Below are positions 1 to 64,000 of a stretch of DNA of 64,000 nucleotides, one piece after another. A program made the translations under genes and the position numbers. Positions within the stretch are counted from its first letter, which is position 1. Each line of letters begins with the position of its first letter. The notes beneath the pieces were generated by a model. It saw nothing but the letters and a program-made list of their open reading frames with translations. It was not told the DNA's origin and made no database searches. Source of the DNA: Candidatus Cryptoclostridium obscurum. GTDB lineage: Bacteria; Bacillota; Dehalobacteriia; UBA7702. The stretch spans positions 6,990 to 70,989 of the forward strand of contig CAJFVQ010000027.1 of NCBI GenBank assembly GCA_904420535.1, written 5' to 3'.

Positions 1-1059
1 GAGCTTCTTCGCGCACAGGGAGCAGAGGTGGTTTATCTTACCGACCTCGTTGCGGAATCTATCTTAGATGCCGATATCAAAGAACAGTTCATCTCCGACT
101 TTATTCGAGAGACCGAAGTGCGTTCCAGTTGGGAATTGGATTTTTTGACAGACTATTTTAAATCAAAACCTACCAAAGAAATGGTAGATGAGATGTGTGC
201 CGGGGTGCGTAAATCTGCCGTCAAAGAACACGAGTCCAGTAGTTTAAGCAGCTTGCTTAAAATTCTCGATGATGATTATCCTTTCTTGATTGATCCCATG
301 CCTAATCTTTATTTTACAAGGGATCCTTTCGCTTCTGTGGGAAACGGCGTTACCATTCATAAAATGCGCACAAAAACGAGAACGAGGGAGTCTCTGTTTG
401 CGAAATACATCTTTACTTACCATCCCATGTACAAAGATACCAGAATTTGGTACGACCGTACAGAAGATTCTTCCCTCGAAGGCGGCGATATTCTTATTTT
501 AAATGAAAAAACCATTGCCATCGGGATCTCGCAACGCACTCACGAAAACGCCATTGAGAAATTCGCCAATGAAATTTTAGGTGAAAAAACAACTTTTGAG
601 AAAGTACTGGCTTTCAACATTCCCAAAGAGCGAAGTTTCATGCACCTCGATACGGTATTTACCATGGTGGATCACAACAAATTTACCATCCATCCCAATA
701 TCGTAGATCAGATTATGGTATTTGTCATTCACCGTGACAGCAGTGGAAAAATCCGTATTCAACAGGAACAAAGCGATTTGGAAGATATTTTGAAAAAATA
801 TTTGGAGCTTGATGAAATCACATTGCTCCGATGTGGCAGTGACAGTAAAGTTGACTCCTCTCGAGAACAATGGAGCGACGGCTCCAATACTCTGGCCATT
901 GCCCCCGGCGAAGTAGTGGTTTATGCGCGCAATTATCTTACCAATGAGATTTTAGAGGAAAATGGAATTAAAACCCATGTCATTAAGTGTTCCGAATTGT
1001 CCCGTGGACGAGGCGGTCCCAGATGCATGAGCATGCCCTTGATTCGAGAACCAATGTAA
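1..1059 (+). CDS. arcA: Arginine deiminase (5' end outside window)
   Basis: Motifs PNLYFTRD, EGGD, MHLDT, NTLAIAPG, SELSRGRGGPRCMS; frame open from base 1. Confidence 0.96.
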   Translation, partial: ELLRAQGAEVVYLTDLVAESILDADIKEQFISDFIRETEVRSSWELDFLTDYFKSKPTKEMVDEMCAGVRKSAVKEHESSSLSSLLKILDDDYPFLIDPMPNLYFTRDPFASVGNGVTIHKMRTKTRTRESLFAKYIFTYHPMYKDTRIWYDRTEDSSLEGGDILILNEKTIAIGISQRTHENAIEKFANEILGEKTTFEKVLAFNIPKERSFMHLDTVFTMVDHNKFTIHPNIVDQIMVFVIHRDSSGKIRIQQEQSDLEDILKKYLELDEITLLRCGSDSKVDSSREQWSDGSNTLAIAPGEVVVYARNYLTNEILEENGIKTHVIKCSELSRGRGGPRCMSMPLIREPM

Positions 1060-1069
1060 GGAGGAAATT

Positions 1070-2056
1070 ATGGCAATCAATTTAAAAGGAAAAAGTTTTC
1101 TTACCCTAAAAGATTTTACCGCACAGGAAATTCGTTATCTTTTGGATTTATCCCACGATTTAAAGGCAAAAAGACGCGCCGGTATTTGCGAACCGATGCT
1201 AAAAGGAAAAAATATCGCGTTGCTTTTTGAAAAAACATCCACCAGAACTCGATGCGCATTTGAAGTCGCTGCTCATCAAGAAGGCGCCCACGTAACTTTT
1301 TTAGATTCCAACAGTTCACAAATGGGAAAAAAGGAATCTTTGGAGGATACTGCCAAAGTTTTAGGACGTTTTTTTGATGGTATTGAATACCGAGGCTATG
1401 ACCAATCCACCGTAGAAGCCTTGGCCAAATATTCCGGTGTGCCAGTATTTAATGGTCTGACGGATGCAGATCATCCCACTCAAATATTAGCCGATATGAT
1501 GACCATGGAAGAACATATTCATAAACCTCTCAACAAAATGAAAGTGGTTTTTGTCGGCGATATTCGCAATAATATGTCTTATGCCTGGATGTACGGTTGC
1601 GCTAAAATGGGCATGAAATTTGCAGCTTACGGCCCTGCGGCATTGGAAGTTGATGAAAAAATCTGGCAGGAAGTGGCAATCATGGCTCAAAAAAGCGGTA
1701 CCCAGCTTGTAATATCCGATGAAGAGCGCTGCTTAAAAGATGCTGATGTGATTTATGGGGATATTTGGGCTTCGATGGGAGAAGAAAACCTTATGGAAGA
1801 ACGTGTGAAACTCCTATCCCCCTTCCGCATTACCATGGAGATGCTGAAAAAAACAGGCAATCCCAATGTACTATTTTTACATTGTCTTCCCTCATTCCAC
1901 GATTTTGAAACGAAACTCGCAAAAGAATGGAAAGAAAAAGGATTAGATATTCGTGAAGTCACCGACGAAGTATTCCGCAGCCGCCATTCTGTGGTGTTTG
2001 ACGAAGCGGAAAATCGCATGCACACCATCAAAGCAGTGATGACCGCGACCATGTGA
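1070..2056 (+). CDS. arcB: Ornithine carbamoyltransferase (catabolic context)
   Basis: KTSTRTR, HPTQ, HCLP, AENRMH motifs; AGGAGG RBS; follows arcA. Confidence 0.93.
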   Translation: MAINLKGKSFLTLKDFTAQEIRYLLDLSHDLKAKRRAGICEPMLKGKNIALLFEKTSTRTRCAFEVAAHQEGAHVTFLDSNSSQMGKKESLEDTAKVLGRFFDGIEYRGYDQSTVEALAKYSGVPVFNGLTDADHPTQILADMMTMEEHIHKPLNKMKVVFVGDIRNNMSYAWMYGCAKMGMKFAAYGPAALEVDEKIWQEVAIMAQKSGTQLVISDEERCLKDADVIYGDIWASMGEENLMEERVKLLSPFRITMEMLKKTGNPNVLFLHCLPSFHDFETKLAKEWKEKGLDIREVTDEVFRSRHSVVFDEAENRMHTIKAVMTATM

Positions 2057-2068
2057 TGGGGTGATGAA

Positions 2069-3484
2069 TTGTCGAAATTCAAAGTACCAACAGCTTATAC
2101 GATCTTACTCATCATCGTCATTATTACCGCGGCCCTTACCTGGTTAATTCCTGCAGGGCAGTATGATCACCTTGCAGACGGTGAGCCGATTCCGGGAACA
2201 TATCATTTAACAGAAGCCAATGAACAGGGCATTGGAGATGTTTTACTGGCTTCTTTCGAAGGATTTTACGATGCTGTCGATATCGCGCTATTTATTTTAA
2301 TTGTCGGTGGTTTTCTCGGCGTCGTTATGAAAACCGGTGCAATTCACGCGGGAATCAGCAATGTCATCCGGAAACTCAACGGCAGAGAAAAACGACTGAT
2401 TCCCATATTGATGATTTTGTTTGGACTTGGCGGCACTACTTTTGGCATGTGGGAAGAAACCATTGCCTTCTTCCCATTGTTGATCCCCATTTTTATCGCA
2501 GCAGGTTATGATTCCCTGGTGGCTGTTGCCGTCATTTTATTGGGGGCAGGGATGGGCACTTTGGCCTCTACGGTGAACCCTTTTGCTACCGGAATTGCAT
2601 CGGGCTTCGCCAATATTTCCATGGGCGACGGTATTTTGGTCCGCTTGGCAATGCTTGTTATTTTAGAGGCCATCGCCATTTGGTTTGTCATGGCCTATGC
2701 CGCGCGCATTAAAAAGGACCCCAGTCGTTCCTATGTCGCGGATACCATGGGAAAGCACCAAAAACTTCTTTTAGAATTAAATGACGATCAAAAAAGTGGA
2801 GAAGAGGTCATTTTAACACGAAGTCAAAAATGGACGTTAACGCTGTTTGCTTTGACCTTTTTGATGATGATCTATGCAGTGATTCCCTTTGAAGAAATCG
2901 GCGTTCCTTTTTTACCGACTTTGGGATGGTGGTTCCCTGAACTTTCTGCTTTATTCTTCACAGCAGCAATTATCATTGGTTTATGCGCGCGTCTCAAAGA
3001 AGAGGAACTGACAGACAGCTTCGTTAATGGCGCCGCCGACTTGTTGGGCGTAGCCTTTATCATTGCGATTTCTCGTGGCATCACCGTGATCATGAATCAA
3101 GGTCTTATCACTGATACCATTCTCCATTGGGGAGAGAGTTTTCTCACTGGAGTTGGTTCCATCACATTTAGTTTTTTCATTTACTTGATTTATCTGGTGC
3201 TTTCTGTTTTCATTCCTTCCACTTCCGGATTGGCTACCTTATCTATTCCGATTATGGCGCCTTTGGGAGATTTTGCCGGCGTGGGCAGAGATATCGTAAT
3301 CACAGCCTTCCAATCGGCATCGGGATTGATTAATCTCATTACCCCCACCAGTGCAGTAATTATGGGAGCGTTAACATTGGGGCGGATTCCATACAATCAA
3401 TGGTTTAAGTTTTCCTGGAAATTTTTAATCTACGTCTTTCTCATTTCCATAGGAATCATCATGCTTTTTACCATAATATTTTAA
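2069..3484 (+). CDS. YfcC/ArcD-type arginine-ornithine antiporter
   Basis: Polytopic membrane protein with PTAYTIL, IPAGQY, TVNPFATGIAS, PSTSGLA; in arc cluster. Confidence 0.85.
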   Translation: MSKFKVPTAYTILLIIVIITAALTWLIPAGQYDHLADGEPIPGTYHLTEANEQGIGDVLLASFEGFYDAVDIALFILIVGGFLGVVMKTGAIHAGISNVIRKLNGREKRLIPILMILFGLGGTTFGMWEETIAFFPLLIPIFIAAGYDSLVAVAVILLGAGMGTLASTVNPFATGIASGFANISMGDGILVRLAMLVILEAIAIWFVMAYAARIKKDPSRSYVADTMGKHQKLLLELNDDQKSGEEVILTRSQKWTLTLFALTFLMMIYAVIPFEEIGVPFLPTLGWWFPELSALFFTAAIIIGLCARLKEEELTDSFVNGAADLLGVAFIIAISRGITVIMNQGLITDTILHWGESFLTGVGSITFSFFIYLIYLVLSVFIPSTSGLATLSIPIMAPLGDFAGVGRDIVITAFQSASGLINLITPTSAVIMGALTLGRIPYNQWFKFSWKFLIYVFLISIGIIMLFTIIF

Positions 3485-3566
3485 CAAAATTTGGAATATT
3501 TTCCTTTAAGAAACATATATTAATTGTGAAGGAAAAGTTCCCATGAATTTACCCTTTACTGAGAAA

Positions 3567-3606
3567 AGGACCTTGCGGCAAGCCAACCGCAAGGTCCTAC
3601 TTTTTA
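3567..3606. terminator. Intrinsic terminator between convergent genes
   Basis: AGGACCTTGCGG / CCGCAAGGTCCT stem with A/T tracts. Confidence 0.8.
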
Positions 3607-3608
3607 TA

Positions 3609-4199
3609 TTATAACATGATATCCATGAGATCTTCCAGTTCTTCCAATGGAGGCTCTCCAAAAGCATAAAAGCGAAGTCCACATTGGACTGCCGCTTCTC
3701 GCGAAGGCGGCGCCCCCACATAACACCACTGCTCTTTGGAGATCTCCGGATATTTCTCCATAGCAAGCTCCAGACCAACGGTTCTGGAAGGATGGCCGAC
3801 CCATTTTTCTCCCGGCACAATAAAATCGAAAAATTGTCGAATCCCGGCGTTTCCCAGAGCCTTCACAATGCCGTCTCCTCTGCTGCGACTTAGAACCACC
3901 AAACGATAGCGGAGAGAGAGCATTGACAAAACCCCTGTAGCAGAAGAATCACATTTTGCCTCCAGCATGACTTTACGTTCAAACTTACCGATCTCCTGTT
4001 CAAGGATCTCACCATCATGCTCGTGCCAACAAGATAGCGAGGCCGCAAATTCCAAAGGCGTTTTTCCTTTTAAATCGTCAGGATGAAAAAGATATTTCCG
4101 TTCTCGCAAAAAATCATATACCAGACGATTTTTTGCGTTCTCATCAATGTCAATGGTGAGAAGAACATTTTCTAAATCAAAAATGATCCCTTGTTCCAT
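3609..4199 (-). CDS. HAD-like hydrolase with degenerate motifs
   Basis: IIFDLENVL (motif I-like), GIRQFFDFIV, YVGA (motif IV-like). Confidence 0.7.
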   Translation of the reverse strand: MEQGIIFDLENVLLTIDIDENAKNRLVYDFLRERKYLFHPDDLKGKTPLEFAASLSCWHEHDGEILEQEIGKFERKVMLEAKCDSSATGVLSMLSLRYRLVVLSRSRGDGIVKALGNAGIRQFFDFIVPGEKWVGHPSRTVGLELAMEKYPEISKEQWCYVGAPPSREAAVQCGLRFYAFGEPPLEELEDLMDIML

Positions 4200-4237
4200 C
4201 CGCACTCATTCCCCTCTTTTCATGACAAGAAACAGTA

Positions 4238-4684
4238 TTACTGGAGGCGTTTCATGACCAATCCGTTGACAACACTGCCTTCAGCCTTGCCTTTCACTTG
4301 CGGCATCAACTTTTTCATAATTGCGCCTTTGTCCAAGGGTTTGGGTGCATCCAGCCCCAATTCTGCCAGAACCTGATCAATAACAGCATTGATCTCGTCT
4401 TCACTCATAAAGGAAGGCGCGAATTCCCGCAACACTGTCAAACGGTCTTGACTTTGTTTAATGATATCCTCGCGATCGGCAGGAGCACTTTCCAGCGTTT
4501 CCGTGGTTTGTTTGATCTCTTTCATAATAATGGCATTTTCTTCTTCTTCCGTTAAAGGGGCCTGTTTATCCTTGGCCTTAGCCTTTAACGCAGAAAGGAG
4601 CAATGTAAGGCTTTCCTTTCGTTCTTTATCCTTGTGTTTCATAGCGGCAATCATTTCTTTCTGCACAGCTTCTGTTTTAGTCAT
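4238..4684 (-). CDS. GatB/YqeY domain protein
   Basis: MIAAMK..DK, MSEDEI, GAIMKKLMPQVKGKAEG pattern. Confidence 0.88.
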   Translation of the reverse strand: MTKTEAVQKEMIAAMKHKDKERKESLTLLLSALKAKAKDKQAPLTEEEENAIIMKEIKQTTETLESAPADREDIIKQSQDRLTVLREFAPSFMSEDEINAVIDQVLAELGLDAPKPLDKGAIMKKLMPQVKGKAEGSVVNGLVMKRLQ

Positions 4685-5477
4685 GCGATAACCTCCAGAT
4701 CAAAAATTCTTGATATATTCCACGTAACCTCTCATCTAAACGGTCAAGGGCTTCTTTTTTTATAGCATCAGGGATTCCGTAATAAGCTTCGGCAATGCTC
4801 CCGGCAATGGCAGTAAGAGTGTCGCAATCTCCGCCCAACGAAACAGCTTTGCGGATGCAGTCTTCAAATCCATAGCTCTCCCAAAAAGCCGTCATCGCCT
4901 GAGGCACTGTCTCCTGACAACTCGCATTGTATTGATAGTCAAGACGAATTTCATCCAAAGTTTGTTGAAAGTGATAATGAAAAGTATCTTCAATATATGA
5001 TCTTACTTCATTTTTATCTTTTCCCGTCCGCAAAAGATAGATGGCGGCTGCTACCGAAGCGGCCCCTTTGATTCCTTCGGGATGATTGTGAGTGACTTTT
5101 GCCGTTAATTCCGCCACAAACAATGTTTTTTCTAACGATGGATAAAGCCATCCTACGGAAGATACCCGCATAGCGGAACCGTTGCCCCAACTGTTGTAAG
5201 GTTGCGGAGCCTTGGAATGAAGCCATTCTTGAAAGCCCTGTCCGTATCCGGCATGGGGATAAAGAGCGCCAAATTCCTGCATCCGCCGAATAAGTGAATG
5301 CTTCACTTCGCCCTCATCTGCGCCTCGACTTTCCATCAAAGCTTTGGCTACGGCTGCCGTCATCACCGTGTCATCGGTAAAAAAACAGCCTTTGCCCCAA
5401 AAAGGGAAATCCGTGGTTTTGATCGGATCAAATTCGTAGATACTGCCAACCATATCGCCGATCATGGCGCCGAGCAT
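4677..5477 (-). CDS. ADP-ribosylglycohydrolase family protein
   Basis: MLGAMIGD, FTDDTVMT, GNGSAMRVS, THNHPEG, GGDCDT; start reassigned to ATG 5477. Confidence 0.9.
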   Translation of the reverse strand: MLGAMIGDMVGSIYEFDPIKTTDFPFWGKGCFFTDDTVMTAAVAKALMESRGADEGEVKHSLIRRMQEFGALYPHAGYGQGFQEWLHSKAPQPYNSWGNGSAMRVSSVGWLYPSLEKTLFVAELTAKVTHNHPEGIKGAASVAAAIYLLRTGKDKNEVRSYIEDTFHYHFQQTLDEIRLDYQYNASCQETVPQAMTAFWESYGFEDCIRKAVSLGGDCDTLTAIAGSIAEAYYGIPDAIKKEALDRLDERLRGIYQEFLIWRLSHD

Positions 5478-5641
5478 ACTTATCCCCACCTTCCATGCTA
5501 TTATATTATAACATAAAGAGAAGGGTTTTACAAAATATAAAAAGCCGCGAAGCATCTCCGCGGTGTTATCTTTCAATCTTGATTGTCATTATTGCATTCA
5601 CCAACTAAATCATCGACGCCACCGAAAAAAGGGCAGAAAAA

Positions 5642-5718
5642 TGGTCGGAGTGAAAGGATTTGAACCTTCGGCCTCTGCGTCCCGAACGCAGCGCTCTACC
5701 AAGCTGAGCCACACTCCG
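5642..5718 (-). tRNA. tRNA-Pro (anticodon CGG)
   Basis: Reverse complement CGGAGTGTGGCTCAGCTTGGTAGAGCG-CTGCG-TTCGGGA-CGCAG...GGTTCAAATCC...CTCCGACCA; cloverleaf with encoded CCA. Confidence 0.97.
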
Positions 5719-5779
5719 ACTGAAACAATAAAACGTTAAAAAGCAAAAGATGGTGTGAAAATGAAAAAACTGCATTTAT

Positions 5780-5808
5780 ATTATATCCAAATCTTGCATC
5801 ATTGTCAA
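5780..5808 (-). promoter_or_regulatory. SigA promoter for tRNA-Pro
   Basis: TTGACA-17 nt-TATAAT on minus strand. Confidence 0.8.
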
Positions 5809-5815
5809 TAATTAT

Positions 5816-6280
5816 TTATGTAAGATCTGGAAATCCCTGTTGACGCAAGGCCTCATAGGCGGCGATGGCCACAGAATTGGATAAATTCAACGAGCGAATC
5901 TCTCGTCCCATGGGGATACGAACCGGCGTGCCAATGCCGCTTTGCTGTATTTCCACAGGAATGCCACGGGTCTCGGGCCCAAACATCAAAAAATCATCGG
6001 GACCGTATTGACATTCTGCATAATTTTTCTTTGCCTTGGTAGAGAACATGAAGATTTTTGCCCCAGGATTTGCCTTGAGAAAATCATCCAAATTCTCATG
6101 AATATGGAGATCTAATTTATCCCAGTAATCAAGGCCGGCTCGTTTCAAATAGCGATCCGCCAGAGAAAACCCCAAGGGTTTAATCAAGTGTAACGTCATA
6201 CCGGTCACAGCGCAGGTACGGGAAATATTGCCGGTATTGGAGGGAATTTCAGGTTCATATAAAACAATATGCATCATCAA
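5816..6280 (-). CDS. trmL: tRNA (cytidine/uridine-34-2'-O)-methyltransferase
   Basis: PEIPSNTGNISRTC, RAGLDYW, FGPETRG, RSLNLSN. Confidence 0.94.
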   Translation of the reverse strand: MMMHIVLYEPEIPSNTGNISRTCAVTGMTLHLIKPLGFSLADRYLKRAGLDYWDKLDLHIHENLDDFLKANPGAKIFMFSTKAKKNYAECQYGPDDFLMFGPETRGIPVEIQQSGIGTPVRIPMGREIRSLNLSNSVAIAAYEALRQQGFPDLT

Positions 6281-6300
6281 GCCTTCTTTATCATTGAAAT

Positions 6301-6747
6301 TTAATCCGGCGGCAAATCAATATTCCGCCAGTGGTGAAGATCATACTCATAACGGAAATTTTCATAATCACCGGGTTCTACTTCCGTTGATTTCTCATAG
6401 TCCCCTTCTGGATAATATTTACAGTAACCGCGATATACACCGTGTGAACGATCCTCCTCATTACCATAAATAGTAACAGTTAAAGCCGTAACATCATGTT
6501 CAGCAATATAATCATTCACGACTTCTTCCAACATATCATGGACATCAAGCTGATGATTCGGCGTCCATGTTTCCTCAGTAACCTCTTCCTCCACAATCAA
6601 GTCAATCACATGGCGTTCCTGATCGTCGGAGGAAATCTCCAATACGCGGTATTCTACCCCGCTTTCCGAAGTTTTCACATTATCTCCACAACCGCCAAAA
6701 CACAAAATGAGAGAAAAAACCGCAAAAATCAAACATAATCTTTTCAT
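6301..6747 (-). CDS. Hypothetical acidic lipoprotein
   Basis: Signal peptide with FGGC lipobox; GGGGG RBS. Confidence 0.7.
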   Translation of the reverse strand: MKRLCLIFAVFSLILCFGGCGDNVKTSESGVEYRVLEISSDDQERHVIDLIVEEEVTEETWTPNHQLDVHDMLEEVVNDYIAEHDVTALTVTIYGNEEDRSHGVYRGYCKYYPEGDYEKSTEVEPGDYENFRYEYDLHHWRNIDLPPD

Positions 6748-6774
6748 GTGTAATCCCCCTTTCTCATATCAAAT

Positions 6775-7521
6775 TTATGGTACGGTCTTTTGGGCTGCCA
6801 CCAGCACACGACGAGTATGCTCCGTCGGAGGATCCTGGGTAAACATGGCATAGACGGCATAAATTTTCATTCCGTGACGGCAAAAAGCTGATTCTACTTC
6901 CTTTAAATCATGTTTTTTCTCTTCATGGATTTCTTCAAATTTACGGTACAGATCACCTTCCGGGAGGAATCCCGTCACTTTAATATGCCAAATGCGGCGA
7001 TCTTCATCGTAATGATTTTCATAAACCAAATAAATTTCATCTAGATCCACTACTGTAGTTTCTGAAGCAGAATACTGATCGACTAAATTGATGTCAAAGA
7101 GAAAAATACCGCCCTTTTTCAAAATGCGGCTGACATTTTCCGCCAGTTTTTCAAAATCCCCTTCACCGGTCAAGTAGTTGATGCCATCCTGAAAGGAGAC
7201 TACCATATCAAAGGATTCCGAAAAATCCATGGAAAGCATATTTTGGCAATGATATGAGATGGAGACGCCAGCTTCTTTACTTTTTTCTTCGGCGATTTGC
7301 AGCATGGGGGACGAGAGATCCAGCCCCGACATTTTCAAACCGCGACGTGCCAAAGGAATGGTAGTGCTCCCGGTGCCACAGGCCAAATCCAATGCAGTTT
7401 TGGGCGTTGCTCCCATGGATTTTGCGACATCTAAAATATAATCGGCCCAACCTTCATAATCTACGCCCAGCATCATCATATCGTAGATTTTAGAGATCCC
7501 TTCGTAATTTTCATTTTCCAT
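6775..7521 (-). CDS. Class I SAM-dependent methyltransferase
   Basis: LDLACGTG, GLDLSSPML, DGINYL; start reassigned to MENENY. Confidence 0.88.
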   Translation of the reverse strand: MENENYEGISKIYDMMMLGVDYEGWADYILDVAKSMGATPKTALDLACGTGSTTIPLARRGLKMSGLDLSSPMLQIAEEKSKEAGVSISYHCQNMLSMDFSESFDMVVSFQDGINYLTGEGDFEKLAENVSRILKKGGIFLFDINLVDQYSASETTVVDLDEIYLVYENHYDEDRRIWHIKVTGFLPEGDLYRKFEEIHEEKKHDLKEVESAFCRHGMKIYAVYAMFTQDPPTEHTRRVLVAAQKTVP

Positions 7522-8779
7522 GATGATCCTCCCGATATTCCGGCAATGTAGTGCCGCCAACTGTCATGGCATAGACTCCGGCATGATCGCCTTTTTCCGC
7601 CAGAGCAGTGGAAAAGGCCTCCTCCAGATTAGAAAATGGACGCATATAAAGGCGTTTGACCATTGCTTCCGGAAGAGAGGAGACCAGATAAACGCTGCAT
7701 TTTTTCGTTACCTTGGCGATGGCTGCGGCTTTATGCCCCCCCAAACGGAACTCTCTTCCAATGCGTTGGATCAGATCGTCGGGACAATGGGCTTCCTCCA
7801 ACCATTGCTGAAAAGTAGTTTCACCATACCCCTCTTTACATTCCCCAACCAAAATGATAATACCGCCTTCTTTTACGGCCCATTGAGCATTATCCAAAGC
7901 TTTTTGTGTTTGGTAAACATTGAGGTCTTTGGGAAGGCCACCGGGGGAAGCGATCACAATATCGGCCAATGTTTCGATAGGTTGTTTATAGATCTCATCT
8001 AAAATGCGGCATCCTTCCCGATGGGCATCAATGGGATGACCGGCCACTGCGGCAACGATCTCTTTTTTTTCATTCAGTACCACATTAAGGATGAAATCAA
8101 TGGAGAGATGTTCTAAGATCTCCTCCATATCAGCACGAACCGGATTCCCTTCAATACAGCCGACTTTCGCTCCCTCTTCCAGCATCATAGCATGATTTGC
8201 CTCGATGGTGCGGCGAGTACACACCCCGGGAACCACGGCTTTGGCGCCACCGCTATATCCTGCAAAATAGTGATAATCAATATTTCCGATACAAATCCGA
8301 AGATCTGCCCGGAGGACGGGACCGTACACCTCAAAGGGCGTACCGCGGCGGCTTACCGCCACCTCTGTAAAATCATCGCCGGCAGAATCTTCTACAGTAA
8401 CGCGACGAAAGACTTCTTCGCCAACGAGACGCTGCCATTCCTCTTCGGTCTGGCGGCGATGACTTCCCAAACCGGAAACAATACGAATATCATCGTCATT
8501 CACCCCCGCACGATTCAACTCGTCCAGGATATACGGGAGAATTTTGTAACTGGGACACGGCCGTGTGATATCACTGATGATGATCACGACTTTTTGCCCG
8601 GCTTGGGCAATGTTTCCCAGGGTATCGGTGCCGATGGGTTGGGAAAGCGCTTCCCGGATCACGTCTTCTCCCACCACATTATGGGTCACGGATCTTGGAC
8701 GCAAAGAGGCGATCAGATTCTTTTCTGGGATATCTACTGTCATTTTCCCTTTTCCATAACCGAATTCAATTCTTGTCAT
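7511..8779 (-). CDS. larA: LarA-family nickel-pincer racemase/epimerase
   Basis: SDITRP, GLGSHR, HYFAGYSGGAK, PGGLPKDLNVYQ, GGHKAA. Confidence 0.85.
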   Translation of the reverse strand: MTRIEFGYGKGKMTVDIPEKNLIASLRPRSVTHNVVGEDVIREALSQPIGTDTLGNIAQAGQKVVIIISDITRPCPSYKILPYILDELNRAGVNDDDIRIVSGLGSHRRQTEEEWQRLVGEEVFRRVTVEDSAGDDFTEVAVSRRGTPFEVYGPVLRADLRICIGNIDYHYFAGYSGGAKAVVPGVCTRRTIEANHAMMLEEGAKVGCIEGNPVRADMEEILEHLSIDFILNVVLNEKKEIVAAVAGHPIDAHREGCRILDEIYKQPIETLADIVIASPGGLPKDLNVYQTQKALDNAQWAVKEGGIIILVGECKEGYGETTFQQWLEEAHCPDDLIQRIGREFRLGGHKAAAIAKVTKKCSVYLVSSLPEAMVKRLYMRPFSNLEEAFSTALAEKGDHAGVYAMTVGGTTLPEYREDHHGK

Positions 8780-9482
8780 ATTCTTCCTCCAGCCGTGGGA
8801 GCACTATGGGAACCGACTGATCCAAAACGATGTGCTCCGGTGTTACTTTCGTATCGTAAGCCAAAACCTTAACGCCGTGAGATGCAGCAGCGGAAAGAGC
8901 CTCACTGAACTTCCGATCTCGTTCGGTAAAAGGAGTAAAGGCTTTGACGCCTTTCATTTGTATCACAAATAGAACATATGCACCGAAACCTTCGGAAGCG
9001 GCTTGTTGCAATTCTGCGAGATGACGTGCTCCCCGTTCTGTGGGAGCATCGGGAAATTTCGCCACGCCGTCGATTTCCAAAGTGACGCCTTTGACTTCCA
9101 TATAGCAAAGTTTTCCGTCCTGTTGAAACCGGAAATCAAAGCGGGAAGAACCATATGGTTTTTCTCGTACAATTTCAGCAGCGCCAATCAGCTCTTTCAC
9201 TCTGCCTTTCATCAACGCTTCTTCTGCCAAACGATTTGCTCCGGCGGAATCAATATGAATCAGCATATCGCCTTTGTACGCTTCGTAGAGAGTATAAGGA
9301 TACTTTCTTCCCGATTTCTCGGAACGGCTTAAGTACACTCTTGTACCGGGAACAAAGATTTCACGGCAACGTCCCGTATTAGGAACATGAACCTTTTCTT
9401 CTTTACCATCGATCTCCACGCGGGCAACAAAACGGTTGATACGCTCCAGGAAAACAGCTTCGATACGATTTTGGTATTCCAT
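8766..9482 (-). CDS. sfsA: DNA/RNA nuclease SfsA
   Basis: RINRF, HVPNTGR, SRFDF, EVKGVTL, FPDAPTERG. Confidence 0.93.
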   Translation of the reverse strand: MEYQNRIEAVFLERINRFVARVEIDGKEEKVHVPNTGRCREIFVPGTRVYLSRSEKSGRKYPYTLYEAYKGDMLIHIDSAGANRLAEEALMKGRVKELIGAAEIVREKPYGSSRFDFRFQQDGKLCYMEVKGVTLEIDGVAKFPDAPTERGARHLAELQQAASEGFGAYVLFVIQMKGVKAFTPFTERDRKFSEALSAAASHGVKVLAYDTKVTPEHIVLDQSVPIVLPRLEEEYDKN

Positions 9483-9539
9483 CTTATAATTTCATTCTTT
9501 CCTGTTTATACTAACCTCACGAAGAAATGAGGTGATGTT

Positions 9540-10985
9540 GTGAAAATCAGCAATGACTTCGATAAAAACATGGCATTTTTAAAAGAAGCCGCTGCCGACT
9601 CTCCTGATTATATCATAATTGAGCGCAAACTGAAAGACGGAACACGATTTCTTCTTTGTTATATTGACAATATGATCAACAGCGACATCCTGAACATTCG
9701 GCTTCTTCCTGCGATTATGGGGTTTACCGGTGAAAATTTTGATTTTCGGCGCATCCCTGCTTCGCCGATTAGAGAGGTTTTATCCTTGGATGAAGGATTG
9801 ACCGGCGTTGCCACCGGCGGCGTTTTCTTTCTTATAGAAGGTCATATGAAAGGATTTCAGGTCCGTATCGAACGGTGGGTCGGCAGGACACCGGATAAAC
9901 CGGAAAATGAAAAGAGTGTCCAAGGGAGTCGTGACAGCTTTGTCGAAAACCTCCGCACCAACTTGGCAATCCTGCGTACCAAAATCGCCAATTACAATTT
10001 GCGATTTGAACAACACGATATCGGAAGTACTACAAAACAACAGCTAATGATCACCTATATTCATGGTTTGGCCGATGAAGACATGTTGGAACGTCTGCGC
10101 AAACGCATCGACGCATTGAATTTTGACGGTTTTCTCAGTAGCTCCTATGTCGCGCAAATGATCGCAGATCAGAAGCGTTCTCCCTTTCCCCAATGGATCA
10201 TTACAGAGCGTACCGATAAAGCTCAAGCCGCTTTATTAGAGGGACGAATCATTATACTACTTACGGGATCACCCAATGCGTTGATCCTTCCTGTTTCATT
10301 TTGGAGTTTTTTTCAAACCATGGACGACTTTACGTTTCACCCTTGGACCGGAAGCCTTTTAGGATTCTTTCGTTTTTTGGGAATGTTTTTATCTCTTTTT
10401 CTGCCGGCCCTTTATATTGCCGTATTATCATATCACTACTATATTGTGCCGCTCAATCTTTTGTCAACATTGGCGGCTTCTCGATCTATGGTAATCTTCT
10501 CTCCGCTGGTTGAAGCCATTATCATGGAATTTCTTTTCGAAATCATACGTGAAGCTTCGGTCCGTCTCCCCTCATTCATTGGTACTACCATCGGCATTGT
10601 CGGCGGTATTATCATTGGACAAACCGCCGTGGAAGCGGGAATCGTCAGCAATCTCATGGTTATTGTCGTATCCATTACAGCCATCGCCGGATTCTTGATT
10701 CCCGACCAATATATGGCACAGACACTGCGTTTTACTCGATATATTATGATGCTTTTTGCGGGATTCTTTGGATTTGCAGGCTTGATTATCGGCGCAAGCT
10801 TATTGTTCATCCATTTATTGAATCTTCGTTCACTGGATCGTCCTTATCTTTCACCTCTTTTCCCAACACACAGAAAAAATCTATCCAATACTGTTATCCG
10901 TATGCCATTTAAACTTCTCAGAACACGACCGAATCAGGCAAAACCCATCGATCAAGTGAGGGGGAAACGCAATGGGAAAAAATAA
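9540..10985 (+). CDS. Spore germination receptor subunit A (GerA family)
   Basis: PENEKSVQGSRDSFVE, SPFPQ, TERTD, REASVRLP, GQTAVEAG. Confidence 0.92.
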   Translation: MKISNDFDKNMAFLKEAAADSPDYIIIERKLKDGTRFLLCYIDNMINSDILNIRLLPAIMGFTGENFDFRRIPASPIREVLSLDEGLTGVATGGVFFLIEGHMKGFQVRIERWVGRTPDKPENEKSVQGSRDSFVENLRTNLAILRTKIANYNLRFEQHDIGSTTKQQLMITYIHGLADEDMLERLRKRIDALNFDGFLSSSYVAQMIADQKRSPFPQWIITERTDKAQAALLEGRIIILLTGSPNALILPVSFWSFFQTMDDFTFHPWTGSLLGFFRFLGMFLSLFLPALYIAVLSYHYYIVPLNLLSTLAASRSMVIFSPLVEAIIMEFLFEIIREASVRLPSFIGTTIGIVGGIIIGQTAVEAGIVSNLMVIVVSITAIAGFLIPDQYMAQTLRFTRYIMMLFAGFFGFAGLIIGASLLFIHLLNLRSLDRPYLSPLFPTHRKNLSNTVIRMPFKLLRTRPNQAKPIDQVRGKRNGKK

Positions 10986-12054
10986 TTTAACACCGTCGCA
11001 ACTTACTGCATTTTTTCTCGCATCAATGGTTGCTCCAGCGCTCATTAATCTATCTGCCCTTTTCTTTGCCGCGATGGGACGCGGCAGTTGGATCGGGATT
11101 CTCGCCATATCGGTCGCATCCCTTTTCCTTCTACTGTTGTTTTATGCCATTATAAAAAAAGCTGGATTCCCATCGGTCCATATGGTTTGGCAAGAACTTT
11201 TGGGAAATCGCCTCGGCAAAGCTGTTTGTTTTCTGCTTTCTCTCTACTTATTATTTTTGGCGACAATCGTATTGAGATCTTTTATCTATGCCATCAATGT
11301 CTATTACTTACCGCACACTCCAATGGTGATTGTGGCAGCATTGCTGATTCTTCCCCCCATCGCCATCGCCTATTTCGGCGCGAGATCCATGGGACATGCC
11401 TCCCAGTTCATCTACTTTTTTATATTGATCTTTTTTGCTTTTTTAATTATCGCAAAGAAAAACTACCAAGTTAGTTCTATCTTCCCCCTACTGGAAGCGG
11501 ATCCGCAAATCATTGTTAAAAATCTGCTTCCCCTTTGTTTTACCTCCTGTACTCTATTTGGTTGTTTTTATCTTTTTCCGCTCACGACCAACAGGAAGCG
11601 GATTCCCCACAGTATTTTCGCTTATTCCGTCATAGGAGTTTTTGTGCTGTTGGCATCTTATTGTATCGGCCTCGCCTATTTCGGCGATATCTTTTCTAAA
11701 ATGAGCTTGCCGTTTTATCATATCGACACAACTCATAAAGGCCGGATCTTGGAACGACTTGATATTCTTTATATGATGATTGTATTGCCATTATTTGGCC
11801 TGTACTTATCATTCTGGTTTAGCCAACTCATAGAATCGCAACGTCAAATTTTTCCAACATTTGCAGAACAGCATAACGGCTGGATTACGGTAATTTGGGC
11901 TTTGGCTGTTGTCGTTCTTTCTGTTTATCCTTCCTTGGATCACGGTATTTGGCCCATTTACAGCATGAGTAATACCATCAATCTCATTGCTGCGGGAATT
12001 TTATCCATATCTTATCTGATTTACATCCTCAAAAGGAGGCGCAAATTTTCTTGA
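10972..12054 (+). CDS. Spore germination receptor subunit B (GerAB family)
   Basis: Hydrophobic multi-TM protein with LPHTP and ILERLD; between gerA and gerC. Confidence 0.85.
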   Translation: MGKNNLTPSQLTAFFLASMVAPALINLSALFFAAMGRGSWIGILAISVASLFLLLLFYAIIKKAGFPSVHMVWQELLGNRLGKAVCFLLSLYLLFLATIVLRSFIYAINVYYLPHTPMVIVAALLILPPIAIAYFGARSMGHASQFIYFFILIFFAFLIIAKKNYQVSSIFPLLEADPQIIVKNLLPLCFTSCTLFGCFYLFPLTTNRKRIPHSIFAYSVIGVFVLLASYCIGLAYFGDIFSKMSLPFYHIDTTHKGRILERLDILYMMIVLPLFGLYLSFWFSQLIESQRQIFPTFAEQHNGWITVIWALAVVVLSVYPSLDHGIWPIYSMSNTINLIAAGILSISYLIYILKRRRKFS

Positions 12055-13157
12055 AAAAATTTTTTGCCATTGCCATATTACCCGCGGTGATAATATCATT
12101 TTCAGGCTGCTGGGATCAGAACTTATTTGAAGGTACCGCCATGGTATTGAGTGCCGGAATTGATACAGTCGAAGGAAATGAAGGCAGTGAATATGAATTT
12201 ACCTTTGCCTACGGGCAACCACAGAATTCCCAAGGGGAACTCCTGACCACATCTGCAGAAAGTTCCGTAATGGAAGAGGCGCTCCAATCTGCCAATGATA
12301 CCATGGAGCGACCTCTTGTCATTGAAAAATTGCAAAATATTATAATCTCTGAAGATGCCGCAAAAGAAGGTGCCATTGGCAATGGAGGAACTTATTATCT
12401 CGGGGAAACCAGCCGTTTTCTAGCCGATTACGTTATTTCTGAAAGCGATGCATCCGCCGTATTTGAAGCTGTTATGGCCATGGAAATGGGAGATAGTGCA
12501 TTTTCTTACATCGACAATCTGTTAACCACCTCGTCACAAAAAGGCTATTGCCCCAATGTATCACTCCATGATTATAATTTGGACTACATCAAAAACGGTA
12601 TTGATGCAATATTTCCTCTCATTACAGTAGAAGAAGAAAAAGTCACTGTATCGGGTACGGCATTATTTCATGATGAAAAAATGGTAGGAAAATTCAATCA
12701 ACAAGAAACAATGTACTTACTCATGCTGCTGGCTATGAATGAAAACACTGATTATACTATCAATATTCCCATTACCAATGAAAACCAAGCAACCGAAGCA
12801 ACACTGCATATCAACAGAGTCAAAAGTAACCAAAAGCCATCCATTCACGATGGTCAACTCACCATAAAATATGATATCAAGCTTTACGGCTATTTTGATG
12901 AATTGGAAAGAACCCGTCTCATCAATGATTTCTCCCAAAAAGAAATCGACAAGGCCGCGGAACAACATATTTCAGAAAATCTTGTATCAATAGCAAATAC
13001 ACTATCCCAACTGCCATGTGATCCCTTTGCTATAGAAGATCAAATTCGCGGATATTATCCTGATTTCTACAAAACACATAATTTTGACGAAGTTTACGCA
13101 AATGCAGAATTTCAGATCACAGTGGAAGCTATCATTACGAACGAGGGCAAAACATAA
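12051..13157 (+). CDS. Spore germination receptor subunit C lipoprotein
   Basis: FSGCWD lipobox, GID, GTALF..KMVG, CDPF. Confidence 0.88.
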   Translation: MKKFFAIAILPAVIISFSGCWDQNLFEGTAMVLSAGIDTVEGNEGSEYEFTFAYGQPQNSQGELLTTSAESSVMEEALQSANDTMERPLVIEKLQNIIISEDAAKEGAIGNGGTYYLGETSRFLADYVISESDASAVFEAVMAMEMGDSAFSYIDNLLTTSSQKGYCPNVSLHDYNLDYIKNGIDAIFPLITVEEEKVTVSGTALFHDEKMVGKFNQQETMYLLMLLAMNENTDYTINIPITNENQATEATLHINRVKSNQKPSIHDGQLTIKYDIKLYGYFDELERTRLINDFSQKEIDKAAEQHISENLVSIANTLSQLPCDPFAIEDQIRGYYPDFYKTHNFDEVYANAEFQITVEAIITNEGKT

Positions 13158-13195
13158 TCACATTTTCATTAACTCTTAAAAATACAAGTGCCAAT

Positions 13196-13224
13196 AAAAA
13201 AGAGCGAGTACAACTCGCTCTTTT
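13196..13224. terminator. Bidirectional intrinsic terminator
   Basis: AAAAGAGCGAGT-ACA-ACTCGCTCTTTT. Confidence 0.85.
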
Positions 13225-13252
13225 CAACATATATTCCAATGATTTCGTCAGA

Positions 13253-14320
13253 TTAATCTCTTCTGCGTAAAAAAGCAGGAATGCTGAGATCCTCCATTTC
13301 AAAATCGCTGAAACTGGAAGATTTGGACTCTTCTTCTTTTTCTTCTTTTACCGATGTGTTGCCATCGAAACCGGTGGCAATTACAATCACGCGAACCTCG
13401 TCGTCAAGGGATTCATCAACTGCAGCACCAAAAATAATATTAGCGTCTTTGTCAGCAGCTTGTTCCACAATCTTCGCAGCTTCGTTCACCTCAAAAAGGC
13501 TCATATTAGGTGAACCAGTAATATTCAAAATAACCCCTTGAGCACCATTAATGGAAGAAGATTCCAACAAAGGACTGGAAATTGCAGCATTGGCAGCATC
13601 CACCGAGCGATTTTCCCCACGGGCAATGCCAATTCCCATGAGGGCGGAACCGGCATCTTTCATCACAGATTTTACATCGTTAAAGTCGAGATTGATTAAG
13701 GCAGGCATACCAATCAGATCTGTAATGCTCTGGATCCCTTGATGGAGAATGTCATTTACAATGCCAAAACTTTCCGTCATCGGCGTACGACTATCAATAA
13801 TTTGCAGCAATTTATCATTGGGAATGGTAATTAAGGCATCGACCTGATCTTTCAGTTCCGCAATCCCATATTCAGCCTGTTGGGCACGGCGTCTACCCTC
13901 AAAGCTAAAAGGACGAGTTACAACACCCACGGTAAGAGCGCCCAATTCTCTGGCAACGGAAGCGACGATGGGAGCCGCACCGGTACCAGTACCGCCGCCC
14001 ATACCGGCAGTGACAAAAACCATATCAGAACCGGCCAAAATTTCTTTCAAATCTTCTCTGCTTTCTTCGGCGGATTTACGTCCCATTTCAGGATTGCCGC
14101 CGGAACCTAACCCCCTGGTTAGTTTTGCACCGATTTGCAATTTCTCACCTGCCAGAGATTTTTTCAAAACCTGCAAGTCCGTGTTAATGGCAATAAACTC
14201 AACACCATTTACATCGTTGTTAATCATGTGGTCAATTGCATTGTTACCGCCGCCGCCGACACCAACCACTCTGATCTTCGCGAACTGATCATATTCCATG
14301 TCTTCAAATTCCAATGCCAT
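13253..14320 (-). CDS. ftsZ: Cell division protein FtsZ
   Basis: [23 protein letters not shown]-terminal IPAFLRR; start at MALEFED after GGGAGG. Confidence 0.98.
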
Positions 14321-14411
14321 GCCATTTCCTCCCTTATATACTAACGTATGAATTTCGGTATTATCAAATAATTTAATCATCTTCTACAAAAAAATGTAGA
14401 TACCTGCTTGA

Positions 14412-14440
14412 ATTATAACTTTTTTTTCAAAAAATGTCAA
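14412..14440 (-). promoter_or_regulatory. SigA promoter upstream of ftsZ (possible SigH-like element just downstream)
   Basis: TTGACA-17-TATAAT; followed by GCAGGTAT...GTAGAAG. Confidence 0.65.
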
Positions 14441-14480
14441 TTCTTCCACAAGGTTTCATTGATGGTTTTTTCATCTTATT

Positions 14481-15416
14481 TCACATGCCGTCACCTGCCT
14501 CGGAAGTATCTTCTTTCGGTGCAACGTTGCTATTTCCATTATCTGTATTTTCTTGTGTATTCTCTTGATTTTGTTGTCCCGCAGAAGCTTCCAGATCATA
14601 CCCTCCAATGACAGGTTTCCGCAACGAAGAGACATCCATATATTCCACTTGCGGCAAATCCGCAGCCGGAATCTCGTCCAAAAGATCTTCAATCAAATGA
14701 CGTTTCTTTAATAAATCCTTCGCTTCGCCTAAACGCAATTCCATCGTATCCAGTGTCATCACAATGCCATGATCCGAGGAAACGGAAAGCTCTCGTGGCC
14801 GTTCTCGCATAAAATCGGCAAATACCGCGGCGGCGGCCAAAAGATCCGCAGCGTCTTGGGAATCAAGACGCATCCCCACACAAAGAAATCTCGGCAACTC
14901 AATGCTGCGAATCAAAGGCAAGTAATCATTATATTCCTCCCGTTTCTCCATGAGATTTCCATTCTCATCCACGAGATAATACCCTTCGTCTTCTTGATAC
15001 AACCACGCCACTGCTTCTTTTTCTTCCACTTGAATTAAAATCTTGTGAAAAGGCCGCGTTTTTATATCAACAGATTTCACCATGGCATGAAGCGCTACTT
15101 TTTCTTCGGCTTTCTCTCGATCCACATCGAAAAGATTACCGCCGGTAGTAATTCCCGAAAGCGTGATGATATCTTCGTCGGATATTCTTTGATTTCCCTC
15201 CACTTCGATGTTTTCTACGGTAAAGGCGCTGCTATTGAGAAAAAAATAAACGCCAAGACAGAGAATTATCAGAAGAATTACTTTCCAGATCCAGCTGTTT
15301 TTTTTGCGCTTATGCCTTTGTTTTCTTTTGCGCAATTCTCCCCGACTGCCATTGTTGCGGGAAGGAAGATTGTTTCTTCGCGTCCTCCCGCTGCGGGAGG
15401 ATCTGCTCACAGCCAT
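14481..15416 (-). CDS. ftsQ: Cell division protein FtsQ/DivIB
   Basis: Basic N-terminus, one TM, POTRA (FTVENIEVEGN), upstream of ftsZ. Confidence 0.85.
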   Translation of the reverse strand: MAVSRSSRSGRTRRNNLPSRNNGSRGELRKRKQRHKRKKNSWIWKVILLIILCLGVYFFLNSSAFTVENIEVEGNQRISDEDIITLSGITTGGNLFDVDREKAEEKVALHAMVKSVDIKTRPFHKILIQVEEKEAVAWLYQEDEGYYLVDENGNLMEKREEYNDYLPLIRSIELPRFLCVGMRLDSQDAADLLAAAAVFADFMRERPRELSVSSDHGIVMTLDTMELRLGEAKDLLKKRHLIEDLLDEIPAADLPQVEYMDVSSLRKPVIGGYDLEASAGQQNQENTQENTDNGNSNVAPKEDTSEAGDGM

Positions 15417-15631
15417 GCGTAACTTCTCCTTTCAACTCACTATCTGTATTATTATAGTTGTTTTAAGCGCCAAGGTAAAGAGAAAATTTGCTTTTTTCTC
15501 AAAAAAACAGAATTCATCCAAAATAGCAACAAAAAAACAACGTAAATTACACAATAGAACTGAAAAATTATTTGGAAAATGAGAAATATCCTGTTATAAT
15601 AAACAACATAAAATCAAGCGAGAGGAATCCA

Positions 15632-16117
15632 ATGGAAATATATTTGGCTGATAAAAATGATTATCCCCTTGTCAAACATATTGTATATCATACCATCGAA
15701 ACAATTTATCCCAATTACTACCCTCAAGGGGCTGTCCAGTATTTTCTTGCGCTTCATCATGGCAATGCCCTCCGCCAAGCCCTGGCTCAAGGCGAAGTTT
15801 ATCTTTTAAAGTTCCAGAAACAATGGGTGGCTACTGCCAGCATAAACGGGAATGCCATCAGTCGTCTTTTCGTTTTGCCTCAATTCCAGGGAATGGGATG
15901 CGGAACCCGCCTAATGGACGAGATGGAATCTTTCATTTTTTCGGAATATGATATGATTACCTTATCCTCTTCCTGGCCGGCCTATCAAATGTATTTGAAT
16001 CGAGGCTATTCCCCCGTTTCCTATCACCAGATCATAACCGACAACGGCCATGTTCTTTGTTACCAACAAATGGAAAAATACGCTGACAAGGATCCACCAA
16101 AAAGTTGCGTTGATTGA
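15632..16117 (+). CDS. GNAT family N-acetyltransferase
   Basis: RLFVLPQFQGMGCG acetyl-CoA motif. Confidence 0.85.
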   Translation: MEIYLADKNDYPLVKHIVYHTIETIYPNYYPQGAVQYFLALHHGNALRQALAQGEVYLLKFQKQWVATASINGNAISRLFVLPQFQGMGCGTRLMDEMESFIFSEYDMITLSSSWPAYQMYLNRGYSPVSYHQIITDNGHVLCYQQMEKYADKDPPKSCVD

Positions 16118-16255
16118 TGGCTGTCCCTGTTCTTTGGCTACAAAAATAACGGTATATGGATTTCCATATACCGTTATTCTTTCCGAATTTTTTGAGAAAT
16201 GGTATTTCCCCGAGAAAGCCTGTGGAAAATCATCATAGGATTATCATTCTTCCAT

Positions 16256-16483
16256 TCAGGATTCGTCGGTCTTTTGACGTTTTTCTGCTGCCATCAAATC
16301 TTTTTTCTTCTTTGTCAGCAGGCCTCCCATACGACCGGTTTCTTTGGCGCTAAGGCCGGCCCACCCCACTTCGCGAACCTTATCCAGAAGTCCCAGCTCT
16401 TCCGCAATTTCCAATTTCATGGCTTCGACATCGTCAGGAGTTTTTTTCATTTTACTTTTTCTTGATTTAGATATTTTTTCCAT
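16256..16483 (-). CDS. Small acid-soluble spore protein, alpha/beta-type
   Basis: KLEIAEELGL...GW..LSAKETGRMGG. Confidence 0.85.
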   Translation of the reverse strand: MEKISKSRKSKMKKTPDDVEAMKLEIAEELGLLDKVREVGWAGLSAKETGRMGGLLTKKKKDLMAAEKRQKTDES

Positions 16484-16500
16484 TTCTGCACCTCCAACCA

Positions 16501-16530
16501 TAATATGGCACAAAAATGGCTAAAATATAC
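16501..16530 (-). promoter_or_regulatory. SigG-type promoter of SASP gene
   Basis: GTATA-18 nt-CATATTA. Confidence 0.7.
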
Positions 16531-16544
16531 GGGTATTCGTTTTC

Positions 16545-17114
16545 TTATTTCTTCATTTGTTTGGCAACCTTTAGAACATTGGCAGCAAATGATTTAAAAT
16601 TCTCCACTCCTTCGATATCCTCGGCAACTTCTCCCGGAAGGCGACCAAAGCCCATGTTCCAATATTTGGCACCGGGCACAATCATGCCGTTGATGAAGAA
16701 AAACATCAGCATTTCCGACAAGGTGGCCGTATGGCCACCACGGCGTGCAACAGCAATAGGACCGCCAACTTTTCCGTCAAGAAACCGCTGGTTGGATAGA
16801 TTTATCATCCCAAGACGCTGTAAAAAATTCATACAATCACCGCGAGCCGTGCCGAAATAAACCGGGGCGCCGATGATCATACCGTCGGCATTTTTAATGA
16901 TCTCTGCCATTTCATTGACGCCGTCGTCAATGGCGCATTTTCCCGTTTTGTTACAAGCATTACAAGCCCGACAGGAAGCAATGGTTTTCCCCGCCAGAGA
17001 GTAAATTTCCGATTCACCGCCATTTTCCTGAATTGTTTTGGCCATCTCTTCCATGGCAAGCATAGTGTTTCCCTTTTTCCTCGGGCTGGTGGATATACAT
17101 ATGATTTTCGTCAT
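16545..17114 (-). CDS. Flavodoxin-like / iron-sulfur flavoprotein
   Basis: SPRKKGNT, CRACNAC..C, APVYFG, ARRGG. Confidence 0.88.
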   Translation of the reverse strand: MTKIICISTSPRKKGNTMLAMEEMAKTIQENGGESEIYSLAGKTIASCRACNACNKTGKCAIDDGVNEMAEIIKNADGMIIGAPVYFGTARGDCMNFLQRLGMINLSNQRFLDGKVGGPIAVARRGGHTATLSEMLMFFFINGMIVPGAKYWNMGFGRLPGEVAEDIEGVENFKSFAANVLKVAKQMKK

Positions 17115-17242
17115 GATAAAAGCCTCCTGTTTCCCATCGCTGTCATTTTCCGTTGTGAAAATCCGCGATTCTTAATTCTGCATTTTATTTAATATATATT
17201 GTAGCATAATGAAATACAGAAGTCCATTGATGCTGATAAGAA

Positions 17243-17271
17243 TTGACTTTTACAGTCAAATTATATAAAAT
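17243..17271 (+). promoter_or_regulatory. SigA promoter of tyrS
   Basis: TTGACT-17-TAAAAT. Confidence 0.65.
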
Positions 17272-17324
17272 AGATAAGTATAATAACTTTTTAAATGATA
17301 TTAATAATTCTTGAGGTGAATGGC

Positions 17325-18551
17325 ATGAGCGTCTATGATATTCTCGAAGAAAGAGGATACATCGAACAAAATACCCACGAAGAGGAACTCAGAGAGTTGC
17401 TCGATAAAGAAAAGGTTACTTTTTATATCGGATTTGACCCCACAGCAGACAGCCTCCATGTCGGCCATTTCATTCAGGTTATGGTCATGATGCATATGCA
17501 AAAAGAAGGGCATCGTCCCATTGCCTTGTTGGGCGGCGGTACCGGTATGGTAGGGGATCCCTCGGGCCGTACGGATATGCGCCAAATGCTTACGGTGGAA
17601 ACCATTGACCAAAACTGTGCCAATTTCAAAGAACAGTTCTCCCGTTTTCTTGATTTCAGCGACGACAGGGCCATTTGTGTCAACAATGCCGATTGGCTGC
17701 GGGATTTGAAATATGTTGACTTTTTAAGAGAAGTGGGAAGCCAATTCTCTGTCAACCGCATGTTGACCTTTGAGTGTTTCAAAAGCCGTTTGGAACGGGG
17801 CCTCTCTTTCTTGGAATTCAATTATATGCTGATGCAGAGTTATGATTTCTTGGAACTTTATAGGAGATACGGTTGCCAGCTACAGCTAGGTGGAAATGAC
17901 CAGTGGTCCAATATTTTAGGCGGCGTAGAATTGGTGCGCCGTTTGGATCAAGGACAAGCCTTTGGAATGACTTTCAAGCTTTTAACCACATCCGAAGGGA
18001 AAAAAATGGGGAAAACAGCCAAGGGTGCTTTATGGATTGATGAAAAGAAAACGACACCTTATGAATTTTACCATTATTGGCGGAATGTGGACGATGCCGA
18101 TGTAGAAAACTGTTTGGCCCTTTTGACCTTCCTTCCCATGGAGGAAGTGCGCCGTTTAGGCGCTTTGCAGGATTCCAAGATCAACGAAGCCAAAGAGATC
18201 TTGGCTTACGAAGTGACAAAACTGGTCCATGGTGAAGAAAAAGCGAGCAAAGCCCAGGAAGCAGAACGCGCTCTTTTCGCCAAAGGCGGCAGCGGCGACA
18301 ACATTCCCACCATCGATATGAAAGCAGATGATTTCAAAGATGGTATGAACATCCTGGATATTTATATGAAATGCGGTCTTATCCCCTCCAAGGGTGAAGG
18401 ACGCCGTCTGATGCAGCAAGGCGGTATCAAGATGAAAGGCGAAACAATCAATGATTTTAACCGCATGATCACTTTGGAAGATTTTGAAGACGGGAAACTT
18501 TTATTGCAAAAAGGGAAAAAAGCTTTTAAGCAGATTAAAATAGACCAATGA
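17325..18551 (+). CDS. tyrS: Tyrosine--tRNA ligase
   Basis: [27 protein letters not shown]4 domain. Confidence 0.97.
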
Positions 18552-18850
18552 ACAAAAATTCTCTTTTATCCGATAACTATTTCGACAAGATTGAACCATA
18601 TCTTTATGAGATTATGGATAGTGATGTGGCTCACACAGTTCACGCTCTTTCTGTGGAACTCCGTACCGAGTATCCTCAGGAGTATGATCTCTTTAACAGA
18701 AAATTCAGCAACGAATATTCGTTAAAAGGTTGCGGACAGCGCCACGCCTATGTCAACGGTTTGACCATTGTTCTGGAGAATCTGCGCCAAAAAGGGAAAG
18801 TAGAAAAAATCACGAAAAACGGTGAGATCTGTTGGCGTAAAATTGATTGA
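18548..18850 (+). CDS. Hypothetical protein
   Basis: 100-aa ORF overlapping tyrS stop; fills gap to next gene. Confidence 0.6.
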
Positions 18851-18873
18851 TCTTATTCCCGGGAGGTGATGGA

Positions 18874-19554
18874 TTGTCCAGAAAACGAAGTTGTCTCGGC
18901 CGTTTGCTGTTGATCATTATCATCGTCGGTTTACTTGCCGCCGGCATCCTCTTTTATTTTGGTTACCGCGATTATCGCGAAGCAGTGGAAGAGATCCCCC
19001 TTACGGAAAAAATCGCTCAAATCCAAAGTAATCCTGAGTATGTGACCATCGATGAGATCAGCGGTGATTTTCAGAGGGCCATTGTTGCCGTAGAAGACAA
19101 ACGATTTTATCGCCACGGAGCCTTGGACCCCATCGGCTTTGGCCGAGCAGTTGTCACCAATCTGAGAAATCAAGAATTCAGTGAAGGCGGTAGCACCATT
19201 ACACAACAAGTTGCAAAAAATCTCTATTTTTCCAACGAAAAACGGCTGACCCGTAAAATTGCAGAAGCTTTGGTTGCTATGGATTTGGAAAAAGAATATT
19301 CCAAAGATGAGATCTTGGAATTTTACTGCAATATTATTTTCTTTGGTCAAAGTTACTACGGGATTTCTGAAGCGAGCTACGGGTATTTCGGGAAATCTCC
19401 CGGCAATTTAACCTTTGAGGAATCTGCCATGTTGGCGGGGATCCCTCAAGCCCCCAGCATTTATAACCCTGTTGACCACCCTGAAAATGCAAAAGCCAGA
19501 CAAGCCGTGGTTTTAGAAATTCTGGAAGAAAACGGTATTACTACAGGGAAGTAA
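18874..19554 (+). CDS. Monofunctional peptidoglycan transglycosylase (GT51)
   Basis: EDKRFYRH, GGSTITQQVAKN, RKIAE, KDEILEFY; N-terminal TM; no transpeptidase domain. Confidence 0.9.
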   Translation: MSRKRSCLGRLLLIIIIVGLLAAGILFYFGYRDYREAVEEIPLTEKIAQIQSNPEYVTIDEISGDFQRAIVAVEDKRFYRHGALDPIGFGRAVVTNLRNQEFSEGGSTITQQVAKNLYFSNEKRLTRKIAEALVAMDLEKEYSKDEILEFYCNIIFFGQSYYGISEASYGYFGKSPGNLTFEESAMLAGIPQAPSIYNPVDHPENAKARQAVVLEILEENGITTGK

Positions 19555-19610
19555 AATTAACCATAGAAATATAGAGATAAATTTGTACCATTTTAACAAC
19601 GAAGTACCCA

Positions 19611-19641
19611 AAAAGACACAGACAAAAGCCTGTGTCTTTTT
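19611..19641. terminator. Bidirectional intrinsic terminator
   Basis: AAAAGACACAG...CTGTGTCTTTT. Confidence 0.75.
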
Positions 19642-19664
19642 CATATGCCTTTTCAAACAATACT

Positions 19665-20837
19665 TTAACCCATGGGCTCTTCGTCCTTGATGCGATGTGA
19701 CCATAACAAAAAGCATATGGCGCAGACAATCGCAGTCCAATAGGGCAGATGTAGTACGCCGCTACCGACAAGGGACGTGACAAAAGATACAATCATGGGA
19801 GTAAGGAACTGAGCCAAATAAAGTGCTGCAGAAATCAGAGGGATTACCGTTGTCACCGCGGATAAACCCGCCTTTTTCGAGGCCGTGGAAATAATATAGG
19901 GAATTCCCATACCGTTAGCAAAGCCAATGAAAACGGAGCCGGTAAGATTTCCTACCCAACCGCCCACAAGTGTCATCAGAAGATAACCGATCAGGAACAA
20001 AATTGGTGCCACAAATCGCGTTTTCTTCTGAAACAATATCTTTACCTTGACAAAGAACAAACCACCAAGAAAAGCAACAAAATCCATAAAAGCCATGATG
20101 ATCGCCACGTATTGTTGAGGAATCACACCTTCGGAAGCAACTTCTATGGCAAAATTCGTGGGATAGATGTAAAAAGTAACCATCAGTAAAAACATCCCCA
20201 CCACAAAGGAAGCATTATGATAAAATACTTTTCCAACATTGGTCTTCGTCCCTTCGCTGTCTTCATTTTCAATACGATCATTGGGAAGGAAAAAGAAGCA
20301 AGCTATCATACTGATCAATCCCAAAAGGTACACCAAAAAGCTAGCTCGCCAGCTAATGACAGCCAGAAGTCCCGAAAGTAACGTGGCCACGACACCGCCC
20401 ATCTGATTCATCGCTGAAGAATACCCCATCAGCTTTTCCTGTTCCTCAGGGGCAAAATAGTAAGACAGGAGACCAGTAGAAAGGGGCATGATAATACCAA
20501 CGCCGAAACCGACCAAAGCGCGGGCCGCCAATACGAGAAAAATATTGCTGAATAAACCTGCGGAGCAGCCACCAAAGGTATATAAAATCAGTCCAAGCAT
20601 CACAAGGGTTTTTGACCCCATACAACGGCAAAGCTTCGGGAAAAGAAAGTTTGTGAATACAATAAAAATCGCCGGCATACTAACGACCATCTGGATAAAA
20701 AGCGGATTTGTATCACTAAAGTAGGCCTTCACTACCCCTAAAGCCGGTGCAACGGCAGCACCAGCCATGACGGTGAGCAAAGATAAGGATAGAATTGCCA
20801 ACATAAGAAATTTACTTTTTCTTTTTTCTTCACGCAT
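19665..20837 (-). CDS. MFS transporter
   Basis: About 12 hydrophobic segments, RALVGFGVG. Confidence 0.88.
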   Translation of the reverse strand: MREEKRKSKFLMLAILSLSLLTVMAGAAVAPALGVVKAYFSDTNPLFIQMVVSMPAIFIVFTNFLFPKLCRCMGSKTLVMLGLILYTFGGCSAGLFSNIFLVLAARALVGFGVGIIMPLSTGLLSYYFAPEEQEKLMGYSSAMNQMGGVVATLLSGLLAVISWRASFLVYLLGLISMIACFFFLPNDRIENEDSEGTKTNVGKVFYHNASFVVGMFLLMVTFYIYPTNFAIEVASEGVIPQQYVAIIMAFMDFVAFLGGLFFVKVKILFQKKTRFVAPILFLIGYLLMTLVGGWVGNLTGSVFIGFANGMGIPYIISTASKKAGLSAVTTVIPLISAALYLAQFLTPMIVSFVTSLVGSGVLHLPYWTAIVCAICFLLWSHRIKDEEPMG

Positions 20838-20869
20838 CGTTTTCATCTCCAATTCTCGATTTGTCATAA

Positions 20870-20904
20870 TAAAAAAGCGCAAGTCTGTTTGGACTTACGC
20901 TTTT
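20870..20904 (-). terminator. Intrinsic terminator just upstream of MFS gene
   Basis: AAAAGCGTAAGTC-CAAACA-GACTTGCGCTTTTTT on minus strand. Confidence 0.7.
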
Positions 20905-20955
20905 CGCTACACAACATTTTATATATCTATTATATCATATTTTCCTCTGGATTTG

Positions 20956-21642
20956 TCAATTATTTTTTTCATTCACTTCAGCGATTTCTATCCCCAAAAA
21001 TCCCGCCAACTCTACAGCCTGGGACGCAGTTACAATGGCGCCTCTTAATTCAGACAATTCCTCCGATACGGTAATATGTTGGAGCGTATTTCCAGTAAAG
21101 TCAACGCCCTTTAGCATTGTTTGAAAAAAGGTACAACCGCTGAAATTCGATTGCTCCAGGTCCATATCCTTAAAACGGCACTGAGAAAAGTAGGCTTCGG
21201 TAAAATCGCATTGAACCATTGCAATATGTTCCCATTGACTTTGGCTAAAATTTCCAAGACGAAACACAGACTCTTCCCATAAAACATGATGAAAAGCACT
21301 ATCAATCATCGATGCTCCCATACCTTTGCATTGAAAGAAACAACAACGCTCGAAAAAACAATGACTCCACCCGGCATTGGAAAAATCACAGTTGCGAAAA
21401 ATTACATCTCGGAAAGCGGCGCCATGACATCGACTACGCGCAAAAGAAAACTTTTCAAAAGCTACTCGTTGAAAACTGCTATAATCCAAGTCGATCATCT
21501 CCGCAAAGCCCTTTTGAAAGTAACCATTGACCAGGCGACCATCATCGGTTTTCAAAAGTTTAGGCAGTTCATCACCGCAAATTGCCGATAGATTTTGCAC
21601 GAATGCAGGCTTGCGCAAAGAGATCTTTTCTTTTTCCCGCAT
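20956..21642 (-). CDS. Pentapeptide repeat protein
   Basis: Repeats such as CDFSNA, CDFTEA, SNFSGC, VDFTGN. Confidence 0.88.
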   Translation of the reverse strand: MREKEKISLRKPAFVQNLSAICGDELPKLLKTDDGRLVNGYFQKGFAEMIDLDYSSFQRVAFEKFSFARSRCHGAAFRDVIFRNCDFSNAGWSHCFFERCCFFQCKGMGASMIDSAFHHVLWEESVFRLGNFSQSQWEHIAMVQCDFTEAYFSQCRFKDMDLEQSNFSGCTFFQTMLKGVDFTGNTLQHITVSEELSELRGAIVTASQAVELAGFLGIEIAEVNEKNN

Positions 21643-23249
21643 CAGCGAATCCTCCCCGGCGTAGTCCCCTCGTGTTTTTTAAAGGCACGATTCATGGTCA
21701 TAACGTTATTGTAGCCTACCTGTTCCGAAATTTCTTTGATGCTTAGATCCTTTCGGCGCATTAACTCTTTGGCAGATTCAATGCGAATCTTTTGCAGATA
21801 CTCCGAAAGACCGATGCCCATCTGCTTTTTAAACACACGGGATAAATAGGAAGGATTCAACTGAAATTTTTCTGCCAACAGCATGACGCTGAGGTCGGGA
21901 TTATGATAGTTTTCTTTTAGATACTCTGCGATCTCTTTAATTCTATCATTGGTGGACGCTTTTTTATCCTCGCTCATATGGGTATTGATTGCCTCAAAAA
22001 TACGGCGGGAACGTCGTTGAAGCTGGGGAATGGATTTACACTCCATCAATAAATTATAGGGACTCAATTCTTTGAAAAAACTATCGTCGATGGACAATCG
22101 AATTTCCCCCAATGCGTTCATTAAAGAATTAACCAAGCCCGACATACGATATTTTGCCACCTGCAAAGAGGGAGCGCTGCTAATGCAATTATTCACAAGG
22201 ATCTTATTGAAAATCAGTTCAGCGTTGGTATAATCGCCCACATGAATACAATTCAAAAATTGGCGCTCCTTCTCAAACCAATAAGCCTCTTCCTGTTCTT
22301 TCTCAGGAGACACAGGCATGTCGTTATAAAACAGAACCTCATTCTCCTCGCCGACAAGCTGCTGGTATTGGCAAGCATCTACTGCCTGTGAAAAGGCTTT
22401 GGCAATTCCAGCGATCCCTGTATTCACACCACTGATACCAATTCGGAAAACACAAGGGAAGTCCCCTTCCACATTGCTAAGGCATTCTTCCGCAAATTGG
22501 TGAACTTCGCGAAAACCATTCTCTTTTCGCAACGATTCACCGTTTACAGGCATTAAAACACAGCCGATAAACGTATCGACCTCCACGGGATACACCAAGT
22601 ATCGCCCCTCTGATTTCAACTGGAGGCATTGCTTCAAATTACGGTAAAGGCTATTCCATTGAGTCGCGGACAGCTCTGAAGTTTCCTCAATAGCAAAGAT
22701 CATCACACGCATCTCAACATGGTTCCAATCGATGCCAAAACGTTTGCCGACCTCGTAAGCACTGTCCACAGAACGCAAATTGCCTTTCATCAAACGAGCA
22801 AGATAGTGCTCCCGCAGAAGACTATCCTGGTAAGCAAGGCGCTCCTCGTCATCAATCGTTGTTTGGTACATTTTTTTTGCCAAATCCTCCAAGGTTTTAA
22901 AAGAACCCTGGGGATCGCTTTGCACCTCATTATCGCGGTCAAGCAAAGCAATGATCTTTCGTAGACGGCGCTTTCGGTTGCGGCTACATTTCCACCATAT
23001 CACTGCGCTTATTGTGGCTGTTATTAAAAAGGAAACCGCGACCACACCCAAAAGCATACCAAAATGGTTGGAAACAGAATTGCCCCAAATGGAGAAAATC
23101 ACTATGATCAGGATTGCCAAAAAAAGTAGGGAACCGATCAAAAGCCACAGTTCCCAGGCAAATTCCGGATAGAGCCATTTTCTACCGCGATGTTGATTTA
23201 TTTTCTCTATTTGATTGTTGCTTAATGAATTTTTCTGATCTATTTGCAT
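21642..23249 (-). CDS. AraC-family transcriptional regulator with N-terminal TM helices
   Basis: C-terminal YLSRVFKKQMG...RIESAKELM...VGY...RAFKK.EG.TPG; two hydrophobic N-terminal segments. Confidence 0.88.
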   Translation of the reverse strand: MQIDQKNSLSNNQIEKINQHRGRKWLYPEFAWELWLLIGSLLFLAILIIVIFSIWGNSVSNHFGMLLGVVAVSFLITATISAVIWWKCSRNRKRRLRKIIALLDRDNEVQSDPQGSFKTLEDLAKKMYQTTIDDEERLAYQDSLLREHYLARLMKGNLRSVDSAYEVGKRFGIDWNHVEMRVMIFAIEETSELSATQWNSLYRNLKQCLQLKSEGRYLVYPVEVDTFIGCVLMPVNGESLRKENGFREVHQFAEECLSNVEGDFPCVFRIGISGVNTGIAGIAKAFSQAVDACQYQQLVGEENEVLFYNDMPVSPEKEQEEAYWFEKERQFLNCIHVGDYTNAELIFNKILVNNCISSAPSLQVAKYRMSGLVNSLMNALGEIRLSIDDSFFKELSPYNLLMECKSIPQLQRRSRRIFEAINTHMSEDKKASTNDRIKEIAEYLKENYHNPDLSVMLLAEKFQLNPSYLSRVFKKQMGIGLSEYLQKIRIESAKELMRRKDLSIKEISEQVGYNNVMTMNRAFKKHEGTTPGRIR

Positions 23250-23290
23250 GTTTTTGATATCCTTCGGAGAGTCATCGTTACTCTACTAAA

Positions 23291-23318
23291 ATTATACTAC
23301 CTCAAACATGATTGTCAA
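23291..23318 (-). promoter_or_regulatory. SigA promoter of AraC gene
   Basis: TTGACA-16-TATAAT. Confidence 0.7.
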
Positions 23319-23561
23319 TAGATTCTTGCTGTGATTTTTATGAAAAATTTACATTTAACCTCGTACTTTGTTAAATTTTCCGTTTCAAAATATCGTTTTA
23401 TTTACCATAGACAATTTTTGACTTTTTTGTTTAGAGTAAAAAAAACGCTATCAATCTAAACAAAAAACCACTGGAAATCTTAACATTTATATTTTAGAAT
23501 GGCAACTGTGAAAAGGGTGAAAAAAGCAAATTTTTCACTATAAGAAAGGGGATTAAAAACT

Positions 23562-24803
23562 ATGGGATTTTATGAAATGCACACTGAAGAAATGCAGAAA
23601 TATCGTTATCTCGATTCTGCAAATACCTTGGATCTGTTCTATGAATTGGATGAAACTTCTAAAAAAATTGCCGAAACCAAAGCCATCGCAGAAGAAAGCT
23701 TCCTTTATAGCCAGATCAAAGAAATCGTAGAAAATTGTTACGATATTGGGAAAATCGAAGAAATCTACGAAATTTTCGGTGGCTATGTAAACCGCAGTTT
23801 CGGTCTTTATACAGTAAAAGACGGAGAAAGACAAACCTGGTTCTTCCGCAAATATATGCGCCATAAAGACATGAACGAGTTAATGCTTGAACACAAACTG
23901 TTAACCTATGCAAAACAGCAAGGATTTACCAGAGGCGCAGTGCCGGAACCCGGGAAAGACGGCAACACCTTCTATTCTCTGGAACAAAAAATGGAAGACG
24001 GCTCAGTGGAAACTTGGTATTTTGCCGTTTATAACTTCATCGAAGGCCGTGCCACTTACGACTGGATCAACAATATGATGCCCCAGTATACCTATGAAAG
24101 CGTTGCCGAATTATTGGCGGAACTTCACAATGCCGTACGCGATTTCGACCCCGAAACTTATGAAAGAGCCGAATCCCGTTGCGACGGTCTGATGAAAGAA
24201 TTCCCCGATGTTTTCAGAGGTTACAGCAAAACTTACGCAGATAACGGTTATGATAACTGCTATACGCAATTCTTCGCTTCCAAATTGGATTATATCGAAG
24301 AGATGTGTAAAAAAGCATATATTCCGGAAGAAGACTTAAAGCAAATGCCTGTTTGCCCCCTGCAGTGCGATTTCCATCCCGGTAACGTGAAGTATGACCG
24401 CAACGGTTATGTAACCGGTATTTATGACTTTGACTGGGCAAAAATGGACATTCGTCTTTTTGAATTCGGTCTCGGCATGGTTTACTTCTTCGCGTCTTGG
24501 GATGCCGATAATGACGGCGAAATCTATCTGGATAGAATCGTAAACTTTGTAAACGTATACAACAAACGTTTGAGAGAACTTGGCGGTTTGGCTCCCATCG
24601 GAGAACTGGAAAAGAAATATTTCTATGAACTGCTCCTCATGGGCAATATGTATTTGGTACGTTGGTGCTCCGAAGCTTATTACAAAGATATGGAATTAAA
24701 TCCCTACGAATATTTCTACTATATGCGCCATCAAGTTAAGAGCATCAAATGGATGGAAGACAACGAAGCGAAAATTCGCGAAGTTTTGGCAACCATCGAA
24801 TAA
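23562..24803 (+). CDS. APH/choline kinase/homoserine kinase II-like phosphotransferase
   Basis: GGYVN, CDFHPGN (Brenner-like), IYDFDW. Confidence 0.85.
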   Translation: MGFYEMHTEEMQKYRYLDSANTLDLFYELDETSKKIAETKAIAEESFLYSQIKEIVENCYDIGKIEEIYEIFGGYVNRSFGLYTVKDGERQTWFFRKYMRHKDMNELMLEHKLLTYAKQQGFTRGAVPEPGKDGNTFYSLEQKMEDGSVETWYFAVYNFIEGRATYDWINNMMPQYTYESVAELLAELHNAVRDFDPETYERAESRCDGLMKEFPDVFRGYSKTYADNGYDNCYTQFFASKLDYIEEMCKKAYIPEEDLKQMPVCPLQCDFHPGNVKYDRNGYVTGIYDFDWAKMDIRLFEFGLGMVYFFASWDADNDGEIYLDRIVNFVNVYNKRLRELGGLAPIGELEKKYFYELLLMGNMYLVRWCSEAYYKDMELNPYEYFYYMRHQVKSIKWMEDNEAKIREVLATIE

Positions 24804-24883
24804 GATACACCAACAAATGTAAGCCACTATATATAACATAATAATATGTTATATTCCTTCCTATAACAGATAAGGGGTTTGGT

Positions 24884-26341
24884 ATGAGACTATTATCCAA
24901 GATCCAGGTTTTAACCGACGACGACATGGAAAAGGTGCATGAAAGCACATTAAAACTTCTTTGGGAAAAAGGCGTCAGCTTTCAAAGCAAAGAAGCGATA
25001 TCACTGCTAAAACACCATGGCGCCACCGTCAATGGAAATAATGTAAGGTTTCCCAATGACATGGTAATGCAGGCTTTGAGTCAGTGTCCCCAAACCTTTC
25101 ATCTGGAAGCATTGAACCCTCAACGCAGTGTTACGGTGGGTGACGGATTATTGATCCACCCTGCCGGCGGCGAGGTATTTATACAAGATTTTGAGGACGG
25201 ACGAAGATCCCCCACCCTGGGGGACTTCGCCGATCTTCAAAAAATTTATCAGGCTTGCAGTGAATTGGATATTGCCGGCTACCAGCCCTTGAGTCCCATT
25301 GACGTTCCGGATCGAACCAAAGGACTCCATTGCGTTCTGGAATCTATGAAGCATTCTGACAAGCCCATTTTAAGTCCCATGGAACTCGATACCGTCGTTC
25401 AAAAAGAGGAATGCCTCAAACTGTTTGAAATTGCCTACGGAAAAGACGGTTATCTCGATAACCATTACGTTACCTGGCACGCTGTGTGCCCCAATTCTCC
25501 CCTGTTTTACTCAGATTTTGCCTGTGAAGGCATTAAAGTATATGCAGAACGAAATCAGCCCGTTTTGGTTGTCTCAGCGCCCATGACGGGAATTACATCT
25601 CCTATCTATCTTTATTCGACTGTCGTTTTGCAAATCGCAGAAATTTTGGCAGGACTCGTTCTGGCACAGCTGTATCGTCCTGGCGTACCTGTAATACCAT
25701 CGGCCTCACTGACCTACGGTAATATGCGTTACGCAAGCTGGGAATGCGCCTGTCCAGACACGGCTTTGATGCTGGTTGCCTCGGTTCAAATGTTTAAAGA
25801 TTTCTATCATCTACCCTCACGGGCGCAAACCGGCGTAACAAGTTCGAAAATCATTGATTATCAGGCCGGAATGGAATCAATCCAAAGTTTTATGTTAACG
25901 GCTTTGGCTGGCGTTTCTCTTTGCAGCCAGTCGTTGGGAACGTTGGAAAACCTTATGACGACATCACTGGAAAAAACCATTATCGACAATGAAATGATTT
26001 CCAGAGTGCGTCATATTCTTGATGGAATGAATACCAGTGAAGAAGCATTAGGAATGGATATTTTAATGGAAGCCAGACCTTGTCAGGATTTCATGACCCA
26101 TCCATCCACACTGGATCATTTGAAAGACGGTTGGCAACCCCAGGTTTCCGATTGGCGTTCTTACGATGCCTGGCAAGCCCAGGGAGCGCCTGAAATTCTC
26201 GACGCGGCCCATACTGAAGTGGAAAAAATCTTATCATCGGCACCGGAAAGCTTTTTACCTCCTGAAATGGAAGAAGCGCTTTCGGAATACATCAGACACG
26301 TTGAAGAAAAAGCGTCTGTTATATCTGCCCATAATAAATAA
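24884..26341 (+). CDS. MttB (trimethylamine methyltransferase) superfamily, non-pyrrolysine member
   Basis: VHESTLKLL..GV.F, NSPL, TGITSP, TSSKIIDYQAGMES; no in-frame TAG. Confidence 0.88.
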   Translation: MRLLSKIQVLTDDDMEKVHESTLKLLWEKGVSFQSKEAISLLKHHGATVNGNNVRFPNDMVMQALSQCPQTFHLEALNPQRSVTVGDGLLIHPAGGEVFIQDFEDGRRSPTLGDFADLQKIYQACSELDIAGYQPLSPIDVPDRTKGLHCVLESMKHSDKPILSPMELDTVVQKEECLKLFEIAYGKDGYLDNHYVTWHAVCPNSPLFYSDFACEGIKVYAERNQPVLVVSAPMTGITSPIYLYSTVVLQIAEILAGLVLAQLYRPGVPVIPSASLTYGNMRYASWECACPDTALMLVASVQMFKDFYHLPSRAQTGVTSSKIIDYQAGMESIQSFMLTALAGVSLCSQSLGTLENLMTTSLEKTIIDNEMISRVRHILDGMNTSEEALGMDILMEARPCQDFMTHPSTLDHLKDGWQPQVSDWRSYDAWQAQGAPEILDAAHTEVEKILSSAPESFLPPEMEEALSEYIRHVEEKASVISAHNK

Positions 26342-26351
26342 GTCCCTATAT

Positions 26352-26394
26352 AAAGAAAAGGCTCCTGTTGTCCCAAACAGGAGTCTTTTCTTTC
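26352..26394. terminator. Bidirectional intrinsic terminator
   Basis: AAAGAAAAGGCTCCTGTT...AACAGGAGTCTTTTCTTT. Confidence 0.8.
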
Positions 26395-26454
26395 TGTCAC
26401 TTTTTAGTGATCCGAACTTAAAAGTGTAGATAAACTTGTAGAACAAAACGATCT

Positions 26455-27216
26455 CTATCTCCGTTGACGCAAAACTTCATAAATCATAACAGCAGCAGCA
26501 GCGGAAGCATTAAGAGAAGATATATGTCCTACCATGGGAATGGTTACTTTAAAATCACATTGTTCCATCAACAAACGGGGAATCCCGCGATCTTCGCCGC
26601 CAATAATCAGTAAGATGGGGCCTTTCATATCCTGATCCCACATAGGCGTACCTTCCATATCGGCACCGTAAACCCATAGCCCCTGATCCTGCAATTGTTT
26701 TGCCGTTTGTGTCAAATTTGCAACCCGCGCCACCGGGACATATTCGGCGGCGCCTGCCGCAACTTTGGCTACAGTGGCATTTAACCCCACGCTGTTATTT
26801 TTGGGAATGATGATACCGTGAACACCGGCGATATCCGCTGTCCGCATAATGGCTCCCAAATTTTGAGGGCTTTCAATTTCCGCCAACATGAGCAGAAAAG
26901 GGTCTTCCCCTCGTTCTTTGGCCGCGTCAATCATCTCGTCAACTTCGGAGTACTCATAACCGGAGATCTCCGCGATTACCCCTTGGTGCTTTCCTGCGAA
27001 CATTTCATCCAATTTGCGGCGGGAAACAGTCGCGATGGGAATCTGAAATTCCTTAGCCTTGGCGACGATCTGGCGGGCAGATCCTTCCAATTTTCCTTCG
27101 GCAAAATAAAGTTTCAGGATGGGACGTCCGGCCTTTATTGCCTCCAACACACCGTTACGTCCTGGGATATAGCGGGTCCCCTCCCCTTTGGTTTCAGATT
27201 TTTTCCCCGACTTCAT
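26455..27216 (-). CDS. rlmB: 23S rRNA (guanosine-2251-2'-O)-methyltransferase
   Basis: GRNGVLEA, HQGV, PQNLGAIMR, SLNASAA. Confidence 0.94.
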   Translation of the reverse strand: MKSGKKSETKGEGTRYIPGRNGVLEAIKAGRPILKLYFAEGKLEGSARQIVAKAKEFQIPIATVSRRKLDEMFAGKHQGVIAEISGYEYSEVDEMIDAAKERGEDPFLLMLAEIESPQNLGAIMRTADIAGVHGIIIPKNNSVGLNATVAKVAAGAAEYVPVARVANLTQTAKQLQDQGLWVYGADMEGTPMWDQDMKGPILLIIGGEDRGIPRLLMEQCDFKVTIPMVGHISSLNASAAAAVMIYEVLRQRR

Positions 27217-27899
27217 GCTCGACTCCTTACGTCTTTACATCGTCCGCAACTGTATTGATCTTCAAAACAAATTCCCAGTGTTCGACAAGTGGGGCCAGCT
27301 TTTTTAAAAAGAACGGGAGCCACGTCGCGAACGAGAGAAAGCATTTTTTCCGCCAAATCGCGAATTTCCCACTGGGCTCGTTGACAGCATCGCAGTTCAA
27401 AGAAGTGCAATAGACTTCTGGCATTCATCGTCACGACCAGGTTGGTCACATTGGCATTGGGTAAAATATAGCGCGCATCTTCTGCCGGGACTTCGGCCGC
27501 CAAGGCGTCGTAGACATCCATAATATCGGCACAAGCCTGTTCAAACTTAGCCTTCAACTCTGGGCGCTCCGCAATGGTAGGCGGGATCACGAATTGGGCA
27601 TTGGCGCCTTTTTCTTTCACATAGCGCTGACTTTTCTGAGAGTAAGAAGCACCGATGCGATGGCGAACCAGTTGGTGCGATAATGCACGGCTAACGCCAT
27701 CAATGGCAAAGGTAAAAGCAATATGTTCCAAAGGCGACTGATGCCCCATGGACATTAATTTTTTCACAAGGCTTTCCGCCTCTCCTTCTTTAAAGTTCTC
27801 CATGATTTCATCTCCGCCCAAGGGAGAATAGCATACTCTTGCCGCTGCAGCGACCAAAGCATCGGGATTCGGCGTGTGAGCCAAAAGTTTCACTTGCAT
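27213..27899 (-). CDS. thyX: FAD-dependent thymidylate synthase
   Basis: GHQSPLEH, SHQLVRHR, SQKSQRY, RAQWEIR. Confidence 0.96.
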   Translation of the reverse strand: MQVKLLAHTPNPDALVAAAARVCYSPLGGDEIMENFKEGEAESLVKKLMSMGHQSPLEHIAFTFAIDGVSRALSHQLVRHRIGASYSQKSQRYVKEKGANAQFVIPPTIAERPELKAKFEQACADIMDVYDALAAEVPAEDARYILPNANVTNLVVTMNARSLLHFFELRCCQRAQWEIRDLAEKMLSLVRDVAPVLFKKAGPTCRTLGICFEDQYSCGRCKDVRSRA

Positions 27900-28312
27900 G
27901 ATTGATTCCTCTCTTCTCTTTCTATCAATGCGAACAAACGGGCAAATACTTCATTTAACCGTTCGGTTCTTCCTGCCAAATACAAAGCACCAACCAAGGC
28001 TTCCACCGCGGTGGATTTGCGATAATCCTGCACGTCGGCATGTTTGGGTTGATGACCTGATTTACTGTTTCTTCCCCGTTTTAGCACCGCTTCTTCCTCT
28101 TCTGAAAGATAAGGAAGAAGTTCATGGTAAAAACGGCTTTGGAACGTGGCCTTTACATATTCTACGGCTTTATGGTGGAGTTCTTCCGGCTTTCGAATTC
28201 CCTGTTTCAATAAATAGCAGCGAATCGCCATTTCATAAACGCCGTCGCCAATATAAGCTAAAGTCAAAGAAGGAAAATTGATGGTGTCGATCCATGAATA
28301 GATGGGATTCAT
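27890..28312 (-). CDS. mrnC: Mini-ribonuclease III
   Basis: LAYIGDGVYE, RGRN, YRKSTAVEALVG; between cysS and rlmB. Confidence 0.92.
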   Translation of the reverse strand: MNPIYSWIDTINFPSLTLAYIGDGVYEMAIRCYLLKQGIRKPEELHHKAVEYVKATFQSRFYHELLPYLSEEEEAVLKRGRNSKSGHQPKHADVQDYRKSTAVEALVGALYLAGRTERLNEVFARLFALIEREERNQSCK

Positions 28313-29757
28313 ATACCGCTCTCCTTCTTCCAACGCGGGCCATCAGGGGTATCCTCAATGACGATCCCGATCTTTTTCAATTCATCACGGATAAAATCTG
28401 CCGTAGTCCAATCTTTTTGGCTGCGGGCACGGCTGCGGATTTCCATCAAGAGGTTCAGTAAATCGTTGCTCATGTCATCGGCCCCTTCCTCTTCTTGTGG
28501 GATAATGACATTCATGACGCCGTTTATTTCGCAAAAAAATGCCAGAACTCCTTTGATTGCAGCCACAGTCTTTTCGCCTCCAACAAAGCCGCTAACGTTG
28601 ATAATGCCGTTTACGTCACGGCACAAATCAAACATACAGGCCAAAGCCAGGGAGGTATTAAAATCATCGTCCATGGCAGCAATAAATTTCTCCCTCGTTT
28701 CCGCCACAAGACGATCCAGCTGTTCCGGAGCGTCGCTGTCTTCTCCGGGATTTTTTCCCAACAATACCGCCTTTTCCTCGGCAATACGGTAAGTGTTCCA
28801 GATGCGATGGAGAGACTTTTCCGCTGCAATCAGTTTTTGATCATCAAAGTCAAGGGGACTTCTGTAATGGGTCGACATCAAATAAAAACGAACCACAGGG
28901 CCGGGGAATTTATCAAGAATGTCCCGGAGAAGGAAAAAGTTCCCCAAAGATTTGGACATTTTTTCCGAATTGATGGTGATAAAACCGTTGTGAATCCAAT
29001 AATGGACCGATTCACAACCGTTACAGCCTTCACTTTGGGCGATCTCATTTTCGTGATGGGGAAAAATCAAATCCGCACCGCCACCGTGGATATCAAAGGT
29101 TTTGCCAAGATATTTTGTAGACATGGCAGAACATTCAATATGCCAACCGGGGCGGCCCTTCCCCCAGGGACTATCCCAAGCAGGTTCTCCGGGTTTTGCG
29201 GCTTTCCATAAGGCGAAGTCCAAAGGATCCCGTTTCTGCTCGCCCACAGCAATTCTGGCTCCCGCCTGCATCTCATCAAGAGAACGACCGGAAAGCTTGC
29301 CGTAAGGGGCAAATTTTCGCACTTCGAAATAGACATCCCCATTGACTTCATAAGCGAGACCGTTATCCATAATGGTCTGTACCATGTCAATGATGTCCTG
29401 CATGTGCTCGGTGACACGGGGATGGACGTCGGCCCGTTTGACACCCAGTCGATCAGCATCCTCGAAGTAAGCTTCAATATATTTCTCCGCCAACTTTTTG
29501 GGGTCCATATTTTCTTCATTGGCGCGGTTGATGATTTTGTCATCCACATCGGTAAAATTTTGCACATAAGTAACATCATAACCGCGATAAGCAAAATAGC
29601 GACGGATCACGTCGAAGGCCACGATAGGACGGGCATTGCCCAGATGGATGTAATTATAAGTCGTGGGACCACAGACGTACATTTTGACTTTGCCTTCTTC
29701 CACCGGAACAAATTCCTCTTTGGCATTATGCAGGGTGTTATAAATTTTAATTGGCAT
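28309..29757 (-). CDS. cysS: Cysteine--tRNA ligase
   Basis: [25 protein letters not shown]. Confidence 0.98.
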
Positions 29758-30394
29758 ACTCTTTCTCCTTTATGATGTTTTCCAGCAGCTCGACCTTTTC
29801 GGACAACTCATTCAGCTTTTCAAAAACAGGGTCATCGCAGCGGCCGTCTTCCACTTCTTCCCCTTCGTTCACACGGCAACCGTCTTTGACTACGATACGG
29901 CCGGGCACCCCAACAACGGTGCAATTGTCGGGGACATCGGCCAAAACTACGGAACCCGCTCCGATTTTTACGTTATTGCCAATGGTAATGGAGCCGAGCA
30001 CAATGGCGTTGGAACTCACGACTACATTATGGCCGATGGTGGGATGACGCTTCCCCTGTTCCTTTCCGGTCCCCCCCAAAACCACACCTTTGTAGAGGGT
30101 GACGTTTTTACCAATTTCCGTCGTTTCCCCAATAACGATGCCCATACCGTGATCAATGAAGAAGCCTTCGGAAATCTTGGCACCGGGATGGATCTCTACC
30201 CCGGTAAAGAAACGATTCCAATGGGCGATCCAACGGGCAATCACCGTCCGACCGTGACGAAAGAACCAATGGGCCAAACGATGGCCCCAAATGGCATGAA
30301 GGCCGGGAGAACAGAGAAAGACCTCCCAGGCCGAAGTTGCGGCGGGATCGCGATCCATGACAGCTTTAATATCTCTTTTTGCACGGTCAAACAT
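29747..30394 (-). CDS. cysE: Serine O-acetyltransferase
   Basis: DPAA, EIHPGA, IDHGMG, KRHPT; start at MFDRAK after GGAGG. Confidence 0.95.
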
Positions 30395-30429
30395 CTTTCT
30401 TCCTCCTGTCTCAGCTGATTCGGAACCCT

Positions 30430-30680
30430 GACAAAATAAAAAACCGCCCCGTTCCAGAGACAGGGGTCGGCTGTGGTTCCACTCTGATTTACGGCAAAGC
30501 CGCATCTCGAATCCTTTAACGCAGGTGATACGTCGGCGCCTAAAGGTGAATGAAACCATTCAGCGCCACAGCTCCCAAGTGCACTTCAGAAAAGTCATTG
30601 CCAAAACCGCTTTCAGCCGACGACGGTCTCTCTCTGGGGCGCTTTCTTTCCCTACTTTCTTGTTCAAAGCCTTTTCTTGA
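30430..30680 (-). promoter_or_regulatory. T-box riboswitch (Cys) leader of cysE-cysS
   Basis: AGAGA and GCTGAA stem I motifs, GAAG-TGC specifier (Cys codon), T-box AGAGTGGAACCAC, terminator with T-tract; TTGACA-17-TAAATT promoter upstream. Confidence 0.9.
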
Positions 30681-30823
30681 TTTGTACTTTAATTTACCAA
30701 ATAACCAGACCATTGTCAAGATATTTCCAATTAGAAAATATAGACGAAATCAAAAGCCGATGGTATAATAATGTTATGATTGAAACAAGGAAAAAATCAT
30801 CAAAGTATTTGGGAGGTATGGCC

Positions 30824-31690
30824 ATGATAATGAAATTAAAACGCAAACTATTGCTCCTTACCATGATCTTGACTTGTCTCTGCTTTTTGGCCACAGGCTG
30901 CAATCAAGAAGAGAAAGATACGGCCGCCCCTACGGAAACAAAAGTGGAAGAACCGATTAACGAGGACACCGCCGACGCCGATATCACCAAAGAGGAAGCT
31001 CAGGCCTTTTTTGAAGAGATCACAGACAGTGTTTACTATCACTTGTTGGAAATACCCGTTGATGACCTTCAAACAGGGATCCAGCCTTATTATTGGATCT
31101 GGATCGCCGCACCGGAGCAGGAAGCGGTTTTGGACGATTTCACGGAACCTTACATCACTCAGGAAGAGATCAATACATACCGCAGCGACGGCGGCCAGCT
31201 GTCCTACGCGGCATATTCCAAAAGCGATGTCCAGGAAGGCCTGGATCACATTTGGGGAACGGAAACCGTCACCTGGGAAGAAGCTGTGGGACAGCAAGAA
31301 CCCCCCATGATTATTGAAACCGATAAATATCTGCTGGTAGCGCAGGGATTCGGCGGGCCTTATGATATGCAGTTTTATCAAATCAAAGATGTCACTTGTG
31401 ACGGCACAGCAGCAGTCGTCCATGTTTATGCCTTAGAGTGGGACGTAGACAATACAGTTGTAGATCTCTCCGACAGAGCCGTTTCCAGAACTACTGAGGA
31501 ATCCGGTGCCCGTATGACATATTATGATTACGGCATCTTGGGGACATTGGCATACCAAGAAGGTGCCACAGTGGAAAGCCTTTTAAATAATTTGGGCGTT
31601 TCCCTCGATTCCCTCGGCACCGTTGATTTCCATCTGGAAAAAGACGAAAATGGTGATGTTTACCTCACAGAAATCCAATGCAGTCACTGA
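30824..31690 (+). CDS. Hypothetical acidic lipoprotein
   Basis: LATGC lipobox, GGAGG RBS, TAGACG-17-TATAAT promoter upstream. Confidence 0.75.
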   Translation: MIMKLKRKLLLLTMILTCLCFLATGCNQEEKDTAAPTETKVEEPINEDTADADITKEEAQAFFEEITDSVYYHLLEIPVDDLQTGIQPYYWIWIAAPEQEAVLDDFTEPYITQEEINTYRSDGGQLSYAAYSKSDVQEGLDHIWGTETVTWEEAVGQQEPPMIIETDKYLLVAQGFGGPYDMQFYQIKDVTCDGTAAVVHVYALEWDVDNTVVDLSDRAVSRTTEESGARMTYYDYGILGTLAYQEGATVESLLNNLGVSLDSLGTVDFHLEKDENGDVYLTEIQCSH

Positions 31691-31701
31691 GTATTCCAAC
31701 C

Positions 31702-31740
31702 AACCGCTATTTTCATTTGATAAAATAGCGGTTTTTGTTT
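31702..31740 (+). terminator. Intrinsic terminator
   Basis: AACCGCTATTTT...AAAATAGCGGTT-TTTG. Confidence 0.8.
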
Positions 31741-31970
31741 AAAAATCGTTTCATTAACCGCATGATATAGTAATTTCTGTCATCAAGGAGCAAATGAAAT
31801 GTCTTGAACAAAATACGCCACCTCCAAAAAGGATTGCCTTATGATTAACAATCGCACTTATATATTATATAATTGATCTAATAGTAAGATTAATTTATAA
31901 ATCATCAAGCAGTTCGGCAATGATAATCAAAGGAGTTATACACCGTAAAAATAAAAAGGAGGATGGAAAT

Positions 31971-32680
31971 ATGAAAAAGTACGTCGTATACTTCTTGCAA
32001 TCGTATTTTGTCTCATATTTACAGTTGGGGTATGGGCAAAGAATGAAGTAGCAACGAATACCAAAAAGACGAAATCACAGATTTGGACACTTAATATGAA
32101 ATGGCAAAAACTAATCAGTTTACATCAACCAAGGTTATGGCCAATGCAGGCCATTAACATAACATCAAAGTAGAAAAATGCACGACATGAACAAGTCATA
32201 ATAACACTCAATCTCTTTTTTCCACAAACGAAGCGAACGCACTGGAAGAAATTTCTTCTTACGAAGTAACGCATCATTTAGAAACAAGGCAAAAAGTAGA
32301 CGGAACGATTGAGGAAAGATATATAACCATGGTGATTTCCAAATTGACGCCTACGGATTTAAGGTGAAACGACAGTCAATCATCCCATTCCTCAAAGCGG
32401 TGCAGAAAGCAGGCAGGGCTATGATAGTTCATATTCGGTAAGAAGCCATGTAAGAATGGACTATCTTTATGTTTACACTTCAACATTCCATTATTTCCAA
32501 ATAGAAAAAGCACAAGGTTGTTGGAGGATTTTGGACGCAAACGTAACAACTCCCCTTCGCAGACTTTTTGTAACTACAGAAGATGCATTACAGAACGGCC
32601 AGCTTAAAACCCAAAGATTGGGGCCTTATTTTCCGTCACCGATGACAACGGGATATTCCTGCAACAAAATTTGGTGAATA
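31971..32680 (+). pseudogene. Decayed secreted-protein gene
   Basis: AAGGAGG RBS; a one-base frameshift restores signal peptide MKKVRRILLAIVFCLIFTVGVWA; downstream frame has several stops; 3' boundary approximate. Confidence 0.55.
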
Positions 32681-32832
32681 CAACGATCAAAGTGAATTCC
32701 GAAATGATCCATGCAGGAAGATGCGCTACGATCACTGACGTAAAAAAGGATCAAACCAATGGTCCTTTACCGTTACAGTAGAGTAGGTATGGGAAATTAC
32801 CGGGAGTTATAAATTAAGAGGGGGATGAAATT

Positions 32833-33432
32833 GTGACACGAAAAATTCAAACGATTCTCATCGTCATTGTGGTATCTCTATTCTGCATTGGCTGTAACCA
32901 GGACACCGGCATAAACCATAAAAATTTGGAGCCTTACGAAGCGTTAATCGGCGCGACCGACGCAGAAGTGGTGGAAACTTTGGGAGAAGGAACGCCGGTG
33001 GACGCTCCTGATTCAGAGAACCAGCCGGATACTGCCATCATGTGGCAGAGAGAATACCAGGGCTGTTTATTTGCAGAAGGCACCAAAGAAGATCAGGGAA
33101 AAACTGTCGTCCAATATTTTATGCCCGATTGGGATGTCATTATGGCCGATGAAGTCCAAAATGATCCCCGTGAAGTTTCCTGCGTTATTATGACGGCGAC
33201 GCTTCCCCAAGAAGACAGTGTGGCGCTTTATGAATCAGTGGCAAGTCTGCTGGGGGAACCTTATTCTGAAGAAAGCTCATTTAAAGAGACAGAGCAATAC
33301 AGCGGATATTGGCAAAAAGGAGAATTGGATTACCTGTTTTGGTATGACCCGCCCCAAAATGACGGCGAGGTTTGCGGCGTTATGTTGGTAATTCAAAGTC
33401 GGGAATACAGCAGAACCTCCACAGCGGAATAA
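32833..33432 (+). CDS. Hypothetical lipoprotein
   Basis: FCIGC lipobox, GAGGGGG RBS. Confidence 0.72.
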   Translation: MTRKIQTILIVIVVSLFCIGCNQDTGINHKNLEPYEALIGATDAEVVETLGEGTPVDAPDSENQPDTAIMWQREYQGCLFAEGTKEDQGKTVVQYFMPDWDVIMADEVQNDPREVSCVIMTATLPQEDSVALYESVASLLGEPYSEESSFKETEQYSGYWQKGELDYLFWYDPPQNDGEVCGVMLVIQSREYSRTSTAE

Positions 33433-33509
33433 CGGCCTCCCTCCTTCCACTGATCGCTCGGGAACAACGGGGGGAAACGGCAGGAACCGTTCGGCGCGAC
33501 TATACCGTG

Positions 33510-33540
33510 AAAACGGCAGTCCCCAAAGGGCTGCCGTTTT
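33510..33540. terminator. Bidirectional intrinsic terminator
   Basis: AAAACGGCAGTCC-CCAAA-GGGCTGCCGTTTT. Confidence 0.8.
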
Positions 33541-33579
33541 ATGTATCTCTTTTGCTATTTTTGCATATATAATAGGGCA

Positions 33580-34190
33580 TCGCATTTTTCCTCCGTACCA
33601 TGATTATTAAGGTAAGGATGCGCAAAGGCTTCTCACACCAATGGCGGCGAAGAGTCAGAGCATGTTCCGGTTCCCGATTTTGGGAGTATCATTGGTCGTG
33701 TGCTCGTAGACGCTGCGGGCTGGGGTTCGCTTCCTCCACAGGGAATTCCTCGACCATAAACTGCCAATCTAGTCCAAAGTGACTCGGAAATTTCCCTTGG
33801 CGAAGGATCCAGAGGTACCGAGGCAGACCCAATCGGTGAGGTCCCCTGTTTCATCAGCGGGGTATCAAACAGTTCCGAAGCGCCCTCCTGCCTCATCGTC
33901 AGGAAATGTTGGAAGAGGAATTCTTTCGACCCCTCCTGGCCCCGGTGGAATGGAGGTAGATCTGACGTCAACATCCTTGAAGGCTTCGTTTTTCATAACT
34001 TAAAATTTGGGAAGAGTCTGTGAAAAATATTCGCCGCCGGGAGGAATAGCGGTTTCTTCCAGTTGGATTTTGATGTTCTCCGATGTGATGATGTTAGTGG
34101 CTTCAATCCATGGATCTGTAGGCAAAAATGGCTAAGTAGGCAATGATCAACGGGCAGACTGTCCATTTCTTTTATTATTTCAGCTTCTTA
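33580..34190 (-). pseudogene. Decayed surface-protein locus (SipW/TasA-type N-terminal fragment plus sortase-anchored protein fragment)
   Basis: Frame-hopping translation: signal-like KKWTVCPLIIAYLAIFAY, EATNIITSENIKIQLEE, ADETGDLTDWVCLGT, LDWQFMVEEFPVEE, DTPKIG + hydrophobic stretch + RRKN. Confidence 0.55.
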
Positions 34191-34221
34191 AAGACTGATC
34201 TTGGTGTTCACATGTTTCATT

Positions 34222-34387
34222 GACATCCATAGGCATCCTGGCGGAACAAGGTGCCTATGGATGTCCTCATTCCCCACAAGGAGGACGGAGAATGAGGACT
34301 ATTACACAAACGATGCGGAATTATCGTTGTGTATCAAATCAATTGCGGGAAGTTGGGGAAGAATCATTTCTTCCCCAACTTCCCGCA
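34222..34387. repeat. Array of four adjacent inverted repeats (hairpins)
   Basis: 14-bp, 10-bp, 11-bp (one bulge) and perfect 20-bp stems, back to back. Confidence 0.8.
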
Positions 34388-34646
34388 GCAAGGGACCTGC
34401 CAAATCCCATTGCCACACTGTCTGCAGACAGCGTTTGAGCCGAGAGCTACTTATATTTTCATGATGTGAAGTATTCACAACACAAAAAAAACAAATGAAC
34501 TACATTCCCGCGTTCTAAGTCTCCTTTTCCACTTTTAATACTTTCAATTTATCCAAAAACCTAAGAAGAATGTGATAATCCCATTGTTTTTTGGGAAGCC
34601 TACAGATCAAACGAGACTCAACAAAAACTAGTATTTGAAGAGCAAC

Positions 34647-34673
34647 TTTCGCAGAGTTGCACACTCCATGAAA
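34647..34673 (+). repeat. Left 27-bp inverted repeat
   Basis: TTTCGCAGAGTTGCACACTCCATGAAA. Confidence 0.92.
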
Positions 34674-34740
34674 CTATTTGAAAAATACCTGTTCAAAACG
34701 ATTTTTCTCGCAGACACTATCCCAAATGACGGCTTGTCCG

Positions 34741-35883
34741 TTAAAACCCGATCTGAGACAATTTATCCATATTGTTCCGTTTCAGTTCCATAGAAGGATG
34801 CACATAGCGATCCAGTGTAACTTTTACAGTGGAATGCCCCAATATTTCACTGAGAGATTTCATCTCAAATCCCACTTCCACACAGCGAGTAGCAAAGGTA
34901 TGACGCAGCGTATGAAAATGAACATCAGCAATACCACACTCCTTTGCGTATTTGGCAAATCGATATTGCAACGTCCTCGGCTCCATATACCGTTCCGTTT
35001 CCCCTGTTAAAACAAAAGCTTGGGGAGACGGAATTTCCATTTTCTTACAAAAATCTACAATGAAATCTGTCAGAGGAATTACCCTGGCTGACATTGCGCT
35101 TTTGGGATCTCCAATCATTACCGCTGTTTTATTCTCAATCGGATTGTCGGGCAGTTGCAGTCGTTGCATGGTAAAATCAATACGAACCGTTTTTTTACGC
35201 AAAGAAATATCCTTCCAACGCAGCGCACAAATTTCACCGATCCTCAATCCTGTCAAAAGCGCGAAAAGCGTACCAAATTTGCAATGGTCTAAATCTGCCA
35301 GAAGGTACTGCACCAATTTTGCCTGTTCTTCCTCGGTAAGAATTCGTATTTCCCTTTTTTTCTCTTTCGGGTAAGATATATCAATCTCAAATAAATCATT
35401 GCCAGGCTGTTGCTTTACATACTTAAAAATAGAACGTAAGATCATTAAAATATCTTTCACTGTTTTGGGAGCAAGGCCTCCAGATGACTTTTCGGTTCCC
35501 TCCGTAAGCAACTTATGGCTGAAATCATTTACCGCTATGGCATTGAATTGTGATAAAATATAACCGCCAAATGTCGGTTTAATATGATTCTTTACAATAT
35601 TGCGGTATTTTACATAAGTGGAAGCCTTAACACGGTCGCGGTTACGTTCCAACCATTCATCACAAAAGCAGGAAAACTTTTTTTTACCATCGTACAGCGT
35701 CTCTGCCATCATTTGTTTTACTTGTACTTCCAAAAGTTTTTCTTTTGTCTCTCGATAGCTTTTTCCGTAAACATAGCCCAGATGTCGCTTTCCGGACGAT
35801 GTATATTCTTTGACATATCTTCCCTCCCAGCGATTATCTTTTCGTTTATAAATGTTTTCGCCTTTTTTTGCCAATTTATCCAC
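34741..35883 (-). CDS. Tyrosine recombinase/integrase with N-terminal arm-binding-like domain
   Basis: GENIYKRKDNRWEGRY, TGLRIGE (R), PKS (K), FHTLRHT (HxxR), LGH, RYVH (Y). Confidence 0.95.
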   Translation of the reverse strand: MDKLAKKGENIYKRKDNRWEGRYVKEYTSSGKRHLGYVYGKSYRETKEKLLEVQVKQMMAETLYDGKKKFSCFCDEWLERNRDRVKASTYVKYRNIVKNHIKPTFGGYILSQFNAIAVNDFSHKLLTEGTEKSSGGLAPKTVKDILMILRSIFKYVKQQPGNDLFEIDISYPKEKKREIRILTEEEQAKLVQYLLADLDHCKFGTLFALLTGLRIGEICALRWKDISLRKKTVRIDFTMQRLQLPDNPIENKTAVMIGDPKSAMSARVIPLTDFIVDFCKKMEIPSPQAFVLTGETERYMEPRTLQYRFAKYAKECGIADVHFHTLRHTFATRCVEVGFEMKSLSEILGHSTVKVTLDRYVHPSMELKRNNMDKLSQIGF

Positions 35884-36092
35884 CCTTTCTGTAAATTTTT
35901 CTGAAAATGATCAAGGATATTGACGGTCATTGTGACGGTTTATTTCCATGGTCATTGGTACAAAACCGCAGAAAAAATAAAAAAACCAAACAACTTGCAA
36001 AAAAATTCAAAATTCAAAGAAAAAACTATTGATTTTTACATCATTTTATGATAAAAATAGTACTGTAAAAGTTGCATTTTATTTATATTGTA

Positions 36093-36119
36093 TTTCATGG
36101 AGTGTGCAACTCTGCGAAA
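36093..36119 (-). repeat. Right 27-bp inverted repeat
   Basis: TTTCATGGAGTGTGCAACTCTGCGAAA, exact reverse complement of 34647-34673. Confidence 0.92.
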
Positions 36120-36377
36120 ATATTGCAAATTTTATATCAATGTAAATCCTATTATATTTTAATTTTTATACTTTACTAAAATTTCGAGTAATCTTTTAGT
36201 TATTTTGTTAATGTCAGAGCATACCTCTCAGTTTTTCATAAAAAATAATTTTAATAAATATTAATTCATAATTATTTTGACGTTTATTTTATCATTATAG
36301 AATATATATAATCTACTTAAAATTGTTCGATACTTTTTTGAACCGCCATAGAGATTTTTTATAGAAATATTTTGAAT

Positions 36378-36416
36378 AAAAAAAAACAGTGAACATCAAT
36401 GTTCACTGTTTTTTTT
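36378..36416. terminator. Bidirectional terminator downstream of prmC
   Basis: A-tract-CAGTGAACAT-CA-ATGTTCACTG-T-tract. Confidence 0.85.
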
Positions 36417-36543
36417 AAGACATTCCATTCTTTATTTTCTGATAATAGGCTTTTTGTTTATCTTTCTATTCCCAGAGAAGTATTATTCCGAAACTGATTT
36501 TCTGATTTTAATCCAAGATTGGGCGATTTGGACAGCTCTTCTT

Positions 36544-37356
36544 TTACCTGATTGCGTACAAAAAGCGATCTTTCCCTTGATAATCTTTGCGAATTTCTAC
36601 TTTTTGCCAATCCCCTTTTTTCATTTGCTCCAAAATGGCTGCCCCCTGGGTTTCACCAAATTCCATAAGGAACAGGCCGGCTCGCTCCAAATAATTGGAA
36701 ACTTGACCGATGATACGACGGCACACCTCTAGGCCGTCGCTGCCGGCGACCAAAGCCATAGAAGGCTCGTAAGTCAACTCGATGGGGCAATGTGCCATTT
36801 CTTCTTCGCTGAGATAAGGCGGATTGGCAGTAATTAAATGAAACATTTTTCCCTCTACCGGAGCGAAAAGATCCCCCTGTTCCCAATGGACATCAACATC
36901 CAGCAGGATTCCATTTTCTCGCGCCACGGAAAGCGCATCGGCGGAGAGATCTACCGCCGTGAAATCCCCGCGCAGATGTTTCGCCAAAACAATGGCGATG
37001 CAGCCGGACCCGGTGCATAGATCCAGAGCGCGGAGCTCCCGTCCTTTTCCCCATTGGAGGGCGGCCTCTACCAATAATTCCGTTTCCGGACGGGGAACCA
37101 ATACCCCTTCCCCCACTTTGAAGGAATATCCATAAAAATCCTGACTCCCCACAACGTATTGGAAAGGACGGCCGCGGAACAACTCCACCAGCGCTTTTTC
37201 GAAACGCGGCCGCGTCGCTTCCGCAAAGGGTTGTTCACGAATGGAATAGAAAGAAAGGCCCGTCACAGCCTCTATAAGCCAACGGGCCTCGTTGATTCCG
37301 TTTTCACGTTGTTTTAATCGGTCGGCAAGCCAAAGGTAAAACGCTCCCCAAGTCAC
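36544..37356 (-). CDS. prmC: Release factor glutamine methyltransferase
   Basis: PRPETE, DLCTGSG, NPPY. Confidence 0.95.
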
Positions 37357-38426
37357 GATTCCACGCCCTCTTTCAGTTGTTTCATTTGATCATCACTGAT
37401 AAGAGCGTCAATGATTTCATCAAGATTCCCTTCTAAAATAGAGTCAAGACGATGAAGCGTTAAACCAATACGGTGATCTGTAACACGCCCTTGAGGGAAG
37501 TTGAAGGTGCGAATACGCTCTGAGCGGTCTCCACTTCCAATCATACTCTTCCGGGCGGAAGAAATATCCCCCTGAATTTCTGCCTGCATCGCTTCATAAA
37601 TGCGAGCACGCAAAACCTTCATGGCCTTTTCCTTGTTGCGAAGCTGGCTTTTCTCATCCTGACAGGAGACGACGATGCCGGTGGGAATATGAGTCAATCG
37701 CACAGCGCTTTGGGTCGTATTGACGCATTGGCCACCGGGGCCACTAGCACAAAACACATCGGTTTTAATATCGTTGGGACCGATTTCTACTTCCACATCC
37801 TCAGCCTCCGGCATCACTGCAACGGTAGCAGCGGAAGTATGAACACGGCCGGAGGCTTCAGTATCAGGTACCCGCTGAACACGGTGAACGCCGCTTTCGT
37901 ATTTCAAACGGCTATAGGCGTTCTTTCCTTCGATCAGGCAAACCACTTCTTTCACGCCGCCAATATCTGTAAAATTGCCATTCATAATTTCCATTTTCCA
38001 GCCCTGCTTTTCTACATAGCGGCTGTACATTTTAAAAAGATCATTGGCAAACAAAGCGGCCTCTTCGCCGCCGGTTCCCGCACGAATCTCCATAATGACG
38101 TTTTTACTGTCATTGGGGTCTTTGGGCAAGAGTAGAACCTTTAGTTTTTGTTCCAAATCTTGAAGTTGCTTTTCCAATGTAGCAGCTTCAGCTCTGGCCA
38201 TTTCTACCATTTCTTCATCGTCTTCCTCATTGATCAGCTCCAAAGCACCTTCCAGTTCCTCTTGCAACGATTTATATTTTCTGTAACAAACGACCACATC
38301 CTCAAGTTCTGCATGGGCTTTCACATGTTTCTGCCACTGTGCCTGGTCATTAATGACCTCGGGATCGCCGATCAATAAGGACAATTCCTCATATTTTTTT
38401 TCCAATTGATTTAGTTTTTCAAACAT
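37353..38426 (-). CDS. prfA: Peptide chain release factor 1
   Basis: [29 protein letters not shown]. Confidence 0.97.
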
Positions 38427-39352
38427 GAATCGCTTTCTTCCTCTGTTTCGTTCTCAAAATAGGGGCGTTTTTCATCGGGATGCTCGTCAAAGTAACCGGG
38501 AATCACTGCTTTTAATGACATCAAAGCGACTTCCAACTGATCCAGACTTGGTTCGCTGGTGGTGAGCTTTTGCAGCCACAGCCCAGGAGCCATCAAAATC
38601 CGTACAATGCGGTACTGACAATGCCCTGCAGACCAACGGGTAATTTCATAGGTGATACCCGCGATAAACGGCAGACAGATCAGTTTAATGATGATACGCC
38701 CCAAAGAGCCTTCGGTTTGTCCTACGAAAGTAAAAACAATAATCATAACGATCATCACCATTAACATGAAACTGGTGCCACAACGCAAATGCAGGGTCGT
38801 ATACTTTTTTGCGGCTTCCGGCGTCAATACATCGCCATGTTCCCATGTCGCAATGGATTTATGCTCCGCACCATGATATTGAAAGACACGACGAATGTCT
38901 TCCAGACGGCGAATAGCCACGATATACAAAACAAAACCGGCAATGCGCAAAATTCCCTCGATGAAACTGCGACCAAAGTCCCCTACCGTCTGATGGGCCC
39001 AAGTGCCGATGAATACCGGTAGTGCGATGAATAACCCGACGACGATCACCACAGCCAGGGCAATGGATAGAAACATCCCCCAAAAACCCAGCTGTTCATC
39101 TTCCTCACCGGACTGATTGGCCGACCAGGTAATATTTTTCATTCCTAGAACCATCATTTCAATAAGGTTCACAAAACCACGAAGAATCGGCCATTTTAAT
39201 ATGGGAAATTTATTTTTAATGGTATCGACAGGTTCTTTCTTTGTGATAATGGAGCCATCAGGCTTCCGCACGGAAACGGCATATTCCTTGGGCCCCATCA
39301 TCATCACGCCTTCAATAACAGCCTGACCGCCGTAATAAAATGGTTTTTTCAT
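38411..39352 (-). CDS. DUF1385 family membrane protein
   Basis: [30 protein letters not shown]. Confidence 0.9.
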
Positions 39353-39441
39353 ATTGCTCCTTTATATCAATGATATCACTGCCGTAAAGCAGGTTTTGCA
39401 ATAGCAAAAAACGGAGCTCTATCGCTCCGTTCATAGCATTT

Positions 39442-39645
39442 TTATTGAAGACCGTATTTTTTCTTAAATTTATCCACACGGCCGCCTTCTTCTACTAAGA
39501 AACGTCTGCTACCAGTGTAGAAGGGATGGCATTGGGAACAAACTTCAACCCTAATATTCTTTTTGGTGGATTTTGTAGTAAATTTGTTGCCGCAAGCACA
39601 AGTAATTTCTACTTCTTCATAAGCAGGATGAATACCTTTTTTCAT
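39442..39645 (-). CDS. rpmE: 50S ribosomal protein L31 (Zn-binding type)
   Basis: [21 protein letters not shown]. Confidence 0.96.
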
Positions 39646-39733
39646 ACCTAATGTCACCTCTCTTTCGGTATGGTGGATATTTTTCATGCAGAAGACATTA
39701 TAACACAGAATTCATAGGAATGCAAATACTTTT

Positions 39734-40969
39734 TTATGATTTTTTCGGACGACTGTAATTGCCCACAGCAATGCCGTTGTTTTCCAATGTTTGAATCAAA
39801 ACATCCATACCGAGGCTGCTTTCTTTGGAAAAATCCAAAGCATCATAAAAGTAATCGCAATCGATATTCAAGTTGCGGATCTGTACCTTTTGCAAGCCTG
39901 TCCGTCGGATCAGTTCCAACAGCGCCGCGATTTCCTCCTCCCGATCGGTAAAGCCAGGAAACGCCAAAAGGTTTAAAGAAACATACACGCCATGGTCAAC
40001 ACCGTAAGCGATGGATCGTTCCACATCAGCCAAAGTATAATTACGGGGGCGGTAATATCGTTGATAATGTTCCTCTTTTGCCGAAAAAAGGCTGACACGC
40101 ATGGTGTCAAGGCCGCTGTCTACAATGGTACGGATATGATCGAAATTCCCGGCATTGGTGTTGATATTGATGGTTCCCTGTTGGGTATGATCGCGGATCA
40201 CCTGAATAGATTTGGCAATACGTTCCGCCTCCAACGACGGTTCTCCCTCGCAGCCCTGGCCGAAGCTGATGATATTATCCTTCCGCTTACCGCTGAGATG
40301 AAAAGCCCCCACCTCGGCAATCTCTCTTACCTTGGGACGAAAGTCAATGCGCCCCTGGGGAGACGGGCAGCATTCGCTTTGTTGTTCTGAAATACAGCCC
40401 ACACACTGGGCGTTACAGGCGGGCGAAACAGGCAGGCCGCCTTCCCAACGTCGATAAAAAAAGTTTTGCGCGGTAAAGCAGCCGTAATTCAGAGAACAAT
40501 GAGCCAATTGGCTGACAATGCGGTTTTTCGGAAAGATATTGCGAACCCTTCGGATGCGTCGGGGCAAATCTTCCGTATTATAGTGATCGGGATGCCAGAT
40601 ACGGTGTTCATCCGTTTGGATCGCAGCCACTTTCATAGTATCCCCATCCAATGCTACGGCCGTATACCCCAACAGCGGCAAGACATCGGGGCCATCTTCT
40701 CCTTTGACATATGCGGGCAGCAGTGTTCTGGTAAAGCCTTGGGGCAGCAGTGCCGCTACAGGCCATCCCTTTTCCCCCAAAGGAACGAAATTACCGTTCT
40801 TGTCCTTTCCCAGAGGAACGCGGCCCGGCAGGGACGCAAGGGTAGCGCCGGCGGGCATGGGAATAAAGCTGTCGGCCGAGACAAATGAATCGCCTCGACC
40901 GCCTAATGCTTCCAGATCTTCGGCGACCAATAAATCGCCGTTTTCATTGGTATAAAGTAATTTCAACAT
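39734..40969 (-). CDS. Radical SAM protein
   Basis: CNAQCVGC (CxxxCxxC), SFGQGCEGEP. Confidence 0.9.
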   Translation of the reverse strand: MLKLLYTNENGDLLVAEDLEALGGRGDSFVSADSFIPMPAGATLASLPGRVPLGKDKNGNFVPLGEKGWPVAALLPQGFTRTLLPAYVKGEDGPDVLPLLGYTAVALDGDTMKVAAIQTDEHRIWHPDHYNTEDLPRRIRRVRNIFPKNRIVSQLAHCSLNYGCFTAQNFFYRRWEGGLPVSPACNAQCVGCISEQQSECCPSPQGRIDFRPKVREIAEVGAFHLSGKRKDNIISFGQGCEGEPSLEAERIAKSIQVIRDHTQQGTININTNAGNFDHIRTIVDSGLDTMRVSLFSAKEEHYQRYYRPRNYTLADVERSIAYGVDHGVYVSLNLLAFPGFTDREEEIAALLELIRRTGLQKVQIRNLNIDCDYFYDALDFSKESSLGMDVLIQTLENNGIAVGNYSRPKKS

Positions 40970-40976
40970 ATTATAA

Positions 40977-41975
40977 TTATTTGCCGGCGTAACCGGGGTC
41001 ATCTTTACGAATCAAATTGGACAAGGGTTTTTTATTAAAATCATGGATGGTTTCAATAAAACGAACCGTACCGGTTTTTGCCCGCATAATCAGAGAATGG
41101 GTGGTGGCCTTTTCACCGGAATAAACAACGCCGCGAAGCAAAGAACCGCTGGTAATACCTGTGGCACAGAAAATGATGTCATCGGTGGCAGCCAAATCTT
41201 CCATAGTCAAAAGCTTATTGTCGTCAGCTACGCCCATTTTGGCCATTCTTTCTCGATCCTCATCGTCTTCCGGCCAGAGACGTCCCTGCATATCACCGCC
41301 CATACATTTCAAAGCAGCGGCAGCTAACACGCCTTCGGGAGCGCCACCAACGCCGATCATCATATCAATTCCGGAATTTGGGAAAGCCGTGGCAACTGCA
41401 GGAGCCACGTCGCCATCGGTAATCAGCTGAATCCGACAGCCGCACTGGCGCAACTCGTCAATAATCTTTTGATGACGTTCCCGATCCAGCACCACAACGG
41501 TGACGTCTTGGACTTTTTTCCCAAGGGCTTCCGCAACATTGTTGACATTTTCCGTTACGGAAGCGTCAAGACTAATGCGGCCTTTGGCGGCAGGGCCAGC
41601 ACAAATCTTATCCATATACATATCAGGAGCATGAAGCAAACACTCCTTTTCCGCAGCTGCCAGCACTGCAATGGCTCCGGCCGCGCCTTTGGCTACCAAA
41701 TTGGTGCCTTCTAAAGGATCTACAGCAATATCCACCAAAGGAGATTCTGCATTTCCTAGGCGTTCACCAATATAAAGCATGGGGGCTTCATCCATTTCTC
41801 CTTCCCCAATCACAACGGTGCCGTGAATGGGAACAGTATCAAAAACAGCGCGCATCCCGCGAACTGCCGCATCATCAGCGGCAATTTTATTACCGCGTCC
41901 GCACCAATAACCGGAGGCCAGTGCAGCAGCTTCAGTCACGCGTACAAAATCCAGTGTCAATCCTCGTTCTAACAT
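40977..41975 (-). CDS. glpX: Fructose-1,6-bisphosphatase class II
   Basis: VIGEGEMDEAPML, DPLEGT, APDMYM, GGAPEGV. Confidence 0.96.
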   Translation of the reverse strand: MLERGLTLDFVRVTEAAALASGYWCGRGNKIAADDAAVRGMRAVFDTVPIHGTVVIGEGEMDEAPMLYIGERLGNAESPLVDIAVDPLEGTNLVAKGAAGAIAVLAAAEKECLLHAPDMYMDKICAGPAAKGRISLDASVTENVNNVAEALGKKVQDVTVVVLDRERHQKIIDELRQCGCRIQLITDGDVAPAVATAFPNSGIDMMIGVGGAPEGVLAAAALKCMGGDMQGRLWPEDDEDRERMAKMGVADDNKLLTMEDLAATDDIIFCATGITSGSLLRGVVYSGEKATTHSLIMRAKTGTVRFIETIHDFNKKPLSNLIRKDDPGYAGK

Positions 41976-41990
41976 GATAAATTCTCCTTA

Positions 41991-42644
41991 TCAGAGCCCT
42001 TGAATCCCGCTTTTGGCCCAGTCCGCTTTGAATTTTTCCAAGCCGACGTCGGTCAAAGGATGGGCTACCATCTTTTTAAAAATCCCATAAGGGATGGTTG
42101 CAATATCGGCGCCGGCCACAGCAGCGTCGGTTACATCCCGCGCCGAGCGAATACTGGCGGCGATGATTTTTGTTTTTAATTGATATTGCTGAAAAATCAG
42201 TTTGATCTCTTCCACCAAAGCCTTTCCTTCCGCGCCGATGTCGTCAACACGTCCCACAAATGGGCTAACGTAGGTAGCACCGGCTTTGGCCGCAAGTAAT
42301 GCCTGGTTAGCGGAAAAAATCAACGTTAAATTCGTTTGAAATCCCTCTGCCGAAAGGACTTTCAATGCCTTTAGTCCCTCTTCCGTTAAAGGAAGTTTGA
42401 TGACGACATTATCGCCGTATTTTTTTAAATGACGGGCATCTTCAATCATGGAATCGGCAGTTTCACCGAGGACCTCAAGACTCAAAGGCCCTGTGACATA
42501 ATTTTCTGCTTCCCTCATGAAAACCGCCACGGGAATTTTTTCTTTTGCCAGCAAAGATGGGTTAGTCGTGAGACCCGCCAAAACCCCCCAGGAGGCAATT
42601 TCCTTAATTTCCTCCAAATTTGCCGTATCTAAATACAGTTCCAT
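41991..42644 (-). CDS. tal: Transaldolase / fructose-6-phosphate aldolase
   Basis: LDTAN, TTNPSL, YVSPFVGR, AASIR. Confidence 0.9.
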   Translation of the reverse strand: MELYLDTANLEEIKEIASWGVLAGLTTNPSLLAKEKIPVAVFMREAENYVTGPLSLEVLGETADSMIEDARHLKKYGDNVVIKLPLTEEGLKALKVLSAEGFQTNLTLIFSANQALLAAKAGATYVSPFVGRVDDIGAEGKALVEEIKLIFQQYQLKTKIIAASIRSARDVTDAAVAGADIATIPYGIFKKMVAHPLTDVGLEKFKADWAKSGIQGL

Positions 42645-42668
42645 GAGATACCTCCGTATTGATAAAAA

Positions 42669-43604
42669 TTATGCTTTCCCGTCGCATCCCAAAACATGGA
42701 TCAATTTATGTTTTACCAATTCCTTGATATTGGCACGAGCTGGTTTCAGATATTGACGAGGGTCAAAATGATCAGGATGTTCATTCATATATTGGCGAAT
42801 GGTACCGGTCATGGCGAGCCGCAGGTCCGAATCAATATTAATTTTGCAAACAGCCATTTTTGCAGCCTGACGCAGCATATCTTCGGGAACGCCAATGGCG
42901 TTGGGCATGGCACCGCCGTTATCATTGATCATTTTCACATACTCGGGAATCACAGAAGAAGCGCCGTGAAGCACAATGGGGAATCCCGGCAAACGCTCTC
43001 CGACTTTTTCCAAAATATCAAAACGCAGCTGCGGTTTTTGGCCGGGTTTGAACTTATAAGCGCCATGGCTGGTGCCAATGGCGATTGCCAAGGAATCAAC
43101 CCCTGTACGAGACACAAATTCCTCCACTTCCTCGGGACGGGTATAAGAAGCGTCGGCATCGGAGACATTGACGTCATCCTCAATCCCCGCCAAGCGTCCC
43201 AATTCTCCTTCGACAACAACGCCGTGATCATGGGCATAATCGACAACCTCTTTGGTTAAATTGATATTATCCTCAAAACTCAATTTGCTGCCGTCGATCA
43301 TCACAGAAGTGAAACCGCCGTCAATGCAGGATTTGCACAATTCAAAACTATCACCGTGATCCAGATGAAGACAGATAGGAAGTCCTGTTTCGATTTCCGC
43401 CGCCTCCACAAGTTTCATCAAATACGTATGGTTCGCATATTTCCGCGCACCGGCGGACACCTGCAAGATCAGGGGTGCATGAACTTCTTTGGCGGCTTCG
43501 GTGATTCCCTGGATAATTTCCATGTTATTCACATTAAAAGCACCGATTGCATAACCACCCTCATAAGCTTTTTGAAACATTTCCGTAGAAGTTACCAATG
43601 GCAT
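42669..43604 (-). CDS. fba: Class II fructose-bisphosphate aldolase
   Basis: HLDHG, SVMIDGS, GTSHGAYK, VLHGAS. Confidence 0.96.
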   Translation of the reverse strand: MPLVTSTEMFQKAYEGGYAIGAFNVNNMEIIQGITEAAKEVHAPLILQVSAGARKYANHTYLMKLVEAAEIETGLPICLHLDHGDSFELCKSCIDGGFTSVMIDGSKLSFEDNINLTKEVVDYAHDHGVVVEGELGRLAGIEDDVNVSDADASYTRPEEVEEFVSRTGVDSLAIAIGTSHGAYKFKPGQKPQLRFDILEKVGERLPGFPIVLHGASSVIPEYVKMINDNGGAMPNAIGVPEDMLRQAAKMAVCKINIDSDLRLAMTGTIRQYMNEHPDHFDPRQYLKPARANIKELVKHKLIHVLGCDGKA

Positions 43605-43620
43605 AGTAATTTTCTCCCCT

Positions 43621-44739
43621 TTACATATAAATTTTTTTTACCGTTGGTGCCGTAGCCGTTCGGCGCAGAGGCACATCAACAATATCGCCGACTCCGGCGT
43701 CGGTATGTTCAAGGGAAACCACTGTGGTCTGCATGGCAATACGGCCGATGACAGGCAACGGTTTTTTCCCATAGTAAACTTGATGATTGGGTCGTTTTCG
43801 CAAAAAGCCGCGGAACAATCTCAGCCCTTGCTTTACAAAAACCTTGAAAGAAACGTTGTTCAACGGGGGCTGCACCCCAAACCCGTCATGATACCCTACG
43901 GGGATGACGCCAAGACGCATTTGGGAACGAACACGAAAATCCGCGCCATAACCCACGGTCTCTCCGGGAGCGACTTGGCGCGTTTCCAAAATTCTGGCCT
44001 TAGCCTGCCATGTGGGACGCAGATCTATGGTTCCCTGCAAAAAAGCGGCGGGGAATTGGCCGTAAAGCAACGTACCCACCCGTACATAATCCCAACGCGC
44101 TTCCGGATGGGTGATGGCGCCGGCACTGTTGCAAAGATGAACATCAAAATCATAATCCACACAGGATCTGATTTTTTCCACCGCATCATGAAATTTCTTG
44201 ATCTGCGCAGTCGTTTGTGGATGATCCTTTCGCAGTGCCGTAGGCAAATGGGAAAAGACGCCTGCCAAAAACAAATTGGGATACGATTGCAACGCAGCAA
44301 GGAGATCCTCAATTTCATCACAGTCAACACCAAAGCGGTTCATTCCCGTATTGACTTTCAAATGAAAACCGACGCTCCGATCTCCTGCAGCCTGGGATAA
44401 AGCCTTCAAATTCTCCATCCGATCCAATGATGGCATCAGATCCAAAGAAACGATCTCTTTATAATATTCCGGCAACGCCGGAGTCATTAACAATACCGGC
44501 ATTTTTATGCCGTTTTCCCTCAAAAGTTTTCCCTCGCCAAAATGGCTCACAGCCAGATAATCAGCACCATGGGATTCCAAAGCCTTGGCCGTTTCCACCA
44601 TACCGTGACCGTAAGCATCGGCCTTCACCACGGCCATGACGCCTTTTTTTCCGCCAACAGTTTTACGCACCGCATCATAATTGGCGCAGAGGTTTTCAAG
44701 ATTTACTTCGATCCAAAAATCTTCGTTGCGATAAGACAT
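43621..44739 (-). CDS. alr: Alanine racemase family protein
   Basis: AVVKADAYGHG, TGMNRFG, VGYG. Confidence 0.88.
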   Translation of the reverse strand: MSYRNEDFWIEVNLENLCANYDAVRKTVGGKKGVMAVVKADAYGHGMVETAKALESHGADYLAVSHFGEGKLLRENGIKMPVLLMTPALPEYYKEIVSLDLMPSLDRMENLKALSQAAGDRSVGFHLKVNTGMNRFGVDCDEIEDLLAALQSYPNLFLAGVFSHLPTALRKDHPQTTAQIKKFHDAVEKIRSCVDYDFDVHLCNSAGAITHPEARWDYVRVGTLLYGQFPAAFLQGTIDLRPTWQAKARILETRQVAPGETVGYGADFRVRSQMRLGVIPVGYHDGFGVQPPLNNVSFKVFVKQGLRLFRGFLRKRPNHQVYYGKKPLPVIGRIAMQTTVVSLEHTDAGVGDIVDVPLRRTATAPTVKKIYM

Positions 44740-45836
44740 TATTTTCCCTTTCCAAGGGCACCTTTCATTTTCTTTTTGGCGCGAATCAGTTTCCGTACAC
44801 CACTATAATACATCGGTTCAAAAGTTTCGTAAAGTTTATAAAAGAGTTGATTATATACCAAATCATATTCACCGATGAATTCCACATAGTCCCCGTTAAA
44901 TCCTTTTTTAAATTTATAGAGTCCATACAAAGGATGTTCCGGCGGCACATGGCCGGGGACGCCACGGAAGTCATACATCACGCATCCACGTTCTTTGGAC
45001 CAACGAATCATTTCCCACTGGATCAAATAATTGGGCATGACGTTGCGGTGGGCATTGGAAGAAGCGCCATAAATATACCAAGAGCGGTTGCCAAATTTAA
45101 ACAACAATGTTCCGGCGATCATCTCGCCTTCATAATAGGCGAGGAACAGATTGCCCAGTCCCTTGGGGACGAGATAGTCGTACATATCCTCAAAATAAGA
45201 ATAGGGGCGGATCAAAAACTTATCACGCTCTGCCGTAACTTTCATTAAATCATAAAATTCCGCCAGTTTGGAGCGGTCGGGATTCGTATCGATGGTCACA
45301 CCTTTTCGCCCTGCCAAACGCAGATTGTAGCGGGTTTTCTGGTGCATATTTTTCATTAACGTCTCTTCGTCGGGGGTAATGTCGAGACGAAACACAAAAC
45401 GTGGTTGAACTCCTTCAAATCCAGAGCCGCTTTTGGGCTTTTGGAATCCATAGTCTTTGAAAAAGGCCTGCCAATCTTCATTTTCAATGGGAATATCGGG
45501 ATCAACCTTTAAATAAATGGCATTTCGTTCCTTGGCGATCCGTTTGATTTCAGACATCAAAAATGCCACGACTTTTTTCTCTTTGATGTGAACGACGGGG
45601 CCGCGAGGCGCATAAAAAATTGTTTTTCCCATAGGGACACTGCGCTGTAAAATAGAAATGGCGGCAACGGGAGTTTCGTCGTCGAATACTAAGAGACGAA
45701 TTGGAACCCAAGAGCCTTTTCCTTTGATCTCTCCCCATTCATAACTCTGGAGAATATGGCCCTTTTCTGTATGATTGGCCACAAAATCATTATATAATTC
45801 CCTGTCTTTTTCTTCAATGATTCGGGATGATAGCAA
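44739..45836 (-). CDS. FemABX-family peptidoglycan bridge aminoacyltransferase
   Basis: HILQSYEW, YAPRGP, KTRYN, YGASS, YDFRG, FKKGF. Confidence 0.9.
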   Translation of the reverse strand: MLSSRIIEEKDRELYNDFVANHTEKGHILQSYEWGEIKGKGSWVPIRLLVFDDETPVAAISILQRSVPMGKTIFYAPRGPVVHIKEKKVVAFLMSEIKRIAKERNAIYLKVDPDIPIENEDWQAFFKDYGFQKPKSGSGFEGVQPRFVFRLDITPDEETLMKNMHQKTRYNLRLAGRKGVTIDTNPDRSKLAEFYDLMKVTAERDKFLIRPYSYFEDMYDYLVPKGLGNLFLAYYEGEMIAGTLLFKFGNRSWYIYGASSNAHRNVMPNYLIQWEMIRWSKERGCVMYDFRGVPGHVPPEHPLYGLYKFKKGFNGDYVEFIGEYDLVYNQLFYKLYETFEPMYYSGVRKLIRAKKKMKGALGKGK

Positions 45837-45872
45837 AACAGAACTCCTTTCTTGCGGTTCGCTTCATTTATT

Positions 45873-47534
<1,662 letters not shown>

Positions 47535-49268
47535 TTACATTTCATTGGGAGCATGAACGCCCAAGATCGTTAAAACATTTTTAATGGCAATGGCCGTCGC
47601 CTTGGATAATCCCAAACGGGCATTGCGCAGTTTTTCATCATCCGTATTGACTCTGCAGTGATTATAAAAGCTGTGAAACGTGGAGGCCAGATCATGAAGA
47701 TACGTACAAAGACGGTGGGGTTCCAGGGTCTGGGCAGCCGATGCAATTTCCTCGGGTAAGTCCGCCAGTTTTTTTAACAGAGCCAGTTCTTGATTTTCTA
47801 TTAATACGCCGTAATCCACAGTTTGAAAATCGGGAAGCTGATACCCCTGGGCCTCCGCCTGCCGTAAAATACTGCAAATTCTGGCATGAGCATATTGCAC
47901 ATAAAACACAGGATTATCCGAAGACTGCGATTTTGCCAGATCTAAATCAAAGTCCATAGCACTGTCTGGATTACGCATCACGAAAAAATACCGAGCAGCG
48001 TCGTAGCCAACTTCTTCCACCAGGTCCTCTAAAGTCACATACTGTCCCGAACGTTTGGACATTCGCACCAGTTCACCGTTGCGATACAATTTTACCAATT
48101 GCATTAAAATGACGGTGAGCGATTGGGGATCATACCCGAATAGACTTACGGCACGCTTCATTCTGGCCACATGGCCGTGATGATCTGCCCCCCAAATATT
48201 GATCACACGATCGAATCCGCGGTCGAATTTATCGCGATGGTAGGCAATATCTGCGGCAAAATAAGTAGGAATGCCGTTGGCCCGAACAAGCACATCATCT
48301 TTGTCCTCTAAATTTACGTGCTCCCCATTTTTCGATGGTTTCTTCTTTCCGCTCTCTTCTCGGTGTTCTGCTTTCAGTAAAATGCTGCCATCTTCCCCCC
48401 GGTACGCATAGCCCTTTTCCAATAAATAATCGACGGCCGCCTGGACTTTTCCCGAGTCATGAAGAGATTGCTCAGAAAACCAAACATCAAAATGAACGCC
48501 GTACATGGCCATAACATTTTGAATGGCTGCCAACTTCTCTTTCAAAGCGTATTTTGACAGGGTCTCCTCCCTCTCTTACTGGGATTTACCGCGAAGCTCG
48601 TCCCCATGTTCCGCACGGTAATGTTTCACCGTTTCGATGATATCATCGCCGTGGTACCCTTCCTCCGGGAAAAGGACATCTTCCCCCATCAATTGCAAAA
48701 AACGGGCATCCAGTGATTTCCCCAATAGTCGAATTTGGTTCCCGGCATCGTTGATGTAAAATTCTTTTTCCACATCGTAACCGGCGAATTGCAGCAAATT
48801 TCCCAGGGAATCGCCGATGGCACCACCGCGAGCATTCCCCATGTGCAAAAGCCCTGTGGGATTCGCGCTAACAAATTCTACCTGTACTTTCATGCCTTTT
48901 CCCAATTCCACGGAGCCGAATTTTTCACCCATTTCATGAACGACAGCAGGTACTCTGTAAAGCCAGTCATGATTGAGAAAAAAATTGATAAAGCCGGCCC
49001 CCGCCACTTCTGTTTTGGCAATATATGAGCCGGTAATATCCAATTCGGAGAGAATTGTCTCTGCTATTTTTCTCGGTGCCATCCGGGCTTCTTTGGCCAT
49101 TGCCATGGCCAAATTGGTGGCAAAATCCCCGTGTTCTTTTTCCCGGGGAGTTTCAATGACGTAGGCAGGCAACACTTCATACGATAATGTACCTTTCTTT
49201 TTGGCCATCGCCAAAGCGGCCTCCAGCCGTTTGATCAAATCTTGTTTAATCTCTTCGATAAATCTCAT
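47535..49268 (-). CDS. argS: Arginine--tRNA ligase interrupted by one in-frame TAA at 48576-48578
   Basis: SANPTGLLHMGN, WGADHHGH, MSKRSG, YVQYAHAR; the two ORFs share a frame. Confidence 0.9.
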
Positions 49269-49538
49269 GGTTCCTCCGTGTTTATTGATCGAATTCCATC
49301 AAAAATGGAATCACCACATCTATTTTTCGCCAAAATAAAGGGGAAAATACAAAAGTGATTCTGATCTATAAAATTTTAACGTAAAAACTCACCATAATAA
49401 TACAAGGCAAATCTTTAATTATTATATCATAGAATCCACAATATTTCTCGGGTTTTTTTAAATTTTTTTATTTTTTTCAAATTAGTAAAAAGAGAACGCT
49501 CCGTAAAAATGACGGAACAACTCAATAAGGGAGATCTA

Positions 49539-49567
49539 TTGACATAAATATTCATCTATACTAAAAT
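49539..49567 (+). promoter_or_regulatory. SigA promoter of lysA
   Basis: TTGACA-17-TAAAAT. Confidence 0.7.
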
Positions 49568-49612
49568 AAATTGATATGCGCACCTAATTAAAAACGATGG
49601 AGAACTGATATT

Positions 49613-50854
49613 ATGAAAAAAACTCTTCCTTTTACTCGTGAGGAATTGCAAACAATGATAGATCAATACCCCACTCCTTTTTATATCTATGACGAACAAG
49701 CCATTCGGGCAAATGCTCGCGCTTTTAATGAGGCTTTTGCTGATTTCCCCGCGTTTCAAGAATATTTTGCGGTAAAAGCCGCTCCCACTCCCGGGCTTCT
49801 GGAGTTGTTCCGAGAGGAAGGTTGCGGCGTTGATTGTAGTTCTTTGGCGGAATTGATTTTAGCAGAGCAGTCGGGCTTTCGTGGGGATGATATCTTTTTG
49901 ACGTCCAACGATACCCCTGCGGAGGAATTCCAAAAAGCTATGGAATTAGGGGCCATCATCAATCTTGATGATATTTCTCACATTGACTATTTGGAAGAAC
50001 ATGTAGGGATCCCAGATACCATCTGTTTTCGCTATAATCCCGGCCCTCTCCGTACCGGCAATGACATCATCGGCAATCCCGTAGAGGCAAAATATGGGCT
50101 TACCCGTGAGCAGCTGATGGAAGGCTACCGTACGATGAAAGAAAAAGGCGTCAAACGTTTTCTGGTTCATACGATGGTCGCGTCCAATGAATTGAATATT
50201 GATTACTTTTTGGAAACTGCTAAAATGATGTTTGATCTGGTAGCAGAAATCAAAGCCAAAACCGGTGTAGAAATTGATGCCGTCAATCTAGGCGGCGGTC
50301 TTGGGATTCCTTACTTTCCTGAGGACAAGCCCATTGACTTACACACCTTAGCCCAGGGAATCAAAAACTTATATCAGGAAAAAATTATTGATCAGGGATT
50401 AAAACCGGCGAAAATCTGTTTTGAAAGCGGTCGCATGATGACAGGACCTTACGGATACTTGGTAACAAAAATGATTCATAAAAAAGAAACTTACAAAAAC
50501 TATGCTTGTCTGGACGCCTGTATGGCTAATTTGATGCGCCCGGCGCTTTACGGCGCATACCACCATATCACGGTTTTGGGCAAAGAAAAATGTCCTCGGG
50601 ATCATAAATATGATGTGGTCGGCTCACTTTGCGAGAATAACGATAAATTTGCCATTGACCGCTATTTACCAAAATTAGAGATTGGGGATATTCTCGTTTT
50701 TCACGACGTCGGCGCTCATGGCCACGCTATGGGATTTAATTACAACGGAAAACTACGTTCCGCAGAAATCCTTTGGCAAGGAGGCAAACAAAGCAAAATG
50801 ATCCGTCGGGCTGAGACCTTGGATGATTATTTTGCAACGCTTCGCTTTTCATGA
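49613..50854 (+). CDS. lysA: Diaminopimelate decarboxylase
   Basis: TPFYIYDE, FAVKA, NLGGG, ESGR, GSLCENND. Confidence 0.92.
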   Translation: MKKTLPFTREELQTMIDQYPTPFYIYDEQAIRANARAFNEAFADFPAFQEYFAVKAAPTPGLLELFREEGCGVDCSSLAELILAEQSGFRGDDIFLTSNDTPAEEFQKAMELGAIINLDDISHIDYLEEHVGIPDTICFRYNPGPLRTGNDIIGNPVEAKYGLTREQLMEGYRTMKEKGVKRFLVHTMVASNELNIDYFLETAKMMFDLVAEIKAKTGVEIDAVNLGGGLGIPYFPEDKPIDLHTLAQGIKNLYQEKIIDQGLKPAKICFESGRMMTGPYGYLVTKMIHKKETYKNYACLDACMANLMRPALYGAYHHITVLGKEKCPRDHKYDVVGSLCENNDKFAIDRYLPKLEIGDILVFHDVGAHGHAMGFNYNGKLRSAEILWQGGKQSKMIRRAETLDDYFATLRFS

Positions 50855-50992
50855 TCGTCTTTTTGCCCTAAGATGACTGTTTTCAAATAAAATTACGACA
50901 CTGATTGAAAAATTTTGCCTGAAAGTTATGAAAACCTTGTATTTTACTATGATTTATGGTATAAAGAATGCGGAAGAGAAAGGAGAATCGCT

Positions 50993-51739
50993 ATGTTAGA
51001 ACTCAAAAATGTCAGCTGGCAAGTAGAAGACGAACAGGGGCAGACTGATATTATCAATGACATCAGCCTTACTCTGGAAGATAATAAATTATATGTAGTA
51101 ACAGGTCCCAACGGCGGAGGGAAAAGCACATTAGCCAAACTGATTATGGGGATCCTTGAGCCCACTTCCGGTCAAATCCTTTTCAACGGACAAGACATTA
51201 CCCATATGGACCTCACCGATCGCGCTCGTTTAAATATTGGTTACGCTTTTCAATCGCCACCTGTCTTTAAAGGTATCAAAGTCAAAGAATTGCTGGAGAT
51301 CGCTGCCAACGGAAAAAAAATCGATGCTATGCAGCTTCTGTTCGATGTCGGTCTCTGCGCCGGAGAATATATTGACAGAGAAATGGACTCCGGTCTTTCC
51401 GGCGGGGAACTGAAACGTATCGAAATTGCCACCATTCTCGCCCGCAAATTAGACTTGGCCTTATTTGACGAGCCGGAAGCAGGCATTGACCTCTGGAGTT
51501 TCCAACGCTTGGCAGAAACCTTCGGCAAAATGCACCGCGATAGCGATATGACGTTGCTAATCATTTCCCACCAGGAACGGATCATGGAACTTGCTGATGA
51601 AATTATTGTAATTGAAAACGGCAAGATCAAAGAAATTACCGACAAACGCGCATTTTTAAATGAAATCATGGCGCAATCGGCAGAATCTGGCTGCGCTTGT
51701 GGGGAAAGCTGCATTCCCTCGAAAGGAGGTTGTCGTTGA
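50993..51739 (+). CDS. SufC-like ABC ATPase with Cys-rich tail
   Basis: GPNGGGKST, LSGGE, DEPEAGID, C-terminal CACGESC. Confidence 0.85.
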   Translation: MLELKNVSWQVEDEQGQTDIINDISLTLEDNKLYVVTGPNGGGKSTLAKLIMGILEPTSGQILFNGQDITHMDLTDRARLNIGYAFQSPPVFKGIKVKELLEIAANGKKIDAMQLLFDVGLCAGEYIDREMDSGLSGGELKRIEIATILARKLDLALFDEPEAGIDLWSFQRLAETFGKMHRDSDMTLLIISHQERIMELADEIIVIENGKIKEITDKRAFLNEIMAQSAESGCACGESCIPSKGGCR

Positions 51740-52662
51740 TGCTCGATATTATTGACAAAGGACTGCTTCAAGCAGTGGCGGATCTCAGTGATATTCCCAT
51801 TACTGGAGCATATAATATCAGAAAAAATGGACAAGGAGTCTCCCGCCGTTCCACAGAAAATATTCAGATCATTCCCAAAACCGATAAACCTGGCATTGAT
51901 ATCAATATCAAATCCAACACCAAAGGAGAACAGGTTCACATTCCCGTCATCCTCAGCGCCGAAGGAATGCATGATACTGTCTACAATACTTTCAACATCG
52001 GTCACGATGCCGATGTTGTGATCGTGGCAGGATGCGGAATCCACAACGACTGCGACACTGAAGAAGGCCATAACGGTATCCATGAATTTTTCATTGGCAA
52101 AAACGCCAAAGTGAAATACGTAGAAAAGCACTACGGAGAGGGCAGCGGCAAGGGGAAACGAGTTTTAAACCCCACCACAAAACTGTATATCGGCGAAGGT
52201 GCTCAAGTAGAATTGGAAATGGTACAAATTTCCGGTGTTGATAACACAATCCGTGATACGGAGATTGAATTAGAAAAAAATGCACGGCTGACCATTATCG
52301 AACGCCTTCTCACCGAAGAAGAACAAAATGCCGATTCCATCATTAATGTAAAACTAATTGGGGAAGAATCCAGTGCCCGCATTATGTCACGTTCCGTGGC
52401 AAAAGGTGATTCTAAGCAGTTGTTCCATTTGAACCTTACCGGTGAAAACGCCTGCCGCGGTCATATCCAATGCGATTCTATCATCATGGACAACGCCAAG
52501 GTGGAATCCATCCCCAAAATCACCGCCCATCACAGCGACGCCCAATTGATCCATGAAGCGGCCATCGGCAAGATTGCCGGCACTCAGCTTTTAAAATTGA
52601 TGTCCCTAGGGCTTACCGCTGAAGAAGCAGAGGACACCATTTTACAGGGATTTTTAAAATAA
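51739..52662 (+). CDS. SufB/SufD-family Fe-S assembly protein
   Basis: Beta-helix pattern, GHIQCD, HEAAIGKIA, LMSLGL. Confidence 0.88.
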   Translation: MLDIIDKGLLQAVADLSDIPITGAYNIRKNGQGVSRRSTENIQIIPKTDKPGIDINIKSNTKGEQVHIPVILSAEGMHDTVYNTFNIGHDADVVIVAGCGIHNDCDTEEGHNGIHEFFIGKNAKVKYVEKHYGEGSGKGKRVLNPTTKLYIGEGAQVELEMVQISGVDNTIRDTEIELEKNARLTIIERLLTEEEQNADSIINVKLIGEESSARIMSRSVAKGDSKQLFHLNLTGENACRGHIQCDSIIMDNAKVESIPKITAHHSDAQLIHEAAIGKIAGTQLLKLMSLGLTAEEAEDTILQGFLK

Positions 52663-52673
52663 ATTTAAAATAG

Positions 52674-52710
52674 AAATGAAAACCACCGGCTAAGCCGGTG
52701 GTTTTCATTT
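52674..52710. terminator. Intrinsic terminator
   Basis: AAATGAAAACCACCGGC-TAA-GCCGGTGGTTTTCATTT. Confidence 0.85.
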
Positions 52711-52739
52711 CCAAAAGTTATCTTTTTTTTCAAAAACCT

Positions 52740-52769
52740 GAATAAAAGCTCTGTACTTCGGTCATACTA
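52740..52769 (+). promoter_or_regulatory. SigG-type promoter
   Basis: GAATA-18-CATACTA. Confidence 0.7.
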
Positions 52770-52792
52770 AGGAAAAATTTAGGAGGAAAAAA

Positions 52793-53305
52793 ATGAAAAA
52801 AACTCGTCTTACTTTTTTAATCCTGGCCTTTGCCATGGTTTTAAGCATCTTTGCTCTGGCAGGGTGCAGCAACAATGACACGACGGAAGAAAATAATACC
52901 CAAACAGAGGAAGACGCCAATATGGACGCCGATCGTGAAGACGGCACCAATGACCTCAGCAATGGAGACAGTGAAAGCAGTGATGCTAATAACGACATTA
53001 CCTTGACCATTGACAGCCCCGGAGAAGAGGAAACTATCTCCGACAGCGTTACCGTCATTGGTAAAGCTGAAGGCGACGTCAAATCAGTTAAATGTGTGAT
53101 TACATCCAACGGCACTCACATTGGTGAGGGAACTTCCTTAGTAGCCGACGTAAGCCATGAATACAGTGCAAAAGTTAACTGCACTCTACCCGATGACATG
53201 GAACGCGGTGAAGATGGTACCATTCAAGCCGAATTAAAAGTTACAGCATTGGACAGTTCTGATCAAGAACTAAAATCGGAAACACGCACCATTACCATGA
53301 AATAA
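52793..53305 (+). CDS. Lipoprotein with Ig-like (Gmad2-like) domain
   Basis: LAGC lipobox, acidic linker, ITLTIDSPGEEETISDSVTVIGKA. Confidence 0.7.
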   Translation: MKKTRLTFLILAFAMVLSIFALAGCSNNDTTEENNTQTEEDANMDADREDGTNDLSNGDSESSDANNDITLTIDSPGEEETISDSVTVIGKAEGDVKSVKCVITSNGTHIGEGTSLVADVSHEYSAKVNCTLPDDMERGEDGTIQAELKVTALDSSDQELKSETRTITMK

Positions 53306-53374
53306 AATACCTTTGCACCAAAGTCATCCTAAAAATGACAAGTTCAGTATAAAAGTAATGGTGCCAAAATCAAA

Positions 53375-53417
53375 AAATGTCCCTTCCCTAGTTTAACCTC
53401 TGAGGGAGGGACATTTT
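53375..53417. terminator. Bidirectional terminator
   Basis: AAAATGTCCCTTCC...GGGAGGGACATTTT. Confidence 0.75.
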
Positions 53418-53429
53418 GCGTTATCAATA

Positions 53430-54077
53430 TCACATAAACTGCTTTTGTTCCAAAATTTGTCCTGGTTCCACAATAATGAAACGTTCATCCCATTCCCCCG
53501 ATACCAGTGCCCGGAACAGATCCATGTTCCCTTGCAACTCTGTAAAATCCACCTGGAGAAAGTCCGCTACTTTTCTGCTGTAATCGATATCTCCCTGCTC
53601 CCGATCCATGGTATGGATATAAGCTACACGTTGATAATTGGCATAAAGCATTTGATTAAACTCCATTGCCATATCTTCTCCATAGCGCTCACAATTTCGT
53701 AAATAAGCGGAATAGGGATCACCTTTTTGTTTGATTCAGCCCTCACTTAAATAAAATGTGGCAGGGACCTTGGAGAACTCTTTATCATACCTTTCTCGGG
53801 AACCCAAAAGCAAACTGATGCAGTCATGGACGCGCGGAATGACCAGACGATGTCGAGGGGAAGAAATCCCCAACACACTGTTGGAGCATAAACCGTATCC
53901 CATAAGAATCGTATTGTGGTCATGATCGGCGGCAAAGGCTTCGCACAACTTCTGTTTCAAAATCTCCGGCGTATCGTGGAGCGCGTAATCGAGGAATTCA
54001 TAATCCATTTCCTCGGGGATCACAGATAAAAGTTCGTCCTCCAACGTGCGGCAAGCGATCAACTTGCAATGCTTCAT
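53430..54077 (-). pseudogene. DUF1638-like protein with in-frame TGA at 53736-53738
   Basis: IACRTL, LHDTP, YGLCSN, PRVHDCISLLLGS, FYLSEG* continues in frame into 53430-53672. Confidence 0.8.
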
Positions 54078-54157
54078 ATTTTTCAAAATATTTCCCTCCA
54101 AATCTCATAACAACAAAGCGGCCATGAAACACTTCACGACCGCTTTTCTTCACAAGC

Positions 54158-57100
54158 TTAAAGCTCAATCACACCGGAAAAATCCATTTTCGCATCGCCG
54201 GTCATGGTCACACCGTCGTCACTATAATGGATCACCAGGTCACCGCCTTTTAATTTCACGGTAATATCGCTGTCTTTTTTGCAATAACCGTTTAAGACTG
54301 CAGCCACCGCTGCGGCGCAAGCGCCGCTGCCACAAGACCAGGTTTCTCCGGTACCACGCTCCCAAACGCGCATCCGCAACGTATTGGGGCCTAGAACCGT
54401 TACAAATTCCGTGTTAACCCTTTGGGGGAAGATATCGGCCCGTTCAAATTTAGGGCCAATCTTCTCCAGATCCAAATTATAAATATTGTCCATAAACACT
54501 ACGCAATGAGGATTTCCCATAGAAAGGCAGGTTACTTGATAAGTATCTCCTCCAATCTCTACCGGACGGTCAACCACAGTATCCCCTTCCAACAAAACAG
54601 GGATTTTCATCGGCGCAAGTTCCGCTTTCCCCATATCCACCGTAACACTGTTAACCTCGCCATCTCGGGGATAAAGATGAGCTTTTCGCACGCCGCTGGC
54701 AGTTTCCACCAACATTTCTTCTTTTTTGACGATTCCCTGTTCATAGAGGTATTTAGCGACGCAGCGTAAAGCGTTGCCACAAATATTGCCTTCGGTGCCG
54801 TCGGCATTATACATGACCATTTTGGCGTCGGCAATTTCAGATTTCTCCATAAGAATGATACCATCGCTGCCAATGCCGGTATGTCGGTTAGACAGTGCCA
54901 CGGCAATGGAACCGGGGGCCGCGATTTCTTGATCAAAGCAATCGAAATAAATGTAGTCGTTATTGGTACTGCGCATTTTTACAAAGGGCAAACGCAGCTT
55001 CTCCGAACGAAGTTGGTTAATATCGACCAATTCCATGCTCTGCTGAGAATAGCGGCTGTTTAAGCTGTCGATCAAAGCATTGGCGGTGTCCATCGAAGTC
55101 AAGCAGGGAATGGCCCGTTCCACCGCCTTTCTGCGAATTTTAACGCTATCACGAGCGGGAATGCGGCCTTTTTTCGAGGTGGAAATCACATAATTAATCT
55201 TTCCGCTTTCCAAAAGTTCCAAAAGACCAGGGCCCTCTGCAATTTTCGGCACGGTAGTCACGTCCATGCCGGCGTCAAATATTGCCTTGGCGGTGCCGCC
55301 GGTGGCGTAAAGAGAGAAGCCACTTTCATAGAATTTCCGTGCCACATCTACCATATCGGCTTTGTCGCTATCGCGAACCGTAAGGAATACGCCGCCGCCT
55401 TTTTCCATACGGTAACCTGCTGCCACCAACCCCTTATAAAGGGCTTCATTCAAAGAACGTCCGATGCCCAAAACTTCGCCGGTGGATTTCATTTCAGGCC
55501 CCAACTGAGTGTCAAGATCCGCCAGTTTTTCAAAAGAGAACACGGGAACTTTCACTGCGTAATAAGGAGCGGAGCGGTAAAGTCCCGTACCGTATCCCAT
55601 ATCCTTCAGAGATTCTCCCAGCATGGCGCGGGTGGCGATATCCACTACCGGGAGTTCTGTCACTTTGGAAATATAAGGTACTGTTCTGGAAGAACGGGGA
55701 TTAGCCTCGATCACATAAATTTCATTGGCATAGATCACAAACTGGATATTAAGCAAACCTTTGGTCTGGAGTCCCAAGGCGATACGTTTCGAAGCTTCTA
55801 TCAGTTTTTCAATGATAGCTCCGTTCAAATTGAAGGCAGGATACACTGCAATGGAGTCTCCGGAATGAACCCCGGCCCGTTCAATATGTTCCATGATCCC
55901 GGGAACGAGGATGTCTTTTCCGTCACAAATGATATCAACTTCCACTTCAATGCCCATGAGATAAGCATCGATAAGCACGGGATTTTCAATCCCCTGTTCC
56001 AAAATGATTCCCATGTATTCTTCGATATCGGCATCATTAAAGGCAATAATCATATTTTGGCCACCCAAAACATAAGAGGGGCGGAGCAACACAGGATACC
56101 CCAAACGCTTGGCAGCTTCCAACGCTTCCTCGGTCGTGGTCACCGTTTCCCCTTTGGGACGTTTTAAGTGGTACTGTTCTAAGATCTCATCAAACCGTTC
56201 ACGGTCTTCTGCAATGTCAATGCTATCGGCTTGAGTACCTAAGATCGGCACACCTTTGGCCTGCAACGATTTCGTTAATTTAATGGCAGTTTGACCCCCA
56301 AAAGCCACAACAACGCCGTAAGGTTGTTCCGTTTCTAAAATATCGAAGGCATCCTCCGGGGTCAAAGCCTCAAAGTAAAGACGATCTGCCGTATTAAAGT
56401 CCGTAGAAACTGTTTCCGGGTTATTATTGACGAGGACCACTTCATAACCGGCTTCTTTCAACGTCCATACACAGTGAACCGAAGCGTAATCGAACTCAAT
56501 ACCCTGACCGATGCGGATAGGACCTGAACCAAAGACAACAACGCGTTTTTTATCAGTTCCATGTTCCTCCAAGAACTGTTGGGCTTCATTTTCATCGTCG
56601 TAAGTTGCGTAAAAATAAGGAGTTTCCGCGGCAAATTCCCCGGCACAGGTATCCACCATTTTATAAACGGCATGACGCGGATTTTGAATGGTCTGCCCGC
56701 TAAGTTCTTCGATCACTTTATCAAGGAATCCCATTTTTTTCGCGGAAAGATACAATTCATCCGTTAACGTTTCCGTTTGGAGACGTTGCTCCATACTATG
56801 GATATTTACCAATTTTTCCAGGAACCATTCGTCAATCATAGTCCATTCATGGATCTCTGCCACTGTCACACCGCGGCGAATGGATTCATAGATGGCAAAA
56901 AGTCGTTCATCCGTGGCAATGGTAGCTTTCTCCTGTAATTCCTCATCACTCAACTCCTGCATTTTGTGCATCTGCAAAGAATTGAGGCCAATTTCAGCAC
57001 CGCGTACGGATTTCATCAACGCCTGTTCAAATGTAGGAGCAATGGCCATAACTTCACCGGTGGCTTTCATCTGAGTTCCTAAGGTGCGTTTGGCATAAAC

Positions 57101-58195
57101 GAACTTATCAAAAGGCCAACGAGGCATCTTGACGACAACATAGTCGATGGCGGGCTCAAAGGAAGCGTAGGTTTTGCCGGTAATTTCATTTTTGATTTCA
57201 TCGAGATTGTAGCCAATGGCCACTAATGCCGCAGTTTTGGCAATGGGATACCCTGTAGCTTTACTGGCCAAAGCCGAAGATCGAGATACACGGGGATTGA
57301 CCTCGATGACCGCATACTCAAAAGAATCGGGGTTCAAAGCGAACTGACAATTGCAGCCACCTTCTACTTTCAAGGCATTGATAATATTCAATGCAGCACT
57401 GCGGAGCATCTGATATTCCTTGTCGGACAAGGTAACAGCGGGAGCGATGACAATACTGTCGCCGGTATGAACGCCTACAGGATCGAGATTTTCCATGCTG
57501 CAGATAGCGATGACGTTGCCAGCGCCATCCCGCATGACCTCAAACTCAATTTCCTTCCACCCTGCCACGGATTTTTCGATCAAAACCTGATGGATCGGGG
57601 AAGTGCGGAGACCATTTTCCGCAATCTCATGAAGTTCTTCGGGGGTGGCTGCCATACCGCCGCCGCTACCGCCCAAGGTAAAAGCAGGACGAACGATCAC
57701 TGGATAGCCGATTTCCTCGGCAAAATTCAAAGCAGCGTCAACATCATTGACAACGAGAGAAGGAATGACCGGTTCGCCGATCTCTTCCATAACGTCTTTA
57801 AAGATTTGACGATCCTCAGCTTTTTCGATGGTGTCAAGGCTGGCTCCTAAAAGCTGAACGTTTTCCTTCTCAAAAAATCCCTCTTTAGCCAGCTGCATCC
57901 CTAAAGTGAGACCGCTTTGCCCCCCCAGGGTCGAAAGGAAGCCCTGGGGTTTTTCTTTTTTGATGATGCGTTTTACCACTTCCGTGGTGAGTGGCTCAAT
58001 ATAAATTTTATCGGCAATCACGTTATCCGTCATGATAGTGGCGGGATTGGGATTGATCAAAACGACTTCCACGCCTTTTTCCTTCAAAGCGCGACAAGCC
58101 TGGGTGCCAGCATAGTCAAATTCCGCCGCCTGGCCAATGACGATGGGGCCGGAACCGATAACCAAAACTTTTTTAATATCATTTTTTTGCGGCAT
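54158..58195 (-). CDS. carB: Carbamoyl-phosphate synthase large subunit fused to C-terminal DapF (diaminopimelate epimerase)-like domain
   Basis: [15 protein letters not shown], two ATP-grasp halves, MGS domain, then [36 protein letters not shown]. Confidence 0.95.
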
Positions 58196-59279
58196 CGCTG
58201 TTACCTCCCATCATGGCAATAAAACGGTCGAATAAAAATGTGGTGTCCAAAGGGCCGCCGGCAGCTTCGGGATGAAACTGCACCGAAAATGCCGGATACC
58301 CTTGGTATGTGAGCCCCTCACAAGTGCCGTCGTTAACATTTTCAAAAAGAGGACTTATATAAGGAGGCAATTCCTTGGTAGAAACGGCATAACCGTGGTT
58401 TTGACTGGTGATAAACACCTTACCCGTGGGCAGTTCCCGTACGGGCTGATTGGCGCCGCGATGACCGTATTTTAATTTTTCAGTTTTGATCCCCTGTGAC
58501 AAGGCCATCAACTGATGGCCAAGGCAGATGCCGAGGGTCGGCATTTTGCGTTCCAACCAACGGCCGACCTCGACAACGACTTCAGGGTTATCCGCCGGGT
58601 CTCCTGGGCCGTTGGATAGCAGGACACCGTCTACGTTTAAGGCGACAATATCCTCGGCTTTGGCATGGCAATCGACTCTCACTACATCGCAACCGCGATC
58701 CAATAGCTGCCGTTCAATATAGGCTTTGGCACCAAAGTCCCAAAGGGCAACTTTATATTTCTTCTTACTCGGCTCTGACCCAACGGACTCTTGGGGAGAA
58801 ACCGACGGCACAGCGTCGACGACGCGGAAGTTTTTCAAAGTATCCAGAAGTTCATCGGTGATTTTATCCTTGGACGCAACAATCGCCCCGTTCATCACCC
58901 CATGAGAGCGTAAACGGCGCGTTAACGAACGAGTGTCAATATCATAGAGACCGACGATATTTCTTTCCTTCAAAAAAGCATCAAGGGTGCCTTCGGCGCG
59001 AAAATTAGAGGGTGTTTCGCACCATTCCCGAACAATGTAACCTTTCAAATGGGGACCTTTACTTTCAAAATCAGAAGGAATGACCCCATAATTTCCGATC
59101 AAAGGGAAAGTCTGCACGACGATTTGACCGTAATAACTAGGGTCTGTCAGGGTCTCCAAATAACCGGTCATCCCCGTGGTAAAAACCACCTCTCCCATGG
59201 TCTCCGCTACAGCGCCGAAGGATTTTCCCGTATAAACGGTACCGTCGGCCAGAACAAGGTAGATTTCTTTCTTATCCAT
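58179..59279 (-). CDS. carA: Carbamoyl-phosphate synthase small subunit
   Basis: [31 protein letters not shown]. Confidence 0.97.
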
Positions 59280-59351
59280 GCTTTGCTTATCTCCATTCCA
59301 TGTTTTGCTGACAAAACAAGTCGTTTTTCAACCATTTAGATATTACTAATT

Positions 59352-59381
59352 ATTATACGAAATATTCTTCGATACTGTCAA
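59352..59381 (-). promoter_or_regulatory. SigA promoter of carA
   Basis: TTGACA-18-TATAAT. Confidence 0.6.
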
Positions 59382-59563
59382 GGCAAACCCCGAAAAACCT
59401 GACGTTTTAGCAATAAAAATTGAGGATTAAAGAATATTTGATAAAAAGATCGAGCGTTTCAGGAGAAATGTCAATTGGTAGAAAATGATTCCCAACAATT
59501 CAGCCAAACAACGAGTTTACTTTGATAGACTCCTTTGGCGCGTTGCCCAAAATTTCCAGGAGT

Positions 59564-61540
59564 TTATTGGGACATTTCTTTGGAAGAATCTGCTTCCGGA
59601 ATAACATAAGCATAATAATTTTCATCGAGAATTTTAGCAGAATAGTCAAACATCGCATTGACCTTTGTCATCATGTTTTGCGCATAGGACGCATCGACTT
59701 CTTCTCCGTCAGCCGGGATAAATTCATCGGCGGAAGCATTATAGCGCCCTTTTTCTGTCAGCCAGCTATGATCGGAGAAAACTACCAGACCTTCGCTGTC
59801 TGAAAGAATATCCCGGCCCATCAAAAGACGGGAATCATATTCCACGCCAAATAAATTGGATAACGTGGGTAAAATATCCAAAGAGCAGCACGGTTTGTTA
59901 ATTTCAACGGGTTCTTCCATTGCGCTATTCCAAATGATGAGCGTCGAGTGATACAGCTCAAAGTTTTCTTCCACCGTTTCTCCGGCCAATTCGTCAATTT
60001 CACTTTTCTCCAAACCGTAGGGATAATGGTCACCGGAAATAACAATGACAGTGTCATCAAGGATGCCAGCGGCATCTAGCTGCTCAATCAAGTATTGCAC
60101 CGCCTGATCAAATTCCATTTGGCAGGCAATGTACGCTCTGGCGGCTTCAGAATAATCCAGATCCGCAACATCCTCCTGATGCTTTGCCGCCATGCGGTTG
60201 CCGCTGAAATTGTATTCCAGGTGACCGCTGACCGTCATATAATAAGTATGGAATTTTGCATCATTGATGTATTCGGGAATGGTCAATTCCATCATCTCTA
60301 CATCACTTTCAGGCCATGTCTTTGTAACATTGAGTCCGTTGCCATAGCCCTTGTAGTCATACCCCATATTGGGGTGGCTGACATCCCTGCGGTAATAATC
60401 ATAAGTATGATTATGATACGCCCTGGTGGAATATCCCATAGCTCCTAGTTGATTTCCCAAACAGAAGGGCATTGCATTGGAACCGCTGCGGTAAAAACTC
60501 CAAACTCCAGTTTTGGGAATTAGAGAAGTGCAGGTAGTATACTCGCCGTCACTGGTGCTTACCCCCCAAATAGGATTATAAAAATTTTGAAATACGAATC
60601 CCTCTTGAGACATTTTTGACAAAGTCGGCGTTTTCGCCTCATCCAACGCCCAGGAAGAAAATCCCTCGGCACAAATCCAAATTAGATTTTTTCCCTCAAA
60701 CATACCGGAATACTCATTTTTCTTTGTTGGTGTCACCGCACTGAAATATTGGTGCATCTCTTTTACGGTATCACTGGGCGCCGACGCCATGAGAGATTCG
60801 AAATCAATGTCCATTACCTGGTCTTCATAGAAGGTTTCCCCTTCGTCACCGCCGGTTTCCTCAAATTCTCCGGTCGCCGCAGCAACCGATTGCCCTGTAC
60901 CAAAAAGAAGATTTTTGGCATCGAGTCTGGCGGTGGTGAGTAAACCAAAATTTTGAACGGAAAGATCGGGCACAAAAGTTTTGGAATAAAGATAGCTACG
61001 GGACATCACACCGCTGTTGTCGGCCATCACGACTTGCGCAATCCCCGTTTGCAGCAACATTACCACGGAGACAATCACCAAAGCACCCCGAAGCCCCAGA
61101 TGACCTTTGAGGCAGAGACGGCGACCGAAAATCACCCACAAGACAAAGGGAATTACCAGCAAAATCAGGGGAAGAAGGGACTCTGAAATTCCACTGATAC
61201 CAGTACGCCAAAATTCCATTACCTTGGCTGCGCCACTCATGGAATAAAGAGCCATAAATGTATCAAAAATAGTAAAATAAACTATTTGTATCATATAATA
61301 TAAGGTAATTGCTCCCAAAAGGATTGAAGATGCAATTTGATTGCCACGAATTCCCCATAAAGAAGAGAAAAAAACAAAAAGAAGACAAAGAGGAATCGAT
61401 AACAAAACCGTAAAAAGCAACCCCGTATCGAAAACACTTCCTACCGTTTTTGCCTTAAGAACAATCTCCATATAAATCACGGAAATATAAAAAAACGCAA
61501 AATGCTGCGCCAAACGTTCAATTCTTTTTCTTTGTTCCAT
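59564..61540 (-). CDS. LTA synthase / sulfatase family membrane protein
   Basis: N-terminal TMs, NLIWICAE, STSDGE, TVSGH, SGDHYP, DILPT. Confidence 0.88.
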   Translation of the reverse strand: MEQRKRIERLAQHFAFFYISVIYMEIVLKAKTVGSVFDTGLLFTVLLSIPLCLLFVFFSSLWGIRGNQIASSILLGAITLYYMIQIVYFTIFDTFMALYSMSGAAKVMEFWRTGISGISESLLPLILLVIPFVLWVIFGRRLCLKGHLGLRGALVIVSVVMLLQTGIAQVVMADNSGVMSRSYLYSKTFVPDLSVQNFGLLTTARLDAKNLLFGTGQSVAAATGEFEETGGDEGETFYEDQVMDIDFESLMASAPSDTVKEMHQYFSAVTPTKKNEYSGMFEGKNLIWICAEGFSSWALDEAKTPTLSKMSQEGFVFQNFYNPIWGVSTSDGEYTTCTSLIPKTGVWSFYRSGSNAMPFCLGNQLGAMGYSTRAYHNHTYDYYRRDVSHPNMGYDYKGYGNGLNVTKTWPESDVEMMELTIPEYINDAKFHTYYMTVSGHLEYNFSGNRMAAKHQEDVADLDYSEAARAYIACQMEFDQAVQYLIEQLDAAGILDDTVIVISGDHYPYGLEKSEIDELAGETVEENFELYHSTLIIWNSAMEEPVEINKPCCSLDILPTLSNLFGVEYDSRLLMGRDILSDSEGLVVFSDHSWLTEKGRYNASADEFIPADGEEVDASYAQNMMTKVNAMFDYSAKILDENYYAYVIPEADSSKEMSQ

Positions 61541-61724
61541 GCCTCGGAAGCTCCTTACTTTATAACCAGTCTCGCAATATTAGAAATTATAGCAAACCAA
61601 GTCGAAAAATGCAATTCGAAAGAATCAATACTTGCTTCTTACCAAAAAATTCATTATGATAATAAAAACTCTTGATGATAAATACACAATCATATAAAAG
61701 CTTTTCCCGCAGAAAGGAGCATCC

Positions 61725-63095
61725 ATGGAACCAAATCTTATCCTGGATTATATGCAACGATATTTTTACAGCGATATCACCCGGGACTGCCGTTTTCGTT
61801 GGACCCATCTGATCGAGTTGCAAAAAGCCATCCGTCATTTTGAACCAGAAATTATTGAATCACTTCGAGCAGACCTGGGAAAAGCTCCCCAGGAGAGCTA
61901 TATGACAGAAATTGGCATGGTATTAAAAGAAATCGACTTTGCCGTAAAACATGTCAACAAATGGTTTCGCCTCAAACGAAAACCAACACCGTTATCAATC
62001 TTTCCCGCAACAAGCCGCGTCATTCAGGAACCCTACGGCTCTGTACTCATCATGTCCCCGTGGAATTATCCCTTTCAGCTGGCAATGATTCCTCTCATTG
62101 GTGCCGTAGCTGCAGGAAATTGCGTCGTATTAAAACCTTCGGAGTTGGCGCCCCATACGGCAAATATCATTGAAACAATTATAAAAGAAGTGTTTCCCCC
62201 CCAATATGTCAGTGTTGTCCAAGGCGATGCATCTGTGGGCGAAGCCCTTCTAAACTGTAATTTCGATATGATTTTTTTTACGGGAAGTCCTAAAGTTGGA
62301 CGCATTGTCATGGAACACGCCGCCAAAAACTTGACCCCCGTAGTTTTGGAATTGGGTGGGAAAAGTCCCTGCATCGTCCATAAAAGCGCCGACATGGAGA
62401 TGGCGGCACAACGTATTACGTTTGGAAAATTCCTCAACGCAGGACAGACGTGCGTAGCTCCGGACTATGTCGTTGTGAATTCTGAAAGTAAAGAACAGTT
62501 CATCAAATATCTACAGATAGCCATTGAAAAGGCTTTCGGCAAAAAACCATTGTACAACGAAGAATTGCCGAGGATCATATCGGATCATCACTTCACCCGA
62601 CTGCTCCGGTTAATGAAAGGAGAAAAAATTGCAGTCGGTGGAGAGTTTGACCGAGCAAAGAAAAAAATTGCTCCCACAATTCTTGATGACATCACATGGG
62701 AATCCCCTGTGATGCAAGAAGAAATTTTTGGCCCAATTCTTCCTGTGATTAGTTATGATAATTATGACCGGCTTTTAAGCCGACTAAAACGGGCTCCCTC
62801 TCCGTTGGCCTTTTATATTTTCTCCGAAGACGAATCGGCCATCAAAGACGCCATCCATACGGTTCCTTTTGGCGGAGGGTGCGTCAATGATACTGTCATG
62901 CATTTAGTCAACAGTCATCTGCCTTTTGGTGGGATTGGTAATAGTGGCATGGGAAAATATCACGGAAAATACTCTTTTGATACTTTCAGTCATTCCAAAA
63001 GCATCGTACGAAAACTCCACTACTTCGATTTGCGCTTACGCTACCACCCTTATGATGAAAAAAAATATAAGATCATCCGAAAATTCATGAAATAG
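61725..63095 (+). CDS. Aldehyde dehydrogenase
   Basis: PWNYP, FTGS, LELGGKSP, GQTCVAPD, EEIFGP. Confidence 0.95.
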   Translation: MEPNLILDYMQRYFYSDITRDCRFRWTHLIELQKAIRHFEPEIIESLRADLGKAPQESYMTEIGMVLKEIDFAVKHVNKWFRLKRKPTPLSIFPATSRVIQEPYGSVLIMSPWNYPFQLAMIPLIGAVAAGNCVVLKPSELAPHTANIIETIIKEVFPPQYVSVVQGDASVGEALLNCNFDMIFFTGSPKVGRIVMEHAAKNLTPVVLELGGKSPCIVHKSADMEMAAQRITFGKFLNAGQTCVAPDYVVVNSESKEQFIKYLQIAIEKAFGKKPLYNEELPRIISDHHFTRLLRLMKGEKIAVGGEFDRAKKKIAPTILDDITWESPVMQEEIFGPILPVISYDNYDRLLSRLKRAPSPLAFYIFSEDESAIKDAIHTVPFGGGCVNDTVMHLVNSHLPFGGIGNSGMGKYHGKYSFDTFSHSKSIVRKLHYFDLRLRYHPYDEKKYKIIRKFMK

Positions 63096-63157
63096 TGACA
63101 ACCTCTATCATAACGGACCCCAAATAGCTCCATGCATAAAACAAAAAGATCTCGCAA

Positions 63158-63192
63158 ATTTAAAAGACCATTCGATGAATGGTCTTTTAAAT
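63158..63192. terminator. Bidirectional terminator
   Basis: TTTAAAAGACCATTC-GAT-GAATGGTCTTTTAAA. Confidence 0.8.
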
Positions 63193-63220
63193 TCCATATA
63201 ATTTTAATCCAAAGATAGTT

Positions 63221-63772
63221 TTATACGATCGTCTTTCCGAAAGCATATGCTTTTTCCAGCCCATCGGTGTTTTGGATATCGTTTTTATCGTGTACACCGC
63301 CGACCAAAATTTTTCCCCGGTCTTTCCATCCCATAAAGTTGACAACAGTATAATCAAAATAATCCATAGAAGTCTGAAAAGAAGTAGGAACAGGACCGCC
63401 GGCAGTCATCAAAAGCATGGTCTCTTTTTTGGGAAAAGCATGGTATTGATGATACATACAATAAAATCGGTCAATAAACATTTTCATTTGTGCTGTAAGA
63501 TTGCTGAAATAAACAGGGCAAGCAAAAACGATGAGGTCAGCTTGTTCTACATCTTTTAAAATATCGTTCATATCATCTTTCTGAACGCAAGGCGTCCCAT
63601 TGCGAAAGCATTGTTCACAGCCGAGGCAGGGATTTACTTTGACCTTTGCCAAGTGAATTTTTTTAACGCTATGATTGTTCTCGCGCAATCCTCTCATAAA
63701 AGCATCGGCTAATTGGTCAGTATTACCACCGACACGGGGGCTCCCAACTACCACTAATATCTTCTGACTCAT
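63221..63772 (-). CDS. Flavodoxin-like / iron-sulfur flavoprotein
   Basis: GSPRVGGNT, CLGCEQC..C, PVYF, FIDR. Confidence 0.88.
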   Translation of the reverse strand: MSQKILVVVGSPRVGGNTDQLADAFMRGLRENNHSVKKIHLAKVKVNPCLGCEQCFRNGTPCVQKDDMNDILKDVEQADLIVFACPVYFSNLTAQMKMFIDRFYCMYHQYHAFPKKETMLLMTAGGPVPTSFQTSMDYFDYTVVNFMGWKDRGKILVGGVHDKNDIQNTDGLEKAYAFGKTIV

Positions 63773-63950
63773 AAGTTTCCTCCCTGATCATTGATAAATC
63801 TATTATAAATCCTTTTTGGTGTCTTGTAAACAATGGAAGTATTTTATTCTTTGTGACAATATTGATCGGGAATCGGCATTTTATTTTGTGTTTCTCAGAA
63901 ACATATTGGTTTTTTATCTTATAAAAACCGGAAAAATTTCAGGGAATCCA

Positions 63951-63979
63951 TTGACAAACCACCGTTTCTGTGGTATATT
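63951..63979 (+). promoter_or_regulatory. Strong SigA promoter for a transcript beyond the window
   Basis: TTGACA-17-TATATT with TG extension. Confidence 0.65.
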
Positions 63980-64000
63980 TTTTGATGTTGCTAACGGTTC

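Follow-up and report, generated by a model that had tools for sequence, protein, structure and literature searches.

How can a recombinase gene that stands alone between two perfect inverted copies of a short repeat be explained, and what would its product act upon? This question is raised by positions 34647-36119 of a 64,000-nucleotide stretch of DNA from Candidatus Cryptoclostridium obscurum (contig CAJFVQ010000027.1), referred to below as the window. A first-pass annotation had seen here a candidate self-inverting switch, perhaps built on an integrase-type recombinase. Our analysis makes it quite probable that the segment represents a large family of invertible promoter cassettes, each self-contained, that occurs in gut Clostridia, and that the output of this particular copy has apparently decayed.

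The cassette and its core sites

The segment contains the following features.

34741..35883, minus strand: tyrosine recombinase gene, 380 aa from GTG at 35883, but probably 377 aa from TTG at 35874
34647..34673, no strand: core recombination site on the 3' side of the recombinase gene; half-sites TTTCGCAGAGT and ACTCCATGAAA, inverted, around the asymmetric centre TGCAC; fits the family consensus
36093..36119, no strand: core recombination site on the 5' side; exact reverse complement of the left site
35921-35926 and 35933-35938, minus strand: two direct CCGTCA motifs (TGACGG on the plus strand), 12 nt apart, ahead of the start codon; candidates for arm-type or operator sites
34727-34732, minus strand: third CCGTCA motif in the same orientation as the other two, immediately after the stop codon, on the inner side of the left core site
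36029..36057, plus strand: outward-facing promoter-like site, TTGATT-17-TAAAAA with TG extension; 35 nt from the end of the -10 to the right core site, the usual position in the family; weak

The sequence TTTCGCAGAGTTGCACACTCCATGAAA (34647-34673) recurs as its exact reverse complement at 36093-36119. The two form an inverted repeat of 27 nt without a mismatch, whose arms are separated by 1419 nt; the whole segment measures 1.47 kb. With up to three mismatches allowed, the repeat has just two matches in the window and none in 100 shuffles; genome-wide it is present in two copies only, which are the two cassette ends. The cassette itself is a single copy in this genome. A single ORF occupies the interval, and the core arms TTTCGCAGAGT-TGCAC-ACTCCATGAAA lie 210 nt before its GTG start and 67 nt past its end. 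The claim that 27-bp perfect inverted repeats bracket one intact recombinase gene is thus confirmed by the coordinates, the mismatch scan and the shuffles. The inverted core sites enclose the recombinase gene alone and no cargo, as had also been claimed, and no target-site duplication was found at the cassette, where the outer flanks read ...CAAC and ATAT.... Accessory motifs of the form C[CA]GTCA lie inside both cassette ends, here in three copies on the recombinase-sense strand.

How might such a cassette work? The integrase-type tyrosine recombinase that it encodes would bind a lox-like core site at either end of the cassette, and each of these sites consists of inverted half-sites around an asymmetric centre. 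Tyrosine recombinases acting on inverted sites with an asymmetric centre carry out inversion, not excision. Since the two core sites are mutually inverted, recombination would flip the whole 1.47-kb segment, and the C[CA]GTCA motifs inside both ends would probably be bound by the N-terminal domain of the enzyme as arm-type sites. The putative promoter inside the 5'-side site would read outward, in one orientation into the flank beyond that site; inversion would turn it toward the gene on the far side of the other site. In the family that gene is usually oriented away from the cassette, and its product is often a surface fibre, pilin, S-layer protein, polysaccharide enzyme or regulator. The window copy stands in the common orientation of the family, in which its promoter does not face the 3'-side flank. 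All that is said here of promoters, arm-type sites and target regulation is predicted from sequence.

The recombinase

By alignment with homologues, the likely start of the protein is the TTG at 35874, giving MAKKGENIYKRK. Pfam identified Phage_integrase (PF00589, 3.6e-26) and Phage_int_SAM_3, that is, tyrosine-recombinase domains only, with no serine (resolvase-type) catalytic domain. The domain order comprises a predicted N-terminal three-strand-plus-helix DNA-binding domain, a SAM-like core-binding domain and the catalytic domain. The R-K-HxxR-H-Y residues reported earlier were located as R214, K261, H324, R327, H350 and Y360, and all six are invariant across nine aligned family members.

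The protein falls below the cut-offs of the NCBIfam models for the better known groups. The FimB/FimE-type DNA invertase model NF007370 gave 24 bits against a cut-off of 221; XerA_Arch, the best of the XerC/XerD/XerA/XerS and integron models, gave 101 against 220, while XerC (76 against 335) and integron integrase (56 against 265) scored lower still. Among solved structures, Tn1549 Int aligns with residues 136-376 at E 6e-12 and is one of the best relatives.

The N-terminal part required comparison at the level of structure. The model of residues 4-68 (pLDDT 85.1) has three strands and a helix, the fold described for the N-terminal AB domain of the IntTn916 subgroup in passages of Smyshlyaev et al. 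2021 (PMC8138268). A Foldseek search with this model gave no match at E<=0.001; 1bb8, the DNA-binding domain of Tn916 integrase, stood at rank 2 with E 0.8, and the Pfam arm-binding models had no match to the recombinase at E<=0.1. In VIA-align, 1bb8 gave a middling Z of 4.5 (rmsd 1.8 A, 49 aligned residues, 24% identity); it was the N-domain match of lowest rmsd and highest identity, but AP2 domains have a higher Z, 5.3. The first-pass annotation had described an integrase-like N-terminal arm-binding domain in place of the compact FimB/E architecture. The distance from FimB/E is borne out by the NF007370 score, far below its cut-off, and the modelled fold is nearest to Tn916 by rmsd; the likeness to an arm-binding domain is held with the reserve that the Z value demands. 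The domain probably binds the C[CA]GTCA motifs much as integrases bind arm-type sites.

The family of homologous loci

Is this layout peculiar to the window? The recombinase family has at least 579 relatives among species-representative genomes, carried by Lachnospiraceae, Oscillospiraceae, Christensenellaceae-like bacteria and some enterococci. Inverted repeats scoring at least 15 were detected at 61 of the 79 homologous loci with enough flank; the direct-repeat control gave 7, and shuffled sequences gave 0 of 79. The other 18 have no repeat scoring at least 15 in the set windows, and two of these, L038 and L039, have repeats further out. In the loci examined first, 8 of 8 had such repeats (8 of 17 non-own matches). 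The homologous loci are related to each other, so these family counts are not independent. The core sites follow the consensus TCGCAGAGT-N5-ACTCTGCGA, which is matched by the window copy, and their spacers vary between elements.

At 59 of 61 loci the best sigma-70-like site in the 5' region is a strong one that faces outward, just inside the repeat, with a mean of 12.6 bits compared with 7.7 on the forward strand. The C[CA]GTCA motif is present in the 5' region of 50 of the 61 loci and in the 3' region of 50 of 61, whereas control stretches of equal length taken from outside the repeat have it at 1 of 61; 22 loci have a tandem pair in the 5' region, 11-13 nt apart. The gene past the 3'-side repeat reads away from the cassette at 46 of 56 loci, at a median gap of 99.5 nt. 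Neighbours on the 5' side point away in 31 cases and toward the cassette in 29. Family neighbours include S26 signal peptidase with camelysin/TasA-like operons, SLH, SpaA/LPXTG, DUF7601 giants, DegT/RmlD, HTH regulators and helicase genes, and the 3'-side gene is often of the surface-fibre, pilin, S-layer, polysaccharide or regulator kind. The recurrence of flanking repeats and adjacent surface-protein operons among homologues was proposed earlier as a check; the repeats are seen at 61 of 79 loci, with a 3' gene often of one of these kinds.

These counts bear directly on one alternative, that the gene is an integrase left behind when a prophage or integrative element decayed, and the repeat a coincidence or a relic devoid of function. 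The enzyme is indeed integrase-like, with Tn1549 Int among its best solved relatives, and the surroundings are rearranged relative to a genus relative. However, most of the 79 loci, which come from many genera, share the repeat-gene-repeat layout, the promoter and the motifs; phage and conjugation genes are absent from the flanks, and a perfect repeat of 27 nt is unexpected by chance. This explanation, disfavoured by the family analysis, we regard as very improbable. Direct-repeat att sites bounding a cargo element were also not found, the flanks being housekeeping genes. A tRNA-linked island was considered and rejected: the only tRNA of the window lies far off, at 5642-5718.

Inversion and mobility

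Syntenic sites of related genomes hold the cassette in either orientation. Between loci L099 and L097 both flanks are collinear at 70-75% identity, and the cassette (72.6%) is inverted between the repeats; divergence of the cassette is about that of the flanks, which fits vertical descent with flipping. Between L094 and L068 the flanks switch within about 10 nt of the repeats, and a similar switch on one flank was observed for the pairs L102/L114, L058/L033, L058/L088 and L055/L045.

For the species itself, four metagenome runs (X1, X3, X4 and X6) were examined as Logan contigs; such contigs drop rare variants, and therefore a minority orientation would not show. X3 and X6 each have one contig across the cassette in the reference orientation, and X4 has both junctions in that orientation. 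The X1 contigs end precisely at the two repeats and overlap there by 30 nt, which is consistent with a branch in the graph; a strain mixture or a second context would explain these breaks too. One record of X1 could be placed in two positions and is perhaps a unitig made up of the repeat alone. Scanning JGI metagenomes for the exact repeat gave one contig, collinear and in the same orientation. Among the contigs of the four runs there was no strand-changing joint at the cassette, and neither these nor the JGI contig held an inverted junction. Two 'skip' joints were dropped, being high-depth contigs of other organisms with sides of only 20-24 nt. Thus the proposed switch is supported at the level of the family, by its sites, promoter, motifs and both orientations in relatives, while contigs of this species present the reference orientation only. 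The bias of 46 in 56 means that most assemblies show one state, and this could mean that flipping is rare.

Could the cassette rather be a small IS-like mobile element or 'mobile inverton', which is moved by its own recombinase, has the repeats as its ends and regulates neighbours only incidentally? Its distribution is patchy, with members in 14 of 61 relatives (E<=1e-30) and 11 of 73 genomes of the class (E<=1e-50). It occupies many unrelated contexts, which differ even between this genome and another of the same family (G005). At several loci the core site stands in two or three tandem copies on one side, which might be insertion footprints, and the window copy has no evident target. On the other hand, target-site duplications of at least 3 nt occur at chance level (3 of 61 loci, 1.8 expected), and copy number is one here and one or two per genome elsewhere, so that neither the duplication nor the multiple copies expected of an IS or small transposon were found. 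Sites of this build lead to inversion rather than excision, and the matching divergence of cassette and flanks in L097 and L099 fits vertical descent. The kept outward promoter and the bias of 3' neighbours suggest a regulatory role, and a clean empty site was not found. The mobile-element explanation appears to us improbable. In the search for such a site the genus relatives proved too diverged (prmC has 68% DNA identity), and in G003 the distance between the anchors 26341 and 36542 is 2.4 kb, compared with 10.2 kb here, amid other rearrangements.

Comparison with known systems

The preferred reading, a family of invertible promoter cassettes, invites comparison with classical switches. In the H segment of Salmonella, with Hin and hixL/hixR, the outward fljBA promoter drives a surface-structure operon in one orientation. 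Hin is the textbook recombinase encoded within an invertible segment, as stated in a passage of PMC5903667. The H segment and the cassette are alike in that recombinase gene and outward promoter both lie inside the invertible segment. However, Hin is a serine recombinase, whereas the cassette enzyme is a tyrosine recombinase (PF00589); the cassette promoter lies at the 5' end of the recombinase gene and reads divergently from it; lox-like core sites are joined by candidate arm-type motifs inside both ends; and the cassette family spans many target genes in Clostridia.

The fimS switch of E. coli (FimB/FimE) and the RecV switches of Clostridioides difficile bring about phase variation of surface structures: a promoter segment between short inverted repeats is turned over by a tyrosine recombinase (described in parts of PMC5903667, PMC6083910 and PMC5386303). 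The cassette shares with them the class of enzyme and the promoter segment between inverted repeats. However, their recombinases are encoded outside the 150-300-bp switch, and RecV serves several distant switches, while in the cassette the whole gene flips. FimB, FimE and RecV are compact, whereas the cassette enzyme has a predicted extra N-terminal DNA-binding domain. In its predicted domain order (N-terminal, core-binding, catalytic) it resembles the Tn916/Tn1549-type integrases, but these integrate and excise large elements between direct-repeat ends with the help of Xis; the cassette sites are inverted, 1.4 kb apart, and enclose the gene only, with no Xis-like ORF.

The core sites of Cre/loxP and FLP/FRT consist of two inverted half-sites around a short asymmetric spacer that sets direction, and in the 2-micron plasmid FLP is situated between inverted FRT-bearing repeats. 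The cassette core sites are built in the same way. In contrast to what is predicted for the cassette, Cre and FLP serve plasmid or phage maintenance and have neither an arm-binding domain nor promoter switching.

In gut bacteria, surface variation depends in large part on invertible promoters, which are known mostly from Bacteroides, E. coli and C. difficile, where a short switch is served by a recombinase encoded outside it. The cassette family differs in that the whole recombinase gene flips together with the promoter. Standard inverton finders consider repeats less than about 750 bp apart; if this limit applies, cassettes of about 1.45 kb would be missed and phase variation in gut Firmicutes would be under-counted. 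Being compact, and having spacers that vary from one element to another, the cassettes could serve as orthogonal genetic toggles. In the parts of the literature covered, including portions of PMC11892184, PMC5903667, PMC8138268, PMC9881135 and bioRxiv 2023.03.11.532203, we found no description of a tyrosine recombinase and promoter enclosed in an invertible cassette, and no name for recombinase-carrying invertible promoter cassettes of Clostridia; supplementary inverton tables could list such loci.

The promoter and the flanks of the window copy

What would the switch control in the window? Two flanking regions have to be considered.

33433..34646, minus strand: target-side flank, about 1.2 kb, no intact ORF; frameshifted remnant at 33996-33722 and 20-bp perfect hairpin at 34344-34387
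36120..36543, plus strand: AT-rich spacer currently faced by the promoter, 20-27% G+C; ends in a hairpin at 36379-36416 and the 3' end of the convergent prmC

Strong hairpins stand about 300 nt outside each core site, at 34344-34387 and 36379-36416.

The first-pass annotation had supposed that flipping would aim the promoter at a minus-strand surface-protein locus on the left. This could not be upheld. On the minus strand left of the cassette the first intact gene is cysE, at 30559; the two lipoprotein-like ORFs lie on the plus strand, and the adjacent 1.2 kb holds only the remnant. The longest minus-strand ATG ORFs there encode 113 and 102 aa with no Pfam match, and the nearest co-directional ORF beyond the 3'-side site, of 113 aa, is 673 nt off, in place of the away-reading target gene usual in the family. 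Pfam searches of stop-to-stop fragments of the left flank and of both lipoprotein-like ORFs gave only noise at E<=0.1. The remnant matches the last ORF of the L088 fibre operon in two frames (E 1e-7). The promoter-like site reaches 3.7 bits, where the family mean is 12.6, and a generic consensus scan omits it because the -10 hexamer has no final T.

The output therefore appears decayed in this copy, because its promoter scores so low, no intact target ORF is present and the remnant matches a fibre operon. The incomplete -10 hexamer and a remnant of the sipW-camelysin fibre-operon type would together be the traces of that decay, and the window copy seems orphaned, its promoter weak and the regulated gene apparently lost. 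The recombinase and both sites are intact, and therefore inversion may still take place, though it would then regulate little or nothing. The window copy thus offers a case of a switch whose output has apparently decayed.

It may also be asked whether the segment flips with an output other than a protein gene, setting expression of the recombinase or producing a transcript of about 300 nt, which would run rightward through the AT-rich spacer toward prmC or leftward to the hairpin at 34344-34387. The position of the two strong hairpins, the lack of an intact target ORF and the preservation of recombinase and sites would agree with this; in the four metagenome runs the recombinase gene has few differences between strains, while SNPs and indels are dense in the left flank. 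Those indels, however, are what neutral DNA shows, and the promoter is weak here. Moreover, an Rfam search of 26000-40000 at E<=0.1 detected only the T-box leader of cysE, and nothing in the cassette or the ORF-free flank. Such an output is in our opinion unlikely.

Returning to the promoter cassette with decayed output, a broader suggestion can be made tentatively, and with doubt: that these cassettes are portable phase-variation modules of 1.1-1.7 kb, made up of the recombinase, two core sites, arm-type sites and an outward promoter, which spread among gut Clostridia and put the 3'-side gene under stochastic ON/OFF control, and whose arm-type sites could give integrase-like, accessory-factor-dependent control of direction. 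If so, the combination of intact enzyme and sites with decayed promoter and target would mean that a cassette can outlive its regulatory use, which hints at a partly selfish, mobile lifestyle.

On the opposite side of the cassette, the earlier description of an imperfect outward promoter-like motif inside the right repeat, facing AT-rich non-coding DNA, proved accurate, and the hairpin in which this spacer ends, 36379-36416, is bidirectional.

Structure of the Cassette

The segment at 34647–36119, hereafter the cassette, holds a tyrosine-recombinase gene and an outward promoter-like site between inverted core sites, whose sides we name by the recombinase gene.

Features of the cassette and its left flank (window coordinates)
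30677–31690, plus strand: lipoprotein-like ORF with signal peptide and lipobox-like start
32833–33432, plus strand: lipoprotein-like ORF with signal peptide and lipobox-like start
33996–33722, minus strand: gene remnant split over two frames, from translated comparison
34647–34673: left arm (3′-side core site), 27 nt, TTTCGCAGAGTTGCACACTCCATGAAA
34727–34732: first of three copies of C[CA]GTCA
34741–35883, minus strand: tyrosine-recombinase ORF, 380 aa from GTG, the single ORF filling the interval
35921–35926 and 35933–35938: second and third copies of C[CA]GTCA
36029–36057, plus strand: promoter-like site, TTGATT-17-TAAAAA with TG extension, 35 nt from the right repeat
36093–36119: right arm (5′-side core site), 27 nt, exact reverse complement of TTTCGCAGAGTTGCACACTCCATGAAA

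The first-pass annotation had described one intact recombinase with R-K-HxxR-H-Y residues, enclosed in perfect 27-bp inverted repeats, with neither cargo nor target-site duplication. All of this was confirmed: the arms are exact reverse complements separated by 1419 nt, a second gene and a target-site duplication are absent from the window cassette, and all nine aligned family members have R214, K261, H324, R327, H350 and Y360. At ≤3 mismatches TTTCGCAGAGTTGCACACTCCATGAAA has only two matches in the window (0 in 100 shuffles), and these are its only copies in the whole 2.1-Mb genome. The core-site centre, TGCAC, is asymmetric, and thus the two sites are directional and inverted relative to each other. 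Tyrosine recombinases acting on directional sites in such an arrangement invert the intervening DNA.

The recombinase probably begins at the TTG at 35874, where homologue alignment and a GGTGG ribosome-binding site place its start; in Pfam it matches Phage_integrase (3.6e-26) and Phage_int_SAM_3. Its N-terminal 65 residues are modelled as three strands plus a helix (pLDDT 85.1), the topology that PMC8138268 describes for the arm-binding domain of Tn916-type integrases. With this model Foldseek gave no significant match, while in VIA-align the Tn916 integrase N-domain had the lowest rmsd and highest identity (Z 4.5, 1.8 Å, 24%) beside AP2 domains (Z 5.3) and lambda Int (Z 3.6), all with middling Z. 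Assignment to the FimB/E-type invertases was rejected (24 bits vs 221). Membership tests likewise placed the protein outside the Xer and integron integrases, and the cassette outside insertion sequences and integrative elements.

A Family of Similar Cassettes

Recombinase homologues have a patchy distribution, being present in 14 of 61 related genomes at E ≤ 1e-30, and at least 579 stretches in species-representative genomes encode a relative. In a first check of 8 of the 17 non-own matches, all eight had inverted repeats of 21–42 nt around the gene, 1353–1723 nt apart. The larger set comprised 89 loci (80 among the at least 579 relatives listed, 8 from related genomes, and the window), 79 of them with sufficient flank. 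Inverted repeats scoring ≥15 within 420 nt upstream and 320 nt downstream of the gene were detected in 61 of these 79, against 7 in a direct-repeat control and 0 in shuffles; two of the 18 loci missed by this threshold have repeats farther out. The median element length is 1465 nt. The flanking repeats that the first-pass annotation proposed to look for in homologues therefore do recur, and this family pattern excludes a relic integrase with a chance repeat.

The arms of the family have in common TCGCAGAGT-N5-ACTCTGCGA, in which a centre separates two inverted half-sites, as in lox/FRT-type core sites. The N5 centre varies from element to element and is the same at both sites of one element. 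Some loci in other genomes (L049, L061, L066, also L042, L051, L058, L063 and L112) have two or three tandem direct copies of the core site, 33–100 nt apart, on one or both sides, which would permit alternative inversions or small deletions.

The motif C[CA]GTCA, read on the recombinase-sense strand, was found in the 5′ region of 50/61 loci (in 22 as a pair spaced by 11–13 nt) and, also in 50/61, between the last 40 nt of the gene and the 3′-side site, compared with 1/61 in a control of equal length outside the repeat. These motifs are candidate arm-type or operator sites.

Inversion among Relatives

It had been proposed that the segment inverts, and among relatives the cassette is found in both orientations. 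Two related Lachnospiraceae genomes (loci L099 and L097) have in common a flank with a DUF4340 gene and an opposite flank with a helicase. Both flanks are collinear, at 70–75% identity, whereas the cassette itself (72.6%) has the reverse orientation between the repeats. In L094 and L068 the recombinase genes are collinear, and the flank at the 3′-side site of the former is the flank at the 5′-side site of the latter, the change falling about 10 nt or less from the repeats. The same switch, seen for one flank only, occurs in L102/L114, L058/L033, L058/L088 and L055/L045. Three pairs are syntenic on both flanks, and inversion is seen in one of them.

Within the species itself, where the cassette may still flip, the assembled contigs of three of four metagenome runs gave the reference orientation. 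Metagenome runs X3 and X6 each have a single contig across the cassette, X4 has both junctions, and the sole JGI contig with the repeat is collinear with the window. In run X1 the contigs break exactly at the repeat borders, with ends at 34676 and 36122, a start at 36093 and a 30-nt overlap; this fits a graph branch there, other explanations being possible.

An IS-like mobile element is disfavoured as the nature of the cassette. Target-site duplications are no more frequent than by chance (3/61 loci vs 1.8 expected), the genome has one copy, the sites are inverted and directional, and cassette and flanks are equally diverged in L097/L099. The patchy distribution and many contexts nevertheless leave room for occasional movement of the unit.

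Promoters and Neighbouring Genes

Between the 5′-side core site and the start codon, the best sigma-70-like site lies on the outward-reading strand in 59 of 61 loci, with a mean score of 12.6 bits vs 7.7 on the strand reading toward the gene. It is often TTGACA-17-TATAAT with a TG extension, and its −10 usually ends 7–50 nt from the core site. The imperfect outward motif that had been noted inside the right repeat occupies the same position and, as described, faces AT-rich DNA (20–27% G+C); it scores 3.7 because its −10 is TAAAAA.

The Salmonella H segment resembles the family cassette in having both recombinase and outward promoter within the flipping segment. The cassette differs from it in its tyrosine, integrase-type enzyme, its lox-like core sites and putative arm-type motifs, and a promoter divergent from the recombinase gene. 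No description of such cassettes was found in the literature searched.

The neighbouring gene beyond the 3′-side site is directed away from the cassette in 46/56 loci (median gap 99.5 nt); beyond the 5′-side site, 31 neighbours read away and 29 toward. The 3′-side genes include S26 signal peptidases heading camelysin/TasA-like operons, SLH proteins, a SpaA/LPXTG pilin, a pilin-like N_methyl protein and DUF7601/DUF11/Flg_new giants, as well as DegT and RmlD enzymes, XRE, TetR, AraC and OmpR-type regulators, HU, and ResIII-HA helicases. Seven loci have the peptidase-camelysin flank on the 3′ side and three on the 5′ side, and one locus has it on both.

In genome G057 (L034, G057:C190) the cassette, with two core sites at one end and a single site at the other, is flanked by two divergent inverted-duplicate operons of S26 signal peptidase and camelysin/TasA-like proteins (525-nt repeat, 92%, 802–1326 / 2886–3410 in L009 coordinates). 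The arrangement matches a toggle that would select one of two alternative fibre operons. In L095 an inverted repeat of 124-nt score (3602–3734 / 5034–5166) lies outside the core sites and takes in the ribosome-binding site and first codons of two divergent genes; here, too, the targets may be duplicated on both sides.

The Window Cassette and Its Presumed Target

The first-pass annotation had placed a minus-strand surface-protein locus on the left. This was not borne out: there is no intact minus-strand gene left of the cassette before cysE and cysS with their T-box leader, and the lipoprotein-like ORFs are on the plus strand. The latter have lipobox-like starts (…LATGCNQ… and …CIGCNQ…) and are probably paralogous lipoproteins; neither has a Pfam or NCBIfam match.

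Between them and the cassette, 33433–34646 (~1.2 kb) has coding-like G+C (44–52%), no ORF and no Rfam match, and includes a hairpin with a perfect 20-bp stem (34344–34387). Compared with same-species metagenome contigs, it has 27 listed SNPs (33482–34117) and 5 listed indels (33441–34484), and the recombinase gene differs at few positions. The remnant at 33996–33722 resembles (E 1e-7) the final ORF of an L088 operon, which begins beside that locus's own cassette and specifies an S26 signal peptidase, camelysin/TasA-like proteins and a VWA protein. Among the matches listed, the closest relatives of the window recombinase (52–57% identity) are the ones with linked peptidase-camelysin operons.

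With the family as a guide, the window cassette lies in the common orientation, its promoter facing away from the 3′-side flank. The weak promoter, the lack of an intact gene on the 3′ side, the peptidase-camelysin linkage of the closest relatives and the remnant's resemblance to a gene of such an operon are most simply read as a switch that has lost its target operon. An RNA-only or autoregulatory output is a less likely alternative.

To the right of the cassette lie an AT-rich spacer, a bidirectional hairpin (36379–36416) and the 3′ end of the convergent prmC-prfA operon. The 420-bp island between cassette and prmC (36120–36543) is as low as 20–27% G+C, the genome's genes having 45–53%. A family member in another genome (L109, 5661–6734) also lies directly downstream of prfA, which could be coincidence or a preferred site.

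Elsewhere in the window, arginyl-tRNA synthetase appears as two adjacent minus-strand ORFs 30 nt apart, 47535–48545 (C-terminal part, 336 aa, TTG start) and 48576–49268 (N-terminal part, 230 aa), possible causes being a frameshift or stop, misassembly, or a gene that is truly split.
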